Part shown: piece by piece, positions 1 to 64,000 of the stretch
Position numbering within the stretch: position 1 is the first letter of the stretch
How the letters are laid out: each line of letters opens with the position of its first letter
Notes under the pieces: model-generated
Seen by the model: only the letters and a program-made list of their open reading frames with translations
The model's database searches: none
Told to the model about the DNA's origin: nothing
Assembly (NCBI GenBank): GCA_036677365.1
Contig: JAVBWN010000030.1
Span: 64,001-128,000, forward strand
DNA length: 64,000 nucleotides
Reading direction: 5' to 3'
Source: Acholeplasma sp.
Lineage (GTDB): Bacteria > Bacillota_I > Bacilli_A > Acholeplasmatales > UBA5453
Made by a program: the position numbers and the translations under genes

Positions 1-99
1 GGTATCAATATTTTAAAACAACAACTCAAAGTGGCTTATGAAGATGGGTCATTTGGTTATGTGCTTTTAAAGGACATTGAAAAGAAACATGCAAATTGA
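1..99 (+). CDS. 3' end of probable PSP1/RicT (YaaT) family protein, truncated by window edge
   Basis: Frame 1 is open from base 1 (GINILKQQLKVAYEDGSFGYVLLKDIEKKHAN*) to TGA 97-99. It resembles the YaaT C-terminus, and yaaT precedes trmN6-rsmI in Firmicutes. Confidence 0.5.
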   Translation, partial: GINILKQQLKVAYEDGSFGYVLLKDIEKKHAN

Positions 100-847
100 G
101 AATGATTTATTAGGTTACCCTAGACTCAAGATCATCCAAGACCCAGAGATGTTTTCTTTTTCCATCGATTCCATGTTGTTGGGTGATTTTGTCAAAATCA
201 AGAAAAATACCAAACGCATTATGGATCTTTGCACGGGTAATGGTGCCATCCCGCTTTATTTATCGATCAAAACGAAAGCCGAAATACATGGGGTAGAAAT
301 CCAAGAGAAGGTCTATGAGATGGCGTCTAAAGGCGTTTCTATCAACCATTTGGAACATCAAATCCACCTCCATCATCGAGATTTAAGAGGCATCGCCAAA
401 ATCGTTGGAAAACTCTCGTTTGACATCGTCACAGCGAACCCACCCTTCTTTAAAGTACCCAATGAACCACACCTCAATAAAAATGAATACCTTACCATAG
501 CAAGACATGAAGTCATGCTGACCTTAGAGGAACTCATCATCGAGGCGCACGCTCTGTTGAATAACGGCGGTTCATTTTATTTAGTACATCGACCAGATCG
601 TTTAACAGATATTTTAAGCTTATTAAGAAAGCACGATTTAGAACCCAAACGCATGCGTTTAGTTCAACCAAGAAGAAATACCAAACCAAACCACGTTTTG
701 ATTGAAGCAGTCAAAAACAGATTAGAAGGTGGCTTAATTGTGGAAACCCCACTGGTCGTCTACCATAAAGACAACTGGACCAAAGCCATTTTAGACATAT
801 ATAACATTGGGAGGGAATCATATGTTACTCAGTCTACTCAACCGTAA
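89..847 (+). CDS. trmN6: tRNA1(Val) A37 N6-methyltransferase (YabB/TrmN6 family)
   Basis: FSIDSMLL, DLCTGNG SAM motif, NPPF, ARHE; synteny with rsmI. ATG at 89 chosen over TTG at 77. Confidence 0.85.
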   Translation: MQIENDLLGYPRLKIIQDPEMFSFSIDSMLLGDFVKIKKNTKRIMDLCTGNGAIPLYLSIKTKAEIHGVEIQEKVYEMASKGVSINHLEHQIHLHHRDLRGIAKIVGKLSFDIVTANPPFFKVPNEPHLNKNEYLTIARHEVMLTLEELIIEAHALLNNGGSFYLVHRPDRLTDILSLLRKHDLEPKRMRLVQPRRNTKPNHVLIEAVKNRLEGGLIVETPLVVYHKDNWTKAILDIYNIGRESYVTQSTQP

Positions 848-1232
848 AGAAAAACTGAAATTCCTCGACTTGGCCATCCATATGGTCGCGATTGACGGGG
901 AACCGAATGCGTTTGAAAAGCGTATTTTAAACATGATGTTGGCCGAAGTAGGCGACGACATTTATAAAGAATACACCTTCTCACTCGCGAGTGACAAAGA
1001 AGCGACGGTTGCGTATTTTGTGAATCAACCGAAAGCCACCCGCCACATTGTATTGCTCAATCTATTGAAGCTATCGATGTTTGATGATTTGTACAATACC
1101 TCAGAACACTTCTTCATCGATAATGTTCGTCGTCAATTCAAAATTGGCGTTGCGAAACGTAAAGAATTGATGAGGATCATTTACGCAGAACGCGATTGGC
1201 ACGAACAAGCCAAACGTGTTTGCATGGAGTAA
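822..1232 (+). CDS. Hypothetical protein, TerB/DjlA-N-like helical fold possible
   Basis: RBS GGGAGG before ATG 822; two 'xDG/Dxx...xE' helical motifs (AIDGEPNAFEK, MFDDLYNTSEH). Confidence 0.55.
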   Translation: MLLSLLNRKEKLKFLDLAIHMVAIDGEPNAFEKRILNMMLAEVGDDIYKEYTFSLASDKEATVAYFVNQPKATRHIVLLNLLKLSMFDDLYNTSEHFFIDNVRRQFKIGVAKRKELMRIIYAERDWHEQAKRVCME

Positions 1233-1233
1233 C

Positions 1234-2082
1234 ATGATCCGCCAAAGTTTCGTTGAAAACAAGCCTACATTGTATTTGATTTCAACCCCCATTGGCAACT
1301 TAAAAGACATCACACTCAGAGCACTTGAAACGCTAAAAACGGTTCAAGTGATTTTTGCTGAAGACACCCGTAATACACTCAAATTACTGTCTCATTATGA
1401 GATATCCAAACCCGTCAAAAGTTACCATGAGCACAACAAGAAAAGTGCAGCCCTAGAAGTTTTAAGACATCTAGAAAATGGCGATTCTGTGGGATTAGTC
1501 ACCGATGCTGGTACACCTGCCATTTCTGACCCTGGGTTTGATTTGGTCTTGCTCGTTAAAGATCATTTTCCTGTGGTTCCGATTCCAGGAGCAAGCGCTG
1601 TTTTGGCTGCATTGGTCGCTTCAGGATTGATACCTCAACCCTTCACATTTTATGGTTTTCTCGATCGCACCATTTCCAAACGACAACAAGAATTGAATAA
1701 GCTCTCAGGGCTGCCACATACGCTTGTATTTTATGAACGCGGGGATCGTGTGAAAACCACACTCACAGACATGTTGACTGTCTTAGGCAACCGAAATGTC
1801 GTCTTAGCCAAAGAATTGACCAAGCAATTTGAAACATTTTATGAAGGGGACATCAGCACTTTAATGGGTAGCGAAATTCATGAAAAAGGTGAGTTTGTCA
1901 TACTCGTTTCTGGGAAATTGGACCAAGCCACATCGAGTGGTGATGTCGTATCGGATGTGAAAGAATATATCGCTTTGGGTTACTCAGAGAAGGAAGCCAT
2001 CAAGAAAGTTGCGAGTGAACTGGGTGTCCATAAAAATGAGATTTATCAACAAGTCATTCAAGCGGGTGGCATCAAAAAATAG
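1234..2082 (+). CDS. rsmI: 16S rRNA C1402 2'-O-methyltransferase RsmI
   Basis: TPIGNLKDIT, AEDTR, DAGTPAISDPG, PIPGASA, KELTK; GGAG RBS before ATG 1234. Confidence 0.95.
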   Translation: MIRQSFVENKPTLYLISTPIGNLKDITLRALETLKTVQVIFAEDTRNTLKLLSHYEISKPVKSYHEHNKKSAALEVLRHLENGDSVGLVTDAGTPAISDPGFDLVLLVKDHFPVVPIPGASAVLAALVASGLIPQPFTFYGFLDRTISKRQQELNKLSGLPHTLVFYERGDRVKTTLTDMLTVLGNRNVVLAKELTKQFETFYEGDISTLMGSEIHEKGEFVILVSGKLDQATSSGDVVSDVKEYIALGYSEKEAIKKVASELGVHKNEIYQQVIQAGGIKK

Positions 2083-2192
2083 TTGCATACCTGTGGATTT
2101 TTCTACAAAAATCAACTTTACAATCGAATCAAAAATGCCTGCATAAATGAGTTGTTTTTATGCAGGTTATTATATATAATAGGGTTACAGGC

Positions 2193-2408
2193 TTGGATGA
2201 AGAGAGTACGGTTGTGGTTTTAAGCTAGAGAGTTTGTGGTTGGTGCAAACAAACAGAACACAAAAAGAAGATGACTTCGGAGCCGTTTGATCGATAGGTA
2301 GATCAAACCGTAAGCACGCGTTAAGTGTTTGAGGGCTATGGGCAACCATAGAACTAAGGTGGTACCGCGATCTTTTCGTCCTTAGCGTTTTTAAGGGCGA
2401 TTTTTTTA
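2193..2408 (+). promoter_or_regulatory. T-box riboswitch (Met specifier) controlling metG
   Basis: AGAGA and GGTTGGTGCAA stem-I motifs; specifier GAAG-ATG-A at 2271-2273; T-box AAGGTGGTACCGCG 2356-2369; terminator TCGTCCTTAG..TTAAGGGCGA-T7 2376-2407; TATAAT at 2175-2180. Confidence 0.92.
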
Positions 2409-2431
2409 CGAAAAAATGGAGGTAAAAGAAG

Positions 2432-3988
2432 ATGAAAAAACCATTTTATATTTCAACAGCCATCGCGTATGCTTCTGCGATTCCGCACGTTGGCAACGTG
2501 TATGAAGCCATACTAGCGGATGCAATTGCACGCTTTAAGCGCTTGGACGGCTATGACGTCTATTTCCAAACTGGGACCGATGAACACGGTCAAAAAATCG
2601 AATCACGTGCCGCAGGTAAAGGTATGGAACCACAAGCGTATACCGACCTCATTTCGAATGAAATTAAACGCATTTACGCCGCTGTCGGTGTAGAGTATGA
2701 CCATTTCATCCGCACCACAGACGAAAACCATCGCCAAGTGGTACAAGCCATCTTCAAGAAACTCTATGATCAAGGCGACATCTATTTAGGTAAATATGCT
2801 GGATGGTACAGTGTTTCAGAAGAATCCTTCATCGCTGAAAAAGACATCGTTGATGGTAAAGGTCCAAATGGGGACACCTTGGTATGGACCGAAGAAGAAA
2901 CCTTCTTTTTCGATTTAAAAAAATACCAACCGAGACTCATTGAACACATCCAAAATCACCCAGAATTCATCGCACCAGAATCTAGAAAGAATGAAATGTT
3001 GAACAATTTCTTGAGCGAACCACTTCAAGATTTGTCTGTATCGAGAACCTCCTTCAAGTGGGGCATCCCTACATTCGACCCTAAACACGTCATATATGTG
3101 TGGATAGACGCTTTAACCAACTACATCAGTGGGTTGGACTTGGATGCGTCATTGACACCTTCTGAAAAGTTCAAAAAATACTGGCCAGCTGACATCCATT
3201 TGATCGGTAAAGACATCTTAAGATTCCACACGATTTATTGGCCAATCATGTTGATGGCTTTAGGGTTAGAATTACCTAAGACCGTGTTTGGTCACCCTTG
3301 GGTTTTAATCGACAAGTCGAAAATGAGTAAGTCCTTAGGTAATACGATGTATGTCGATGATATCTTGAAATACTTCAAAAAAGATACGTTGAGATATTAT
3401 GTTCTACACGAGATTCCTTTCGCAGCGGATGGTAATCTCACGTATGAATTATTGATCGAAAGAAACAACACGGATTTAGCCAACACGTTGGGTAACCTTG
3501 TGAACCGCACCATCGGTATGGCAAACAAATACCGTGGTGGTCTAGTAAAGAAAGCCAACACCCAAAAAACATATGAAATTTCATTGGTTGAAGCAACCTC
3601 GACACTTTTAGAACAAGTGCGTTTAAAGATGGACGAATACCGTGTCGCTGACGCCATTGAAGAAATTATGAAGGTATTGAGACAAGCCAATAAATTCATC
3701 GATGTCACTGAGCCTTGGAAACTATTCAAAGACGAAACAGCTCAAGCCGAACTCGATGGCGTATTGTATGAACTCTTAGAAACCATCCGCATCACTGCGG
3801 TGGTACTACGTGCATTCATTCCAGATACAGCCAATGAAATCTTGCGTCAAATCAATACAACGAAAAATACATTCGATTCGATTACCACGTTTGGTGGTTT
3901 CGAAGATGGCACACAACTCAATGCACCTGTGGTATTATTTGAACGTTATAATCCTCAGGAAAAACTTGAAGAAATCTTAAAAGGATAA
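2432..3988 (+). CDS. metG: Methionine--tRNA ligase (short MetRS1 form, no C-terminal OB domain)
   Basis: HVGN (HIGH), GTDEHGQK, YVWIDAL, GKDILRFH, KMSKS. Confidence 0.97.
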   Translation: MKKPFYISTAIAYASAIPHVGNVYEAILADAIARFKRLDGYDVYFQTGTDEHGQKIESRAAGKGMEPQAYTDLISNEIKRIYAAVGVEYDHFIRTTDENHRQVVQAIFKKLYDQGDIYLGKYAGWYSVSEESFIAEKDIVDGKGPNGDTLVWTEEETFFFDLKKYQPRLIEHIQNHPEFIAPESRKNEMLNNFLSEPLQDLSVSRTSFKWGIPTFDPKHVIYVWIDALTNYISGLDLDASLTPSEKFKKYWPADIHLIGKDILRFHTIYWPIMLMALGLELPKTVFGHPWVLIDKSKMSKSLGNTMYVDDILKYFKKDTLRYYVLHEIPFAADGNLTYELLIERNNTDLANTLGNLVNRTIGMANKYRGGLVKKANTQKTYEISLVEATSTLLEQVRLKMDEYRVADAIEEIMKVLRQANKFIDVTEPWKLFKDETAQAELDGVLYELLETIRITAVVLRAFIPDTANEILRQINTTKNTFDSITTFGGFEDGTQLNAPVVLFERYNPQEKLEEILKG

Positions 3989-3990
3989 AC

Positions 3991-4890
3991 ATGGGCAATC
4001 TATTTAAGAATAATGAAAAACTATTTCTTGAATTACGCGCGCTGTTCGCTGTGACACTGTTTACCATCGTGTATGGTATTGGTGTCAGCTGGTTTCTTGA
4101 AGCCGCAGCAGAACCGCTTTATACAGGGGGTATCCCAGGGATTGGTCAGTTAACCCGAAACATTTTAAACAGTGAATTCGGCTTGAATTTAGGCAACAGT
4201 TTCTTAGGGATATTCATTATGGTTGGAAACATCCCAATCCTCATCTTGGGCTGGTTTGGTGTCTCTAAACGATTCACCATTTATTCCATCATATCGGTCG
4301 TCATTCAATCCACCATTTTAGGTTTCATCCCGGTTGTAGATATGGGCATCGATGATACCTTTGTCTTAGCCGTCATGGGCGGTTTACTCGTGGGTGTCGG
4401 TGTTGGTGGCGCACTAAAATATGGCACATCGACTGGTGGCCTTGACATCGTCGCACAATATTATTCGCTCCGTCACGGCACATCCGTCGGATTCATCTCG
4501 TTGGTGCTAAACGTAGCGATTGCGTTGTTTGGTGCGATTGTATTTGGTAGTGCAAGCGTCGCAGCATATACCATCATTCGTATCATTGTTTCAACCATGG
4601 TTACAGATAAATTACATACGGCATATAACTTTATGAAAGTTGAAATCATCACCGAATCCCCAGCACAACTCACCCAATTGATCCTTGAAAAGGTGTATCG
4701 CGGTGTGACTTTAGCGAAGGTGGAAGGCGCATATTCACATAAAGAAAAAACCATGGTCATCGTCGTGATTTCATCGTATGAACTCACACAAATTCGCAAA
4801 CTCGTTAAAGATTTTGATCCAAAAGCCTTCATGATTACACAGCCAGTGAAAACCATTCAAGGCAACTTTGCAAGAAAAACCATCGTATAA
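3991..4890 (+). CDS. YitT family membrane protein
   Basis: TGGIPG, NIP, STGGLDI, RGVT..GAYS (DUF2179-like C-terminus); multiple TM segments. Confidence 0.85.
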   Translation: MGNLFKNNEKLFLELRALFAVTLFTIVYGIGVSWFLEAAAEPLYTGGIPGIGQLTRNILNSEFGLNLGNSFLGIFIMVGNIPILILGWFGVSKRFTIYSIISVVIQSTILGFIPVVDMGIDDTFVLAVMGGLLVGVGVGGALKYGTSTGGLDIVAQYYSLRHGTSVGFISLVLNVAIALFGAIVFGSASVAAYTIIRIIVSTMVTDKLHTAYNFMKVEIITESPAQLTQLILEKVYRGVTLAKVEGAYSHKEKTMVIVVISSYELTQIRKLVKDFDPKAFMITQPVKTIQGNFARKTIV

Positions 4891-4942
4891 GTGGTGTTAT
4901 TTTGAATCAAAACAGTGCAGTTGAATTTACTTCATATTATGG

Positions 4943-4971
4943 TTGACAAACACCTATACTTATAGTAAGAT
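4943..4971 (+). promoter_or_regulatory. SigA-type promoter of rplM-rpsI
   Basis: TTGACA-17 nt-TAAGAT. Confidence 0.7.
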
Positions 4972-5039
4972 TTATACGGTACGTTTTAAAAAAGCCCAAA
5001 ATAGCCCTTATTACAACCACAATAAGGAGGAGAATTACA

Positions 5040-5477
5040 ATGATGAAAACAACAATTATGCCAAATCCGGCGAACATCCAAAGAAAATGGTATGTGATCG
5101 ACGCAGATGGCGCAACACTTGGACGTTTAGCGACTCAAGTGGCAGCAATTTTAAAAGGTAAGAATAACCCATACTACGCTCCTCACGTAGATACTGGCGA
5201 TAATGTTATCGTTATTAATGCTGAAAAAATTCAATTAACAGGGAAGAAATGGACTGGTAAAGTCTATTATTCACACAGTGATTATGCTGGTAGCTTAAAG
5301 ACAACTATGGCTAAAGATGTTATGGCTAAGTTCCCAACCAGAATGGTAGAAAAAGCAGTAGAAGGTATGTTGCCACACAACCGTTTAGGTAGCGTAATGT
5401 TTAAGAAATTATACGTTTATGCTGGTAGCGAACATCCGCACATTGCCCAAAAACCAGTTAAGTTGGAGGTATTATAA
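5040..5477 (+). CDS. rplM: 50S ribosomal protein L13
   Basis: [32 protein letters not shown]. Confidence 0.98.
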
Positions 5478-5479
5478 TC

Positions 5480-5875
5480 ATGGCAAAAGCTGTTCAATAT
5501 TTAGGCACAGGACGTCGTAAGAGTTCTGTAGCAAGAGTTATCCTTACAAGTGGTACTGGTAAATTTGTCATCAATGACAGACCATTTGAAGAATATATTC
5601 CTTCAGCAGCAACCCGTTTAGACGTTTTACAACCATTAGCAATTACCGAATCAGAAGGTCGTTTCGACGTTTCTGTCAACGTATATGGCGGCGGTTTAAC
5701 CGGCCAAGCTGGTGCGATTCGTCACGGCATCACTAGAGCATTGATGGAAGTCAATCCTGACTTAAGAGCAACCTTAAAACCTGCTGGATTAGTCACCAGA
5801 GACCCACGTGCTAAAGAACGTAAAAAATACGGTCTTAAGAAAGCTCGTAGAGCATCACAATTCTCAAAACGTTAA
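5480..5875 (+). CDS. rpsI: 30S ribosomal protein S9
   Basis: [27 protein letters not shown]-terminal QFSKR. Confidence 0.98.
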
Positions 5876-5882
5876 TTTTTAT

Positions 5883-5910
5883 GGGCAATCTTCGGATTGC
5901 CTTTTTTTTT
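5883..5910 (+). terminator. Intrinsic terminator after rpsI
   Basis: GGCAATC-TTCG-GATTGCC stem with UUCG loop followed by T9. Confidence 0.9.
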
Positions 5911-5965
5911 CTTGTAAGAAAACACCATATATCGTATAATGATATATGCGAAAGAGGGTTTTTGT

Positions 5966-7309
5966 ATGAATAAAGTACGTGTTAGATACGCACCAAGTCC
6001 TACCGGGCTATTACACATAGGTAACGCCAGAACAGCGATTTTCAACTATTTGTTTGCGAGAAGCCGCGGGGGCGATTTTTTAATTCGAATTGAAGATACC
6101 GACGTTAAAAGAAATGTCATCGGTGGTGAAGCTTCACAGCTAGATAACCTCAGATGGTTGGGTCTAGATTGGGATGAATCCCCAGATAAGGGAGGTCCTT
6201 ATGGCCCTTATAGACAATTGGAACGTTTGGATTTATATAAAGAGTATGCAGAAAAACTATTAGACATGGGCATGGCGTATAAGGAATACAAAGAAGGTTC
6301 AAATAAGTATGCCATCCGCTTCAAAGTACCGGCCGATAAAGAGTATGTCTTCAATGACATGGTTAGAGGCACCCTTAGATTTCAATCCAAAGAAGTTGAA
6401 GACTGGATAATGATCAAAGACAACGGCATCCCAACCTACAATTTCGCTGTGGTCATCGACGACCATTTTATGAAAATTACCCACATTTTAAGAGGGGAAG
6501 AACACATCACCAATACACCGAAGCAAATGATGGTGTATGAAGCCTTTGGTTGGGACATTCCGATGTTTGGACACATGACCATCATCGTCAATGAAAAGAA
6601 AAAGAAACTGTCCAAACGTGACCAATCGATTGTTCAGTTCATCTCACAATACCGCGAATTAGGTTACTTACCTGAAGCGATGCTCAACTTCATTGCTTTG
6701 TTGGGATGGAGCCCTGCTGTCAACCAAGAAATTTTATCCAAAGAAGATATCATCAATCACTTTGATTCATCACGTTTATCCAAAGCGCCAGCGATGTTTG
6801 ACGTGGTTAAACTTGCGTATATCAACAAAGAATATGTCAAGAAAATGTCTCCTGAAGCATTCGTTGAACTATGCAAACCACACCTCGAAAAAGCAGGCAT
6901 CGATGTCAGCAATCCGGTTTGGGTCGCTGATTTATGCAGTCTATTACATGAGAGAACGGCTTACGGTGCACAAATCGTCGAACTACATCACGCATTCTTC
7001 CATGGGTCATTTGAAATTGAACCTGAAGCTTTGGAGTTCTTAAAATCCGAAGATACATTACAAGTCATCAAAGCGTTTAAGAAACAACTTACGATGAGTA
7101 ATTTCAATGCAGATGACATCAAAGAATCGATCAAAGATGTAGGCAAACGATTGAATGTCAAAGGTAAATCCTTATTCATGCCATGTCGTATCGCAACCAC
7201 CGGCGCGATGCACGGCCCTGATTTACCAAAATCCTTGTCGTTATTAGGCAAAGAAGTCGCAATCAGCCGTATCAATAAAACTATAGAAATATTGGAGAAT
7301 AAAGCATGA
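5966..7309 (+). CDS. gltX: Glutamate--tRNA ligase
   Basis: RYAPSPTGLLHIGN, RIEDTD, RGEEH, KLSKR, HGPDL. Confidence 0.97.
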   Translation: MNKVRVRYAPSPTGLLHIGNARTAIFNYLFARSRGGDFLIRIEDTDVKRNVIGGEASQLDNLRWLGLDWDESPDKGGPYGPYRQLERLDLYKEYAEKLLDMGMAYKEYKEGSNKYAIRFKVPADKEYVFNDMVRGTLRFQSKEVEDWIMIKDNGIPTYNFAVVIDDHFMKITHILRGEEHITNTPKQMMVYEAFGWDIPMFGHMTIIVNEKKKKLSKRDQSIVQFISQYRELGYLPEAMLNFIALLGWSPAVNQEILSKEDIINHFDSSRLSKAPAMFDVVKLAYINKEYVKKMSPEAFVELCKPHLEKAGIDVSNPVWVADLCSLLHERTAYGAQIVELHHAFFHGSFEIEPEALEFLKSEDTLQVIKAFKKQLTMSNFNADDIKESIKDVGKRLNVKGKSLFMPCRIATTGAMHGPDLPKSLSLLGKEVAISRINKTIEILENKA

Positions 7310-8961
7310 AAAAAGTCCTAACAATCATCGCATTTGTGTTAACACTCTTTATCCTTGCAGGTTGTAATGCAAAATCGGATGTTAAAATTTCGATTAAAAA
7401 TGTGACCCCCGCAAGAACCACCATTTATATGGAATTCGATGTGGAAGACCCTAAAGAAGAAATCACAGAAGATGGCATCGTCGTTGTGCTTTATTACTTA
7501 GGTAATGAAGTTACACGTAAAGCACCGACCTATGCCAACGAAGTGACATCGATCATTTTTGAAGGCTTATCCGTTGGTTATAAATACACATTCAATGTCT
7601 TCGCAACCTATGGTGGAAAAGCCCACAAAATGGCCTCCGGTGAAGCAACCACAACCACAGAAGGTGGCAGCGCAACCGAACCAAAACTCATTTCAACCAT
7701 TCAAGATTTTCTTAACATTCCAAACGATTTAACAGCGTTCTATCGTTTAGAAAATGATTTGGATTTTGAAGGTGCATCCTTCCAAAACCCATTTGGTTCG
7801 AAACAATTCGCAGGTAATTTTGATGGTAATAATAAGACCATTAAAAATATGAAGATGGACTTAACCACCACTTATATTGGACTCTTTGGGTATAACCGTG
7901 GTACGATTAAGAATTTAACGGTTGAAAATGTCACGATTGACTTTAAAACAAGCACACAAAATATTGGCATCATCGCTGGTAAAAACGCAGGGTTGATTGA
8001 AAATGTTACTTTGAAAAATTCCAGCATCGCTGCTGAGTTCTCAAGAACGGGACAAATCTATATTGGCGGCATCACTGGGCTATCTGAGACCGGGGGAAGA
8101 TTGACCAATATCACCATTGAAAATGTCGATTTAAACTTAGCCATCACGGGTCGTACAGAACCTCATGTGGGGCTATTGGTAGGTAGAGCCCAAGCGACTC
8201 AAGTAACTGAGGCGAGCGCATCCGGTTCAATCTTGGTTTCATCGATGGACGTTACAAACGTTGGTGGACTCATCGGAAAAATTGAAAACGTTGGACTCAG
8301 TGGATCCTCAGTGACCAACGCGAACGCGAATGTCGATATCGAAGTGGATGTCAATGTAACCACAACCACCACCAACGACACCGCACAAGGCGTGTATGTC
8401 GGTGGTCTATTGGGTACCTCGATTGGCACCAATGTCAACAGCGTTTACGCAAATGGTGAAATTCTAATCACCCGTGTTTCTAACACATCCACAAATAACC
8501 GTTCAGACGATGAACTATCGGTTGGCGGCTTGGTAGGCTTCACCACATCCTCAGTCATCAATGCTTACGCAGACGTTGAAATCACCGTGGGTAGTGCCAC
8601 TGAAGTGACCATCATATCTTTTGAAAAGATCTTTGTTGGCGGCTTGGCTGGTATCCAACTGGGCGGCGAACGTTTAGACAAAGCAGTTTACATTGGCGCA
8701 TCGATTCTAATCTATCCAGGAACGACAGGTACGTTACAAGCATCAGTTGTAGTGGGCAATATGAATCCAAATAAAGCCGCAACAGTAGGAAATGTAGATT
8801 TTAGAATCAGTGGTATAATGGCTTCCCATGGAAGAGTTGTTATTGTGAATGGCGATATATTAACTGCAGCAGGAAGTGCGGTTGAAGTCGTTACTTTTGA
8901 ATCCCTACAAACGTATTTCACAAGCACATATATTTTAGAAACTTTAATTTTCAACGAATAA
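7306..8961 (+). CDS. Surface lipoprotein with FN3-like domain and GLUG-like repeats
   Basis: Lipobox LAGC; 'GLSVGYKYTFNV' FN3-like; FAGNFDGNNKTI; repeated VGGLIG/VGGLLG/VGGLVG/VGGLAG. Confidence 0.75.
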   Translation: MKKVLTIIAFVLTLFILAGCNAKSDVKISIKNVTPARTTIYMEFDVEDPKEEITEDGIVVVLYYLGNEVTRKAPTYANEVTSIIFEGLSVGYKYTFNVFATYGGKAHKMASGEATTTTEGGSATEPKLISTIQDFLNIPNDLTAFYRLENDLDFEGASFQNPFGSKQFAGNFDGNNKTIKNMKMDLTTTYIGLFGYNRGTIKNLTVENVTIDFKTSTQNIGIIAGKNAGLIENVTLKNSSIAAEFSRTGQIYIGGITGLSETGGRLTNITIENVDLNLAITGRTEPHVGLLVGRAQATQVTEASASGSILVSSMDVTNVGGLIGKIENVGLSGSSVTNANANVDIEVDVNVTTTTTNDTAQGVYVGGLLGTSIGTNVNSVYANGEILITRVSNTSTNNRSDDELSVGGLVGFTTSSVINAYADVEITVGSATEVTIISFEKIFVGGLAGIQLGGERLDKAVYIGASILIYPGTTGTLQASVVVGNMNPNKAATVGNVDFRISGIMASHGRVVIVNGDILTAAGSAVEVVTFESLQTYFTSTYILETLIFNE

Positions 8962-8969
8962 TACATACA

Positions 8970-9002
8970 AATGTTACGACCTATAATCGTAACATTTTTT
9001 TT
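8970..9002 (+). terminator. Intrinsic terminator after lipoprotein gene
   Basis: AAATGTTACGA-cctataa-TCGTAACATTT followed by a T-tract. Confidence 0.85.
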
Positions 9003-9054
9003 GGAATCATATAGGGCTATAAAAATATATAAATAGTTTTATATATTTCATGAC

Positions 9055-9082
9055 TTGCATAAAAAAAACAATGAAGTATAAT
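9055..9082 (+). promoter_or_regulatory. SigA-type promoter of the DUF2779-like nuclease gene
   Basis: TTGCAT-16 nt-TATAAT, followed by GAGGTG RBS and ATG 9105. Confidence 0.65.
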
Positions 9083-9104
9083 GACATCAAAGAGGTGATT
9101 CTTT

Positions 9105-10925
9105 ATGAAAATTTCGAAAACTGGTTTTACCAACATCATCCGTTGTAGCCGTTATGGTGCACTCGAAGAGATTTATCGTAAAAAAGGTGAAGCGATTGTC
9201 ACATTTTCTGAGGATATGGATGATCTGATGACAGCAGAAAACACCATCAAACGCGATGAGTTATTAAATGACATGTATGAAGGTGATGAAGACCTCATCG
9301 TGAAGGATGACAAACAACTCAATGTCATGATGACTTATTACAACGCCATTGAAGGTTTAACAGCCAAAGCGGTTAGAAACCAATTCCGTGGGTCATTCCA
9401 ATTCAATATGCTAGACACTTATAAGCAAAAACGTTTTGAAATGGAAAAAGATGGGTATCATTTTTATTGCTTCTTAGACGGTTTCTTACAACAAGAAGAT
9501 GGGTTTAAAGTCTTCGAAACCAAAGCGACCACCTCACGCAAATATTTAGACATGACCCACGACAAGGAATCCATGTTCGCCTTTTCACCTGAGGGCATTT
9601 TGATGCTCACCAAGGATTTGGGATTCCCAACAGATGACAAATACGAAAAGAAACTTCAAAAACTATTTGATCGATATTCGGATGAAGGCAGATATGTCTA
9701 TGACCTTGCATTTCAAAGATACATCATCGAACATAGTAAAGACGCACCATCTGGTAAACAAGGCTATTATTTAGCCGTTCTGAATAAAGACTATATATTC
9801 GATGGCAAGTACGATGAAAACAATCAACCTGTCTATGGGACAGACATCATGGTGATGGTTGATTTCACATCGATCACCGAACGTTACATGCCGATTATTG
9901 AAGCAGACATGGAAAAAGTCATAGCCTATTTAAACCATATGAATGCAAACCCTGTAGATTTAGGCAAACATTGTCAAAGAAAAGACCGTAAACAATGTCA
10001 GTTTTTCGACATCTGTTGGTCCAAAGTCCCAGAAAAAAACAGCATCCTCACCTACCTCAATAACCACAATGGATTCACCGATGAATATGGTGAAAAAAAA
10101 GACCGATATGACTTGATCAACGCAGGGATTGTGAATGCCTTAGACATCCCAGAATCTTGGCTAAAACGCGAAAATAACATCATTCAAAGACGCGTCATCG
10201 AAGACCAAATCCCTTATTACAACCATCGAAAAATCCGTGAAGGGATCTTAGAGTTAAGGTACCCCATTTACCATCTAGACTTCGAATCCTTCCCATGTCC
10301 ATTGCCTCGATTTAAAGGCGAAGGGCCTTATATGCAATCTCTATTTCAGTTTTCCATCCATGTAGAACACAAGCCCAATGTCTGTGATAAGGATCTCGAT
10401 AATTATGCATTTTTAGCGACCGACCACAGCGACCATCGAGAGGCTTTAATACAAAAGATGATCGACGTCATTAAACCCGATGGTGGGTCGGTATTGGTCT
10501 ATAACATCGCTTTTGAGAAAACCCGTATACACGAGTTAGCTAGGCTATTTCCTGCTTATAAGGATAGACTCATCGATATCGCGGACCGCTTATTTGACTT
10601 GATGGACATCGTTAAAGGCAACACGAAATTATACAAGAACCTTGGGTACGATGAAGAAGAAGCGAAAAAAATCAATTATTATCATAACGATTTAAATGGG
10701 TCGTATTCGATTAAGAAAGTCCTCCCATTATTCTCAAATCTAACCTACAAAGGGATGCCAGTCGCTAACGGGAATGACGCGATTGTTCAGTATGCCCAAT
10801 TGCCATTATATGACCCAGCAACGAAGGAAAGAGTGAAAAAAGACATGCTCGAATATTGTAAACAAGATACGTGGGCGATGGTCGAAATACTCCAACAATT
10901 GAGGACGATTGCTTCCGTTAGGTAA
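9105..10925 (+). CDS. DUF2779-type protein: PD-(D/E)xK (Cas4/RecB-like) nuclease fused to DEDD/RNase H-like domain
   Basis: ISKT..C N-terminus, LDG..FETK, DLAFQRY, CX7CX5C; C-terminal HLDFES, VYNIAFE, YSIKKVLP, YCKQDT. Confidence 0.75.
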   Translation: MKISKTGFTNIIRCSRYGALEEIYRKKGEAIVTFSEDMDDLMTAENTIKRDELLNDMYEGDEDLIVKDDKQLNVMMTYYNAIEGLTAKAVRNQFRGSFQFNMLDTYKQKRFEMEKDGYHFYCFLDGFLQQEDGFKVFETKATTSRKYLDMTHDKESMFAFSPEGILMLTKDLGFPTDDKYEKKLQKLFDRYSDEGRYVYDLAFQRYIIEHSKDAPSGKQGYYLAVLNKDYIFDGKYDENNQPVYGTDIMVMVDFTSITERYMPIIEADMEKVIAYLNHMNANPVDLGKHCQRKDRKQCQFFDICWSKVPEKNSILTYLNNHNGFTDEYGEKKDRYDLINAGIVNALDIPESWLKRENNIIQRRVIEDQIPYYNHRKIREGILELRYPIYHLDFESFPCPLPRFKGEGPYMQSLFQFSIHVEHKPNVCDKDLDNYAFLATDHSDHREALIQKMIDVIKPDGGSVLVYNIAFEKTRIHELARLFPAYKDRLIDIADRLFDLMDIVKGNTKLYKNLGYDEEEAKKINYYHNDLNGSYSIKKVLPLFSNLTYKGMPVANGNDAIVQYAQLPLYDPATKERVKKDMLEYCKQDTWAMVEILQQLRTIASVR

Positions 10926-11018
10926 TCCCTATATAAAGGGATTGTCTAATGATTTATAAGGGTCTATGCTTGTATTTATATACAATTTCAACTATAATTT
11001 ATCTAATGAGGTGAAACC

Positions 11019-12332
11019 TTGAATATTTTTAATTCCTTATCAGGAAAAGAAGAACTCTTTACCCCTGAAAAACCCAATGAAATCTCAATATATGTGTGCG
11101 GACCTACTGTATACAACTATATTCATATCGGCAACGCTAGACCAGTTGTTTTTTTCGATGTTGTTAAACGTTATTTCAAATACCTTGGCTATAAGGTGAC
11201 TTATGTTTCAAACATAACCGATGTGGATGATAAAATCATCGATGAAGCACAAAAGCTGAATATCGATGAAAAAGTCTTGACACAAACCTTCACAGAAGCG
11301 TTCATCAAAGACACGTTGGCACTGGGTAGTGATCTACCAGATTTGATGCCTAAAGCAACCAACTACATCACGGATATGATTTTTTACATCAATGATTTGA
11401 TCGAAAAAGGGTATGCATATCACCAAGGTGACTCGGTCTATTTTAGAGTCCAAAAAATTGGTAATTATGGCGCTTTATCGAAACAAGTTCTTGAAAACCT
11501 CAATGTTGGGGCGAGAATCGATGTCGATCAACAAAAAGAAACCCCGTTTGATTTTACCTTATGGAAACAAACCCAGGTTGGAATCGCTTTTGATTCGCCA
11601 TGGGGAAAAGGCAGACCCGGCTGGCACACCGAATGTGCGGTCATGAACCATTCGATTTTTAACCATAAAATAGATATCCATGGGGGTGGCTCGGATTTAA
11701 AATTCCCACACCACGAAAATGAAATGGCACAAAGTTGCGCCCATGACAATCACGAATTGGCCAACACTTGGATGCACGTTGGACGTCTGGATTTTGGTAG
11801 TGAAAAAATGAGTAAATCGATTGGAAATATCATCTTAGTCAAAGACCTACTTGAAAATTATGAGTACCAGTCCTATCGACTCTTATTGTTATCCCACCAT
11901 TACCGTCAACCCATCAATTACTCGGATGATTTGATGAAGCAATTCGACAACGAATGGCAACGCATCAAACGTGCGATGAAACAAGCCTTTGTCGATATTT
12001 CCATCCAAAGGTATTCCACCGTTGAAGTGAATTTGGATGCTTTAGAGAAATTCAGACAGGCGATGGATGATGATTTCAATATTTCAAACGTCATGACGGT
12101 TGTGTATGAAGCACTTAAGTCAATGAACCGCTCTAAGGACATCAAAGAAATCGCCCGCCATTACCATACCATCACACTGATCTTATCCGTTTTAGGCATT
12201 AAGATGGACTTATTGCCATTATCTGATGAGCAAATTGAACGCTACCAAGCGTGGCAACAAGCGCGTGCAGAAAAACGTTACAGTGATGCCGACCGTATCC
12301 GTATGGAACTTGTGGATTTGGGATTACTATAA
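11019..12332 (+). CDS. cysS: Cysteine--tRNA ligase
   Basis: YVCGPTVY, HIGN, GRPGWHTEC, DIHGGGSDL, KMSKS; TTG start with GAGGTG RBS. Confidence 0.97.
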   Translation: MNIFNSLSGKEELFTPEKPNEISIYVCGPTVYNYIHIGNARPVVFFDVVKRYFKYLGYKVTYVSNITDVDDKIIDEAQKLNIDEKVLTQTFTEAFIKDTLALGSDLPDLMPKATNYITDMIFYINDLIEKGYAYHQGDSVYFRVQKIGNYGALSKQVLENLNVGARIDVDQQKETPFDFTLWKQTQVGIAFDSPWGKGRPGWHTECAVMNHSIFNHKIDIHGGGSDLKFPHHENEMAQSCAHDNHELANTWMHVGRLDFGSEKMSKSIGNIILVKDLLENYEYQSYRLLLLSHHYRQPINYSDDLMKQFDNEWQRIKRAMKQAFVDISIQRYSTVEVNLDALEKFRQAMDDDFNISNVMTVVYEALKSMNRSKDIKEIARHYHTITLILSVLGIKMDLLPLSDEQIERYQAWQQARAEKRYSDADRIRMELVDLGLL

Positions 12333-12715
12333 TGGAAGCACATTTGATCAATGGGGTTGCTTTAGCGTACATCGGTGATGCGTATTATGAATTACGTATC
12401 CGAAAGTATTTGTTGTCTTTGGGTATCACCAAAGTGAATGAATTACATAAATCAGCCATTAAATATACCGCAGGGGCAGTTCAAGCCAACTTGATGGATA
12501 CTTTCATCGAAAGAAATCTATTGACAGAAACAGAAATCAACTATTTTAAAAAAGGTCGTAACGCGTCTGGCCCAGGTCGTAAAAATATCGATATGGCTAC
12601 ATACCATAAATCGACAGGGTTCGAGTCAATGATGGGGTATTTATACTTAACAGATATCCATCGTTGTGATCAATTGATAGACCAAGCCATTCAAATCTTA
12701 TCAGAAAAGGTGTGA
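12332..12715 (+). CDS. mrnC: Mini-ribonuclease III
   Basis: LAYIGDAYYE, KGRN, YHKSTGFE; position after cysS. Confidence 0.93.
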   Translation: MEAHLINGVALAYIGDAYYELRIRKYLLSLGITKVNELHKSAIKYTAGAVQANLMDTFIERNLLTETEINYFKKGRNASGPGRKNIDMATYHKSTGFESMMGYLYLTDIHRCDQLIDQAIQILSEKV

Positions 12716-15186
12716 TTCCATTGGAAGACATTAAACCAAGAAAGAAAACCAAAAAAGAATTGAGAAATGTCGTTGAAGTGGTTAGAGTGAACCCTGAAAT
12801 TGAACAGGGGTTAACTTACCAACAAGTCGAAGAAAGGATTTTGGCTGGATTATCCAACAAAGTATCCTCAGGGTCGACAAAAACCGTGCCTTCAATCATC
12901 ATCTCCAACATCATGACGTTATTCAACCTCATGAATATTGGGATTGCGACATGGCTCATCACGGTCGGTGCTTTTAAGGACCTGTTTTTCATTGTGATTG
13001 TATCTTTAAACGTGGGTATTGGTATTTTCCAAGAAATTAGAGCGAAGAAAACCATCGATAAATTATCGTTATTGTCCGCACCGACAGGTGTGGTTTTACG
13101 CGATGGCGAAGAACAAGAAATCATGATTTCCGACTTGGTCATCGACGATTTGATGAATCTCACCACAGGCAAACAAATCAGTGCTGACTCTGTGGTTAGA
13201 GAAGGACAAATCGAAGTCAATGAATCTTTGTTAACCGGGGAGTCTGATCCGATTGTTAAAAAAGTAGGTGACGATTTATTTTCTGGGTCGTTTGTGGTTT
13301 CAGGGCATTGTATTGCCCAAGTGACCAAAATAGGTAAAGAATCTTATATAGAAAACCTAGCTAAACAAGCCAAGAAATACCGTAAACCAAAATCGGATTT
13401 ATTAAAATCATTAAGAAACATCATCCGTACCGTTGGGTTTTTAATCATCCCAATTGGTGGGACTTTATTCTATATGCAACTCCATGGGGGTGCAGCTTAT
13501 AATGATGCTGTTCGAGGCGTCGCTGGCGCGGTCATCGGGATGATTCCATCCGGATTATTCCTGCTCACCTCTGTCACATTGGCGGTTGGGGTGCTCAGAC
13601 TTGCTCAAAACAATACCCTGGTTCAAGAACTCTACTGTATTGAGATGTTGGCGCGTATCGATACTTTGTGCCTAGACAAAACAGGTACAATCACAGATGG
13701 GACAATGGCAGTTAAAAACGTCATTGAATATGTCAACCCATCGGGGTTACCAATAAAAAAAGCCATCCCAACGATGATGGCATCACTCGAAGAAAAGAAT
13801 TTAACCTCTGAAGCTTTGGAACAAAAATTTGGGACGACCAAACGCATTAAAACCAAGGCCATCATTCCATTTTCAAGTGCGAGAAAACTGTCCGCGGTAG
13901 AATTTGAAAAGTATGGTACATTCGCTTTAGGCGCACCTGAGTTTGTCTTGAAAAAAGACGCTTACTTAGAAGTGGCTGCCGATGTTGAAAAGAATGCCAA
14001 AGAAGGTTACCGCGTCATCGCGATTGCCCACTCTGCGCAGTCAATCGATGGCGATAAATTGCCAGCAGACATCAAAGCGATTGGTTTGGTGGTCATCGAA
14101 GATACCATCCGTCCGGATGCGATTCTAACGATTGAGTATTTTAAAACCCACAACGTGGATGTCAAGGTCATCTCTGGGGACAACCCAATGACCGTGGCAC
14201 ACATATCCAAACGTGCAGGGATCACCGACGCCGATAAATTCATCAGTCTTGAAGGGGTATCGGACAAAGATGTCATCCGCTTCGCTGATAAATATACCGT
14301 ATTTGGCCGTGTTTCACCTTCTCAGAAAAAACTGCTCATCGAATCCTTGAAACGAAGCGGCAGAACCGTCGCGATGACAGGCGATGGTGTCAATGATATT
14401 TTAGCGTTAAAAGAAGCGGATACATCCATCGCGATGGCTTCTGGTAGTGAAGCGGCGCGTAACGTTTCTCACTTAGTCTTGATGGACTCCAATTTCTCAT
14501 CGATGCCTAAGGTTGTAAATGAAGGCCGTAGGGTCATCAACAACGTTCAAAGGGTTGCCATTCTATTCTTAACCAAAACCATTTTCTCATTCATGTTATC
14601 GATGGTTGCGATATTGTCTAGAGGTATTTATCCAATCACCCCTTCACAGTTGTCGATGATTGACTTCTTAGTCATCGGGTTACCATCGTTCTTCCTAGCG
14701 CTTGAACCCAACACCAATCAAGTCAAGGGACGTTTCTTACTCAACGTTTTAAAACGTGCGTTGCCGGGTGCATTGGTAGTTGTCATTAACGTTTTGATCA
14801 TATTTGCTTTAACCCCAATTTTACAAATTGATAAAACCCAATCATCCACTTTAATTGTCATTTCTGCGACATTTACAGCGATGATGGTATTATTGCGTGT
14901 GCTTAGACCGATGAATGCGGTTCGAACGTCGCTCTTCGTAGTGATGTTTACAGCGTTCATTGCTGCCACCATATTTGCACCAGATTTCTTTGAGTTTAAC
15001 TCATTCTTTAGAGATTATTATTCATCCTCTACTGGGGCCTTGGTACCAAGATTACCTGTAGAACACATCTTGTTGTTGATTGTGTTAGTTCAAACCGCTT
15101 ATCCTGCGATGGGTATCATCGCCAATATTCCAGGGTACATTTCAAAAGCCATTAAATTTGTCTTGATGAAATTATCCAGCATTTAA
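12712..15186 (+). CDS. P-type ATPase (CtpE-like family)
   Basis: LTGES, DKTGT phosphorylation site, SGDN, GDGVND; about 10 TM segments. Confidence 0.9.
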   Translation: MIPLEDIKPRKKTKKELRNVVEVVRVNPEIEQGLTYQQVEERILAGLSNKVSSGSTKTVPSIIISNIMTLFNLMNIGIATWLITVGAFKDLFFIVIVSLNVGIGIFQEIRAKKTIDKLSLLSAPTGVVLRDGEEQEIMISDLVIDDLMNLTTGKQISADSVVREGQIEVNESLLTGESDPIVKKVGDDLFSGSFVVSGHCIAQVTKIGKESYIENLAKQAKKYRKPKSDLLKSLRNIIRTVGFLIIPIGGTLFYMQLHGGAAYNDAVRGVAGAVIGMIPSGLFLLTSVTLAVGVLRLAQNNTLVQELYCIEMLARIDTLCLDKTGTITDGTMAVKNVIEYVNPSGLPIKKAIPTMMASLEEKNLTSEALEQKFGTTKRIKTKAIIPFSSARKLSAVEFEKYGTFALGAPEFVLKKDAYLEVAADVEKNAKEGYRVIAIAHSAQSIDGDKLPADIKAIGLVVIEDTIRPDAILTIEYFKTHNVDVKVISGDNPMTVAHISKRAGITDADKFISLEGVSDKDVIRFADKYTVFGRVSPSQKKLLIESLKRSGRTVAMTGDGVNDILALKEADTSIAMASGSEAARNVSHLVLMDSNFSSMPKVVNEGRRVINNVQRVAILFLTKTIFSFMLSMVAILSRGIYPITPSQLSMIDFLVIGLPSFFLALEPNTNQVKGRFLLNVLKRALPGALVVVINVLIIFALTPILQIDKTQSSTLIVISATFTAMMVLLRVLRPMNAVRTSLFVVMFTAFIAATIFAPDFFEFNSFFRDYYSSSTGALVPRLPVEHILLLIVLVQTAYPAMGIIANIPGYISKAIKFVLMKLSSI

Positions 15187-15218
15187 AGTAAAAATTTGGT
15201 CGAGGGGGTATATATATA

Positions 15219-15914
15219 ATGATCATTTACGGTAAAAACACAGTAAAAGAAGCGATTCTTGCTAAAAGACCCGTCTACCAAGTATGGCTCGATGAAAAGA
15301 AAACAGATTTTAAATGGGTACCATTTCTCAATGAGCACCAAATCAAGTACCAGTTGGTATCCAAACATCAACTAAACGAAAAAACCGACAATCAAAACCA
15401 TCAAGGGATCGTGGCGGATGTCAAACCTTATGAATACGCCGATTTGAATGTGCTATTCGATGGTTTAAAGAAAAAAGTATTGATTCTAGACCAAATCGAA
15501 GACCCACACAATTTAGGTGCGATTTTAAGAAGTGTAGAAGCAACCAAAATCGATGCCGTGATTCTTCCGAAGAATCGTAGTGTTGACATCACAGGAACAG
15601 TAGCGAAAACCGCCGTTGGCGCGTTAGAATACACCACCCTCATCCAAGTGACCAACCTCACTCAAACCATTGAAAAACTCAAACAACACGGTTTTTGGGT
15701 CGTTGGTACAGACATGGTGGCGGATAAGACATATAAGGATATCGACACCTCTACTTCAGTAGCGGTGGTGATTGGAAATGAAGGTGAAGGTATTTCAAGA
15801 CTTGTGAAACAGTCTTGTGATTACTTGGTCACCATCCCGATGATTGGAAAGGTAAACTCATTAAATGCCAGTGTTGCCGCGGCACTGATATTATATAAGC
15901 TTGCAGAACTTTAG
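15219..15914 (+). CDS. rlmB: 23S rRNA G2251 2'-O-methyltransferase RlmB
   Basis: HQGIVA, DPHNLGAILRS, GNEGEG, SLNASVAA. Confidence 0.93.
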   Translation: MIIYGKNTVKEAILAKRPVYQVWLDEKKTDFKWVPFLNEHQIKYQLVSKHQLNEKTDNQNHQGIVADVKPYEYADLNVLFDGLKKKVLILDQIEDPHNLGAILRSVEATKIDAVILPKNRSVDITGTVAKTAVGALEYTTLIQVTNLTQTIEKLKQHGFWVVGTDMVADKTYKDIDTSTSVAVVIGNEGEGISRLVKQSCDYLVTIPMIGKVNSLNASVAAALILYKLAEL

Positions 15915-15922
15915 GAGGATAC

Positions 15923-16453
15923 ATGTCATACAAAGCCTATAATGATTATGAACTAATTTATATGGTTCAAGATCAACAGGACATGATGGCTTTAGACATA
16001 CTGTTTACTAAATACGACAAGTTCATACACAAGAAAATCAGCCAGTTCTATATCTTTGATAGTGAACGGGATGATTTTTATCAAGAAGGCTTGATTAGCC
16101 TGCATAAGGCAATCATGTCATTCAAAGACACGTATAATAAAACGTTCATGCGGTATTTCGAAACCGTCTTAGAACGCAAATTCATCAATTTGAATCAAAA
16201 ACGGAAAAGGTATCATCAAGAGATGGATCATTTGGTCAATGAAGCCAAATATATGCCAATTTGTGTTGAAGAAACCCCACCCGAACATTACCAAAAACAA
16301 GTGTTCAAATCCGCTCTAGAAGAGGCGATCTATGACGCCTATTTTAGAGAAAACCAAAAGATTCCCTCGATTGCGAGAACGTATCAACTTGACCCAAAGC
16401 AAGTTTATAACGCTATTTATCGGATTAAGAAAAAGCTAACACAAACACCCTAA
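15923..16453 (+). CDS. sigH: Alternative sigma factor, SigH/ComX-like
   Basis: Region 2 DDFYQEGLISLHKAIMSF; region 4 KQVYNAIYRIKKKL; occupies the rlmB-sigH-rpmG locus. Confidence 0.75.
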   Translation: MSYKAYNDYELIYMVQDQQDMMALDILFTKYDKFIHKKISQFYIFDSERDDFYQEGLISLHKAIMSFKDTYNKTFMRYFETVLERKFINLNQKRKRYHQEMDHLVNEAKYMPICVEETPPEHYQKQVFKSALEEAIYDAYFRENQKIPSIARTYQLDPKQVYNAIYRIKKKLTQTP

Positions 16454-16529
16454 ATGGTGTATAATATATTGACTAAGGTGATGTGTCATGTTAAAATACA
16501 TGTGCACTAACCACAGAGGTGGTTTTTTT

Positions 16530-16679
16530 ATGCGAGAAAAAGTGATTTTAATTTGTGAGGAATGTTTAAGTCGTAATTACCAAACGACCAAGAATAAAGC
16601 CGTTCAAAAAGAACGTCTTGAAATCAAGAAGTTTTGTGTGAAGTGTAACAAACATACCCTACATAAAGAAAGTAAATAG
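16530..16679 (+). CDS. rpmG: 50S ribosomal protein L33 (Zn-binding type)
   Basis: [24 protein letters not shown]. Confidence 0.96.
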
Positions 16680-16691
16680 GAGGCTATTATT

Positions 16692-17102
16692 ATGGCAGTC
16701 AAACAAAAAGCTACAGAACAAAAGAGTAAGTTAATTGAAGTATTGACCACTGAGTACAGATGGGAAAATTTACTACTTGGTATTCTAGCGTCTTTATCCC
16801 TAGCATTATCCATTATGATTTTAAGTGGTATTTTAACCACAGAAGATGGTCCAATCCCACTGATTTCAGACTATCCTAATTTATTTGCAGGTATTTTATT
16901 GGGTATTTCCATCATTGGTTTGTTACTCGTCATCTATCCATTCTTCGTACCAGCTGTACCAGAATTGAAGAAAATGTCTTGGCCAACTTGGGCAGTCTAT
17001 TTAGATGCGAGCGTACGTGTACTCATTTTCGTTATTTTCTTCGCAGCGCTGTTCTTCGGCTTCGACTTACTCATCGCTAATATTACAGGGAACTTATTCT
17101 AA
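16692..17102 (+). CDS. secE: Preprotein translocase SecE (3-TM form)
   Basis: ELKKMSWPT motif followed by a TM helix; lies between rpmG and nusG. Confidence 0.88.
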   Translation: MAVKQKATEQKSKLIEVLTTEYRWENLLLGILASLSLALSIMILSGILTTEDGPIPLISDYPNLFAGILLGISIIGLLLVIYPFFVPAVPELKKMSWPTWAVYLDASVRVLIFVIFFAALFFGFDLLIANITGNLF

Positions 17103-17644
17103 TGGTAGATCCGCGTCGCTGGTATATCGTGCAAACCTATTCCGGTTACGAATCGTCTGTCAAGGAAGACCTTGAGCGTCGTATCGAATCGATGGGGATG
17201 CAAAACCTAATTTTTAGAGTGGTTTTGCCTGAAGAAACTTATATTGAAAAAGATAAGAATGGCAATCCAAAAGAGAAAGTTAGAAAGATGTTTCCAGGGT
17301 ATGTCTTTGTTGAAATGATCATCACAGACGATTCTTGGCACGTCATTCGTAATACACCAAAAGTAACAGGCTTCTTAGGGTCTTCTGGTGGTCGTACCAA
17401 ACCAGTACCACTCCCACAAGATGAAATCAATGCCATCCTACTTAAGGTGGGCATCATTGAAAAGCCAACATTCAAACACCCAATTGGGTCTACTGTCAAC
17501 ATCATTGCAGGTCCATTTACAGGCCAATCCGGTCAGGTGGTTTCCTTTGACAACGACAAAGAAACCGTCACCATTTCCATTGAAATTTTCGGTCGTGGTA
17601 CCCCAACAGAGTTATCATTCGATCAAGTCGAAAATCAAAAGTGA
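17102..17644 (+). CDS. nusG: Transcription factor NusG
   Basis: WYIVQTYSGYE, FPGYVFVEM, RNTPKVTGF, KOW motif, IFGRGTP. Confidence 0.97.
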   Translation: MVDPRRWYIVQTYSGYESSVKEDLERRIESMGMQNLIFRVVLPEETYIEKDKNGNPKEKVRKMFPGYVFVEMIITDDSWHVIRNTPKVTGFLGSSGGRTKPVPLPQDEINAILLKVGIIEKPTFKHPIGSTVNIIAGPFTGQSGQVVSFDNDKETVTISIEIFGRGTPTELSFDQVENQK

Positions 17645-17666
17645 GTCCTCGCAGACTCACTTTTTT
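17637..17666. terminator. Bidirectional terminator between nusG and the VOC gene
   Basis: AAAAGTGAGTC-ctcgca-GACTCACTTTTT. Confidence 0.8.
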
Positions 17667-18499
17667 ATATTTAATATGACACCATCAGGATCTTGGGTAT
17701 TAATGACACCTGAATTGTAGACATACGGTACGTTCAAAGCGGTTAAACCTTGAATGATATTCTCTAGATTTTCATCGGTTCCTACCGCATAAGTCACATC
17801 CACCAAGCCAACAGAATCTGCCCTGGCTTGGATGGGTTTAGCCCAGGTATTTAAAGCCAGATGGTGGTGGTATTGTTTTGAAGATAAAAAGTGTGCACTA
17901 TGGACATTTAAGATCAAATCATAGCCAAATACTTTTTGGTAAAATTCAGAACTCTTTTTTAAATTCATGGTATGTTGGTGCATGTGTCCGAGTATGGTTT
18001 TTGGATCTATCTTATTAAACTGTGTTGGATTCGCACGAAGGTAATAATCATAATCAAAAGGTTGGTTTTCAATCTTTTCTGGATGGGTATCGATGTCTTT
18101 CCAATAGGTAGGGTCGGTATCCACATATAATTCAATGCCATTACCATCCGGGTCATCTAAATAAAGCGCGTCCGATATCCCATGATTCGCACCACCGGTA
18201 ATCGGGTATTTGTTTTTCGCGATATGGTACACCAACTGAGCAAGGGCTTGTTTGTTCGGTAATAAATAAGCGACATGATATAACCCTTGAACGGGCTGTC
18301 TTGGTGAAGCGTTTAAATCAATCAACGTCTTCAAAATAATATCCTTACCATTAATGGTATAATAAATGTGGTTATCGGTCTCTTCGTAGACTGAAAAGCC
18401 TAAGATTTCAGTATAAAAAAATTTAGATTTATCGACATTACGAATTTTTAATGACAGCGATACAGGATGAATCGCGTCTCCGATATGGTATTTACTCAT
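17657..18499 (-). CDS. VOC family ring-cleavage dioxygenase (CatE/MhqE-like)
   Basis: GLYHVAYLLP, HGISDALYLDDPDGNGIELY, GHMH, YHHHLALNTW. Confidence 0.88.
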   Translation of the reverse strand: MSKYHIGDAIHPVSLSLKIRNVDKSKFFYTEILGFSVYEETDNHIYYTINGKDIILKTLIDLNASPRQPVQGLYHVAYLLPNKQALAQLVYHIAKNKYPITGGANHGISDALYLDDPDGNGIELYVDTDPTYWKDIDTHPEKIENQPFDYDYYLRANPTQFNKIDPKTILGHMHQHTMNLKKSSEFYQKVFGYDLILNVHSAHFLSSKQYHHHLALNTWAKPIQARADSVGLVDVTYAVGTDENLENIIQGLTALNVPYVYNSGVINTQDPDGVILNIKK

Positions 18500-18529
18500 A
18501 ATCTATCACCTCTGATGGTTATACTATAT

Positions 18530-18550
18530 CATTTCGAATTCGAAATAAAA
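18530..18550. promoter_or_regulatory. Candidate MhqR-type (MarR) operator
   Basis: Perfect 16-bp palindrome ATTTCGAATTCGAAAT (18531-18546) upstream of the VOC gene. Confidence 0.6.
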
Positions 18551-18573
18551 AGCGATTTGCTTGAAGGAGCTAT

Positions 18574-18963
18574 ATGAAGACACTGGCTATGATTGATTTA
18601 CTCAAAACATATGAAGAACTCCAAGGATTAAAACCGATGCGCATCGGTGTTTTACCCAACGATGGTTTGATTATTCCAGGATTTCCTGAGGCGTTATTGA
18701 CGTTTGATTTAGATACATTCACAATTTATACATTCGAAGGACTCATCCAATTGACTTACGAGCATCAAAAATATGCATTTGCTTATAGTGAAATCAAAGA
18801 GATTGAAATGGGTAAATACAACTTCAAAGATCGTTACCTTAAAATCACCTTTAAAGACGATAGGTACGTGGCGTTCAGTTATCATTTGAAAGACAAGAAA
18901 TACCCTGAACAAGCCACTTTAGTAGAAGCATTTTTACATAAACTAGAGTCACTCGCAAATTAG
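18574..18963 (+). CDS. Hypothetical protein (possible PH-like fold)
   Basis: AAGGAG RBS; 'FAYSEIKEIEMGK..LKITFKDD' beta-rich pattern. Confidence 0.6.
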   Translation: MKTLAMIDLLKTYEELQGLKPMRIGVLPNDGLIIPGFPEALLTFDLDTFTIYTFEGLIQLTYEHQKYAFAYSEIKEIEMGKYNFKDRYLKITFKDDRYVAFSYHLKDKKYPEQATLVEAFLHKLESLAN

Positions 18964-18976
18964 TTTTCATTTTCGG

Positions 18977-19005
18977 TTGACATTATTACTATGTAATGAT
19001 AAAAT
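18977..19005 (+). promoter_or_regulatory. SigA promoter of rplK operon
   Basis: TTGACA-17 nt-TAAAAT with extended TG. Confidence 0.8.
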
Positions 19006-19030
19006 AACAAGGCGTGTATGGATACACCGT

Positions 19031-19066
19031 AGTGGAAGGATTGCAAAAGCAAATCCGCTGACCACA
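19031..19066 (+). promoter_or_regulatory. L1-binding mRNA leader upstream of rplK
   Basis: GTGGAAGGATT..AATCCGCTGACCAC hairpin with asymmetric internal loop. Confidence 0.7.
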
Positions 19067-19095
19067 TACTCATAGGATAAAGGAGGTTGTGTCAC

Positions 19096-19521
19096 ATGGC
19101 TAAAAAAGTAGTCAAAGTTGTCAAATTGCAAATTGCAGCAGGTAAGGCGAATCCAGCCCCACCAGTAGGACCAGCACTTGGTCAAGCAGGGGTTAATATT
19201 CCTCAATTCTGCACCCAATTCAACGAAGCAACGAAAGACAAAGTCGGTTATGTTATTCCGGTAGTGATTTCAGTATTTGATGATCGTTCATTTACATTTG
19301 TAACAAAAACACCACCAGCAAGCGACTTAATCAAGAAAGCAGCAAATATTCAAAGCGGCTCTAAAAATGCATTAAAACAAAAAGTTGGTTCGATTAAACG
19401 TGATAAGTTGAAAGAATTAGCAACATTGAAGATGCCAGATTTGAATGCCTACACAGTTGAAGCAGCAATGAAGATTCTTGAAGGAACTGCAAGACAAATG
19501 GGCGTTACCATCGAAGACTAA
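19096..19521 (+). CDS. rplK: 50S ribosomal protein L11
   Basis: [28 protein letters not shown]. Confidence 0.98.
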
Positions 19522-19564
19522 TTCGGTGGCAGTACCAAAATAATTTAGATATCATCATCTAAAT

Positions 19565-19591
19565 TGTGGGAGGATATCCCGCTAGACCACA
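19565..19591 (+). promoter_or_regulatory. L1-binding mRNA leader upstream of rplA
   Basis: TGTGGGAGGATATCCCGCTAGACCACA directly before the AGGAGG RBS. Confidence 0.7.
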
Positions 19592-19608
19592 TTTTAGGAG
19601 GAAACCAT

Positions 19609-20301
19609 ATGAAGAGAGGAAAAAAATACGTCGAAGCTGCGAAGTTAGTTGACAAAACTAAGAAATATGCAGTAGCTGAGGCGTTCGATTTGGTTGGTAA
19701 AACATCAACTACTAAGTTTGATGCAACTGTCGAAATTGCTTTTCGCTTAAACATTGACCCACGTAAGGCTGAACAAAATCTACGTGGAGCGATCGTTTTA
19801 CCTCATGGAACCGGAAAAACCCAACGCGTTGTTGTAATTGCACGCGGTGAAAAAGCTAAAGAAGCTCTTGCAGCTGGCGCAGATTTTGCAGGCGACACTC
19901 AATTGATTCAACAAATAGCTGGTGGCTGGTTTGAATTCGATGTCATGGTTGCGACACCAGATATGATGGCTGAACTTGGTAAATTAGGTAGAGTATTGGG
20001 TCCGAAAGGCCTTATGCCAAACCCTAAGACAGGTACAGTTACATTGGACGTAACTAAGGCAGTTAAAGAAATCAAGAATGGTAAAATTGAGTACCGTGTT
20101 GATAAGGTTGGTAACATTCAAGCGCCAATCGGTAAAGTATCATTCGGTGCTGAAAAGTTAGCAGATAACGCAAAGACAATTTATCAAGTATTAAATCGTA
20201 TTAAACCAACGACCGTTAAGGGTGTATACATGAAGAACATCACTGTATCATCTACAATGGGACCTGGCATCCGTCTTGATGAAGAATCATTAAGAGGATA
20301 A
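19609..20301 (+). CDS. rplA: 50S ribosomal protein L1
   Basis: [35 protein letters not shown]. Confidence 0.98.
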
Positions 20302-20317
20302 TTACTTAAAAATCTAA

Positions 20318-20418
20318 TATCGCCAAAGACAGTAGGTGCCATTGAGCTTAATTTCCTACCGAGGATATAATGTTGTATTTTAACCCTCTTTTGTCTTGGC
20401 AAAGAGGGTTTATTTTTA
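20318..20418 (+). promoter_or_regulatory. L10 leader (rplJ attenuator)
   Basis: AAGACAGTAGG..TTAA..CCTACCGAG core; terminator AACCCTCTTT..AAAGAGGGTTT containing GTCTTGGC, complementary to upstream GCCAAAGAC. Confidence 0.85.
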
Positions 20419-20441
20419 GAAAAAAACAAGGAGGAAACCAG

Positions 20442-20942
20442 ATGAACAGTTCTATTTTAGAACGCAAGAAGAGTCAAGTCGAATTACTGGTTGGCAGAAT
20501 CCAAGAAGCAAAAACGATCGTTGCGTTTGATTATGCCGGACTATCTGTAAAAGACTTTACTGACTTACGTATCCAATTACGTAAAGCTGGTTGCGACGCA
20601 CAAGTATTTAAAAACAATATCGCGCGTCGTGCCGTTGAAGTAACTGGTCACGCTGAACTTGCAGAACATTTCGTTGGAGCTAAAGCAATCGCTTTCTCAA
20701 ACGATGACGTTGTTGCACCAGCGCGCGTTATTTTCGAATTCGCAAAGAAAAATGAACATGTTTCCATGAAGGCTGGTATCATCGAAGGCAAATCTGCATC
20801 CTTAAAGGACTTAAATGCACTTGCTACATTACCATCTTATGAAACATTGTTAACCCAACTCGCTGCAGGTATGTTAATGCCTCTACGCGAATTAGCAGTC
20901 GGTTTAAACATGATTGCAAACCCAGAAACAGCCAACGCATAA
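20442..20942 (+). CDS. rplJ: 50S ribosomal protein L10
   Basis: DYAGLSV, VFKN, LATLPS; AAGGAGG RBS. Confidence 0.97.
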   Translation: MNSSILERKKSQVELLVGRIQEAKTIVAFDYAGLSVKDFTDLRIQLRKAGCDAQVFKNNIARRAVEVTGHAELAEHFVGAKAIAFSNDDVVAPARVIFEFAKKNEHVSMKAGIIEGKSASLKDLNALATLPSYETLLTQLAAGMLMPLRELAVGLNMIANPETANA

Positions 20943-20970
20943 CACTAAACTAATAAAGGAGAATATTATC

Positions 20971-21342
20971 ATGGCAAAATTAACAAAACAAGCTTTCATC
21001 GAAGCATTAAAAGAAATGTCAATTCTTGAAATCAAAGAATTAGTTGACGGATTAAAAGAAGCATTCGGTATCGACCCTACAGCAGTTTCCGCAGCAGCAC
21101 CAGCAGCAGCTGCAGCAGTCGTTGAAGAACAAACAGAATTCAACGTCGTTCTTAAGTCTTTCGGCGCTAAGAAACTTGAAGTTATCAAAGTTGTTCGTGA
21201 ATTAACTGGTCTTGGACTCGTTGAAGCGAAGACTTTAACTGAAACTCCAAACAGCATCGTTAAAGAAAAAGTGAAGAAAGAAGACGCTCAAGCAGCTAAA
21301 GAAAAACTAGTTGCAGCCGGCGCAGAAGTTGAAATTAAGTAA
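20971..21342 (+). CDS. rplL: 50S ribosomal protein L7/L12
   Basis: Ala-rich hinge, EEQTEFNV, IKVVRELTGLGLVEAK, AGAEVEIK. Confidence 0.98.
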   Translation: MAKLTKQAFIEALKEMSILEIKELVDGLKEAFGIDPTAVSAAAPAAAAAVVEEQTEFNVVLKSFGAKKLEVIKVVRELTGLGLVEAKTLTETPNSIVKEKVKKEDAQAAKEKLVAAGAEVEIK

Positions 21343-21357
21343 TTAACCCAACTTTTT

Positions 21358-21382
21358 AAACCAGAGGATGACTCTGGTTTTT
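21358..21382 (+). terminator. Intrinsic terminator after rplL
   Basis: AAACCAGAG-gatga-CTCTGGTTTTT. Confidence 0.85.
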
Positions 21383-21405
21383 CGCTTTACAACTGAGGAT
21401 ATTGA

Positions 21406-22005
21406 ATGAGTGGACAATACTTTGAAAACAATCCAGATTTAAAACACGACATCCACGAGTACAGTTTGTCAATGAACGGAAAAACTTTCCGTTTTTTGAC
21501 TGACAGTGGCGTATTTTCGCGTAACTATTTTGATTTTGGATCCAAAACTTTGGTGGAATTATTCAAACCGTTTGAAGGTTCAAAATCATTTTTAGACTTG
21601 GGTTGTGGGTACGGTCCGATTGGGACCATCGTCAAAAAAACCTTTCCTGAACTATCGGTAACACTCTCGGATGTGAACCCAAGAGCTGTTGACTTAGCGA
21701 AACAAAACTTATTAAAAAATGATGTTTCCGCAACCGTTATTTTAAGCGATGGTTTTAATGATATTAACAGTTCGTTTGATATCATCTTACTAAATCCGCC
21801 GATTCGTGCTGGGAAACAAACCGTATTTAACCTTTACATCGAGAGTTACGAACACCTCAATCACCAAGGCGAATTATGGATTGTTATACAAAAAAAACAA
21901 GGTGCAGAATCGAGTTTAAAGTTTCTAAAAGAACACTTTCAAATGGTTGAAATAGTTGATAAAAATAAAGGGTATTTCATCATTCGAAATAAAAAAATCT
22001 GTTAA
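21406..22005 (+). CDS. Class I SAM methyltransferase (YbxB/RsmC-like)
   Basis: TDSGVFS, DLGCGYG, NPPIRAGK, KKQGA; lies between rplL and rpoB as ybxB does. Confidence 0.9.
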   Translation: MSGQYFENNPDLKHDIHEYSLSMNGKTFRFLTDSGVFSRNYFDFGSKTLVELFKPFEGSKSFLDLGCGYGPIGTIVKKTFPELSVTLSDVNPRAVDLAKQNLLKNDVSATVILSDGFNDINSSFDIILLNPPIRAGKQTVFNLYIESYEHLNHQGELWIVIQKKQGAESSLKFLKEHFQMVEIVDKNKGYFIIRNKKIC

Positions 22006-22011
22006 ATGTTA

Positions 22012-22040
22012 TTGACATATATTAATATATGTGATAATAT
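22012..22040 (+). promoter_or_regulatory. SigA promoter of rpoBC
   Basis: TTGACA-17 nt-TAATAT with extended TG. Confidence 0.7.
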
Positions 22041-22116
22041 TGTAAAATGCATAAAGACGGGCCTTATATATAAATATATAACCGTTTTACCCCAAAAAAG
22101 ATAGGAGAGTGGCTAT

Positions 22117-25100
22117 ATGGGATATCGTACAGTGCAGTACGGTAAGAAAGCAGTTAGACGCAACTACTCTAAAATGCGTCATGAGATTGAATTGCCAGAT
22201 TTGATCGAGTTACAGACCAAATCATTCGACTGGTTTGTGAATGAAGGGTTAGCAAAATTATTTGAGGACATCTCACCGATCGAATCATATAATGGCGATT
22301 TCAAACTGTACTTTACTAACCACCGTTTTGAAGAACCGAAATACGACATCGTGCAATCGAAAATTCGTGACACCAGTTATTCAAGACCTTTATTTGTTAC
22401 AGTAAGACTTGAAAACGTGATCCAAGGGACCGTTATTGAAAAACAACTATTCATGGGTGATTTCCAGTATATGACACCTGTGGGTACTTTTATCATTAAT
22501 GGTGCTGAACGTGTCGTTGTTTCACAAATTGTCAGATCTGCGGGTGTATATTTCACCAGTGATTTCGACAAAAAGACCAACACTCACCGATATCTATCCC
22601 AAGTTATCCCGACCAGAGGTGCTTGGCTTGAATACGAAATGGGTGCCAAGAACATTTTCTATGGCAAACTAGACAGAAGTAAAAAGGTATCCTTAACCTC
22701 ACTCTTACAAGCATTCGGTTTTGATGGTATCGAAGAAATTAAAAAGCTGTTCCCTACCTACAAGAAGATGTTAGATGAAACCTTCAAGAAGGACGAAAAG
22801 GAAGGCATTTTAAGCTCCGACACGGCCATCGAAGACTTATATTCTAAGCTCAGACAAGGTGAAAAAATCCCTGTGTCCGCGGCAAAAGAATTCGTTCGTA
22901 CCCGTTTATTTGATTCAAGACGTTACGATCTAGAAGAAGTTGGACGTTACAAATTCAAACAAAAGCTGGACATCACACAACGCTTAATGACCATCGCACA
23001 AGGCATTACTGCGCCAAACCAACCAGCGGTTTATAAGTATGCACAAGATGTCATTGACCCTGTGACAAAAGCGGTATTGGTCTCTAAAGATCAAATCGTT
23101 GATGTGGCTTCCGTTGAATTACTCAGCCAACACAGAGATGCATTACGCAAAGTCGTATTATCGAAAGAGTCCAGTCTCCAAAATGAATCCGAAAACGAAG
23201 TGTTCGGTATCAAGACCTCAGACTTATTCGAACAATACGCTAAAGACGACATTTTATACATCCCTGCGGATGCGAAAGAAGCCGGTCTTCTTGTTCCAGC
23301 CAGAACCAAGATTACCCCAGAAATTCGCAACCTCATCTACAAAAACAGAAATAACCTCGTCTTCCAAAAGAAGGACGTCAATGGCAATACTGTGGTTGAA
23401 AAAGACGCTTCTAAAGCGAAATTACTTGTCGACCTCTACGGCAAAATCGACGGCATTTTCCCAATCGAATATGATAGAGAAATTGTGGTTGAACAAAACA
23501 TCGTGAACCTGTTGACCGGTGAAGTCATCGTTGAAGCAGGCACCAAACTCACCCCTGAAGTTAGACAAACGCTACTCGTCAACAGAGAAGGCTTGAACTA
23601 CGCTTCATTGAGATACCTCCGTACATTCATTGACCATGACATCTTGCTTGCGGATGATTCCGTACTCTTCTATGAAGGTACCGAAGTCACCGACGAAGTG
23701 TATTTCCAAATTTATGAAAACAAGCAAAACCTTAAATCCCTTGAGGACTTAAAATACGCCACTGTTTATGCGAAACAAGACATCGATATCCTTGAGGATT
23801 ATCGTAAACATGAATCGGTTGAAAGTCAAAGAGACCATAAACCAATCATCTATTGTGGCTATGAAATCACTGAAGAAAACTTACTTGAACTCCAAATCAA
23901 CCGTAACAAGTTGGATGAAAATGTCATTAAGTATTTCTTGGTTGCTGGTAAGAAGGGCGAATTCTATCGTAAGGAATCACAACGTCGTGCTACCTTCGTA
24001 GAAGTGGTTCAAATCAAAGCAGCGAAAGATTCGAAAGACGATAAAGACATCATTGAACTCATCGGTCACGATTCCCGTGAAACGAGACTACACATCACTG
24101 TATCTGACATCATCGCTTCGATTTCCTATTACTTAAATCTTTATGATGGCGTCGGTAAGATCGATGATATCGACCACTTATCCAACCGTCGTTTAAGATT
24201 GATTGGGGAATTATTGAAGAACCAATTCAGAATCGGTTTGGCGAAACTTGAAAAGAACATCAAAGACAAGATGTCGACAGCCGATGCGAAGGAAGCTTCG
24301 TTACAATCTTTAATCAACATCAAACCGTTGACTGCTTCGTTGAAAGAATTCTTCGGCAGCTCTCAATTGTCACAATTCATGGATCAAATTAACCCACTCG
24401 CTGAGTTAACTCAAAAACGTAGAGTTTCCGCTTTAGGTACAGGTGGTCTTGCGAGAGACCGCGCTGGGGTAGAAGTTCGTGACGTTCATGAGTCTCACTA
24501 TGGCCGTATTTGTCCAATTGAAACCCCAGAAGGTCCATCGATCGGTCTGATCTCATCCTTAGCAAGCTATGCGAAAGTCGACCAATATGGATTCATTCAA
24601 ACCCCATACTTAAAAGTGGATAAGTCAGACCCTGAACATCCATTTGTAACTTCAGAATATGTCTACTTTACCGCAGGTGAAGAAGAACATCACATCATCG
24701 CATCTGCCGACTCTCAAACCGATGAGTTTGGTCATTTCAAGACCGAAACTGTCATCGGACGTTTCATGGGAGAAACACGTTCTTACCCATCGAAGAAAGT
24801 CGATTTCATGGACGTTTCACCTAAACAAATCGTTTCGGTTGCGACCTCATCCATCCCATTCCTAGAACACGATGACGCCTCCCGTGCCTTGATGGGCGCG
24901 AACATGCAACGTCAAGCCGTACCACTGCTTGTACCAGATTCACCAATCGTAGGTACAGGTATTGAATACCGTTCCGCCAAGGACTCCGGTAGTGCGATTG
25001 TAGCGCATGTTGACGGTGTTGTTACTTACGCCGATGCGAGAAAAATTGTCATCGCCGTTAAACCAGAAGCATCGATTAAGACCACCAGAGGTAAACTTGT

Positions 25101-26574
25101 ATATGACAAGGATGCTGAATTCAACTGGGAAGCTTATGACCAAATTCGTCAAGCTAAAATGACCGATTTGTTGCGCTTTGAAACTTACACACTCACACAA
25201 TTCTTACGCTCTAACCAAGATACCTCCATCCTTCAAAAACCAATCGTTCAAATTGGTGAAAAGATTGAAAAAGGTGATGTCATCGCCGATGGTCCATCGA
25301 TCAATAAAGGTGAACTTGCGCTTGGTAGAAACGTCGTGGTCGCGTTCATGACCTGGGAAGGTTATAACTACGAAGACGCCGTCATCATGAGTGAAGATTT
25401 GGTTAAAAACGACGTGTATACTTCAATCCATATCGATGAACACCAAGTGGAATCTCGCGATACCAAATTAGGTAAAGAAGAGATCACCAGAGAAATTCCA
25501 AACGTATCTCCAGATGCGCTTAAATTCCTAGACGACCGTGGGGTTGTGATCCCAGGGACTGAAGTCAAAGAAGGCGACATCCTAGTAGGTAAGATTACAC
25601 CTAAAGGACAAACCGAACCGACCCCAGAGGAAAAACTCCTTCAAGCCATTTTCAATGAAAAGGCGAGAGAAGTGAGAGATACTTCCTTGAAAGTACCTCA
25701 TGGCGGTGGTGGTATTGTTCATTCCATCCAATATTTCAGCAAAGGCAACGGCGATGAACTTGGGCCTGGCGTCAATGAAGTGATCCGTGTTTATATCGTG
25801 AAAAAACGCAAAATCTCCGAAGGGGATAAGATGGCGGGACGTCACGGTAATAAAGGGGTTATCTCGAAGATTCTACCAAGAGAAGACATGCCTTACATGG
25901 CAGACGGTACACCGGTTGACATCATGTTAAACCCACTTGGGGTACCATCTCGTATGAATATCGGACAAGTCTTAGAAATCCATTTAGGTATGGCAGCTAA
26001 GAAACTTGGCATCAAAGTTGCGACACCAGTCTTTGACGGTTTAACCCAAAAAGACTTAGAAGAAGTCATGGCAGAAGCAGGCATGTCTCCAGATGGCAAA
26101 CAAGTACTCTATGATGGACGTACGGGTGAACCTTATGAAAACAAAGTATCTGTAGGTGTCATGTACATGATCAAACTTTCACACATGGTTGACGATAAGC
26201 TCCATGCGCGTTCTGTCGGTCCTTACACTTTAGTTACCCAACAACCAATGGGTGGTAAAGCTCAAAACGGGGGACAACGTTTCGGGGAAATGGAAGTTTG
26301 GGCACTCTATGCTTATGGTGCAGCACATACCCTTAAAGAAATTCTTACCGTTAAGTCAGATGACATCATCGGACGTAACAAAGTATACCGTGCGATTACC
26401 GATGGTAAACCAATCCCAGATTCACACATTCCAGAATCCTTCCGCGTATTGACCAGAGAATTACAATCCTTGGGTCTTTATGTCGAATTAATCGATGCTG
26501 AAACGGGCGAAAATGAGGTTAACAAGTCATTGGTCGATCAATCCAATCCATTCGAACGTAAAGGGGGATTCTAA
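22117..26574 (+). CDS. rpoB: RNA polymerase beta subunit with large insertion
   Basis: [57 protein letters not shown]. Confidence 0.99.
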
Positions 26575-26577
26575 TAT

Positions 26578-29500
26578 ATGGCAAAAGATAACAAAAAAGT
26601 GTCCATTGTAGATTTAAAATTATCTGCAGAAACCACAGAATACCTAACCCTTTCGGGGATCGATACCTTAGAAGATTTCAATACATTCACACTTAAAGAA
26701 TTGCGTTTACTTTTAAAGACAGATGCGGCTTTTAACGAAGTCGTGCCTGTCTTAAAGAAGTACGTATTGCCAAGTGCTGTTGAAAACCTAGCCCTCTCTA
26801 AAGAATTAGAAAGAGCTTTAAATGAACTCGGTATTGTTGAAACGAAAGCCTTATTGGCATTATCTAAAGAAGCCCTTCATGACATCATTAATCATGACGG
26901 ACTCTTATACGACGAACTTGCGAAATTATTTAATATGTATGGCGTAGTGCTTCCTGAAAAAGAAGCGTTGGTCCATGACCACCACCATGCAGATGATTTG
27001 GTCCAAGACGTTGAAGCTGAAACCCACATCAACACCCCAATCAGTGTCGATGCGTATGTCAAAGCAGCTCAAGCAAAACCTAAAAACAAAGCGTATGGGT
27101 CAACCGACTATTCCCACTTAAAGATCAGATTGGCTTCTCCAGATGAAATTCGTTCTTGGAGCTATGGTGAAGTTTTAAAACACGAAACCATCAACTATAG
27201 AACCTTAAAACCTGAAGAAGGCGGTCTATTCTGCGAACGTATTTTCGGTCCAACCAAAGATTATCAATGCCTATGTGGTAAAAAACGTAACTTGGACAAA
27301 GGTCAAATCTGCGACAAGTGCGGCGTTGAAATCACAGAATCCAAAGTCAGAAGAGAACGTATGGGACACATCGAACTCGAAGCCCCAGTCGTACACACTT
27401 GGTACTTAAAGAACTCCCCTTCAAGATTGGCTTTATTACTCGATATTAAAGCGAAAGACTTAGAAGAAGTTGTTTATTTAGCAAGCTACATCGTCACTGA
27501 CCCAGGGGATACCCCATTGTCGAAGAAACAAATTCTTTCGGAAATGGAATACAACCAATACTACGAACAATATGGCAATAAGTTCAAAGCGATGACTGGT
27601 GCAGAAGCCGTTAAAAAGCTTTTACAAGACATCGATTTAGACAAAGAAGTGAAGTCGTTAAGACGTAAACTTAAATCCCCATCGAAACAAAAACGTGACC
27701 GTGTCATCAAGAGACTCGAAGTCGTTGAAGCCTTCAACAATTCAGACAACAAACCTGAATGGATGGTATTAGACGTACTGCCAGTCATCCCACCAGACAT
27801 TCGTCCGATGGTTGCTTTGGATGGTGGTCGTTTCGCAACTACCGACTTAAACGACTTGTATCGTCGTATCTTAAACCGTAACAACCGTCTCAAACGTCAA
27901 AAAGAACAAAATGCGCCACGCTTAATTATGAAGAATGAAAAGCGTATGTTACAAGAAGCGGTCGACGCTTTGATTGATAACGCTAAACGTGGTAAGAAAG
28001 CCGTTGTTGAAAGAAATAGACACTTGAAATCCTTATCCGATATGCTTCGTGGTAAGCAAGGTCGTTTCCGTCAAAACTTACTTGGTAAACGCGTGGACTT
28101 CTCAGGTCGTTCCGTCATCATCGTCGGACCAGACCTTGAAATGTACCAATGTGGTATCCCAAGAGAAATGGCGATCATTTTATTCAAACCATTCGTTTTA
28201 AGAGAACTCACCAAACGTAAAGAAACCATCCAAGCGGCTAAACGTTCCTATGAAGCATTAGATGATGATGCATGGAGCGCATTAGAAGCGGTTGTTGTAG
28301 AACATCCAGTGTTGTTAAACCGTGCGCCAACCCTCCACAGACTTGGGATTCAAGCCTTTGAACCTAAATTAATTGAAGGTAAAGCAATCCGTCTACACCC
28401 ACTCGTTACAACGGCGTTCAACGCAGACTTTGACGGTGACCAAATGGCGGTCCACGTCCCACTTTCTCACGAAGCACAAGCCGAAGCGAGATTGTTGATG
28501 TTGGCTTCCAATAACATTTTGAACCCTAAAGATGGTAAACCGGTCGTTACCCCATCTCAAGATATGGTCTTGGGCAACTACTACTTAACCATGTCCAAAC
28601 GCAATGAACCAAACGAAGGTCATTTCTATACCGGTTACGATGAAGCTTATATGGCTTATAAAAACGGTGAAATTACCCTCCATACTTTAATTGTGTTTGA
28701 TCCAAAAACCTTACCACATGCGTTCACTGAAGCACAAAGAAATGCGTATTTAGTCACCACACTCGGTAAGGCGATATTCAACCAAATCTTACCACCAAGC
28801 TTCCCATTTTTAAACGAACCAAGTTCATCGAACTTAGTCGATAAAACACCAGACAAATATTTCATTAAGAAAGGTTTAAATGTCAGAGAACTCATCAAAG
28901 AGATGCCTCTACCTAAACCATTCGATAAGAAGTATTTATCCTTAATCATTGCGGAAGTATTCAAACAATTCCAAATCAATGAAACTTCGAAGATGCTAGA
29001 CCGTTTGAAAGACCTTGGATTCAAATATTCTACCGTGGCTGGTATTACCGTATCGGCTTCTGACATGGTCGTTTATACCAAGAAACAAGAACGTCTAAAA
29101 CAAGCCGAAGAGAAGATTGCTGAAATCGACGAATACTTTGATGATGGCGTCCTTACCGAATCTGAACGTAAAAAATTGGTTGTCAACGAATGGAAAGTCG
29201 CTGGGGAAGATATTCAAGCGGGCGTCATGAGCGAGTTCGACACCACCGGTCAATTATTCATCATATTTGACTCCGGTGCGCGTGGTAACAAATCGCACTT
29301 CTCGCAATTACTTGGTATGCGCGGTCTGATGACCAACCCTACCGGGGAAACCATTGAAATCCCAGTTAAAGCAAACTTTAGAGAAGGTCTATCTGTATCC
29401 GAATTCTTTATTTCCACCCACGGTGCGCGTAAAGGTTCGACCGATACCGCGTTAAAGACCGCGGAATCGGGTTACTTGACCAGACGTTTAGTTGACGTTT

Positions 29501-30696
29501 CACAAGACGTGATCGTTGACCTAGAAGATTGCCAAACCGAAAAAGGTGTTGTCATGGAAGCCATCCGTGACAATGACGGAAAAGAAACGGTTGCTTTATT
29601 CGACCGTATCATTGGCCGTTATGCATCCTCACCGGTGATTCATCCAACCACCAAAGAAGTCTTAGTCGACCGTAACCAACTCATCACCAATGAACTTGGC
29701 GAAGTGGTCGTTAAAGCAGGCGTGAAGTCTGTTGAAATCCGTAGCGTCCTCACATGTAATTCTGTCAATGGCGTATGTAAACTATGCTATGGTAGAAACC
29801 TCGCAACCAACAAATCTGTGGAAGTTGGGGAAGCCGTTGGGGTCATCGCTGCACAATCGATTGGTGAACCAGGTACGCAGTTAACCATGCGTACATTCCA
29901 CACGGGTGGGGTTGCTTCGGCATCCGACATCACCGCCGGTCTCCCACGTATTCAAGAATTGTTCGAAGCACGTAAACCTAAAGGGGTCTCTGTGATCTCT
30001 GAAGTTGCGGGTAAAGTTCGAATGATTGAAACGTCTAAGGCAGGCTCCGTGGTAACCATCGTTTCTGACCAAACACAAAATGGTGAACCGAAAGAATACA
30101 AATATACGTTAGATTCCAGTGCTCAACTCTTAGTGAAGAAGAACCAAGTCGTCAAGGCTGGGGATCGTCTAAACAAGGGTTCAATCCATCCGAAAGAATT
30201 ACTCCGCGTATCTTCTGCGGAAGCGGTTGAAAAATACATCGTTGAAGAAGCTCAAAAAGTATACCGTGCTCAAGGGGTAGAAATCAGCGATAAGCACTTC
30301 GAAATCATCGTGCATCAAATGCTTAGAAAGATTTCTGTCATATTTGAAGGCGACACCGAATTACTCCCAGGTTCGAAGGTTTCTATCGCAGAATTTAAAG
30401 CTGCCAACAAGAAGGCCATCGCTGCTAGATTACGTCCTGCAGTGGGTCAACCTGAACTCTTGGGTATTACCCGTGCTTCCTTACAAAGCGACTCCTTCTT
30501 ATCCGCTGCATCCTTCCAAGAAACGACACGTATCCTTACAGACGCTGCTATTCACGGCAAGACCGATGAATTGCACGGCTTAAAAGAAAATGTCATCATT
30601 GGTGGCTTAATCCCAGCAGGTACAGGTATCCTCAAAGACAAGTACTTCCACTACGAAGAACCGGTCATTGATGACGAAGAATTCGAACAAGCGTAA
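26578..30696 (+). CDS. rpoC: RNA polymerase beta' subunit with N-terminal extension
   Basis: NADFDGD, Zn finger [33 protein letters not shown]. Confidence 0.99.
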
Positions 30697-30710
30697 ATTT
30701 AAGTCGATAT

Positions 30711-30742
30711 AGGCGCGTGCTCACGTACGCGCCTTATTATTT
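30711..30742 (+). terminator. Probable terminator after rpoC
   Basis: AGGCGCGTGC-tcac-GTACGCGCCT followed by TATTATTT. Confidence 0.7.
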
Positions 30743-30764
30743 ACAATAATTTTGATAAAAATGG

Positions 30765-30793
30765 TTGACATTGAAAACCATAAAAGGTATAAT
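30765..30793 (+). promoter_or_regulatory. Consensus SigA promoter of str operon
   Basis: TTGACA-17 nt-TATAAT. Confidence 0.9.
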
Positions 30794-30913
30794 AAAAACG
30801 CTGTAAAAAAGAGTCTCAGCCCAATTCATTTTGGCCCTTCATAAAGCCAAAATAAATTTTTTGAGAAAAAAAAGAAACACACGGTCATGTGTTAATCTAG
30901 AAAGGAGAAAACA

Positions 30914-31381
30914 ATGCCTACAATTGCACAACTCGTTAGAGACGGTAGACAAGACAAGGTAACAAAATCTAAAGCCCCATACCTAGGGATTGGATTAAAC
31001 ACGCTTAAGAAGAAAGAAACAAGTGTTAACTCACCACAAAAACGCGGGGTATGCGTTCGTGTCACTACCATGACACCTAAGAAACCAAACTCAGCGTTAC
31101 GTAAGTATGCGCGTGTTAGATTATCTAACGGTATCGAAGTCAACGCGTACATTCCAGGTGAAGGACATTCACTACAAGAACACAGCGTCGTCCTTATCCG
31201 TGGTGGTCGTGTTAAAGACCTACCAGGGGTTAGATACCACATCGTTCGTGGCACATTAGATACTTCTGGTGTTGCTAACCGTAAACAAGCCCGTTCAAAA
31301 TACGGTGCTAAACGTCCTAAAGCGATTCCAGCAGGAAAAGCACCAGCAGGAAAAACCGCTACACCAGCAAAGAAAAAATAA
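30914..31381 (+). CDS. rpsL: 30S ribosomal protein S12
   Basis: [24 protein letters not shown]. Confidence 0.98.
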
Positions 31382-31427
31382 CATCTAATTTAAAATTATT
31401 CAGTATATCTGAAAGGAGGATATAAAT

Positions 31428-31898
31428 ATGCCAAGAAAAGGACATATCGCTAAACGTGATGTTTTACCTGACCCAATTTACAATTCTAAACTTGTAACAC
31501 GTATTATCAATACAATCATGCTAGATGGTAAAAAAGGCACGGCTCAAGGTATTTTATACGGTGCTTTTGATCGTATTAAAGCTGAAACCGGTCGTGAACC
31601 AATCGAAGTTTTCAATGAAGCATTAAAAAATATCATGCCAGTACTTGAAGTACGTTCAAGACGTATTGGCGGACAAAACTATCAAGTTCCAGTTGAGGTG
31701 CGTGCTGAGCGTAAAACAACTTTAGGTCTTAGATGGTTGATCAACTACTCTCGCTTAAGACATGAAAAAACCATGGAAGAAAAATTAGCGAAAGAAATTA
31801 TGGACGCTGCAAATGGACAAGGCGCAGCAGTCAAGAAACGTGAAGATACCCACAGAATGGCCGAAGCCAACAGAGCTTTCGCACATTACCGTTGGTAA
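31428..31898 (+). CDS. rpsG: 30S ribosomal protein S7
   Basis: [29 protein letters not shown]. Confidence 0.98.
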
Positions 31899-31916
31899 TC
31901 AGAAGGAGTTATTAGT

Positions 31917-33986
31917 ATGCCTCGTGAATTTCCTTTAAATAAGACTCGTAATATCGGTATTATGGCCCATATTGACGCGGGTAAAACAACAACTACAGAA
32001 CGCATTCTATTCCACACTGGTAAAATCCACAAAATGGGTGAAACACACGATGGTGCATCCCAAATGGACTGGATGGAACAAGAACAAGAACGCGGTATTA
32101 CGATCACATCAGCAGCTACCACTGCTTATTGGAGAGGTCACCGTATTAACGTCATCGATACCCCAGGGCACGTCGACTTCACGGTTGAAGTTCAACGTAG
32201 CTTAAGAGTATTGGACGGCGCTGTTACAGTTCTAGATGCACAAGCTGGCGTAGAGCCACAAACAGAAACCGTTTGGAGACAAGCGACTGAATATAAAGTC
32301 CCACGTGTCATTTTCGTCAATAAGATGGATAAGACTGGTGCTGATTTCTTCTATTCAATCAAAACCATCCACAACCGTTTAGGGGTTAAGGCTTCCCCTA
32401 TCCAAATTCCAATTGGATCTGAAACATTCTTTGAAGGGATCATCGACATCGTGTCGATGAAAGCATACCATTTCGATGGTAACGCAGAAGAAAATTCAAC
32501 TGAAATTGCTATCCCTGAAAAGTTAATGGACATTGTTAAACAAAAGAGAATTGAACTCATTGAAGCGGTTGCTGAATTTGATGAAGACATGATGGTTGCA
32601 TACCTTGATGGTGAAGAAATTTCTCCTGAGGTATTAAAAGGTGCCATCCGTAAGGGTACCCTTTCCGTTGAATTCTTCCCAGTCATCTGCGGTTCTGCTT
32701 TCAAAAACAAAGGCGTTAAGTTGATGCTAGACGCAGTCGTAGATTATCTACCTGCACCTACCGACATCGCTGACGTTGTTGGTCACGATGAACACGGTCA
32801 AGAAATGCACCGTGCAACCGATGACTCACAACCATTCACTGCGCTTGCTTTCAAAGTTATGACAGACCCATTCGTTGGCCGTCTAACATTCTTTAGAATA
32901 TATGCAGGTACAGTTCAACAAGGTTCATACATCTTGAATACCACCAAAGGTAAGAGAGAACGTCTAGGCCGCTTGCTACAAATGCATGCGAACCATAGAG
33001 AAGAAATCAAAGAGGCTTACGCGGGCGATATCGCTGCAGCGATTGGTCTTAAAGATACAACCACAGGGGATACACTTGCGAGTGAAAAAGATACCATTAT
33101 CCTTGAATCCATGAAGTTCCCTGAACCTGTTATTAACATCGCGATCGAACCAAAAACCAAGAACGACCAAGACAAGATGTCTAATGCGTTAACAAAACTT
33201 GCTGAAGAAGACCCAACTTTCCGTGTATTTACCGATAAAGAAACTGGTCAAACCATCATCGCTGGTATGGGTGAATTACACCTTGATATCATCGTTGACC
33301 GTATGAGAAGAGAATTTAAGGTAGAAGCAAACGTGGGTGCACCACAAGTTTCTTACCGTGAAACCATCACAGGTACTGCCGATATTGAAGGTAAATTCAT
33401 CCGTCAATCCGGTGGTAGAGGTCAATATGGTCACGTTTGGATCAAGTTTGAACCAAACCCTGGCAAAGGCTTCGAATTCGTGGATGCTGTCGTGGGTGGT
33501 ACTGTGCCTAGAGAATACATTGGCGTTGTCCAAAAAGGTCTTGAAGAAGCACTACCTAACGGTATCTTGGCTGGTTACCCAGTCATGGACGTTAAAGCGA
33601 CATTATTCGATGGGTCCTACCATGATGTCGACTCCTCAGAAATGGCTTATAAGATTGCTGCTGCCATCGCACTTAAAGGTGCTAAAGACAAATGTGGCGC
33701 AACCATCCTTGAACCAATCATGAAAGTCGAAATCGTTGTACCAGATGAATATGTTGGTAACGTCATTGGTGACATCACTTCCCGTAGAGGTCGCCTTGAA
33801 GCACAAGAATCTAGAGGTAACGCGATTGGTATTAAAGCGAACGTTCCACTATCTGAAATGTTCGGTTACGCTACCGCATTACGTTCTAACTCACAAGGTC
33901 GTGCAACATTCGTGATGCAATTCGACCACTACGAAAGAGCACCGAAGTCCATCGCTGAAGAAATCATCAAGAAGCGTAACGCCTAG
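31917..33986 (+). CDS. fusA: Elongation factor G
   Basis: [36 protein letters not shown]. Confidence 0.99.
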
Positions 33987-33990
33987 GTAC

Positions 33991-34019
33991 TTGCAAAAAC
34001 ATATTATTTGATATAAAAT
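33991..34019 (+). promoter_or_regulatory. Internal promoter for tuf
   Basis: TTGCAA-17 nt-TAAAAT. Confidence 0.7.
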
Positions 34020-34071
34020 AATAGTTGGTACAAACTAAGAAAAAAACACACACTATAAGGAGAATAAAAAA

Positions 34072-35256
34072 ATGGCAAAACAAAAATTTGAACGTACTAA
34101 GCCGCACGTTAACGTTGGAACCATTGGCCACGTTGACCATGGTAAAACAACATTAACCGCAGCTATTTCAACAGTTCTTTCTAAAAAAGGTTTAGCTGAA
34201 GTTAGAGACTATGCTTCTATCGACAGTGCACCTGAAGAAAAAGAACGCGGTATTACCATCAATACTGCACACATCGAATACCAAACTTTAAAGCGTCACT
34301 ATGCACACGTTGACTGCCCAGGACATGCTGACTATGTCAAGAACATGATCACTGGTGCTGCTCAAATGGACGGTGGTATCTTAGTAGTTTCTGCAGCAGA
34401 CGGCCCTATGCCACAAACTCGCGAACACATCTTACTATCTCGTCAAGTGGGCGTGCCTAAACTTGTTGTATTCTTAAACAAATGCGACATGGTTGACGAC
34501 GAAGAATTGATCGACTTAGTCGAAATGGAAGTACGCGAATTACTTTCTGAATATGACTTCCCAGGCGATGAAATCCCATTCATCCGTGGTTCCGCTTTGA
34601 AAGCACTTGAAGGCGACGCTGCATGGGTTGGCAAAATCGAAGAATTGATGGACGCTGTTGATACTTATATCGACAACCCAGTTCGCGAAATCGACAAACC
34701 TTTCTTAATGCCAGTAGAAGACGTATTCACCATCACAGGTCGTGGTACTGTTGCTACAGGTAGAGTTGAACGTGGTACAATCAACATCAACACCGAAGTT
34801 GAAATCGTTGGTATCCATGACACATTAAAGACCGTCGTTACTGGCGTTGAAATGTTCCGTAAATTATTAGACAGAGCAGAAGCTGGTGACAACATTGGTG
34901 CGTTATTACGTGGTATTACCCGTGATAAGATCCAAAGAGGTCAAGTATTGGCTAAACCAGGCTCCGTTAAACCGCATGCTAAGTTTGAAGCACAAGTATA
35001 CGTTCTTTCAAAAGAAGAAGGTGGACGTCATACAGCGTTCTTCTCCAACTATAGACCACAATTCTATTTCCGTACAACTGACATCACTGGTGTCATCACT
35101 TTACAAGAAGGTACAGAAATGGTTATGCCAGGGGACAACACAGTCATGATCGTTGAACTTATCCACCCAATCGCTATCGAAGAAGGTACTAAGTTCTCTA
35201 TCCGTGAAGGTGGACGTACTGTCGGCGCGGGTTCCGTTGTCAAGATTCTTGAATAA
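34072..35256 (+). CDS. tuf: Elongation factor Tu
   Basis: [29 protein letters not shown]. Confidence 0.99.
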
Positions 35257-35271
35257 TTGAAACCAACTTCT

Positions 35272-35301
35272 AAAACCATACAAGCAATTGTGTGGTTTTT
35301 T
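35272..35301 (+). terminator. Terminator after tuf
   Basis: AAAACCATACAA-gcaa-TTGTGTGGTTTTTT. Confidence 0.75.
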
Positions 35302-35384
35302 CTTTTTAAAATCAATCGTGTTTATCTTATGATAAAATGGATATAGTCAAATGTAAAAATGAGACATTTTTCTTAGGTGATATT

Positions 35385-36149
35385 ATGATTATCGACACAC
35401 ATGCACATTTAAATATCGATGAATTCAGTGCTGAAATTGAGGCGGTTTTGAATCGTGCTCTAGCGGCGGATGTTCAAAAAATAGTGGTTATCGGCATGAA
35501 TAAACAGGCCAATCAACGCGGGATTGAATTAACTTCATACAAAGCGCTCTATGCGACGGTTGGGGTTCATCCAGCCGATGTCCATGAAGGGTTAGATTTG
35601 GAACTATTAAAACAACAATTAAAACACCCTAAGGTGGTTGCTATTGGTGAAATTGGGTTGGATTTATATTGGGTGAAAGATAACTTACCACTTCAAATCA
35701 AGATATTTAAGAAGCAACTGGATTTGGCAATCGAACTCAACTTACCTGTGGTTATCCACATGCGCGATAGTGCACAAGAAATTTACGATGTGATTAGACA
35801 CTACCCTGGTTTAAAAGGGGTCATGCACTGTTTCAGTGCAGACATAGATTGGGCCGTAAAGTTCATGGATTTGGGTCTTTATATTGGTATCGGTGGACCG
35901 GTCACATTCAAAAATAATATGACTGCTAAAATTGTAGCAGAACGCATACCGATAGAGCGACTACTGGTAGAAACAGATAGCCCTTATTTGGCACCAGCAC
36001 CTCATCGTGGCAAACGAAATGAACCTGCTTATACGCACTTAGTGGTCGAAGAAATCGCTCGACTTAGAGGTGTTTCAAAGGAAGAAATATCCAAAAAAAC
36101 ATCAGAAAACGCGATTCGTTTATTTGGTTTAGTGGAGGATTTATCATGA
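35385..36149 (+). CDS. tatD: TatD family nuclease/hydrolase
   Basis: DTHAH, GVHP, GEIGLD, IHMR, HCF, ETDSPYL. Confidence 0.93.
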   Translation: MIIDTHAHLNIDEFSAEIEAVLNRALAADVQKIVVIGMNKQANQRGIELTSYKALYATVGVHPADVHEGLDLELLKQQLKHPKVVAIGEIGLDLYWVKDNLPLQIKIFKKQLDLAIELNLPVVIHMRDSAQEIYDVIRHYPGLKGVMHCFSADIDWAVKFMDLGLYIGIGGPVTFKNNMTAKIVAERIPIERLLVETDSPYLAPAPHRGKRNEPAYTHLVVEEIARLRGVSKEEISKKTSENAIRLFGLVEDLS

Positions 36150-37213
36150 AAAAAATAATGATATTCAGTTTATTATTTATATTTATATTCACACTTTCTG
36201 GGTGTGTTCAAAGGGAATCAACAACCTATACACTGGCGGATGTACAATCACAAATCACTGAAATTTATGACCGTGTGTCACCGATGACCGTCGCGGTGGT
36301 CTCCTACGAAGAAAGCAATTATGCCAGCAAAGTAGGTCACGGTTCGGGTTTAATTTATGACCGCGTGGATGCTTCTGGTACATACACTTATTATGTGATT
36401 ACCAATTATCATGTGGTTGAATCTCAAGCCCATATTCGCATTTATAATGGTGCTAAATATTATAACGCTACACCGTTTGCTGTACATGAACCTGAGGACC
36501 TAGCGTTAGTCACATTCAATACAACAGATGATTTGCCATATTATGGTGTGGATCAGTTTTCTGGCAATAAAATCGTCACCCCTGTTGTGGGTTCATTTGT
36601 CATCGCCATCGGTACACCACTCGATTTAGATTTCTTCAATACAGCTACGATTGGTATCGTTGGGAGAACTCGAAATAACAGAATCGTTCAACACGACGCA
36701 GCCATCAATCCAGGCAATAGTGGTGGACCACTATTTGATTTGGCAGGTAATTTACTTGGTTTCAATACATGGAAACGTACAACCACAGTCACGAAAGATG
36801 GAGAGATTGCTGTGGATGGCATTGGGTTCGCCATTTCGATGACGGTTGCGAGATCTGTGGTCACCAGTTTAAGGGTAACCCAAACTTCTGTGTTTGAATC
36901 CGCCAAAATTGGGATTACTGTGATGAATATTGCAGATGCAATCACCAATAAATTCGGTGGTATTCGCCCGGAATTTATTGAAGAAACGCAAACTGCTGGG
37001 GTATATGTGGATTCAATTGTTCCGCTCAGACCAGCGGTAGGTAAGCTGTTTGAACATGATATCATCACCCATGTGAATGATGAAATCATTGTCAATTTAG
37101 AATCTTTGGGTTTGTTATTGTCAGGGATGAAGTTTGGTGATACACTGAATTTGACAGTGAGAAGATATACCAATAATCAATTCGTAACAGTCCAAGTCAG
37201 CATCACTGTATAG
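36146..37213 (+). CDS. HtrA-like trypsin serine protease lipoprotein with PDZ domain
   Basis: Lipobox LSGC; catalytic triad TNYHVV, EDLAL, NPGNSGGPL; C-terminal PDZ-like segment. Confidence 0.88.
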   Translation: MKKIMIFSLLFIFIFTLSGCVQRESTTYTLADVQSQITEIYDRVSPMTVAVVSYEESNYASKVGHGSGLIYDRVDASGTYTYYVITNYHVVESQAHIRIYNGAKYYNATPFAVHEPEDLALVTFNTTDDLPYYGVDQFSGNKIVTPVVGSFVIAIGTPLDLDFFNTATIGIVGRTRNNRIVQHDAAINPGNSGGPLFDLAGNLLGFNTWKRTTTVTKDGEIAVDGIGFAISMTVARSVVTSLRVTQTSVFESAKIGITVMNIADAITNKFGGIRPEFIEETQTAGVYVDSIVPLRPAVGKLFEHDIITHVNDEIIVNLESLGLLLSGMKFGDTLNLTVRRYTNNQFVTVQVSITV

Positions 37214-37222
37214 GAGGCAATC

Positions 37223-38002
37223 ATGACATTCAGCAGCATGTTATTTAAAATCGAAACGGGTCAACCATTAAACGATAAAAGCATAGAAAAATTAGCCAAA
37301 AAAATGTATTTAGCGCCTTCATCTGCACGCAGTTTTCTATACACTTTGTGGCTTTTAACTATTTTATTGTTTTTGGCCCTCGCAGCTGTGGACGGATTAA
37401 AACCGGTCTCGCCACTCGTTGTTTATGTATTCGCCGTCGGATTATTGATTGGATTGATTCTATATGCAATATTGCCAAAATACATCCGTATTCACCAATA
37501 CTTGAACGCTGTAGATACTTTTTATGAAACCAAGTTCAGTGGACTAGATCATTATGATTTATACTATATCGGGCAACACCGTTCACCACATGTTCGAACA
37601 CTCAAATCCAACAAAATTTATCTTTTGACCGATGGACATCACTTGCTATTTATCGACGATTATTTTAAGGATACTAAGTACCAGTTACCACGTATATTTA
37701 GCGCAGATAAACCTGTTAATTTGCGTGTGATCGACGCTGAAAAAAACGATCAATCACGTGTCTTAATTGACATATCTGAGGTTGAACACTACGTATCATC
37801 GAAGCGTGATTTACCTCTCAATAAAAAACCATTGAATCCAAAATATCAACGCATATTTGAAACATTTTTAGATCAAGATCCACACATGGATGAACAATAC
37901 TTCGTCACCCTAAAACTTTATAATGGCGCGGTTTTCCGATTAGGATATGACGCCTATAAAGCACTCAAATTTGCGATACCACTAAAGGATAAAACACGAT
38001 GA
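37223..38002 (+). CDS. Hypothetical membrane protein (2 TM + soluble domain)
   Basis: AGGAGG RBS; two hydrophobic helices; in operon with neighbours. Confidence 0.7.
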   Translation: MTFSSMLFKIETGQPLNDKSIEKLAKKMYLAPSSARSFLYTLWLLTILLFLALAAVDGLKPVSPLVVYVFAVGLLIGLILYAILPKYIRIHQYLNAVDTFYETKFSGLDHYDLYYIGQHRSPHVRTLKSNKIYLLTDGHHLLFIDDYFKDTKYQLPRIFSADKPVNLRVIDAEKNDQSRVLIDISEVEHYVSSKRDLPLNKKPLNPKYQRIFETFLDQDPHMDEQYFVTLKLYNGAVFRLGYDAYKALKFAIPLKDKTR

Positions 38003-38469
38003 GTGACGTTCAAAAAGTAGCCCAAATTTTGATGGAATATGAGTATAAGATTGCTTTTGCTGAATCCATGACTGGTGGCGCACTTGTGTCTGAACTTGTG
38101 AAGATTCCCAATGTATCATCGATCCTAGACTACAGTGTGGTAACCTACTCGGAATTGGCCAAAGAAACGGTGTTGGGTATTCCAAAAATGTTGTTTGATG
38201 TCCATGGTGTGGTTTCTAAAGTCATCGCCATTGAAATGGCAAAAAATATCGCAACTATAGCAAAAGCCGAAGTCGGTGTTGGCATCACAGGCAATGCTGG
38301 ACCCACAGCACAAGCCAATTCACAAGTGGGTGAAGTGTGGTTTGCCTTTTACTATCAAGGAGAATCCTATAGTTATCACTTGCAACTAAAAAATGAAGGT
38401 AGAGAAGCCATCATTGAACATGCGAAAAAAGTGGTCTATCAAATGTTATTAAAACTGCTTACAAAATGA
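37999..38469 (+). CDS. CinA/PncC-like NMN deamidase domain protein
   Basis: AESMTGG, VTYS..K, HGVVS, GITGNAGP. Confidence 0.88.
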   Translation: MSDVQKVAQILMEYEYKIAFAESMTGGALVSELVKIPNVSSILDYSVVTYSELAKETVLGIPKMLFDVHGVVSKVIAIEMAKNIATIAKAEVGVGITGNAGPTAQANSQVGEVWFAFYYQGESYSYHLQLKNEGREAIIEHAKKVVYQMLLKLLTK

Positions 38470-38531
38470 CAAAAAACGTTTGTCATATAGATTTATCTAT
38501 GATATAATATCAAAGCATGGTTTTTATCGAC

Positions 38532-38578
38532 CATCCTTGCCTGTAGTTCATCTATAGGCCAATAGACCAGAAGGAGGA
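38532..38578 (+). promoter_or_regulatory. Probable S6:S18-binding leader
   Basis: TCCTT pairs with the AAGGAGG RBS and encloses the hairpin GCCTGTAG..CTATAGGC; directly upstream of rpsF. Confidence 0.6.
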
Positions 38579-38585
38579 AATTAGA

Positions 38586-38873
38586 ATGAAGAAATACGAA
38601 ATTATGTACATCATTCGTCCTGACCTTGAAAGCGAACAAATCAAGAGCCTTGTTGCTAACTTAAGCAACATCTTCACAGAAAGAGGTTCCGAAGTTTTAG
38701 AGCTTAAAGAGATCGGATTGAAAGAGCTAGCGTATGAAATCGAACACATGAAAAAAGGTTATTATGTGTGGAGTCTAGTGAATGCAACCAATGAAGCAAT
38801 CGCTGAATTCGATCGTGTCATCCGTATTACAGAAACAGTTATTCGCTACATCGTTGTTAAAGACGGCGAATAA
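38586..38873 (+). CDS. rpsF: 30S ribosomal protein S6
   Basis: KYEIMYIIRP, LAYEI, GYY. Confidence 0.97.
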   Translation: MKKYEIMYIIRPDLESEQIKSLVANLSNIFTERGSEVLELKEIGLKELAYEIEHMKKGYYVWSLVNATNEAIAEFDRVIRITETVIRYIVVKDGE

Positions 38874-38891
38874 TAAGGGAGGCGCAATTCA

Positions 38892-39311
38892 ATGCTTAAC
38901 CGAGTTGTTTTAGTTGGGCGTATAACCAAAGACCCAGAACAAAAAAGAACACAAAGTAACACACCTGTGGTGTCATTTACATTGGCAGTCAATCGTCAAT
39001 TTTCGAATGACCAAGGTGAAAAACAAGCAGATTTTATCCAATGCGTGGCATGGTCCAAACAAGCAGAATTCATGGGCAATTATGTTAGAAAAGGCGCACT
39101 TCTAGGTTTAGAAGGTCGCATTCAAACGAGAACGTATGAAACCAACAATGGTGAAACACGTTATGTTACCGAAGTCGTTTGTGACTCAGTTCAAATTCTT
39201 GAAAGTAAACGAGATGTCGCACCTACTCAACCAAGTTACGAACCAGAGGAAGAAGACCCATTCATCAGCAAAGGAAAGAGTCTAGCTACAGAAGAAGATT
39301 TACCATTCTAA
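38892..39311 (+). CDS. ssb: Single-stranded DNA-binding protein
   Basis: [23 protein letters not shown]-terminal EDLPF. Confidence 0.97.
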
Positions 39312-39324
39312 TAGGAGGCTTAGT

Positions 39325-39555
39325 ATGCAACAAAAAGGCGGATTTAAAAGACGTCGTAAAGTGTGCTATTTTACACAAAATAAAGTTGATCATATCGATT
39401 TCAAAGATGTTGAACTATTAAAGCGTTTCACTTCCGACAGAGGCAAAATTTTACCTCGTCGTGTGACTGGAACATCAGCTAAATGGCAACGTCCACTTGC
39501 AACCGCGATCAAGCGTGCAAGACATATGGCACTACTTCCATACGTTAAAGAATAA
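39325..39555 (+). CDS. rpsR: 30S ribosomal protein S18
   Basis: [26 protein letters not shown]. Confidence 0.98.
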
Positions 39556-39562
39556 TACCACT

Positions 39563-39592
39563 ATAAAGACTTTGTTATCAAAGTCTTTTTTT
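39563..39592 (+). terminator. Terminator after rpsR
   Basis: AAAGACTTTG-ttat-CAAAGTCTTT followed by a T-tract. Confidence 0.85.
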
Positions 39593-39642
39593 ATTGATAA
39601 AATAGCGGTTTTTCGATATAATTAAGTAAAGTAGGTGAGGCC

Positions 39643-42078
39643 ATGAGAAGGATTATTGCACTGCTATTATCGATTGCAGGATTGATTACAGCGGGCATCA
39701 TTGCTTATCAACACGGCGCATTCAACAATATGGATTTCGTTCTATACTATGCCATCATAATGGCGTTTTTTGGCGCGATTGTCGTATCGATTGAATTTAT
39801 TTTAAACCACAACCGTAAACAAAAGATCAAATCGCTCAATGCCCGATTGACCGCGTGGTCGAGTTTGTCATACCATGTGAAGCAAATTGGCGATGAAGCC
39901 TTTAATGAACTACCCATTGGGATTTTTCTTTATGACAACGATAATTTCACAGTCAAATGGAGTAACCCATTCGCCAATAAAATTTTCGGTTTTGACATCG
40001 AAAACGCCTTGGTTGGTCAACTTCATGAAAGCTTAGGTAGTTTGATTAAAGACCAAGCATCGGTGACCACATTTGCTGTAGGGGATAAGCGTTATGACGC
40101 CATCAGCAGCAAGAATAACCAAGCTGTTTATTTGTTTGATGTGACTTCTCGTGAAGATATCAAAGACAAATACCTCAAACGATCCACCGCATTCGGTGTC
40201 ATTTATCTCGATAACGTTGAAGAAGCATTGTCGGGATTCGATATTTATGAAAAATCCAATATCCGCGGTGAATATCTAGGGATCATCACCGACTGGATTC
40301 AAGAACACAAAGGGTATATTAAATTGTATACCGAAGACCGCATGACCATTGCTATGCACTATGAAGAACTACAAAAAGTGATGGCCAATAAATTTGAAAT
40401 ATTGAACCGCATTCGTGAGGTGTCAGCAAAACACCGCATCCGTATTTCAGCGTCCATCGGGATTGCCTGTTGGGAAGTTTCATTCGAAGAGTTGGGGACA
40501 CTCGCTCAAAATGCCATTGAACTCGCCGAAAAACGTGGTGGGGACCAAGCGGTTGTCAATATTCAAAATGAGAAGATCGCTTACTTCGGTGGTAAATCCA
40601 ACGCTTCTGAAAAGAGTTCAAGGGTACACGTTCGTATTCAATCACAAAACTTTAGAGAACTCATCGAAGCATCCTCTAACGTCGTCATCATGGGCCATAA
40701 GTTTGCGGATATCGATGCTTTAGGTGCAATGATTGGGGTCTTTAAAATGGCTTCTGCTTCTAAAAAAGAAGTGAAGATCGTATTTGACATCCCTGAAGTG
40801 GACAACACCGTTAAAAAAATCGTGCCATACTTAAAAGAAGAATCACCACATTTATACACACAACTCGACGAGTCCAAGAATATTTTAAAATTCATGAACA
40901 ATGACACCTTACTTGTCATCGTCGACACACAATCACCCAACATCGTCGCCAATCAAGAAGTATACAAACAAGCGAAGAAAATCGCATGTATTGACCACCA
41001 CAGACATGGTGAAAATACGTTTGAATCGATTTTTACTTATGTAGAACCATACGCATCATCCTCCGTTGAGTTGGTCGCAGAAATGATGGAGTTTTATCAA
41101 AAAGACATCGATTTATTACCCATTGAAGCAACCATCATGTATGGTGGAATCATCGTCGATACCAACGAATTCTCCTATCGAACCGGGACCAGAACGTTTG
41201 GTGCAGCCGCTTATTTGAAAGAACATGAAGCCTCTTCTGTACGTGTCAAAGAGTGGTTAAGACTCGATTTGGACCGCACATTATTGATCAACGAATTACT
41301 CAATAATGTTCAAGTCGTTACCAAAGGATTTGCTGTGGTCGTAGATGAGTCAAATGTGGTTAGAGACCGTGTTTTACTTGCCCAAACATCACAAAAAATC
41401 CTTGAGATTGAAGGTGTGAAGGCAGGCTTTACGATTGCGAGGGTCGATGAGGAATCGATTGGTATTTCCGCACGCAGTTATGATGAAATAAACGTCCAAA
41501 TCATCATGGAAGAATTGGGCGGTGGCGGTCACTTGAACAGTGCTGCTACACAAATTAAAAATCAAACGATTCCAGAAGTGTTTGAATCGTTGAAGACGTT
41601 GCTCTTAAGAGAACACGAAGAGGGAGATGAAAGAATGAAAGTAATATTAACAGAAGACGTTAAAGGCAGAGGTAAAAAGGACGACATCATCGATGTAGCG
41701 AATGGCTATGGTACATTCCTACTATCTTCAAGTAAAGCAATCCTTGCTTCGGATGAAAATATCAAAGCCATCGAAAAAGAAAAACAACTCATCAAAGAAC
41801 GCGAAGCTGAACACCTCGCCCTTATGAATAAGTTGAAACAAGAAATTGAATCCAAATCCGTCAACATCTTTATCAATATTGGTAATGATGGGAAATTGTT
41901 CGGTAGTGTAACCACCAAACAAATCGTCGAATCTTTTGAAGAACAAACCGGCATCCGATTGGATAAGAAGAAAGTTGAATTGACCTCCGAAATCAACTCT
42001 GTCGGTATTTATACAGCAACCGTATCGTTACACAAGGAAGTTAAAGCACAATTTGAAATCAATGTATTAGAGAAATAA
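39643..42078 (+). CDS. gdpP-rplI: GdpP-type c-di-AMP phosphodiesterase fused in frame to ribosomal protein L9
   Basis: 2 TM, PAS-like, degenerate GGDEF, GH..DIDALG, VDT, DHH, GGGH; then MKVILTEDVKGRGK..VANGY..GKLFGSVT (L9) with no intervening stop. Confidence 0.93.
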   Translation: MRRIIALLLSIAGLITAGIIAYQHGAFNNMDFVLYYAIIMAFFGAIVVSIEFILNHNRKQKIKSLNARLTAWSSLSYHVKQIGDEAFNELPIGIFLYDNDNFTVKWSNPFANKIFGFDIENALVGQLHESLGSLIKDQASVTTFAVGDKRYDAISSKNNQAVYLFDVTSREDIKDKYLKRSTAFGVIYLDNVEEALSGFDIYEKSNIRGEYLGIITDWIQEHKGYIKLYTEDRMTIAMHYEELQKVMANKFEILNRIREVSAKHRIRISASIGIACWEVSFEELGTLAQNAIELAEKRGGDQAVVNIQNEKIAYFGGKSNASEKSSRVHVRIQSQNFRELIEASSNVVIMGHKFADIDALGAMIGVFKMASASKKEVKIVFDIPEVDNTVKKIVPYLKEESPHLYTQLDESKNILKFMNNDTLLVIVDTQSPNIVANQEVYKQAKKIACIDHHRHGENTFESIFTYVEPYASSSVELVAEMMEFYQKDIDLLPIEATIMYGGIIVDTNEFSYRTGTRTFGAAAYLKEHEASSVRVKEWLRLDLDRTLLINELLNNVQVVTKGFAVVVDESNVVRDRVLLAQTSQKILEIEGVKAGFTIARVDEESIGISARSYDEINVQIIMEELGGGGHLNSAATQIKNQTIPEVFESLKTLLLREHEEGDERMKVILTEDVKGRGKKDDIIDVANGYGTFLLSSSKAILASDENIKAIEKEKQLIKEREAEHLALMNKLKQEIESKSVNIFINIGNDGKLFGSVTTKQIVESFEEQTGIRLDKKKVELTSEINSVGIYTATVSLHKEVKAQFEINVLEK

Positions 42079-42087
42079 GGTGAATTG

Positions 42088-43443
42088 ATGAGCCGTATCA
42101 TGCCATTTAGCCTAGAAGCCGAACAATCGGTTCTAGGTTCGGTATTCTTAAGTCCATCGGTTATGGTGGGTTTATTGGATAAATTGAATGATGAAGATTT
42201 TTATGATCGAAGAAATCAAAAAATCTTTTTTGCCTTAAGAAATCTCTATAATCGTGGAGACAAACTCGACTATACGACCGTATCGACTGAACTTGCTCAA
42301 ATGGGTGCGATGAAAGAAGTTGGTGTGGGTTATTTGTCCGAAATCACAGACTTGGTTCCAACCACAGCAAACTTAGATGCTTACGTCGACATCGTTAAAG
42401 ACTACGCCTTAAAACGTGCAGTGATTGATGCTGCTTCACGCATCATGGAAGATGGGTTCAATGACCAAATCAAAGCCACTGAATTTATTGACGATGCAGA
42501 AAAGAAAATTTTCGAACTGGTTAGACGTCGTAAAGCCAGTGAATTTGTCAGAATCGATCAAGTCGCTCATGAAGTTAAAGAAAAAGCCGAAAGCAGACGT
42601 AATAAAGGTGCTTTAACTGGATTATCTTCAGGATTTTCTATGTTTGACCAAATTACTTCAGGCTTACAGCCAGAAGAACTCATCATTTTAGCGGCACGTC
42701 CTTCGATGGGTAAAAGTGCTTTTGCAATGAACATCGCATTAAACGTTGCGAAACACAACGCCAACGGCGGTGCATCCGTAGCGGTATTCTCGCTAGAAAT
42801 GAGTAATGAGCAACTCGTCGGCCGTATGCTCGCTTCTGAATCCAGAGTTGAAAACAGAAGAATCAAAACCGGTGAATTGACACCAAAAGAGTGGCAATTC
42901 GTCGATACAGCGGTAGAGTCTCTTGGCAGACTCAATGTCTTCTTTGATGATTCATCAGCCATTTCGGTTCAAGATATCCGTTCTAAATGCCGTAAACTTC
43001 GCCAAGAAGGCAAACTCGATTTTGTCGTCATTGACTATCTGCAATTGATCAAAGGGGATGAAGGTAAAAACGGTTCATCCAATGTCAATCGTCAAGAAGA
43101 AGTTGCGAAAATATCGCGTCAACTTAAAACCATGGCCAGAGAGTTGAAAATTCCTGTCATGGCGCTGTCACAGCTTTCCCGTGGCGTAGAAAAACGCGAT
43201 GATAAAAGACCGGTACTTGCAGACTTAAGAGAGTCCGGTTCCATTGAACAAGATGCCGATATCGTCTTATTCTTATACCGTGATGAATATTATTCCCACG
43301 GTCAAGTCGATAATGGAGAGACAGAATTACAGTTTGCGAAAAATCGTCAGGGTTCTGTTGGGAACGTCCTACTCTATAAATTTGAGAAAGAATACTCACG
43401 TTTCTTACAAATCACACAACGTGATGATGAACCACGAAACTAA
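42088..43443 (+). CDS. dnaB: Replicative DNA helicase
   Basis: EAEQSVLG, AARPSMGKS, FSLEM, IDYLQL, SQLSR, LRESGSIEQDAD. Confidence 0.97.
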   Translation: MSRIMPFSLEAEQSVLGSVFLSPSVMVGLLDKLNDEDFYDRRNQKIFFALRNLYNRGDKLDYTTVSTELAQMGAMKEVGVGYLSEITDLVPTTANLDAYVDIVKDYALKRAVIDAASRIMEDGFNDQIKATEFIDDAEKKIFELVRRRKASEFVRIDQVAHEVKEKAESRRNKGALTGLSSGFSMFDQITSGLQPEELIILAARPSMGKSAFAMNIALNVAKHNANGGASVAVFSLEMSNEQLVGRMLASESRVENRRIKTGELTPKEWQFVDTAVESLGRLNVFFDDSSAISVQDIRSKCRKLRQEGKLDFVVIDYLQLIKGDEGKNGSSNVNRQEEVAKISRQLKTMARELKIPVMALSQLSRGVEKRDDKRPVLADLRESGSIEQDADIVLFLYRDEYYSHGQVDNGETELQFAKNRQGSVGNVLLYKFEKEYSRFLQITQRDDEPRN

Positions 43444-43478
43444 AAAAATATCGCATGGCGCGCGCCATGCGATTTTTG
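43443..43478. terminator. Bidirectional terminator (perfect 24-bp GC palindrome)
   Basis: ATCGCATGGCGCGCGCCATGCGAT 43450-43473, flanked by A- and T-tracts, between convergent genes. Confidence 0.85.
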
Positions 43479-43976
43479 TTATCGATCGTCTTCGGTATCT
43501 ACATCGACCACTTTACCAAATCGGAACCCCGTGGTTTTAAAGCTCATATAAGCATTTTTTTGAGGGAAGAATAAGGTATTGATGATCGGTATGAGTAAGA
43601 ACATAATCCACGTTGGGTGCCATGTTTCATACAGTAAACCAACCGTAATGTAAGCAGCTGTGATCAATATCCCTACCATTTTTCTCGCATCAATCTTTCG
43701 TTCAACGATGATATTGGTGAGAGGTACTAAGAAGAATACCAACCAGCCTGGATGCCAATAACCCAACCCAAATCCAAGCCACAAGAATAACATTAAAGAT
43801 ACAAACGGCATGACTTCGGATAATCTTTTCAAAACATTGCCAGTCAATAATATCCACGATAATGGGATCAAAAGGAAAAAGGTCAAACCCAATTCTAATT
43901 TTTCAAAATATAACCAAGCGGTCAAAAATAATAACAAACTGATGAGCGGCATCGCTGCCAATAAACGTCTTTTCAT
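43479..43976 (-). CDS. Hypothetical membrane protein with three internal WHPxW-type repeats
   Basis: GGGAG RBS; LGLTFFLLIP / WHPGWLVFFLVP / WHPTWIMFLLIP. Confidence 0.75.
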   Translation of the reverse strand: MKRRLLAAMPLISLLLFLTAWLYFEKLELGLTFFLLIPLSWILLTGNVLKRLSEVMPFVSLMLFLWLGFGLGYWHPGWLVFFLVPLTNIIVERKIDARKMVGILITAAYITVGLLYETWHPTWIMFLLIPIINTLFFPQKNAYMSFKTTGFRFGKVVDVDTEDDR

Positions 43977-44038
43977 GATATCACTCCCTAAACGCATTAT
44001 AACACCAAACAAACAAAATAAAAACCGCTAAACAGCGG

Positions 44039-44473
44039 TTATTTTAAAAGTTCTGACAACATCCAAATGTGTTTTTGAAGTGCCCCACGTGTTGTTGTGA
44101 GTAAATCCACAGTCACATCGTCTTCAACGGCTTCAGCCAATTGGATGCCTTCTTTTAGTTCAGCGTCGACTTGTCTAAAGTCATTGATGACAGATTTAAT
44201 CATTTCATCTTTGGTTTCTAGTCCAGTAGCTTCTTTTAAGCTTGCGAGTTCAAGATTACCTTTAAGGGTTGCTACAGGTTTACCACCAATCATCAGAATT
44301 CTTTCAGCAATTTCATCATAAATTTCAGTTACTTGATCGTACAATTCTTCAAATTTAGCATGTAATTGGAAGAAAAGAGGACCCTTAACGTACCAGTGGA
44401 AGTTGTGTAACTTCGTATAAAGTACTGCAAAATTCGCGACTTCTTTGTTCAACAATTGTTCTAGTTTATTCAT
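44039..44473 (-). CDS. dps: Dps / MrgA ferritin-like DNA protection protein
   Basis: HNFHWYVKG, LHAKFEELY, DEIAERI, KHIWM. Confidence 0.95.
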   Translation of the reverse strand: MNKLEQLLNKEVANFAVLYTKLHNFHWYVKGPLFFQLHAKFEELYDQVTEIYDEIAERILMIGGKPVATLKGNLELASLKEATGLETKDEMIKSVINDFRQVDAELKEGIQLAEAVEDDVTVDLLTTTRGALQKHIWMLSELLK

Positions 44474-44608
44474 TGTATTTCCTCCTTAAGTATCTATTAT
44501 GATTATACCATAAATGCGCATCATAATAAAATAGTAGGCATTTTTTGGTTTTCATAGAAAAAAATACCATAATATGATATGATTATTAAGGCTTAGGAGT
44601 GAATAACC

Positions 44609-45676
44609 ATGTTTGAAAGATTAGACCTTATCTTAAAAAGATACCAAGAAATTACACAGCTATTGATGGACCCGGAAGTGTCTGCAGATATCAAAAAAAT
44701 GACTGCGCTCATGAAGGAACAAAGATCATTAGAAAAAACCGTAGAAACATACCAAAACTATTTATCTAAACAAGACCAAATCGAAGGCTTAAAGTTAATG
44801 GCTGAAGACACTGACCCAGAGATTTCTGAAATGGCTAGTTTAGAATTGATTGAGATTGAATCAGCATTAGAACAACTCGAAGAAACATTGAAGATTTTAT
44901 TATTACCAAAAGACCCGAATGATGATAAAAACGTCATTGTTGAAATCAAAGGGGCTGCTGGTGGCGATGAAGGCAATATTTTCGCTGGGGATTTGTATCG
45001 CATGTATGCACGTTTTGCAGAAGCGAATCGTTGGAAGATTGAAATGTTGAATGCCGATGAAGGCGCTATGGGCGGCTTTACTTCCATAGAGTTCATGATT
45101 TCAGGGGATAACGTTTATTCATCATTGAAATATGAAGCTGGTGTCCATCGCGTTCAACGCGTGCCGGAAACTGAATCTCAAGGTAGAATTCATACCTCAA
45201 CAGCCACCGTTTTAGTCATGCCAGAAGCAGAAGAAGTTGAAATCGATGTGTCCTGGAACGATATTCGTGTCGATACCTATAACTCATCCGGTCCAGGTGG
45301 ACAATCGGTCAACACGACCAAGTCCGCTGTACGCTTAACCCACGTCCCTACAGGTACAGTGGTGGCGTGTCAAGAAGGTAAATCTCAGCACGAAAACAAA
45401 GACAAAGCATTTAGATTACTCAAGACCAGAATTTATGATGCCATACTTCAAGAACAACACGATAAAGAATCGTTACAACGTCGTTCTTTGGTAGGGCGTG
45501 GTGACCGTTCGGAAAAAATCAGAACCTATAACTACCCACAAAACCGTGTGACAGACCACCGTATCAACCTGACATTGCAGCGTTTAGATGCCATCATGGA
45601 AGGTAGACTGGAATTGGTGTTAGAACCACTTCACAATGAATTTCAACGCAGACAATTGGCAGGGGATGTCGAATGA
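44609..45676 (+). CDS. prfA: Peptide chain release factor 1
   Basis: HRVQRVPETE (PxT), GPGGQSVN, IRTYNYPQ. Confidence 0.97.
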   Translation: MFERLDLILKRYQEITQLLMDPEVSADIKKMTALMKEQRSLEKTVETYQNYLSKQDQIEGLKLMAEDTDPEISEMASLELIEIESALEQLEETLKILLLPKDPNDDKNVIVEIKGAAGGDEGNIFAGDLYRMYARFAEANRWKIEMLNADEGAMGGFTSIEFMISGDNVYSSLKYEAGVHRVQRVPETESQGRIHTSTATVLVMPEAEEVEIDVSWNDIRVDTYNSSGPGGQSVNTTKSAVRLTHVPTGTVVACQEGKSQHENKDKAFRLLKTRIYDAILQEQHDKESLQRRSLVGRGDRSEKIRTYNYPQNRVTDHRINLTLQRLDAIMEGRLELVLEPLHNEFQRRQLAGDVE

Positions 45677-46524
45677 CCTACAAAAGTTTGTTAAAGAAAG
45701 CCGAAAAGAAAATTGAGACGACAGAATTAGAAACCGAAGCAGCAAAATGGTTGTTGATGCATGTTTCTAATTTGACCCCGTCACAATTTTATTTGGCATT
45801 TGACCAAGAAGTTGACGCAAAAATTGAAGCCCTCTTTTTAGAAGGCATCGAACGTTATATGGCATATACCCCAATCCAACACATCATTGGGTATCAAACC
45901 TTTTATGGGTATGATTTCATCGTCAATGAGGATGTCTTGATTCCAAGAAAAGAAACCGAAGAGTTGGTCGAACAAGTCTTGTATTATTATGATGATCACT
46001 ATCAAGGCAAAAAGATCGATGTTTGTGATATTGGCACAGGTTCCGGATGCATTGCCATCACATTGGCAAAAGAAGAAAAGAATCTAAATGTCGTGGCAGC
46101 CGATATATCTGAAAAAGCGTTGGCTGTTGCTCAAAAAAATAACGAAAAATTGAAAGCCAATGTGCGCTTTTATGCAGGTGATTTGTTATCGCCACTTAAA
46201 GGTATGAAGTTTGACATCATTGTTTCCAACCCACCCTACATTCCCAATCAAGAAGATGTCGCGAACATTGTGAAAACCCATGAACCAAACATCGCCCTAT
46301 TTGGTGGCGATACTGGGATGATTTTCTATGAACGGATCTTGAAGGATTCAAAAAACTACCTTAAAGACAAAGGCTTAATTGCTTTTGAACACGCCTATGA
46401 TAAACGCGAGGCGATGTATGCGTTGGCTAAATTTTATTATCCTAAAGCCAACATCATCCAACTCAAAGATTTATCTGGGAAAGACCGAATGACACTCATT
46501 GAGGTGAATGCTCATGATGCCTGA
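45673..46524 (+). CDS. prmC: Release factor glutamine methyltransferase
   Basis: VLIPRKETE, DIGTGSGCI, SNPPY, HEP..ALFGG. Confidence 0.95.
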   Translation: MTYKSLLKKAEKKIETTELETEAAKWLLMHVSNLTPSQFYLAFDQEVDAKIEALFLEGIERYMAYTPIQHIIGYQTFYGYDFIVNEDVLIPRKETEELVEQVLYYYDDHYQGKKIDVCDIGTGSGCIAITLAKEEKNLNVVAADISEKALAVAQKNNEKLKANVRFYAGDLLSPLKGMKFDIIVSNPPYIPNQEDVANIVKTHEPNIALFGGDTGMIFYERILKDSKNYLKDKGLIAFEHAYDKREAMYALAKFYYPKANIIQLKDLSGKDRMTLIEVNAHDA

Positions 46525-47119
46525 TGATTATACCTTTGAAGATGGGTTTATGCCCGATGGTTCAATTGTCATCTTCCCAACCGATACAACTTTTGGTATC
46601 GCTTGTCGACTATATGACAATGAAGCGTTAAATCGCATTACAAAGCTAAAAAACAATGACAAGTTTAATTATGCCGTATTGTGTGATACGTTGGTATCCA
46701 TCAATGATTTAGCCGTGATTGATCAACGCGCAAAACAACTGATGATGGCTTTTTGGCCAGGTGCGCTCACCATCATTCTACAAAGTACAAAACCACACTT
46801 TGAAAAAACAGGAGAAGCCAAAATTGCTGTTCGAATACCAAACCACAGTGGGGCTTTGAGTTTGATCAAAAAGAATGGCCCATTGGTTACGACATCACTC
46901 TCAAGTGAAGACCAAGACTTACTGATGGATTTGAATAAAATCAAAATGGGTTACGCTGACAAGGTGGATTATATTTATGAAGAGTATAATAACTTCTACC
47001 TCAACATGGGTTCTACCACCATTGACTTATCGGAACCAGAGATTAAATTCATTCGTATTGGTTCAATCAAAGAATCCGATATTTTATCCGTCATAGACCA
47101 GACCAATTACCATATTTAG
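46514..47119 (+). CDS. tsaC: TsaC/YrdC family threonylcarbamoyl-AMP synthase-like protein (divergent motifs)
   Basis: FPTDTTFG, FWPGALT, AVRIP, STTID, IRIG; follows prmC. Confidence 0.75.
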   Translation: MMPDDYTFEDGFMPDGSIVIFPTDTTFGIACRLYDNEALNRITKLKNNDKFNYAVLCDTLVSINDLAVIDQRAKQLMMAFWPGALTIILQSTKPHFEKTGEAKIAVRIPNHSGALSLIKKNGPLVTTSLSSEDQDLLMDLNKIKMGYADKVDYIYEEYNNFYLNMGSTTIDLSEPEIKFIRIGSIKESDILSVIDQTNYHI

Positions 47120-47192
47120 TGAGGAAATTTAGACTTCCTCACTTTTTCTTTTTACTATGCTATAATATGAGTAAACTTGCATCGGGGGAACT

Positions 47193-48428
47193 ATGAAAAA
47201 ATTAGATCGAACACCGTTTAATATGGACAAAAAACCCGTCAAAGAAAGACGTGTTTTAATGCCTCTGGCTTGGGCTTTGTCATTTCCATCCACTTGGAAA
47301 AGAAAACTAAAAGTCAACAAGGTAGATATGGAAGGATTAAAACCACCCTATCTGCTTTTGTGTACGCACCACGCATTCATCGATTTTAAAGTAACCACCG
47401 TCGCAACCTTCCCGAGAAGATTGAATTGGGTTGTGGCCATCGATGGTTTCTTGTTTGGAGAATACTTACTCAGAAGTGTAGGTGCCATCTGTAAACGAAA
47501 ATTCATCAATGATTTAAAGTTGGTAAAACACATTAAATATGTCTTTGAAGAACTCAATGGCATTGTGGCTTTATACCCTGAAGCACGGTATTCTTTGATT
47601 GGGACGACGTCGATTTTACCGGATTCTTTAGGCAAGTTATGTAAGATGCTTAATGTACCGGTCGTTGTATTAAACATGCACGGGAACTATTTGACCCAAC
47701 CACAATGGAATCTAGACATGCGTCATGTACCACTGGCTGCAGATATGACACAAATCATTTATCAAGATGAACTCAAAGATTTATCGGTAGATGTCATCAA
47801 TGAACGCATCCGTAAAGCCTTTGAATACGATGAGTACCAATGGCAAAAAGACAACAAAATAAAAATTGATTTCAAGGACCGTATGAAAAATATACACAAG
47901 GTCTTGTATCAATGCCCTAGTTGTTTAACGGAGCACCAAATGAATAGCGCTGAGAATCGCATCTGGTGTGAAGCTTGTGGTAAAACCTATGAACAAGACT
48001 TATATGGTGTCTTAAAAGCCACCACAGGGGAAACAGAGTTCTCACACATCCCGGATTGGTATGAATTTGAACGCGAACAAGTCAAAAAGCAAATCCTTGA
48101 AGGCACTTACCGTATCGAAGATGAAGTTAGAATTGAGTCTTTACCGAATGCGAAAGGTTTCCATGTGCTAGGCGATGGTAAAATGGTTCACGATACACAT
48201 GGATTCTGGATCACTGGGGATTTTGATCCGAATTTTGATTTGATCCGAGAACCGCTTTCTTTATATGGATTACACATCGAATATAACTATAAAAACCGTG
48301 GAGATGCCATAGATATCTCAACCACCGATGACTCTTATTGGATTTTCCCAAAAACCAAAAAAGACATCGTCACCAAACTCCATTTTGGGGTCGAAGAACT
48401 CTATAAATTGGCAAAGAAAAAGGGCTAA
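47193..48428 (+). CDS. PlsC-like acyltransferase with C-terminal Zn-ribbon
   Basis: THHAFID (HX4D), YPEARY, CPSC..CEAC. Confidence 0.8.
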   Translation: MKKLDRTPFNMDKKPVKERRVLMPLAWALSFPSTWKRKLKVNKVDMEGLKPPYLLLCTHHAFIDFKVTTVATFPRRLNWVVAIDGFLFGEYLLRSVGAICKRKFINDLKLVKHIKYVFEELNGIVALYPEARYSLIGTTSILPDSLGKLCKMLNVPVVVLNMHGNYLTQPQWNLDMRHVPLAADMTQIIYQDELKDLSVDVINERIRKAFEYDEYQWQKDNKIKIDFKDRMKNIHKVLYQCPSCLTEHQMNSAENRIWCEACGKTYEQDLYGVLKATTGETEFSHIPDWYEFEREQVKKQILEGTYRIEDEVRIESLPNAKGFHVLGDGKMVHDTHGFWITGDFDPNFDLIREPLSLYGLHIEYNYKNRGDAIDISTTDDSYWIFPKTKKDIVTKLHFGVEELYKLAKKKG

Positions 48429-48439
48429 ACGATAGCCCT

Positions 48440-49153
48440 TTATTTTTTGGATTTGAATGCACTGGGTAAGAATAACAAAACAATCAATACCAAACCCACC
48501 AACGACATCACACCAAGGTAAGCAACGTAGCTGACATCTTCGATGACAAATTGGAATGGACTGCCATTACCATAGTGTAATAACATATAATCGGTATCCA
48601 AAATGAAGTTGAGTGTGTTCGCAAAAGCAGCGGCTAATAACAACACAAATAATGCTTGAATGAAGTGGGTAAATTTCGGTACATAGCGTTTCGATAGCAC
48701 CAAATACACGGAGAAGAAAATCATATTGCCATGGTAAATAAAACTATGAAATGGCAATACTTCCGTGACGGGGAACCATTGGTCTGAATTGCCCAAGACA
48801 TTTGATGGGTACAACAAAACCAACAATCCAGCCAATAGCCCAACGGCATAAGTGAATGGTGTCATGAATTTCGCAAACTTACCTTTACCAAAAGCGACAA
48901 TCGGCATCACATAAAGAGAAAAACTACACAAATTGAATGGGTACATATATGCCCCGATGCTCCCATCGGTTGCGATGGTATACGTATATTTGAATAATTC
49001 TAAGGCGATTAAAAACAAAGCACTCATCCGCAAAATCACTTTTCGATTGACAGATGGTCTTAAAGAGAGCCATAAAAACAAGACGATGAATACAATGGTT
49101 ACTAAGGAACCGGATAAGTGTTTCATTCCAAATACTGCAGGTGTTAATATCAT
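48440..49153 (-). CDS. YwaF/TMEM164-like membrane protein
   Basis: FGMKH, PFNLCS, SFIYH, TDYMLL; multiple TM segments. Confidence 0.75.
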   Translation of the reverse strand: MILTPAVFGMKHLSGSLVTIVFIVLFLWLSLRPSVNRKVILRMSALFLIALELFKYTYTIATDGSIGAYMYPFNLCSFSLYVMPIVAFGKGKFAKFMTPFTYAVGLLAGLLVLLYPSNVLGNSDQWFPVTEVLPFHSFIYHGNMIFFSVYLVLSKRYVPKFTHFIQALFVLLLAAAFANTLNFILDTDYMLLHYGNGSPFQFVIEDVSYVAYLGVMSLVGLVLIVLLFLPSAFKSKK

Positions 49154-49309
49154 GATTGGGTTACCTCTTCCATGCTATATGATACTCGATAACTTAATTA
49201 ATTTCAATGTTTTCAGTAAAAACGCTTTTTTTTCAAACTTGTGTAAAAAAAATACGTAAATAATGGGTTTGTGATATAATGATAAAGGCTTTAAGAAAGA
49301 AGTGAAATT

Positions 49310-51121
49310 ATGGAAATTAGAAACGTCGCAATCATCGCTCACGTCGACCACGGTAAGACTACGCTCGTCGATGAATTGTTAAAACAATCCGAGCGTAAAA
49401 ATACCCACGAACTCATCCAAGAGCGTGCTATGGACTCCAATGATATCGAAAGAGAACGCGGTATTACCATCCTTGCAAAAAACACTGCGATTGAATATAA
49501 GGGTTACAGAATCAATATTTTAGATACCCCAGGTCACGCTGACTTTGGTGGTGAAGTTGAACGCATCATGAACATGGTTGACGCGGTTGTTTTGGTCGTC
49601 GATGCCTATGAAGGTGCGATGCCACAAACCCGATTTGTATTGAAAAAAGCACTAGAAGCAAAACTCAAACCGATCGTTGTCATCAATAAAATCGACCGTG
49701 CATTTGCGCGTCCACTCGAAGCAGTGAATGAGGTTCTAGATTTATTTATTGAACTCAATGCGGATGAGTCACAACTGGATTTCCCAATCGTTTATGCCTC
49801 TGGCATCAAAGGATTGGCTTCTTTTGACCATGAATTTAAGGATGCTAAAAGCATGGTACCTTTACTAGATACCATCATCAAATACGTTCCAGCGCCGGCT
49901 CAAGAAAAAGACAAACCGCTTCAATTCCAACCAGCGTTGTTAGACTATAACGATTATGTGGGTAGAATTGGTATCGGAAAAATCTATCAAGGGACCATCA
50001 AAGTCAATCAAAACGTCAGTTGTTTACGTTTAGATGGCACCATCAAACCATTTAGAGTACAGAAATTATTCTCGTTTTTAGGCCTAACCCGTATTGAAGT
50101 CGAAGAAGCCTATGCAGGCGATATTGTCGCGATTGCAGGCTTAACTGACATCAACGTGGGCGAAACGGTATGTGAACAAGGACAAGAAATTGCCTTACCA
50201 ATTTTACATATCGATGAACCAACGGTTCAAATGACATTTGGTACGAACACATCGCCATTTGCAGGTAAAGAAGGCAAATTTGTTACCGCGTCAAAAATTG
50301 AAGAACGTTTGTATAAAGAGACTCAAAAAGACGTTTCTTTAAGGGTTGAACGTTTGAATACCAAAGAAGAATGGATTGTCTCTGGTAGAGGTGAACTGCA
50401 CTTAGGTATTTTAATTGAAAACATGCGCCGTGAAGGCTTCGAATTCCAAGTTTCTCGTCCACAAGTCATCATTCAAGAAATTAATGGTGTCAAACATGAA
50501 CCGTATGAATTCGTTCAAGTCGACTGTCCAATCGATGTGGTCGGTACAGTCATCGAAATGCTGGGGGCTCGTAAAGGGGTCATGGGCAATATGATTTCAC
50601 ATCAAAACCAAACCAGATTAACCTATACCATGCCAAGCCGTGGGTTGATTGGATTCATGACTGATTTCATGACAGCAACCAAGGGTTATGGTATTTTGAA
50701 CCACTCATACCTCGAATACCGTCCGGTTGAACACATCGATGTCGGTAACCGTTCCACGGGTGCGTTAGTATCTTTATTGGAAGGTATGACCACCGCCTAC
50801 GCAATTGGTCGTTTAGAAGACCGTGGTACGATGTTTGTTGAACCGCGCGTATCTGTGTATGAAGGCATGATCGTTGGGGTAGCGAATAAAGAGTTTGATT
50901 TGGCTGTAAACGTCACACAAGAAAAGCAATTGACCAACATGAGAAGTGCGGGTAAAGATACCACCGTTGTCTTAAAAAGACCACGTGAATTGTCGCTAGA
51001 AGCTTGTTTAGAATTCATCAATGACGATGAGTTGGTAGAAATCACACCGAAGAATATCCGTTTGAGAAAACGCATTTTAAGGACCAACGAACGTAAAAAG
51101 TTCGATAACTATAAATATTAA
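49310..51121 (+). CDS. typA: Translational GTPase TypA/BipA
   Basis: [41 protein letters not shown]. Confidence 0.97.
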   Translation: MEIRNVAIIAHVDHGKTTLVDELLKQSERKNTHELIQERAMDSNDIERERGITILAKNTAIEYKGYRINILDTPGHADFGGEVERIMNMVDAVVLVVDAYEGAMPQTRFVLKKALEAKLKPIVVINKIDRAFARPLEAVNEVLDLFIELNADESQLDFPIVYASGIKGLASFDHEFKDAKSMVPLLDTIIKYVPAPAQEKDKPLQFQPALLDYNDYVGRIGIGKIYQGTIKVNQNVSCLRLDGTIKPFRVQKLFSFLGLTRIEVEEAYAGDIVAIAGLTDINVGETVCEQGQEIALPILHIDEPTVQMTFGTNTSPFAGKEGKFVTASKIEERLYKETQKDVSLRVERLNTKEEWIVSGRGELHLGILIENMRREGFEFQVSRPQVIIQEINGVKHEPYEFVQVDCPIDVVGTVIEMLGARKGVMGNMISHQNQTRLTYTMPSRGLIGFMTDFMTATKGYGILNHSYLEYRPVEHIDVGNRSTGALVSLLEGMTTAYAIGRLEDRGTMFVEPRVSVYEGMIVGVANKEFDLAVNVTQEKQLTNMRSAGKDTTVVLKRPRELSLEACLEFINDDELVEITPKNIRLRKRILRTNERKKFDNYKY

Positions 51122-51124
51122 TAG

Positions 51125-51159
51125 GATATCAAGGCCTTTTTGGTCTTGATATTTTTTTT
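51125..51159 (+). terminator. Terminator after typA
   Basis: ATATCAAGGCC-ttttt-GGTCTTGATAT followed by a T-tract. Confidence 0.8.
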
Positions 51160-51235
51160 GAATTAAGGATTTTGTATCTTTAAAGATACAGGAAAAAAAT
51201 GTTATACTTATCATAATGAATAGGAGAATGTGACT

Positions 51236-51679
51236 ATGATTGCAATCGGCAGTGACCACGCTGGGTTTGAATTAAAACAACAACTCATTGCGTATTTTAA
51301 AGAAAAACAAATCCCGTATCAAGATTTTGGTACCGATGGATTGGCTTCGGTAGACTATCCAGATTATGGGATCAAAGTAGGCGAAGCAGTAGCGACAGGC
51401 AATTACGCATTCGGGATTGTCATTTGTGGGACCGGGATTGGCATTTCCATTTCGGCCAATAAAGTTAAAGGGGTCAGAGCAGCCCTCATTTATGATGAAA
51501 ATACCGCTCGTTTAGCAAAACAACATAACAACGCCAATGTGATTGCACTAGGGGGAAGAACCCATCCTTATGAACTTGCCGTTTCACTTGTAGAGACCTT
51601 TAGAAATGAAACATACGAACCAAGACATCAAAAACGTTTGGATAAATTATCGATATATGAAAAGGAGCACTACAAATGA
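51236..51679 (+). CDS. rpiB: Ribose-5-phosphate isomerase B
   Basis: GSDHAG, VDYPD, CGTGIG, ANKVKG, HNNAN. Confidence 0.95.
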
Positions 51680-52302
51680 GTAAAGTCGTTGTATTGAAAC
51701 ACCCGCTCATCGATCATAAGATGGCGAAGATTAGAGACAAAGCTACAGAGACCAAGCAGTTTAGAGAAACGGTATCCGAAATTGGTATGTTGGTAACGTA
51801 TGAGATTACCAGAGATTTTGAAACAGTCCCTAAACAAGTTGAGACACCCATCACGACAACAACAGCCTTTGTTCTTAAAAAACCGGTGGTAATCGTCCCG
51901 ATTTTAAGGGCAGGTCTTGGGATGGTAGAAGGCATTCACAACATCATTCCAAGTGCACGCATCGGTCATGTCGGTGTTTATCGCGATGAAGTGACTTTAG
52001 AACCTCATGAATATTTCGCGAAATTCCCTCTGGATATCGCAGATTCTGCTGTATTGGTGGTAGACCCAATGCTTGCTACCGGTGGGAGCGCATCCGCTGC
52101 CATCACGATGGTGAAAAGACGTGGGGCTACCGACATTCGTTTTGTTGGATTGGTCGGTTGTCCTGAAGGCGTTAAGCGACTTCAAAAAGACCACCCAGAT
52201 GTCGATATATATCTGGCTGCGATGGATGAAAGACTCAATGAAAAAGGCTACATCGTCCCTGGATTAGGTGACTGTGGCGACCGTCTCTTTGGTACCAAAT
52301 AA
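51676..52302 (+). CDS. upp: Uracil phosphoribosyltransferase
   Basis: [28 protein letters not shown]. Confidence 0.97.
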
Positions 52303-52499
52303 TGTTTGACAATGCGGTCTATTTTATCACCTTCGCTGTATCTGCAGTTTGGATCATCGAAGTGTTAAAAAAAAGCCAATTTGAAAAGGCATTTAAGCCG
52401 AATTCAACTTGGCATATTCGATCGTTTTATATCATCATTACCCTGATTGGTGCGCATTTGCTGGCGTCGATGGTAGAACGTATTTTCAATCTATTTTAG
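52302..52499 (+). CDS. Small membrane protein, YwzB/DUF1146-like
   Basis: Two TM segments with 'FEKAFKPN' between them; translationally coupled to upp (TAATG). Confidence 0.6.
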   Translation: MFDNAVYFITFAVSAVWIIEVLKKSQFEKAFKPNSTWHIRSFYIIITLIGAHLLASMVERIFNLF

Positions 52500-53091
52500 G
52501 TATTTTCACATCCACCATCCCTTGGTCAACCATCTTGACCTGGTGATAGTTTGATTTCAACGTATCTATAGATATTTCATTCAATACAGCATCCACTTCG
52601 ATATGTTCACCAAAGGACTTATCCACGATGGTTATCGTATCTTTGGTTTGATAGACAAACGTATCAAATAAATGGTAAGGCAAATAGATTTTAACCCAAG
52701 GTTTTTTCACTAATGTGTAACAAACCGCCAGTTTAACAGCTTCAACGGTTGCGTTGGTATAAGCTCGAATCAACCCGCCAGCCCCCAGTTTGATGCCCCC
52801 AAAATACCGTGTGACGACACAAAGGACATCGGTGAGTTGGTGGTGTTTTAAAACCTCTAATATGGGGACACCCGCGGTTTTTGCAGGTTCTTTATCATCA
52901 CTGGCTTTCACTTCTTTACCGTCACGAACGATGTAGGCATAACAATTATGATTGGCCTCACGATGTAATACACGCACTTGAGCGAGGATGGCATTGGCTT
53001 CATCTACCGAGTGCACGATATATAACTGCGCGATAAATTTCGATTTATCGATGACCAACTCTGTTTGAACATTTGCTTGAATATAATACAT
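52486..53091 (-). CDS. YigZ/IMPACT family protein
   Basis: KSKFIA, ANHNCYAY, DDKEPAKTAG, RYFGGIKLGAGGLIRAY. Confidence 0.92.
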   Translation of the reverse strand: MYYIQANVQTELVIDKSKFIAQLYIVHSVDEANAILAQVRVLHREANHNCYAYIVRDGKEVKASDDKEPAKTAGVPILEVLKHHQLTDVLCVVTRYFGGIKLGAGGLIRAYTNATVEAVKLAVCYTLVKKPWVKIYLPYHLFDTFVYQTKDTITIVDKSFGEHIEVDAVLNEISIDTLKSNYHQVKMVDQGMVDVKIPKID

Positions 53092-53120
53092 TGACTCACC
53101 TCATCTAGGTAGGTAATCCC

Positions 53121-54311
53121 ATGAAAAAGAGATTTAGACATGTTTTATTATACACGCTTTTAAGACCATTGTTTAGAATTATTGTGTGGTTTAGGTATCG
53201 ATTCATTGGAAGAAAATACAAAGGCCCAGCCAAAGGACCTTATTTAATCTTGGGTAATCACACCGTCAACTGGGACCCGATACTGTTGGCTATGAGTTTT
53301 AGAGAACCGATTTATTATGTCGCTTCTGACATGTTGTTTTCTATCCCAGTCATTTCCAAAATCCTGTATTACTTGGTTCAACCCATTTCTAAATCCAAAT
53401 ATAAAGCCGATACAGAAACGGTAAAAAATATGATCAAAGTTGCGCGTTCAGGCGGGTCTATTGGTATATTTCCAGAAGGCAACCGCACGTTTTCAGGACG
53501 CATCATGTACATGCCTTACTCCATATCGAAATTGATCAAACTCCTCAAACTACCCGTATTATTTTACCGCTTAGAAGGTGGTTATTTGACCAGTCCAAGA
53601 TGGGCTGTACACAACAGAAGAGGTAAGATGCGGGGCTATGTCAAAACCACATGGACCTATGAGGAATATAAAGATTTATCCAACGATGAAATCTATCAGT
53701 TTGTTGTCGACCAATTGTCTGTCAATGACTTAGATATGCAAATGGCTAACCCCCGAAGATTCCGTGGGAAACATTACGCTGAATACATCGAACGTGCTTT
53801 CTTCGTCTCCCCAGTCACCGATCGCATTGGTACGATTTATTCTGATAAAGACGATATTTTCGAGCATGGGTCAAATCTTCACTACCGGATGAATTCCTAT
53901 GGTTTAATTGACAATATCGGGCCGACCAAATATTATCCAAATACCATTTTGTGGTACGATCATCAAGTCAAAGTTGTAGAGGATTTGATTGATCAAAAAG
54001 TAGATACACCGCTATTTGAAGAAAATGCGAAAGCATATGAACTCTTAAAACGAAAACAAATACCATTGTCCGATTCGCACATGGTTTTATATACAGATCG
54101 TTTCACCTTTACAATCCAAGGGGAAGTTCAAACCTGGTTTTACAAGGATATTTTGCCAGCTGTACAATATTCACACACACTCATCGTTTATCACAAAGAA
54201 CTGGTTAAGACCTATTTCTTTGTTGGTGATGAACGATTCAATGCATTAAAATACGTGATGTTTGCGAAAACATATCAAAGGAGGGTTCTAAACTATGATT
54301 CAGAACTATGA
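53121..54311 (+). CDS. PlsC-like acyltransferase
   Basis: NHTVNWD (HX4D), IFPEGNR, PRW. Confidence 0.8.
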   Translation: MKKRFRHVLLYTLLRPLFRIIVWFRYRFIGRKYKGPAKGPYLILGNHTVNWDPILLAMSFREPIYYVASDMLFSIPVISKILYYLVQPISKSKYKADTETVKNMIKVARSGGSIGIFPEGNRTFSGRIMYMPYSISKLIKLLKLPVLFYRLEGGYLTSPRWAVHNRRGKMRGYVKTTWTYEEYKDLSNDEIYQFVVDQLSVNDLDMQMANPRRFRGKHYAEYIERAFFVSPVTDRIGTIYSDKDDIFEHGSNLHYRMNSYGLIDNIGPTKYYPNTILWYDHQVKVVEDLIDQKVDTPLFEENAKAYELLKRKQIPLSDSHMVLYTDRFTFTIQGEVQTWFYKDILPAVQYSHTLIVYHKELVKTYFFVGDERFNALKYVMFAKTYQRRVLNYDSEL

Positions 54312-55731
54312 GTCTTTCGCTACGTGGGGTGCCATTATTTATTTCCTTATTTTGTCGGTGCTATTGTTACTAGGTAATGTCATCAGACGCAAGATTCCCC
54401 TATTTAAAAAGTCATTATTGCCAACAGCGGTCATCGCAGGGTTAATCGGCTTAATCATTAAAGAAGTTGTATTTCGACCACTTTCTGTGAATGGCACTTT
54501 ACCGGTAGATTCGGTCGTCAAATTTAACCAATTTTTAAACCTCATTACTTATCATACGTTAGGTTTGGGTTTCATTGCGATGGGGTTAAAAGTGAATGAA
54601 AAATTCGAAATTAAGACCAATCGTAGCCACGCCTATTACAATGGTATGGTCATTGTATCGACTTATTTATTACAAGGTGTCATCGGGATTGCGATGACAT
54701 TGTTGTTCGCTTATACATTCATGCCTGCCTTTAAATCGGGTCCAGGGCTCGCAACCGGCATTCTATTGCCCTTTGGTTTTGGACAAGGCCCAGGTCAAGC
54801 CAATAACTTTGGGATCATCTATGAAACCTTTGATCCAAATGGTTTTGTGGGTGGGCAGTCCTATGGTTTAGCCATGGCATCGATGGGGTTCATTTGGGCA
54901 GCCATTGGTGGGGTATTCTATCTTAACCGTGTTCAAAAGAAACGCGTAAAAGGTGAAGAAATGGCACCACAAATGACTTCAATTCAAGAAATCAGTGCAC
55001 CAGATGAAATTCCTGTGGCAGAATCGATTGATAAACTGACCGTTCAAATTGCCCTCATCGTAACCGTCTATGGGTTAACTTTATTGACCATGTTTGGTCT
55101 TTCTCGTCTGGTTGCACTCAATGAAACGACCTACCGTATGCTCAATTCCTTGATTTGGGGATTTAACTTCATCTTCGGTATGGTGATTGCCTTGTTATCC
55201 AAAAAGTTCTTTGTTTATTTACGTAAAGTGGGTTGGATGACCAGACAATATCCAAATAACTTTATGTTAAATCGTATTGCTGGCGTGGTCTTTGATTTGA
55301 TGGTGGTGGCATCCATCACCGCGATCAATATGGAAGACTTATCCCAAAATAATATATGGATTGCTTTCTTATTGATTTCTTCTGTGGGTGGTGCAATCAC
55401 CATGTATTACCTACATCATTTAACCAAACGCGTGTATCAACAATACCCATTGGAGGCTTTTTCTGCGATGTATGGTACTTTAACAGGCACAGCATCCACA
55501 GGGATTGCCTTGTTACGTGAAGTTGACCCTTACTATAAAACACCAGCGGCTACAGATTTGGTCACCGGAACCACAACCGCCATCTTATTTGGCTTGCCAA
55601 TTCTCTTGATTGCTTCCTATGCCCCACAAGGCATTACCCAGTCAATCATCTCATTGGTTATCCTCACTGTATTGTTCGCCCTATTTGCAGGATTCTTATT
55701 TAAGAAGCACTCATTGAAGAAGAAGGCATAG
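54295..55731 (+). CDS. Sodium/glutamate symporter family (GltS-like)
   Basis: LPTAVIAG, GFGQGPGQ, GTLTGTASTGIALLR..DP; about 12 TM segments. Confidence 0.8.
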   Translation: MIQNYESFATWGAIIYFLILSVLLLLGNVIRRKIPLFKKSLLPTAVIAGLIGLIIKEVVFRPLSVNGTLPVDSVVKFNQFLNLITYHTLGLGFIAMGLKVNEKFEIKTNRSHAYYNGMVIVSTYLLQGVIGIAMTLLFAYTFMPAFKSGPGLATGILLPFGFGQGPGQANNFGIIYETFDPNGFVGGQSYGLAMASMGFIWAAIGGVFYLNRVQKKRVKGEEMAPQMTSIQEISAPDEIPVAESIDKLTVQIALIVTVYGLTLLTMFGLSRLVALNETTYRMLNSLIWGFNFIFGMVIALLSKKFFVYLRKVGWMTRQYPNNFMLNRIAGVVFDLMVVASITAINMEDLSQNNIWIAFLLISSVGGAITMYYLHHLTKRVYQQYPLEAFSAMYGTLTGTASTGIALLREVDPYYKTPAATDLVTGTTTAILFGLPILLIASYAPQGITQSIISLVILTVLFALFAGFLFKKHSLKKKA

Positions 55732-55836
55732 TTTTGCCTTCTTTTTTTGGTTTTGTAAACCTAAAATGTTGGATTTTTTTGACTTAATCACGTAAAAATG
55801 CTATAATCTCTATCAAGATTGGAGATTTAACACACT

Positions 55837-57213
55837 ATGGAACTACCGCTGATAATCTTATTATTGGTTGTATTATTGATGCTGAGCTCAATGCTCTCCC
55901 TTTTTGAGATTGCGATTGAATCGGTAAATAAAACTAAATTAAAAACACTGGCAGACGAGGGAAACCTCAAAGCTAAACGGGTCATTAAGTTGACCGAAAA
56001 CGACGAGTCATTATCGATTTTACACATCGGTTATCAAGTATTCGCTATTTTTGGCACGATCATTTTAGGCTTTTATTGGATTGATAACTTGATTGCTGGT
56101 TTGAATAACCTGATGAGTTTAGAGACAAGATTACCTAGCAATTTAGCCTTCTTATCCAGTGCGATTTATCAAACACTCGCCTTTATTTTGTTGGCTTTTA
56201 TTTGGATTACAGTTGTTCTTATATTTGGGTACATTGTACCAAGAAAAGTAGGGATTAAGTATAACGAGCGTCTGGCTTTAAGATACATTGGGTTTATCGA
56301 GTTCAATGTCGGTTTATTTAAACCATTATTTGGATTTGTTGTATTATTATCTAAAGGCATTTTAAAGTTATTCAAGATACATTATCATGAAGACTTAGAA
56401 AAAGTATCTGAAGAAGAAATCATCTCATTGATTGAATCTGGAACAGAACACGGGACCATCAATGAAGATGAGCAAGAAATGATTTCATCTGTACTCGAGT
56501 TTAATGACATTACCGCGGTTGAGATCATGACACCAAGAACAGAAGTGTATATGATCGATATCAATGAATTTAATGAACATACCATCGATGAAATGATTCA
56601 AGAAAACTATTCACGTATTCCGGTTTATGACGATTCACCCGATGACATCATTGGTGTGGTTTACATTAAAGATGTATTCAGAGAAGCGAGAAAAGTCGGT
56701 TTTGAACATGTCGATTTGAAAAAGATATTAAATAAACCTTATTTTGTCCCAGCTAGAAAAAAGATTGATGCCTTATTTAAAGAACTACAAGCGGCTAAAT
56801 CGTATATGGGCATCCTTGTGGATGAGTACGGTGGTTTCCAAGGGATTGTCACCATTGAAGACTTGATTGAAGAAGTTATGGGCGACATTTATGATGAATA
56901 TGATGAAGACATTTCTGACATCAAAGAGATTGAACCGAATACATATTTAGTCAATGGATTGCTATCTGTTGAAGAAGTCAATGAAGCATTAAACACGCAA
57001 ATACCTGAAGATGATTCATATGAAACCATCGCAGGGTTCATTTTGTCGCATATTGGGTATATACCAGATGTGAAAGATGACATTACCGTTAATTTAGATA
57101 ATATCACACTCAAAGTGGATAAAATGGACGATAAGCGTATTGATCAAGTCATCATAAAGATTGTACCAAAAGTAGAAACGAACGACGAAAACACAGAAGA
57201 ACAGTCTAACTAA
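55837..57213 (+). CDS. CNNM/CorC-HlyC family protein (DUF21-CBS-CorC)
   Basis: IMTPRT, YSRIPVY, VDEYGG, TIEDLIEE, YETIAG. Confidence 0.9.
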   Translation: MELPLIILLLVVLLMLSSMLSLFEIAIESVNKTKLKTLADEGNLKAKRVIKLTENDESLSILHIGYQVFAIFGTIILGFYWIDNLIAGLNNLMSLETRLPSNLAFLSSAIYQTLAFILLAFIWITVVLIFGYIVPRKVGIKYNERLALRYIGFIEFNVGLFKPLFGFVVLLSKGILKLFKIHYHEDLEKVSEEEIISLIESGTEHGTINEDEQEMISSVLEFNDITAVEIMTPRTEVYMIDINEFNEHTIDEMIQENYSRIPVYDDSPDDIIGVVYIKDVFREARKVGFEHVDLKKILNKPYFVPARKKIDALFKELQAAKSYMGILVDEYGGFQGIVTIEDLIEEVMGDIYDEYDEDISDIKEIEPNTYLVNGLLSVEEVNEALNTQIPEDDSYETIAGFILSHIGYIPDVKDDITVNLDNITLKVDKMDDKRIDQVIIKIVPKVETNDENTEEQSN

Positions 57214-57270
57214 GACTGTTTTTTTACTTTTTCAAGAGATTATTATGATATAATAAAACAGGTGATAATA

Positions 57271-58431
57271 ATGGACGCTATCAAGCAATCCCTCTATGTA
57301 ATACGAGCCCTAAAGAAACAAAATTTTGAAGCCTTTTTTGTCGGAGGCTGTGTTCGTGATTACTTACTAAAACGTGATACCATCGATGTCGATATCGCAA
57401 CCAATGCGAACCCTTACAAGGTCATGGACATCACTAAAGCCAAGCCGACAGGCCTACCTTATGGTACCGTCAGTATTCAAAAAGAAAAACTCAAAATCGA
57501 AATAACGACATATAGAAGAGACGCACAATATACCGATAATCGTCATCCAGACGAAGTGATTCCGGTTCAAACCATTGAAGAGGACGTTAAAAGACGCGAT
57601 TTTACAATCAATGGGTTAGCCATGAACGACGCTTACCAAATCATGGATTTTGTTGGTGGTAAAGAGGACTTAAGATTAAAAATTATTCGTGCCATCGGCA
57701 ACCCCGATGAACGTTTTCAAGAAGACAGTTTACGCATTTTAAGAGCCGCTTATTTTCAAGCCAAACTTGGGTTCCAAATCGAAAAGGAAACCCGTTTAAG
57801 CATGGCTAAAAACAAAGATTTAATCCAAAATCTACCGAATGAACGGGTCTTTACTGAATTGATAAAATTGTTGAAAGAACCCAACCAATTGAATGCTTTG
57901 AAGACACTCGATACCTCAGGCATTTCTAAGGTGTTACCAGGGTTAGAAAAAGGTATCCATTTCGTGGTTGAAAACATGAAAGAACCGCTATTTATTGATG
58001 CATTCTTCGCCCTATGCTTTACACTGCATGGACAGGTGCCATCAGAATGGAAATTCTCCAATATCGCCAGATTAAAATATGAAAAAGTCGTTGAACTCGT
58101 CAACAGAAATCAACCGCTTTCCGATTTAGATCTATTTACACAAGGACTTGAAATTTGTTTGTTGACCAATAAAGTCGCATTCTTATTGGGCAAGTCCTCC
58201 AACCAAAAGCGTGCTTTAGAAGAACGATTCCAACACTTGCCACTCAAAAGTGCGTTGGATTTGAAGCTAAGAGGCTCAGACTTAATATCGATCACCAATA
58301 AGAAACAAGGTGCATGGGTGTCCAAAGCCATCGATGATATGGTTGTCGCTGTGCTCGAAAAACGCGTTCTAAACGAGTATGAAGCACTCAAGACGTATGT
58401 TTTACAGAAAGAGGTTAAACATGAAAAGTGA
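57271..58431 (+). CDS. cca: CCA-adding tRNA nucleotidyltransferase
   Basis: VGGCVRD, DVDIAT, RRDFTIN, RFQEDSLRILR. Confidence 0.9.
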   Translation: MDAIKQSLYVIRALKKQNFEAFFVGGCVRDYLLKRDTIDVDIATNANPYKVMDITKAKPTGLPYGTVSIQKEKLKIEITTYRRDAQYTDNRHPDEVIPVQTIEEDVKRRDFTINGLAMNDAYQIMDFVGGKEDLRLKIIRAIGNPDERFQEDSLRILRAAYFQAKLGFQIEKETRLSMAKNKDLIQNLPNERVFTELIKLLKEPNQLNALKTLDTSGISKVLPGLEKGIHFVVENMKEPLFIDAFFALCFTLHGQVPSEWKFSNIARLKYEKVVELVNRNQPLSDLDLFTQGLEICLLTNKVAFLLGKSSNQKRALEERFQHLPLKSALDLKLRGSDLISITNKKQGAWVSKAIDDMVVAVLEKRVLNEYEALKTYVLQKEVKHEK

Positions 58432-60502
58432 TTTCTTTTCTTACTTAGATGGTTTTAATTTAATCACGATTATGGTACCTAAACCAATCGATAATGATCA
58501 TAAAAAGTTTGCCCTTGAAAGTGGCGTTCAAAAGATTGCTTTAACCATCACAAAAGTCCAAAATATCGGGGCAGAAACCAAATATACGTGTGCCATCAAT
58601 GACACCATCTTTTTAAATCAAAACTACATGGTTTTTGATGAATCGAGAAACCAATCCTTTTTAAGAACGGGACAAATCGTTCGTACCGAACTATTCGATA
58701 TGATGTACGATTATGATGGGGATGATTTAGGTGTCACCTATAGTGAGACACAATCCACCTTTAAGCTTTGGACACCTGTAGCCAAAGAAGTTGAACTTGA
58801 ACTCATTGACTTAAAAGGGATTAAGCAATTCATCGATCTACGTTACCAAGAATTAGGCATTTGGTCGGTGACCATATTTGGCAATTTAGATGGGTACAAA
58901 TACCGTTATAAAGTCCGAGTGAATGAAACATTCAAGACAACCACAGACCCATATGCCATCGCTTCATCCGCCAATGGGGCATACAATTACGTCGTAAATC
59001 CTCAAAAATTTTATGCGTTTAAACACGTCAAACCTGAGTTTTCGGGTCGTAAAGTAGACGCCATCATTTATGAAGCCTCAATCCGTGACTTTACGATTGG
59101 TAAGTCTTCAAAGGCTAAACAAAAAGGTTTATACAAAGGATTCATTGAAGAACTACCCAATGAAGGTTTAGCACACATCACCGATTTGGGGATTACCCAT
59201 GTTCAATTGATGCCAGTGTATGACTTTGAAGGTACCGATGAAATAAAGAAAGATGAGTTTTATAACTGGGGCTATAACCCTTCACAATACAACGTTCCAG
59301 AAGGTTGGTTCTCAGCCAACCCTGACCACCCATATGAACGTATCAATGAATTGCGTGAACTCGTCGATACCCTCCACGGTAAAGGCTTAAGAGTCAATAT
59401 GGATGTGGTCTATAACCATGTGTATAATATGGGGACATTCCCATTTGAAAAATTGGTGCCAGGCTATTTCTTCCGGTTTGATGATAAAGGCATTCGCACC
59501 GAAGTTTCAGGCTGTGGAAACGACATCGCTTCAGAACGTCCGATGATGCAAAAATTCATTTTAAACTCCATCAAATGGTGGATGAACACCTATCACATCG
59601 ATGGATTTAGATTCGATTTGATGGGTTTATTAGACATTGAAACCATGAATAAAGTCGATAGTTTGGTTCGCTCAATTGACCCCGCTGCGTTCGTGTATGG
59701 TGAAGGTTGGAATATGTCTAATACCTTGCCACCAGAAAAACGCGCACACATGGGCAACCAACAATTCATGCCATTCATCGCCCATTTTAATGACGCATTT
59801 AGAGAAGCCATCAAAGGGGGAACGTTCTCCTCAACCCTCGGTTTCGCGATGGGTGGAAAAGTATCGAATGCGGATTTATTCTATTTATTCACAGGCAGCG
59901 CAGTCGACCAATACCGTTTCTTTAATCCCAATCAATCGATTAACTATATTGAGTGCCACGATAACCATACCTTCTATGACCGAGCAAAAGTATTGAATCC
60001 AAACTTTACTGACGCTGAAATCAAAGATTTCTCTAGACTTGGATTAAGCTTCGTATTGCTTTCACAAGGTGTTCCATTCATCCATGCGGGACAAGAATTT
60101 TTAAGAACCAAACAAGGGGTAGAAAATTCATATAAATCCCCAGATAGTATCAACCAAGTGGACTGGACACTGAGAGCACAACACCTCGATTTAATCCAAA
60201 CAGTCAAAGATTTGATCGATATTAGAAAGACGTATAAAGTGTTTAGATTAAGACAAGTTGCTGACATCAAGCAATCCATTCGTATATCAGAACAAAGTGT
60301 CCAAACCTCCACCGTTTCATTCACATTAAATGGCCTAAATCAGACGATTAGGGTGTTCTTTAAGAATAACTATATCGATGAACTATTACCTGCGGGCGAA
60401 GGCTTTAGAGTCATTTTTGACGGGTTTAAAAAAGTTGACCAACCAGTCACATCGTATGTAGTTAATCAACCCGGTGCATATATATTTGTAAAGGAGAACT
60501 AA
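58421..60502 (+). CDS. pulA: Type I pullulanase (GH13), no signal peptide
   Basis: YNWGYNP, DVVYNH, GFRFDLM, YGEGW, ECHDN, HAGQEF. Confidence 0.92.
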   Translation: MKSDFFSYLDGFNLITIMVPKPIDNDHKKFALESGVQKIALTITKVQNIGAETKYTCAINDTIFLNQNYMVFDESRNQSFLRTGQIVRTELFDMMYDYDGDDLGVTYSETQSTFKLWTPVAKEVELELIDLKGIKQFIDLRYQELGIWSVTIFGNLDGYKYRYKVRVNETFKTTTDPYAIASSANGAYNYVVNPQKFYAFKHVKPEFSGRKVDAIIYEASIRDFTIGKSSKAKQKGLYKGFIEELPNEGLAHITDLGITHVQLMPVYDFEGTDEIKKDEFYNWGYNPSQYNVPEGWFSANPDHPYERINELRELVDTLHGKGLRVNMDVVYNHVYNMGTFPFEKLVPGYFFRFDDKGIRTEVSGCGNDIASERPMMQKFILNSIKWWMNTYHIDGFRFDLMGLLDIETMNKVDSLVRSIDPAAFVYGEGWNMSNTLPPEKRAHMGNQQFMPFIAHFNDAFREAIKGGTFSSTLGFAMGGKVSNADLFYLFTGSAVDQYRFFNPNQSINYIECHDNHTFYDRAKVLNPNFTDAEIKDFSRLGLSFVLLSQGVPFIHAGQEFLRTKQGVENSYKSPDSINQVDWTLRAQHLDLIQTVKDLIDIRKTYKVFRLRQVADIKQSIRISEQSVQTSTVSFTLNGLNQTIRVFFKNNYIDELLPAGEGFRVIFDGFKKVDQPVTSYVVNQPGAYIFVKEN

Positions 60503-60503
60503 C

Positions 60504-61403
60504 ATGGAATTTAATGCAAAAGTAGAAAATATGAATGTCGGTTCGGACTTTCAAAATGTCAATGTAACTTTGGTGAATGGCGAGAAAAAGAATTTGAAAT
60601 TGACAGATGATCAAGCTCGAAAAATGGAATTAGGTAAAACCTACCATTTTGAAGTGGAATCTTACATGAAAGATGAAAAAGAACAGTTTAAAGTCGTATC
60701 ATTTACAGGTATTTTTGAATACATTCAAGACCCAGTAGTACTTAAAGAAGAATTGAGAAATTTCTATGAGTATGCACCCGTGGACATGAAAGTTCTACGA
60801 GATGATATTCATGGTTACATCCATGCCATCGAAAATAAAGTACTGAGTGACATAACAAAACATATTTTTAAACAATATGAGCATAGTTTCTTTATGTTTC
60901 CGGCGGCAGTCAGGTTTCACCATGCTTACATTGGTGGGTTGGCCTATCATACCAAAGTCATGCTCGATATGGCGAAACAATTCATCGGTATTTATCCATA
61001 TTTAAATAAGGATTTATTATATAGCGGGATTTTGTTGCATGACATTTGTAAAGTCGATGAACTGAATGGCTTTGAAGGTGGCGAATACACCTTAGAAGGT
61101 CAATTGATTGGACACCTGGTTATGGCATCTCTCAAGGTTGCTGAAGCAGCGAAAACCTTAGGATATGAAAAGGAAGAAGCTGTTTTGGTATTAAACCACA
61201 TTTTATTATCTCACCACGGGTTACCAAACTTTGGTGCAGCAAGAAAACCAGCCACAGCTGAAGCGATGCTCATTTGGTACATCGATACCATTGATTCTAA
61301 ATTCACTGTGTTAGGTGAAGAACTTGAAAAAACACAACCGGGTGACTTTACTCAAGGCATCGCTGTGTTGGATAAAACTAGATTTTATAAGACAAAACTA
61401 TAA
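60504..61403 (+). CDS. yhaM: YhaM-like HD-domain 3'-5' exoribonuclease
   Basis: PAA..FHHAY.GGL..HT, LHDICK, LIGH, LSHHG, IDTIDS. Confidence 0.85.
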   Translation: MEFNAKVENMNVGSDFQNVNVTLVNGEKKNLKLTDDQARKMELGKTYHFEVESYMKDEKEQFKVVSFTGIFEYIQDPVVLKEELRNFYEYAPVDMKVLRDDIHGYIHAIENKVLSDITKHIFKQYEHSFFMFPAAVRFHHAYIGGLAYHTKVMLDMAKQFIGIYPYLNKDLLYSGILLHDICKVDELNGFEGGEYTLEGQLIGHLVMASLKVAEAAKTLGYEKEEAVLVLNHILLSHHGLPNFGAARKPATAEAMLIWYIDTIDSKFTVLGEELEKTQPGDFTQGIAVLDKTRFYKTKL

Positions 61404-61408
61404 AAGAC

Positions 61409-61480
61409 AAACCAGTGCCAAAAAGCACTGGTTTTATATTATTTATGATGAAAAAAGAGGACTTTTGAAGGTCCTCTTTT
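61409..61480. terminator. Two tandem terminator hairpins between convergent genes
   Basis: AAACCAGTGC-caaaaa-GCACTGGTTTT and AAAAGAGGACTT-ttg-AAGGTCCTCTTTT. Confidence 0.8.
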
Positions 61481-61489
61481 GTAGATCGT

Positions 61490-64000
61490 TTAGTTTTGAT
61501 GAGGGAAACTTGTCCACCAGTCACCATAAATCTCATTGAATTCGACATTGTCAAAGACATAGGAGAAGAATTGGTCTTGGTTGATTTGAACTAATCTTTC
61601 AGCTTTAGCGTTGTTTGCAGCGCTTGCAAAGTTGTAGTTAGTTGAATCTAACAATCTATATAGTAAGTTTAATTGGTTTTGAGAACCCGTGTACTTAGCA
61701 TAGATTGGAGCGAAGTATGCAGTGATTGCAGTAGATACGCTTGAAGGTAAGTTTTCAACACCGTATTCAGAATCTTTTTCATTTAAGTAAATTTGAATTT
61801 GATTAGCAGAAATTGCATCGGTATCACTATAGGCATTTAGGTAATACTTGTTACCTTCAGCATCTGTGTATTCGATTCTTTCATAAATCATGTATTCATC
61901 GGTATCTTTAGCTTTAGAGTCATCATCAGCAGTAAATTTAGCGCTGCTAGCAACAGATCCACCTGTAGCTAAGATTAAGTGCCAACCGAATGCAGTTTCT
62001 AATACTTGCGCATAGTCTGCTGGGGAAGCTTGTAACCATTGGCTAGGGAAACTCTTGTTTGCGTCGTATTCAGCTCTAACTTGTGCATAAATTTCTTTTG
62101 CACCTGCATAGAATGCGTCATCTAATTTAGATGTAGAACCGATGGTATTTGTGGAGTTAGTAATTGCGGATAAGTTTTCAAACTTGAGGTTCAAACCAGC
62201 CGCTTTATAGGATGACCATCTGCATTCTGCAGTGACATCTAGTGGTGGAACTGTACAAGATTGAGGTGCAATTCTACCTGCAGTATTGAATTCTTCAACA
62301 ATGGCATTTAAACCAGTTGAAATCGAAGAATAAGTCAATGCTCTGTCGTGGATTAATACCATGAATTCAACCAATAAGTCTTGGAAGTCAGCTAATTTAG
62401 CAGCATCTAATGTTTCGAAGTATTCAGAAGGATCATCTGGTTTATCGTCTTCATTCATATCGATATAAACCAATAAATGAGAGGATGATAATGAGAAGAA
62501 TTGGTCTCTTAAGCGGTTTGCATAATCAGCGAAAGTCGCATAAATGGTATCACCGTATTGTGCTTCAAGGTCTTTGAGGTAAGCATCTTCTAATGCAGCA
62601 GCGACATAAACGTTTTGAATTGCTTCATCGATTGATGTTGCACGGAATGCCAACATTAAGAAGTTCTTTCTACCCATCGAAGCTGGATATCCAGACGATG
62701 CGTAGTAGTCTTGACCAAATTGTTTGATGATGGTTTCAATATTCTTACGATATTCAGCTCTCTTTTCAGCTGTAATGGTATCAACATAATCAGAAGCTTT
62801 CAATGTTTGACGGATAGCCATATCGATTGCTACTGAGACGCCAAGTCTCTTTTCAAGTTGTGCGTAGAATGCATCTACAGTGATGTCGTTACCCTCAACT
62901 TTTGCAATTAAAGTCTTGCTGGATTTAGAAGCAAGTTTAACTTCCTTAAAGCTTTGAGCTAAGTATAGTTGAACAAGTTCGTCATAAATAACGATATCAG
63001 CTTTATTAAGTCTTTCAGTTGCCTTGGTGGAGATATAAGAGGTTGTAAGTTTAGCTTCTAATACTTTGTCATAAATTTCTTCTGCTTTTTCAGTCAATTG
63101 ACCAGCTTCATCATAGACGATGAAATTCTTGTCTTCATCCATCCACTCTAAAACGGCTTCATTGTGGTCTTTAAGCTTGTAAACTAAGAAGTAGTTAGAA
63201 CCACTTAAGCGTGGGCTTGCTGTAAATCTGGTTTCACCTTCAGCGGTTCCAAGTGTGTTGTAAATATAAGTACGTAGGCTTGTGTTTGTGAAGTCTTCAT
63301 AAGCTCTTGTAAATGGAACGTTGTCCAAATCAGCTAGAATGCCATCAACAGTGTAGTTTGTATTTACTTGATCACGGAAACTGTAGATATAGTTGTAAAT
63401 TTCTAAGAATTTGACGAGTGTTTCATCTTGTGTTAATGCAACATCGGAATCAGAACCCGCATCTGGATTGATGGAGTATTTGTCGTAGTATTTACGATAA
63501 TCTGCTTCACTGATTGAACCAGTATTTGAGATACCAAGTTCAGTTAATGTTGTTGCTGCACGTCCAGTTACCACACTTACTCTTGGGTCTTGGAGTACAT
63601 ATAATTGGCTTCTATAAGCCTTTAAGTTAAATCTACGTAATGTTGCGTTTGCTTCATTAAGGTTTACGAAACGAATGGTGATTGCACTCACATCGTAATT
63701 GTTTTTAACGTTGTTGTTAAAGTAAGTAGCTAGATCTTTGTCGATGTTGATAAAGCTTGTAGATTTGCTGTCTTTAACTTCTTCAATAAGAAGGGTTCTT
63801 GCATAAATCTTTTTAGCAACGTTAAGTTTGTAGTAGTCTAGAATATCAGAACTGTGGTTTTCAAAGTCAACGATGTCGATATCGCCTTCTGCAACAGTTG
63901 AGTTAGCTAGATAGAATGAATCCACGAATGATTTCACTTTTGTGCTAATCGTTTTCGCATCATATTCTTTAAGTGTTTCTATATCTGAAGTACCGAAAAT
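61490..64000 (-). CDS. Large PrsA/parvulin-like foldase, N-terminus beyond window
   Basis: Frame is open to base 64000; LIAKVEGNDITVDAFY, SSHLLV, LDDAF, ETAFGWHLI; convergent with yhaM. Confidence 0.6.
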   Translation of the reverse strand: MFGTSDIETLKEYDAKTISTKVKSFVDSFYLANSTVAEGDIDIVDFENHSSDILDYYKLNVAKKIYARTLLIEEVKDSKSTSFINIDKDLATYFNNNVKNNYDVSAITIRFVNLNEANATLRRFNLKAYRSQLYVLQDPRVSVVTGRAATTLTELGISNTGSISEADYRKYYDKYSINPDAGSDSDVALTQDETLVKFLEIYNYIYSFRDQVNTNYTVDGILADLDNVPFTRAYEDFTNTSLRTYIYNTLGTAEGETRFTASPRLSGSNYFLVYKLKDHNEAVLEWMDEDKNFIVYDEAGQLTEKAEEIYDKVLEAKLTTSYISTKATERLNKADIVIYDELVQLYLAQSFKEVKLASKSSKTLIAKVEGNDITVDAFYAQLEKRLGVSVAIDMAIRQTLKASDYVDTITAEKRAEYRKNIETIIKQFGQDYYASSGYPASMGRKNFLMLAFRATSIDEAIQNVYVAAALEDAYLKDLEAQYGDTIYATFADYANRLRDQFFSLSSSHLLVYIDMNEDDKPDDPSEYFETLDAAKLADFQDLLVEFMVLIHDRALTYSSISTGLNAIVEEFNTAGRIAPQSCTVPPLDVTAECRWSSYKAAGLNLKFENLSAITNSTNTIGSTSKLDDAFYAGAKEIYAQVRAEYDANKSFPSQWLQASPADYAQVLETAFGWHLILATGGSVASSAKFTADDDSKAKDTDEYMIYERIEYTDAEGNKYYLNAYSDTDAISANQIQIYLNEKDSEYGVENLPSSVSTAITAYFAPIYAKYTGSQNQLNLLYRLLDSTNYNFASAANNAKAERLVQINQDQFFSYVFDNVEFNEIYGDWWTSFPHQN

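What the first reader, a model, noticed from the sequence alone, without database searches (positions are those of the whole stretch)
26578..27100. RNA polymerase beta' begins with two tandem alpha-CTD-like domains and a His-rich linker
Seen: the canonical beta' start ([19 protein letters not shown]) begins only at ~27103. It is preceded in frame by ~170 aa containing two similar units, '[34 protein letters not shown]' and '[34 protein letters not shown]', and then 'HDHHHAD'. The ATG lies 4 nt after the rpoB stop. Known: RNAP alpha-CTD reads I-E-E-L-D-L-S-V-R-x-x-N-C-L-K-x-A-G-I-x-T-(V/L)-x-E-L. Inference: beta' carries covalently tethered alpha-CTD/HhH-like modules. They lack the UP-element arginine and are acidic, so they may be protein-docking modules (NusA-AR-like, or contacting sigma or the ribosome) rather than DNA binders.
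Basis: partly seen in the sequence, partly recalled or inferred. Interest (0 to 1): 0.8.

Follow-up and report, generated by a model that had tools for sequence, protein, structure and literature searches.

The report
Alpha-CTD-like domain pair on beta-prime
In this Acholeplasma-family bacterium the largest RNA polymerase subunit begins with two extra, acidic copies of the small domain that normally ends the alpha subunit; this add-on is conserved across the relatives sampled and its job has not been tested.

Summary
rpoC (26578..30696, 1372 aa) starts 3 nt after the rpoB stop. It carries about 176 residues ahead of the canonical beta' core.

The extension has four parts:
- two ~58-aa units
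- an acidic, partly His-rich linker
- a short basic tail

**Alpha-CTD identity.** Family profiles link both units to each other (hhalign E 8.6e-9) and to solved RNAP alpha C-terminal domains (best E 1.6e-4). AlphaFold2 folds them confidently. The best Foldseek matches are alpha-CTDs (TM 0.81, 1.7 A).

**Distribution.** The extension occurs in 85 of 121 close RpoC relatives. These lie together on one fully supported side of the RpoC tree (Paracholeplasma, Acholeplasma, Alteracholeplasma). It is absent from Izemoplasmatales- and Erysipelotrichales-labelled relatives and from 80 other bacterial rpoC loci.

**DNA binding looks lost.** The UP-element arginine (E. coli R265) is Glu in both units, the basic second hairpin is missing, and both units are net acidic.

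**Best reading.** It is a permanently tethered protein-docking module, working like the NusA acidic repeats. The partner is unknown.

**Gaps.** rpoA of this lineage and phytoplasma RpoC could not be checked. My paper searches found no description. I rate it a new variant of a known kind, of moderate to high interest.

The parts
22117..26574 (+). rpoB (beta subunit, 1485 aa), immediately upstream. Its stop TAA lies at 26572-26574.
   Evidence: ORF list, translation and Pfam Rpb2 domains 1, 2, 3, 45, 6 and 7.
26560..26568 (+). Shine-Dalgarno-like AAAGGGGGA, 9 nt upstream of the rpoC ATG, inside the end of rpoB.
   Evidence: Read directly from the sequence.
26578..30696 (+). rpoC (beta' subunit, 1372 aa): one uninterrupted ORF comprising the extension plus the core.
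   Evidence: TIGR02386 scores 1708 bits over residues 181-1355. The protein is 98% identical overall to a cluster named Paracholeplasma manati RpoC.
26593..26769 (+). Unit 1 (residues 6-64): alpha-CTD-like double helix-hairpin-helix domain. Glu18 sits at the position of E. coli R265.
   Evidence: Best Pfam PF03118 stretch is residues 4-42. The family profile matches the Thermus alpha-CTD at profile positions 3-60. pLDDT is about 96. Alignment to the E. coli alpha-CTD is and the unit-HMM envelope is 6-64.
26770..26946 (+). Unit 2 (residues 65-123): second, more acidic alpha-CTD-like domain. Glu76 sits at the R265 position.
   Evidence: hhalign of unit 1 against unit 2 gives E 8.6e-9. Profile positions 65-120 hit alpha subunits (8dkc, 2max, 6wmp). 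pLDDT is 83-96. Column 76 is E in 77 and D in 7 of 85.
26947..27039 (+). Acidic, variable-length linker (residues 124-154). It contains HDHHHAD at 26974-26994.
   Evidence: pLDDT is 49-58. Length is 11-46 aa and mean charge -6.4 over 85 homologues. The HxH motif occurs in 49 of 85.
27040..27105 (+). Conserved, mildly basic tail (residues 155-176: I-S/D-V-x-x-Y-V ... K-x-Y-G-S) joining the extension to the core.
   Evidence: Alignment A2 shows G174 and S175 invariant and K171 in at least 90%. Mean charge is +2.7. A helix at 157-165 is predicted at low confidence.
27106..30693 (+). Canonical beta' core (residues 177-1372).
   Evidence: Pfam Rpb1 domains 1-5. All 80 rpoC loci from other bacteria match only from query residue 161 or later.

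Best explanation
**What it is.** The first ~176 residues of this beta' are a lineage-specific add-on, found throughout the clade of RpoC relatives named Paracholeplasma, Acholeplasma and Alteracholeplasma.

**Anatomy (shown):**
- It consists of two tandem domains with the fold of the RNA polymerase alpha C-terminal domain, that is, two helix-hairpin-helix motifs each.
- A ~30-residue acidic, disordered tether follows them.
- A ~20-residue conserved basic tail then runs into the core.

**Position on the enzyme (recalled and inferred).** The beta' N-terminus lies next to the beta C-terminus, on the RNA-exit/upstream face. A tether of this length would therefore let the pair sweep the region where sigma region 4, the alpha-CTDs, NusA and NusG act.

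**Why not DNA binding (shown).** Both units carry Glu where alpha-CTD has its minor-groove Arg. Both lack the basic second hairpin. Both are net acidic.

**Mechanism (inferred).** They do not bind UP-element DNA. They act as a permanently attached protein-docking platform and work like the NusA acidic repeats AR1-AR2. The platform would hold a basic partner at the polymerase: the enzyme's own alpha-CTD, the NusG N-terminal domain, or a lineage-specific regulator.

**My odds:**
- About 0.9 for real, translated alpha-CTD-fold domains.
- About 0.45 for protein docking as the function.
- At most 0.15 for any single named partner.
For: **Translated and selected**
- It is a single ORF with an SD-like site before the ATG.
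- No ATG, GTG or TTG lies in frame between codons 141 and 185.
- The extension is present in 85 of 121 close RpoC relatives.
- Mean pairwise identity is 0.56 in the two domains against 0.80 in the core, over 3403 pairs.
- On a FastTree of 118 cores, all 83 extension-bearing rows lie on one side of a branch with support 100.

**Alpha-CTD identity**
- PF03118 is hit by 14 of 24 members.
- In the profile search against PDB sequences, 18 of 20 hits are RNAP alpha, best E 1.6e-4.
- The AF2 model has pLDDT ~96 over residues 10-100.
- By their descriptions, the 12 best-ranked Foldseek matches are alpha chains or isolated alpha-CTDs. The best is 1z3e_B: TM 0.81, rmsd 1.7 A over 63 columns, probability 1.00.
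- The family profile retrieves PF03118-rich proteins.

**Not a DNA binder**
- R265 aligns with E18 and E76, and the G296-K297-K298-S299 stretch falls in a gap.
- Acidic charges hold across 85 sequences.
- In other multi-alpha-CTD proteins the same column is R or K in 192 of 328 units and E/D in 30.

**Precedent**
- NusA AR2 binds alpha-CTD (KD <5 uM) and NusG-NTD (KD 24 uM) (PMC4937328, passages).

**Geometry**
- Fused beta/beta' families align their beta' part from residue 176 of this protein.
- Natural beta-beta' fusions are noted in PMC11515920 (passage).
Against: - No partner has been identified and nothing here measures binding.
- The window's own sequence scores below Pfam's curated cut-off (21.4 vs 23.8 bits).
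- Single-sequence searches of PDB sequences are not significant (best alpha-CTD E 0.51).
- Foldseek E-values are weak (0 of 297 matches at E<=0.001), as expected for 60-residue helical domains.
- The units are closer in sequence to alpha-CTD than to NusA acidic repeats. There is no HHH_5 hit and no NusA chain among the matches listed. The NusA parallel is therefore an analogy, not kinship.
- The position of the beta' N-terminus on the enzyme is recalled knowledge, not computed here.
- rpoA is not in the window, so I could not see whether the true alpha-CTD is retained.
Confidence: 0.55

Rival explanations
1. Nucleic-acid mimic or self-inhibitor. The acidic pair and acidic tether would occupy or shield basic DNA/RNA-binding surfaces of the polymerase, as sigma-70 region 1.1 or the acidic tail of the Firmicute delta subunit are thought to do (recalled). 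This would reduce non-specific binding or gate promoter or RNA entry.
For: The net charges are strongly negative: unit 2 mean -7.4 and linker mean -6.4 over 85 sequences. The DNA-contacting Arg is replaced by Glu, which reverses the charge on the former DNA face. The tether is disordered (pLDDT 49-58).
Against: Well-folded, conserved domains are more than a mimic needs. The linker varies from 11 to 46 residues and its charge from -1 to -12. Nothing computed here places the module in a nucleic-acid channel.
Confidence: 0.2
2. Structural or assembly role. The pair would dock on lineage-specific surfaces of the same enzyme, for example the large insertion in this organism's beta subunit, and stabilise or help assemble the polymerase rather than recruit outside factors.
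For: rpoB in the same operon is unusually long (1485 aa). A gap of roughly 360 residues lies inside the lobe region: Rpb2_1 spans 29-739 and the best Rpb2_2 stretch ends at 288. The beta' N-terminus adjoins the beta C-terminus (fusion families). The tail next to the core is conserved.
Against: The tether between pair and core is predicted disordered and is variable in length, which suggests a mobile module. Modelling residues 1-350 did not raise confidence in the tail or linker. That fragment was poorly modelled overall, so this is weak evidence. Whether the beta insertion co-occurs with the extension was not tested.
Confidence: 0.15
3. Extra DNA-binding alpha-CTDs. The units would bind upstream promoter DNA (UP-element-like or non-specific backbone contacts through the helix-hairpin-helix motifs), adding to or replacing the alpha-CTDs.
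For: The fold and family are those of a DNA-binding domain. The first hairpin keeps the S-G-I motif: G27 is invariant and S26 and I28 are present in at least 90%. The attachment point faces upstream DNA (recalled).
Against: The R265 position is acidic in 64 of 85 (unit 1) and 84 of 85 (unit 2) sequences. The basic G-K-K-S hairpin is missing. Every unit in all 85 sequences is net negative, with maxima of -1 and -4. Related multi-alpha-CTD proteins mostly keep R or K at that column (192 of 328 units), so the change here looks specific.
Confidence: 0.07
4. Not part of mature beta'. Translation would start downstream, or the extension would be an annotation artefact or be removed after translation.
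For: One public record, named Acholeplasma granularum RpoC (P0105, 1222 aa), begins only 12 residues before the core.
Against: P0105 sits inside an extension-bearing clade, so it is more likely a mis-set start. The reading frame is open and conserved at the protein level in 85 clusters, with a conserved MAK(D/E)K start. A confident fold is predicted. An SD-like site precedes the ATG, and no ATG, GTG or TTG lies in frame in the 44 codons before the core motif. Proteolytic removal cannot be excluded by sequence.
Confidence: 0.03

Closest known systems
[quoted passage not shown]
   Same: It has the same fold and a detectable sequence kinship. Profile E is 1.6e-4 to the Thermus alpha-CTD and TM is 0.81 to the B. 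subtilis alpha-CTD. It is likewise a small helical domain on a flexible tether attached to the polymerase.
   Different: It is attached to the N-terminus of beta', not the C-terminus of alpha, and it is present as a tandem pair. The residues that alpha-CTD uses on UP-element DNA are replaced by Glu or deleted (R265; the G296-S299 hairpin; their roles are recalled, their positions come). The net charge is negative.
[quoted passage not shown]
   Same: Both are two tandem, acidic, helix-hairpin-helix type domains held at the polymerase near the RNA exit. AR2 is a protein-docking module that binds alpha-CTD, NusG-NTD and NusA's own RNA-binding domains (PMC4937328, passages read). This is the closest functional analogue.
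   Different: There is no specific sequence or structural kinship. Pfam HHH_5 is not hit and no NusA chain is among the Foldseek matches listed. The module is part of a core subunit, not of an exchangeable factor. Binding partners have not been tested.
Multi-alpha-CTD repeat proteins, some with sigma-70 region 4 and HARE-HTH domains
   Same: They are the nearest sequence relatives outside RpoC. They carry 2-11 PF03118 units per protein, which shows that the alpha-CTD fold is a mobile module. A subset of AT-rich, mollicute-like proteins (P0127, P0130, P0131, P0136, P0149, P0154, P0184) carries a two-unit module very like the beta' one. P0131 scores E 2e-31, and the R265 column is E/D in 16 of their 20 units.
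   Different: They are free-standing proteins of unknown function. Most keep R or K at the R265 column (192 of 328 units).
Lineage-specific insertions and fusions of the large RNAP subunits (for example beta-beta' fusions and sequence insertions in beta/beta')
   Same: It is a clade-restricted domain addition to a universally conserved subunit, inherited vertically, with a single gain on the tree.
   Different: The 2024 survey of beta/beta' domain architectures that I searched describes insertional BEAN and HABAS domains. It has no occurrence of Acholeplasma, Tenericutes, helix-hairpin-helix or CTD (PMC11515920, term search). This feature is a terminal addition built from another subunit's domain.

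Membership tests
RNAP alpha-CTD domain family (Pfam PF03118 RNA_pol_A_CTD) | Score at or above Pfam's curated gathering cut-off (23.8 bits) | tested here: inconclusive
   The window's extension scores 21.4 bits, E 2e-4, which is below the cut-off. Of 24 diverse homologues, 14 match at E<=0.01, best 1.3e-6. Three of 120 related clusters carry a precomputed PF03118 label.
RNAP alpha-CTD domain family (Pfam PF03118 RNA_pol_A_CTD) | Profile-level sequence homology to solved alpha-CTDs | tested here: met
   In the hmmsearch of the 24-sequence profile against PDB sequences, 18 of 20 hits at E<=1 are RNAP alpha subunits. The best is 1doq_A at E 1.6e-4. Both units are matched.
RNAP alpha-CTD domain family (Pfam PF03118 RNA_pol_A_CTD) | Compact helical fold with two helix-hairpin-helix motifs | tested here: met
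   The AF2 model has pLDDT ~96 over residues 10-100. The best-ranked Foldseek matches are alpha-CTDs: 1z3e_B has TM 0.81 normalised to the target, rmsd 1.7 A and probability 1.00. E-values are weak, 0.26 and above.
RNAP alpha-CTD domain family (Pfam PF03118 RNA_pol_A_CTD) | DNA-binding '265 determinant' (Arg265 and the basic G-K-K-S hairpin; roles recalled) | tested here: not met
   R265 aligns with E18 and E76, and G296-S299 falls in a gap. The column is E/D in 64 of 85 (unit 1) and 84 of 85 (unit 2) sequences.
RNAP alpha-CTD domain family (Pfam PF03118 RNA_pol_A_CTD) | Located at the C-terminus of the alpha subunit, after the alpha N-terminal dimerisation domain | tested here: not met
   The units lie at residues 6-123 of beta'. 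No alpha N-terminal domain is present in this ORF.
NusA acidic repeats AR1-AR2 | Tandem pair of acidic helix-hairpin-helix domains | tested here: met
   There are two units. Mean charges over 85 sequences are -2.5 and -7.4, and the fold comes.
NusA acidic repeats AR1-AR2 | Specific sequence or structure kinship to NusA AR domains, at the C-terminus of NusA | tested here: not met
   There is no HHH_5 or NusA family hit at E<=10. No NusA chain appears among the Foldseek matches listed. The host protein is beta'.
NusA acidic repeats AR1-AR2 | Binds alpha-CTD and/or NusG-NTD | not testable with these tools
   This needs binding assays with cognate proteins.
Lineage-specific additions to RNAP beta' | In frame within rpoC, conserved and vertically inherited in a clade, absent outside it | tested here: met
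   The extension is in 85 of 121 relatives. All 83 full-length carriers lie on one side of a support-100 branch and the 34 rows on the other side all lack it. The extension HMM gives 0 hits in 80 rpoC loci of other bacteria.

The most novel reading that the evidence does not exclude
The beta'-borne pair is a charge-reversed 'anti-alpha-CTD' that reversibly captures the polymerase's own alpha-CTDs or NusG on the upstream/RNA-exit face. In the same lineage, the same two-unit module on ~1000-residue proteins with a sigma region 4-like domain (P0131-type) would compete for that site. That would make a clade-specific regulatory circuit built from repurposed alpha-CTD folds, moving a job done elsewhere by an exchangeable factor (NusA AR2) into a core subunit.
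Probability: 0.2. Interest if true: 0.75.

Novelty: new variant of a known kind. Interest (0 to 1): 0.55.

Why it matters
- Bacterial RNA polymerase is regulated largely through the flexibly tethered alpha-CTDs. Here the same fold has been copied twice onto a different core subunit and stripped of its DNA-contacting residues. That is a natural experiment in rewiring polymerase-factor contacts.
- It marks a whole clade of RpoC relatives (Acholeplasma, Paracholeplasma, Alteracholeplasma), and so could serve as a molecular signature.
- It warns annotators that the true rpoC start lies ~170 codons upstream of the core. One public record appears to start too late.
- It gives a concrete, small, foldable domain pair for pull-down and structural work in a group of wall-less bacteria whose transcription machinery is, to my knowledge, little studied.

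Tried and rejected
**Searches that gave nothing significant**
- phmmer of the window's 175 aa alone against PDB sequences gave a best E of 0.23, and 0.51 for an alpha-CTD. The family profile was needed.
- BLASTP of unit 1 against unit 2 of the window gave no alignment. Profile-profile comparison was needed.
- tblastn of residues 1-128 against the phage collection gave no match.
- The ESM Atlas feature search gave only sub-0.9 leads, with PF03118 clusters among them. I did not use it as evidence.

**Searches that missed their target**
- The search for related loci with the whole protein was dominated by the universal ADFDGDQM motif. It returned 80 loci of other Bacillota and other phyla and no Acholeplasmatales.
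- No canonical RpoA appeared among the 150 best profile hits.

**Tools or records not available**
- The Swiss-Prot reference RPOA_ACHLI is not held.
- The PMC id that I recalled for Lane and Darst (2010) is not held, so that catalogue of lineage-specific insertions was not seen.

**Models without a usable result**
- Complex prediction of the domain pair (alignment A2, residues 1-128) with the B. subtilis alpha-CTD as a stand-in returned 'no answer' (score 0.00). That is neither support nor evidence against.
- An AF2 model of residues 1-350 aimed to show whether the tail or pair docks on the core. The core fragment was poorly modelled (mean pLDDT 66) and the tail stayed at 57-66, so it was uninformative.

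**Idea rejected**
- The His cluster is not a conserved metal site. It is absent from 24 of 85 sequences.
Full report
**The observation**

The window carries the usual secE-nusG-rplKAJL-rpoB-rpoC-rpsLG-fusA-tuf block.
- rpoB is 22117..26574 and rpoC is 26578..30696.
- Three bases separate the rpoB stop from the rpoC ATG, and an SD-like AAAGGGGGA lies at 26560-26568.
- The conserved core motif [12 protein letters not shown] begins at residue 177. Pfam Rpb1_1 starts at residue 179 and TIGR02386 at 181.
- The protein is 98% identical overall to a cluster named Paracholeplasma manati RpoC. The source is therefore that species or a very close relative (family Acholeplasmataceae).

**Is the extension a real, selected part of the protein?**

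I took the query plus the 120 best relatives of the core (121 proteins).
- 85 carry an extension of 156-188 residues.
- 36 do not. Two of those 36 are a partial record (P0067) and a record that begins 12 residues before the core (P0105).

I built a FastTree from the core alone. It had 118 rows; the three partial rows P0030, P0067 and P0106 were dropped.
- All 83 carriers lie on one side of a branch with support 100.
- All 34 rows on the other side lack the extension.
- The only non-carrier on the carrier side is P0105, nested among carriers, which is most simply a mis-set start.
- The tree needs two changes, against a shuffled mean of 30.

Named carriers include Paracholeplasma manati and P. 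brassicae, Alteracholeplasma palmae, Acholeplasma hippikon and several Acholeplasmataceae MAGs. Named non-carriers include MAGs labelled Izemoplasmatales and Erysipelotrichales.

Further checks agree.
- In 80 rpoC loci of other bacteria, the match to this protein starts at query residue 161 or later. An HMM of the extension finds nothing within 5 kb (0 of 80).
- Within the carrier clade the two domains average 56% pairwise identity against 80% for the core (3403 pairs). They evolve faster but are clearly constrained.
- No ATG, GTG or TTG lies in frame between codons 141 and 185. A start 'near 27090' would need a non-canonical codon.

**What the extension is**

Alignment A2 holds 24 representatives that are less than 62% identical to one another. 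It shows four parts:
- Unit 1 covers about residues 6-64.
- Unit 2 covers about residues 65-123.
- A variable acidic linker follows.
- A conserved tail ends in K-x-Y-G-S.

The evidence for alpha-CTD identity:
- The window's two units are not detectably similar by BLASTP. Their family profiles align with probability 95.7% and E 8.6e-9.
- The window's sequence hits Pfam RNA_pol_A_CTD just below the curated cut-off. Of the 24 members, 14 hit it at E<=0.01.
- The A2 profile searched against all PDB sequences gives 20 hits at E<=1. Eighteen are RNAP alpha subunits, best E 1.6e-4. Unit 1 matches in some and unit 2 in others.
- AlphaFold2 on A2 gives pLDDT ~96 for residues 10-100 and below 60 for most of 130-177.
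- Foldseek against the PDB ranks alpha chains and isolated alpha-CTDs first. 1z3e_B scores TM 0.81, rmsd 1.7 A and probability 1.00. E-values are weak for so small a domain.

The reverse search agrees. The A2 profile against 1.84 billion representatives finds only 203 proteins at E<=0.001. Among the 150 listed:
- 65 of the first 100 match PF03118 at E<=1e-4.
- 45 of the next 50 match it at E<=1e-10.
- Four are RpoC fragments.
- None is a canonical RpoA.
- A few leucine-rich-repeat proteins look like false positives.

**Why it probably does not bind DNA**

I aligned the units with the E. coli alpha-CTD, taken from the K-12 record.
- R265 falls on E18 in unit 1 and on E76 in unit 2.
- The G296-K297-K298-S299 hairpin falls in a gap.
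- That these residues contact UP-element DNA is recalled knowledge.

Across the 85 carriers:
- The R265 column is E or D in 64 (unit 1) and 84 (unit 2).
- Mean net charges are -2.5 (unit 1), -7.4 (unit 2), -6.4 (linker) and +2.7 (tail).

In other multi-alpha-CTD proteins from the profile search, the same column is R or K in 192 of 328 units and E or D in 30. I split the hits into three groups (RpoC fragments or short proteins, mollicute-like paralogues, and the rest) by length, score and eye. The charge reversal is therefore a specific trait of this module.

**The His-rich linker**

The window has five His in the linker, including HDHHH. An HxH motif occurs in 49 of 85 carriers, but 24 of 85 have no His at all. 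That rules out a conserved metal site across the clade.

**How it most likely works**

The following points are shown:
- The extension is a confidently folded pair of acidic alpha-CTD-fold domains.
- The pair is joined to the core by a disordered acidic tether and a conserved basic tail.

The following points are recalled or inferred:
- The beta' N-terminus lies beside the beta C-terminus on the RNA-exit/upstream face.
- This agrees with natural beta-beta' fusions, whose family models align their beta' part from residue 176 of this protein (PMC11515920, passage).
- From there, a tether of this length could reach sigma region 4, the alpha-CTDs, NusA on the flap and NusG on the clamp.

The closest working analogue is NusA AR1-AR2.
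- AR2 binds alpha-CTD (KD <5 uM), NusG-NTD (KD 24 uM) and NusA's own RNA-binding region (PMC4937328, passages).

I therefore favour a built-in protein-docking platform. Three rivals remain:
- It could be a nucleic-acid mimic or self-inhibitor.
- It could be a structural brace, perhaps against the large lineage-specific insertion in beta.
- Least likely, it could be a residual DNA binder.

**Comparison with known families, and novelty**

- By fold and profile it belongs to the alpha-CTD superfamily. It fails the family's DNA-binding determinant and its defining location.
- It works like, but is not kin to, the NusA acidic repeats.
- Its nearest relatives outside RpoC are free-standing multi-alpha-CTD proteins. 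These include AT-rich, mollicute-like proteins of ~1000 residues with a sigma region 4-like domain and a very similar two-unit module (P0131 at E 2e-31).

On whether it is in print:
- Full-text searches found no paper describing alpha-CTD-like domains on beta'.
- A 2024 survey of beta/beta' domain architectures has no occurrence of Acholeplasma, Tenericutes, helix-hairpin-helix or CTD.
- A 2026 review of alpha-like subunits has no occurrence of Acholeplasma, Mollicutes, 'fused' or 'CTD-like'.
- The Lane and Darst catalogue could not be read.
- Subscription-only papers are outside the library.
- Three related clusters already carry an automatic PF03118 label, so databases 'see' the domain in part.

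I rate it a new variant of a known kind.

**What stayed unchecked**

- rpoA of this lineage is not in the window, and no route to it remained.
- Phytoplasma RpoC was not examined.
- The organisms of the paralogues are unknown.
- Any binding partner is untested.

Noticed in passing
window 22117-26574 (rpoB): The beta subunit is unusually long (1485 aa). Pfam Rpb2_1 spans residues 29-739, while the best Rpb2_2 stretch ends at 288 and Rpb2_3 starts at 753. That implies a lineage-specific insertion of roughly 360 residues in the lobe region. Whether it co-occurs with the beta' extension was not tested.
   Followed up: partly
window 39643-42078: One 811-aa ORF joins a GdpP-type c-di-AMP phosphodiesterase (PAS, GGDEF-like, DHH, DHHA1) in frame to ribosomal protein L9. 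No stop codon lies between ...REHEEGDER and a typical L9 start MKVILTEDVKG. L9 may be made both fused and from its own ATG.
   Followed up: partly
proteins P0127, P0130, P0131, P0136, P0149, P0154, P0184 (profile search): AT-rich, mollicute-like proteins carry a two-unit module very like the beta' extension. P0131 scores E 2e-31 and the R265 column is E/D in 16 of 20 units. Three of them, of ~1000-1100 aa, also have a sigma-70 region 4-like domain. Their organisms and function are unknown.
   Followed up: partly
proteins P0134-P0272: Many free-standing bacterial proteins consist of 2-11 tandem alpha-CTD (PF03118) units. Some are combined with sigma-70 region 4, HARE-HTH, helicase or HTH domains. 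I know of no described role.
   Followed up: no
protein P0105 (named Acholeplasma granularum RpoC, 1222 aa): This public record starts 12 residues before the beta' core although it nests within extension-bearing sequences. It is probably a start set too far downstream. No DNA was available to check.
   Followed up: partly
window 15923-16453: A small sigma factor of 176 aa in which only region 2 is detected (E 5e-6). It lies between the rRNA methylase gene and secE-nusG, the position that sigH holds in Bacillus (recalled).
   Followed up: no
window 61490-63937 (- strand), 54295-55731, 47193-48428, 37223-38002: Long ORFs (815, 478, 411 and 259 aa) have no Pfam match at E<=1e-5.
   Followed up: no

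Follow-up and report, generated by a model that had tools for sequence, protein, structure and literature searches.

The question raised by this locus is why an enzyme predicted to degrade c-di-AMP and a ribosomal protein should be encoded as one polypeptide, and what a cell could make from such a gene. In the 64,000-nt stretch of Acholeplasma sp. DNA analyzed here (the window), a single reading frame joins gdpP to rplI, the gene for L9. We favor, with a probability of roughly 0.7, the reading that two products come from this one frame, a free L9 and a selected GdpP-L9. Initiation at the ATG at 39643 would give an 811-aa, membrane-anchored c-di-AMP phosphodiesterase with L9 at its C terminus, and initiation through the Shine-Dalgarno (SD) sequence at 41621-41626 and the ATG at 41635 would give L9 in its usual free form of 147 aa, destined for the 50S subunit. 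Both the free and the fused form would be under selection, with the fused L9 domain needed for some role within GdpP. Initiation at the internal site and accumulation of full-length GdpP-L9 are both inferred from sequence comparison.

The window protein combines a putative GdpP-type c-di-AMP phosphodiesterase with an entire L9 as its C-terminal part. The GdpP-type order of PAS, degenerate GGDEF, DHH, and DHHA1 domains is present, and all four score above their Pfam cut-offs (Table 1). In an alignment of 35 diverse fused sequences, D356, D358, D428, D451-H452-H453, and G627-G628-G629-H630 are invariant; we take the DHH and GGGH motifs among these to be the catalytic motifs of a GdpP-type phosphodiesterase. 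Solved GdpP structures align to residues 87-653 (9n0l) and 326-654 (5xsi) of the window protein, and the L9 structure 1div aligns to residues 665-810. The L9 part comprises L9_N (aa 665-709; PF01281, 52.3 bits) and L9_C (aa 729-809; PF03948, 86.1 bits) and reaches 114.4 bits against the bL9 equivalog TIGR00158, for which the cut-off is 58.6. The genome from which the window is taken (99.86% complete) encodes a diadenylate cyclase (PF02457, 134.5 bits) and contains one L9 match, the fused gene itself; since this is the only L9 gene, a free L9 would be needed from it. The first-pass annotation had placed the L9 ATG in frame at codon 665 of an 811-aa frame, preceded by AGGGAG and a stop-free junction. 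The sequence agrees on each point, (41635-39643)/3 being 664.

Table 1. Features of the fused gene and its surroundings, in window coordinates
Feature	Position	Strand	Basis
rpsF	38586-38873	+	translation read by eye; phytoplasma gene order
ssb	38892-39311	+	translation read by eye; phytoplasma gene order
rpsR	39325-39555	+	translation read by eye; phytoplasma gene order
Terminator-like hairpin 3' of rpsR, 10 pairs (3 G-C), then T run	39565-39588	+	consensus match only
Promoter-like TTGATA-17 nt-TATAAT ahead of fused gene, 11/12 matches	39594-39622	+	consensus match only
SD-like AGGTGAGG ahead of gdpP start	39633-39640	+	sequence inspected
Fused gdpP::rplI reading frame, single ORF, ATG start, 811 codons plus stop, no interrupting stop	39643-42078	+	ORF list of the window, Pfam, NF011110
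Two hydrophobic stretches at the N terminus (roughly residues 4-22 and 31-53), putative two-helix membrane anchor	39643-39810	+	translation inspected by eye
PAS_GdpP, aa 79-167	39877-40143	+	PF21370, 57.5 bits
GGDEF_GdpP, degenerate GdpP-type GGDEF, aa 187-311	40201-40575	+	PF24898, 85.8 bits
DHH catalytic domain, aa 346-503	40678-41151	+	PF01368, 78.1 bits
DHHA1, aa 579-651	41377-41595	+	PF02272, above cut-off
Linker, aa 652-664 (...LLREHEEGDER), corresponding to gdpP 3' end plus stop in unfused relatives	41596-41634	+	
Internal SD AGGGAG, 8 nt 5' of L9 ATG	41621-41626	+	sequence
L9 coding part, aa 665-811, internal ATG 41635-41637	41635-42078	+	Pfam, TIGR00158
dnaB (replicative helicase), SD-like AAGGTGA overlapping rplI stop	42085-43443	+	translation read by eye; synteny in an excerpt of PMC3750655
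Perfect 24-nt palindrome, bidirectional terminator-like, unit end; 10 pairs (6 G-C), with a T run on each strand	43450-43473	.	consensus scan

The fusion itself is already catalogued, and the window therefore adds only another member. The NCBIfam profile NF011110/PRK14538, an equivalog named 'putative bifunctional signaling protein/50S ribosomal protein L9', has an architecture identical end to end to that of the window protein, which it matches in one stretch at 873.6 bits (cut-off 707; E 1.4e-262; positions 53-835 of 838). There is no structural difference between the two, and the model, named as 'putative', carries neither a function nor a mode of expression. In the homolog table of Grosjean et al. 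2014 (PMC4014445), RplI is flagged 'fusion' for ACL_0196 of A. laidlawii and PAM012 of onion yellows phytoplasma, the latter being entered in the excerpted supplement both under RPLI and under the NrnA-type column. This flag denotes the same fusion; the main-text passages on L9 in that paper are silent on the fusion, on an internal start, and on selection. The treatment of the fusion as a possible discovery in the first-pass annotation is thus superseded by these two sources. Our literature search returned no paper on the expression or function of a GdpP-L9 fusion and no protein-level or ribosome-profiling data for any member; the supplement of PMC3139596 has no ACL_0196 entry, and PMC2408644 does not mention the fusion. 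One comparative gene-content table scores COG0359 as absent in A. laidlawii. On the practical side, the fusion conceals L9 from gene-content tables.

That the fusion might be lineage-wide, as first suggested, is borne out. NF011110 matches 301 of the 307 genomes of the order, and all 178 of those at least 90% complete; open frames of 792-866 aa contain 144 of the best 150 L9 matches listed, and a second L9 copy is absent from nearly all genomes of the order. The genomes scoring highest against NF011110 are small (0.5-0.9 Mb) and belong to the same order. Outside it, a stop-free fused frame occurs in 29 of 134 genomes of the class sample, all in families f14, f19, f21, f22, and f28; 11 of these 29 loci were fetched and checked, and no second L9 turned up in any of 10 fused genomes from outside the order. 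Although fused, members in these five families, like those in family f2 of the order, reach only 530-690 bits, under the NF011110 cut-off. Apparent fusions in four further families (f7, f12, f13, and f26; open frames of more than 800 aa with stops inside) proved to be separate genes in 9 of 9 loci fetched, and a second L9 match in G233, a candidate extra gene, is a contig split. Matches in G064, G088, G092, G158, and G194 are broken by contig ends, and G251 (61% complete), with several stops, was left out as a probable assembly error.

The tree of the GdpP part (133 sequences) indicates a single origin of the fusion, with 106 fused members in one clade (support 0.89) and one change by parsimony. 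In the nearest outgroups a single in-frame stop falls 1-4 codons 5' of the rplI ATG. The fusion probably arose one time only, when a common ancestor lost the gdpP stop codon, which sister lineages carry between the rplI SD and ATG; its descendants, namely the order of Acholeplasma, Anaeroplasma, and the phytoplasmas and five further families of the class, have kept it since.

Such an origin invites a simple alternative, in which only the GdpP activity and free L9 matter and the L9 domain on the C terminus of GdpP is a functionless, tolerated accident. Loss of one stop between SD and ATG suffices to produce the arrangement, and there is no known activity of a fused L9 domain. Under neutrality, however, stops should have returned. 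Across 77 tips we count 0 linker stops regained in fused lineages, even though a stop would result from 1.5 of the 27 possible single-base changes to the final 3 linker codons, and from 3.35 of 54 to the final 6. With a tree length of 26.5-59 substitutions per site, our own arithmetic gives an expectation of about 13-66 stop gains, a range that depends on treating stops as neutral and mutation rates as equal, and on FastTree branch lengths taken from saturated sites; the tree and the counts exclude 22 of the 99 fused loci, those shorter than 780 aa after trimming to the first Met. The fused state is, moreover, retained in all 106 members of the one clade.

Two genomes, G022 and G026, also bear on this alternative. 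No other genome has an additional free rplI. This second gene carries an AAAGGAG of its own upstream and arose by tandem duplication of the fused L9 part, the four copies grouping in one clade (support 0.88). On both Pfam L9 models their fused copy scores below the free one (47.4/45.1 bits against 55.3/59.0 bits), which speaks for a tolerated accident. Both L9 domains of the fused copies remain above threshold. Freed from ribosomal duty, the fused L9 has stayed open, and between this one pair of genomes its dN/dS is 0.115 (dS 0.75); the GdpP part gives 0.152 and the free L9 gives 0.135. As judged from this pair, purifying selection thus apparently acts on the fused L9 domain even in the presence of a separate L9, and we regard a tolerated accident as unlikely.

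A second alternative denies the internal start. Only the full-length fusion would be made, L9 either working while tethered or being released by proteolysis of the linker, and the SD and Met would be left-overs or by-products of a linker that is acidic and rich in Gly. The absence of any regained stop is what would be expected were the fusion the sole route to L9. At 110 distinct fused junctions the start codon is ATG in 105, GTG in 4, and in 1 an ATG three codons upstream, so that ATG or GTG stands at the start itself in 109 of 110; where the residue is Val the codon is always GTG, which makes up only 7.8% of Val codons in fused genes. Met columns elsewhere in the fused protein are up to 96% conserved, as would suit the full-length-only reading. 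One of them, M622, reaches this value, and Met1 of L9 could be kept for folding rather than for initiation.

Measured against a canonical anti-SD (the genome assembly is without the 16S 3' end, and the anti-SD was therefore assumed), an SD duplex of -6 kcal/mol or better precedes the L9 start in 104 of 110 fused junctions, and in 93 of the 99 loci (94%) set against internal controls. The same value is reached at only 7.8% of 1797 other in-frame internal ATGs of fused genes, which places the SD at the L9 start far beyond chance. Mean energies are -9.7 kcal/mol at fused junctions, -10.6 at 26 separate rplI genes, and -2.8 at the 1797 internal ATGs. Junctions in phytoplasmas have weak SDs (-5 to -6.5). 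A single pattern match for the 16S 3' end in the assembly turned out not to be an rRNA.

Synonymous recoding of the linker, that is, the linker peptide alone, gives a mean of -9.08 against the -9.73 observed; all 300 null means fall short of the observed one, and linker Gly codons are GGA in 60% of cases versus 31% elsewhere. At single loci compared with their own recodings, 8 of 99 beat 90% and 39 are weaker than their median recoding. Most of the SD-likeness therefore follows from the amino acids of the linker, and the excess over the synonymous null is modest. Against the full-length-only reading, the GGAG/GAGG core is found with 77 distinct hexapeptides and in every codon phase (55/41/9), in linkers without common residues (QEEKP, FKEATT, EGGEP, and GDEK are examples); the residues that overlap the core include GD, GE, EE, GG, KEA, and QEE. 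The motif starts mostly 9, 12, or 13 nt 5' of the ATG (85 of the 105 junctions with a motif).

Two natural experiments, each of them a single evolutionary event, also speak against the full-length-only reading. In the first, the SD has been lost only where a separate rplI exists: among fused junctions, those of G022 (-1.5) and G026 (-2.3) alone are without an SD, and their nearest relatives retain theirs (-8.7 to -13.3). In the second, two phytoplasma genomes are without the GdpP part and without a diadenylate cyclase (0 candidates), the cyclase being present in 3 of 3 fusion-bearing phytoplasmas. The stand-alone rplI of these two genomes is preceded by the same string as the fused phytoplasma linker, so that what was once linker has become the rplI leader now that gdpP is deleted. 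A full-length-only economy would, in addition, demand one two-helix membrane enzyme per ribosome. Taken together, this makes an exclusively tethered or proteolytically released L9 quite improbable in our estimate. The two-product locus proposed in the first-pass annotation thus gains indirect support on the comparative side, through the conserved SD and start, the SD loss beside a second rplI, the absence of a regained stop, and purifying selection.

An assembly slip, in the form of a missed stop or a one-base indel between two separate genes, might be suspected in a window from a draft assembly of 37 contigs but is ruled out, because at the junction independent contigs from four public runs show the same sequence, free of indels, and the same open junction recurs in 110 distinct loci, single-contig genomes included, for which a curated family model of the fused protein also exists. 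On the public-run contigs the junction at 41600-41640, which the first-pass annotation had singled out for checking, shows no stop and no indel, and from 41547 to 41706 no differences are listed. Run X1, probably a DNA run, supplied a 90-kb contig that spans 39500-43500 with 26 substitutions and 0 indels, and an RNA-library contig (run X3, record 5; 41508-42698) bridges the junction, likewise without an indel.

The surroundings suggest how the two proposed products might be transcribed. The fused gene could form one transcription unit with dnaB, running from the promoter-like site at about 39594 to the terminator at about 43450. RNA-library contigs from three runs start at 39640-39663, near the start of the fused gene, and contigs of two other studies start at 41613 and 41616, just 5' of the internal SD. 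The latter give a weak hint of an additional 5' end, and only a weak one since other contig ends also coincide between runs (e.g., at 41029 and 41040); such contigs are blind to starts, strand, and translation, and the libraries may contain DNA. As the data are contigs, the depth of the gdpP and rplI parts in the RNA runs cannot rank the genes. A consensus scan of the 3' part of gdpP gave no internal promoter, the number of promoter-like sites equaling the shuffle expectation, and no RNA structure gating the internal SD was predicted (z 0.45; 131 of 200 shuffles fold equally well).

If the fused form is selected, this would indicate that the ribosome and the turnover of c-di-AMP are linked physically or through regulation. 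One hypothesis, put forward in the first-pass annotation, is that GdpP-L9 holds ribosomes at the membrane or ties c-di-AMP breakdown to translation. L9, though conserved among ribosomal proteins, is dispensable and has a debated role, and in its N domain the N terminus points away from the rRNA-binding loop. A more specific version, which we consider doubtful, would have the L9 domains of a GdpP dimer dock at the bL9 site of the 50S subunit in competition with free L9, so that membrane-located ribosomes, whether translating or stalled, become the site or the regulator of c-di-AMP hydrolysis. Consistent with docking, the fused domain keeps its L9 fold signatures and is under purifying selection beside a separate L9. 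We know of no explanation for the linkage of gdpP and rplI across Bacillota, and docking of GdpP-L9 on the 50S subunit, if true, would also supply one. The comparative results make it testable why this clade keeps GdpP and L9 as one polypeptide while free L9 apparently persists, and A. laidlawii is cultivable and has genetic tools (excerpt of PMC10805103).

In other Bacillota gdpP (yybT) and rplI are separate and adjacent, as the first-pass annotation had stated; this is the case at 22 plus 9 loci and, in published operon accounts, in B. subtilis (yybS-gdpP-rplI) and S. aureus (SA0012-SA0016). Gene order and operon are the same, and the SD of rplI lies inside the last gdpP codons, often in the same frame. 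The difference is the stop, which in those bacteria falls 1-4 codons before the rplI ATG (or in a short overlap) and yields two polypeptides, and which is missing here.

In mechanism, the closest likeness would be with E. coli infB (IF2 alpha/beta), clpB, and cheA, where a full-length protein and a shorter C-terminal product arise through an in-frame internal start. The proposed arrangement is the same, with one frame and an internal SD plus ATG or GTG, use of the internal start being suggested here by the sequence. The short form of those genes is a truncated version of the same protein, whereas here it would be a complete and unrelated ribosomal protein that formerly had its own gene. In eukaryotes, ubiquitin-ribosomal protein fusions likewise carry a ribosomal protein as the C-terminal part of an unrelated fusion partner and are cleaved after translation. 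In contrast to these, the SD and start in GdpP-L9 point to separate initiation of L9, and it is the uncleaved fusion that appears to be selected.

L9 is encoded in this genome only within the fused gene gdpP::rplI (genome-wide search), which joins the c-di-AMP phosphodiesterase GdpP and ribosomal protein L9 in one frame. The reading best supported by sequence comparison, to which we give a probability of about 0.7, is that this frame would yield two products. Free L9 would arise from the internal Shine-Dalgarno sequence (SD) and ATG, and translation of the full frame would give a membrane-anchored GdpP-L9 protein that is maintained by selection. The first-pass annotation had described a sole open frame with an in-frame L9 start, an SD ahead of it and no stop between the two parts, and sequence inspection and Pfam bear out every detail (see table). 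Solved relatives are available for the GdpP part (9n0l, aligned residues 87-653; 5xsi, aligned 326-654) and for the L9 part (1div and many ribosome entries). A diadenylate cyclase is encoded in the same genome. The closest titled public contigs, by protein identity, are a MAG labelled Bacillota (98%), uncultured Paracholeplasma (95%) and Paracholeplasma vituli (94%).

Features of the fused gene and its surroundings (nucleotides in window coordinates; domains in residues of the fused protein)
Feature	Position	Strand	Remarks
ORF	36146-37213		HtrA-type serine protease look, by eye
ORF	37999-38469		CinA/PncC-like, by eye
Three ORFs			5' of fused gene; read by us as rpsF, ssb, rpsR
Terminator-like hairpin	39565-39588		5' of fused gene
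Promoter-like site	39594-39622		5' of fused gene
Fused gdpP::rplI ORF	39643-42078	+	811 aa; one uninterrupted frame across both parts
Internal SD	41621-41626	+	AGGGAG, read in sequence
Internal L9 start	41635-41637	+	ATG, codon 665, in frame
PAS_GdpP	residues 79-167		Pfam; first of six domains in order
GGDEF_GdpP	residues 187-311		Pfam
DHH	residues 346-503		Pfam
DHHA1	residues 579-651		Pfam
Ribosomal_L9_N	residues 665-709		Pfam
Ribosomal_L9_C	residues 729-809		Pfam; last of six
dnaB			3' of fused gene
Palindrome, bidirectional terminator-like	43450-43473		3' of dnaB, between it and the convergent ORF; perfect 24 nt, G+C-rich, ATCGCATGGCGC/GCGCCATGCGAT, T runs on both strands
Convergent ORF	43479-44012	-
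ORF	44039-44473	-	Dps-like, by eye

The GdpP-L9 fusion is already known. By every feature testable in sequence, the protein encoded here belongs to NCBIfam NF011110 (PRK14538), titled 'putative bifunctional signaling protein/50S ribosomal protein L9'; it scores 873.6 bits, where the cut-off is 707, and the match covers positions 53-835 of the 838 in the profile. In Grosjean et al. 2014 (PMC4014445), the homolog table gives RPLI of Acholeplasma laidlawii as 'ACL_0196 fusion' and lists 'PAM012 fusion' of onion yellows phytoplasma under both RPLI and an NrnA-type column; the main-text passages on L9 in that paper leave the fusion undiscussed. In a comparative proteome table (PMC3139596 supplement), A. 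laidlawii PG-8A is marked as lacking COG0359 (ribosomal protein L9), presumably because the fused gene was filed elsewhere, which hides L9 from gene-content surveys. Our searches found no literature on expression or function of the fusion, and as far as they show, neither its expression mode nor selection on the fused domain is in print; both are open to testing in A. laidlawii.

The suggestion that the fusion might be lineage-wide was well founded. Within the order of Acholeplasma, Anaeroplasma and the phytoplasmas, NF011110 matches 301/307 genomes, 178/178 of those at least 90% complete and 43/43 genera; the L9 model likewise matches 301/307. Among the best 150 L9 matches listed, 144 lie inside open frames of 792-866 aa, and the six shorter frames all come from fragmented assemblies (in the one checked, G194, a contig end cuts the gene). 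One phytoplasma-like genome, G149, carries two fused copies on opposite strands (C1:325974-328463 and 454124-456613, 1096.4 bits each), which suggests a duplicated region.

At class level, 150 genomes at least 90% complete were scored, 134 of them outside the order. Stop-free fused frames occur in 29 of the latter, all in families f14, f19, f21, f22 and f28; the loci fetched from these genomes are fused in 11/11 cases, and no second L9 was found in 10/10. Matches in f7, f12, f13 and f26 contain stops, and there open-frame values above 800 are misleading, since 9/9 fetched loci proved to be separate genes; only stop-free rows are reliable as fusions. In these nine the stop lies 1-5 codons before the rplI ATG, and is in frame with it in 7/9. 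In other Bacillota, as had been stated, and also in Clostridia, gdpP and rplI are separate, often with the SD within the end of gdpP, consistent with the B. subtilis and S. aureus operons as described. A tree was built from the GdpP part only, using 133 distinct sequences with Clostridia loci as the root; it describes the gene and not the species. In it, 106/106 fused sequences form one clade (support 0.89) with zero unfused members, requiring one parsimony change, and f7 is the nearest outgroup, followed by f12. In the simplest history suggested by these sequences, the gdpP stop codon that stood between the rplI SD and ATG was lost once.

It could be argued that the fusion is a tolerated accident and the fused domain has no role, which we consider unlikely. 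If stops in the linker between DHHA1 and L9 were neutral, as in unfused relatives, our own arithmetic, assuming equal rates, predicts ~13-30 stop gains for its last three codons and ~30-66 for its last six; none was seen among 77 full-length fused genes (the other 22/99, below 780 aa after trimming, were omitted). The calculation uses tree lengths of 23.7 (protein), 26.5 (codons) and 59.3 (third positions) substitutions per site and a mean of 1.53/27 stop-creating single-base changes for three codons and 3.35/54 for six.

Two genomes, G022 and G026, have the fusion and, directly downstream, a free 146-aa rplI with its own AAAGGAG. Their four L9 copies group in a single clade (support 0.88), which marks the free rplI as a tandem duplicate, and the fused L9 domain is freed from encoding the ribosomal protein. 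A third candidate, G233, was rejected as a contig split. Between G022 and G026, fused L9 has a dN/dS of 0.115 (28 non-synonymous against 44 synonymous differences; dS 0.75); the GdpP part has 0.152 and free L9 has 0.135. The fused copies pass both Pfam L9 models with scores somewhat below the free copy, and by our reading of the translations at the G022 locus the G-Y and G-K-x-F-G motifs, kept in the free copy (3917-4354), are gone from the fused one (3400-3846). As purifying selection persists despite this loss, the constraint on fused L9 may differ from that on ribosomal L9. The earlier idea that fused L9 docks on the ribosome or tethers it to the membrane is a hypothetical role for the domain.

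In two small complete genomes of a phytoplasma-like genus, G148 and G171, the gene order is rpsF-ssb-rpsR-rplI-dnaB; L9 stands alone there (~151 aa), the GdpP part is absent, and the rplI leader retains the string that serves as linker in their fused relatives. Diadenylate cyclase (PF02457) has 0 candidates in both and is present in 3/3 genomes of the genus that carry the fusion; c-di-AMP signalling seems to have been lost as a whole. Each of these natural experiments is one evolutionary event, and they serve as illustration, not statistic.

Somewhat less probable than a tolerated accident is translation of the fusion only, with L9 working tethered or after proteolytic release. The survey of SD conservation proposed in the first-pass annotation bears on this and on whether the internal start is real: 104/110 distinct fused junctions reach a duplex energy of -6 kcal/mol or better with the canonical anti-SD. 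Over the first 99 the mean is -9.7, against -10.6 for 26 stand-alone rplI and -2.8 for 1797 other in-frame internal ATGs, with 94% and 7.8% of junctions and internal-ATG controls, respectively, at -6 or better. Of the 110 junctions, 105 begin L9 with ATG and 4 with GTG, and in 1 an ATG lies three codons upstream; GTG makes up 7.8% of Val codons in fused genes. When the seven upstream codons were recoded synonymously by each gene's own codon usage, the mean stayed at -9.08 (sd of means 0.18), so most of the SD signal is carried by the amino-acid sequence; 0/300 null means reached the observed value, 8/99 loci beat 90% of their own recodings, and 39/99 are weaker than the median recoding. The linker peptide is variable (77 distinct hexapeptides), the GGAG/GAGG core falls in codons for GD, GE, EE, GG, KEA or QEE and occurs in all three codon phases, and linker Gly codons are GGA in 60% of cases versus 31% elsewhere, a combination that favours selection acting on the SD nucleotides themselves. 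The two weakest SDs of all fused junctions are those of G022 and G026 (-1.5 and -2.3), and their closest relatives keep -8.7 to -13.3. In the window, the neighbouring genes have ordinary SDs (GGAGG, GGGAGG, AGGAGG, AGGTGA), no RNA structure is predicted around the internal SD and ATG, and a consensus scan found no promoter inside the 3' part of gdpP.

RNA-library contigs from three public runs start at 39640-39663, near the predicted promoter, and one bridges the junction. Two others, from separate studies, start at 41613 and 41616 (X4 record 12 and X6 record 21), 19-22 nt upstream of the L9 ATG and just before the SD, where the DNA-like contig of run X1 continues uninterrupted. This could be an internal 5' end, a processing site or an assembly break; since true ends cannot be read from contigs, and contig ends coincide between runs elsewhere too, it hints only weakly at an extra 5' end.

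That the junction is an artefact is scarcely credible, as public-run contigs agree across 41600-41640, where a check had been proposed, without an indel and with no listed difference over 41547-41706; the 90-kb X1 contig, probably DNA, spans the entire fused stretch with 0 indels, and an X3 RNA-library contig covers 41508-42698.

Production of both free L9 and GdpP-L9 from one frame would place gdpP::rplI beside infB, clpB and cheA, genes with in-frame internal starts, which its likely expression mode resembles. Unlike in those genes, the short product of gdpP::rplI would be an entire ribosomal protein that was once encoded independently.
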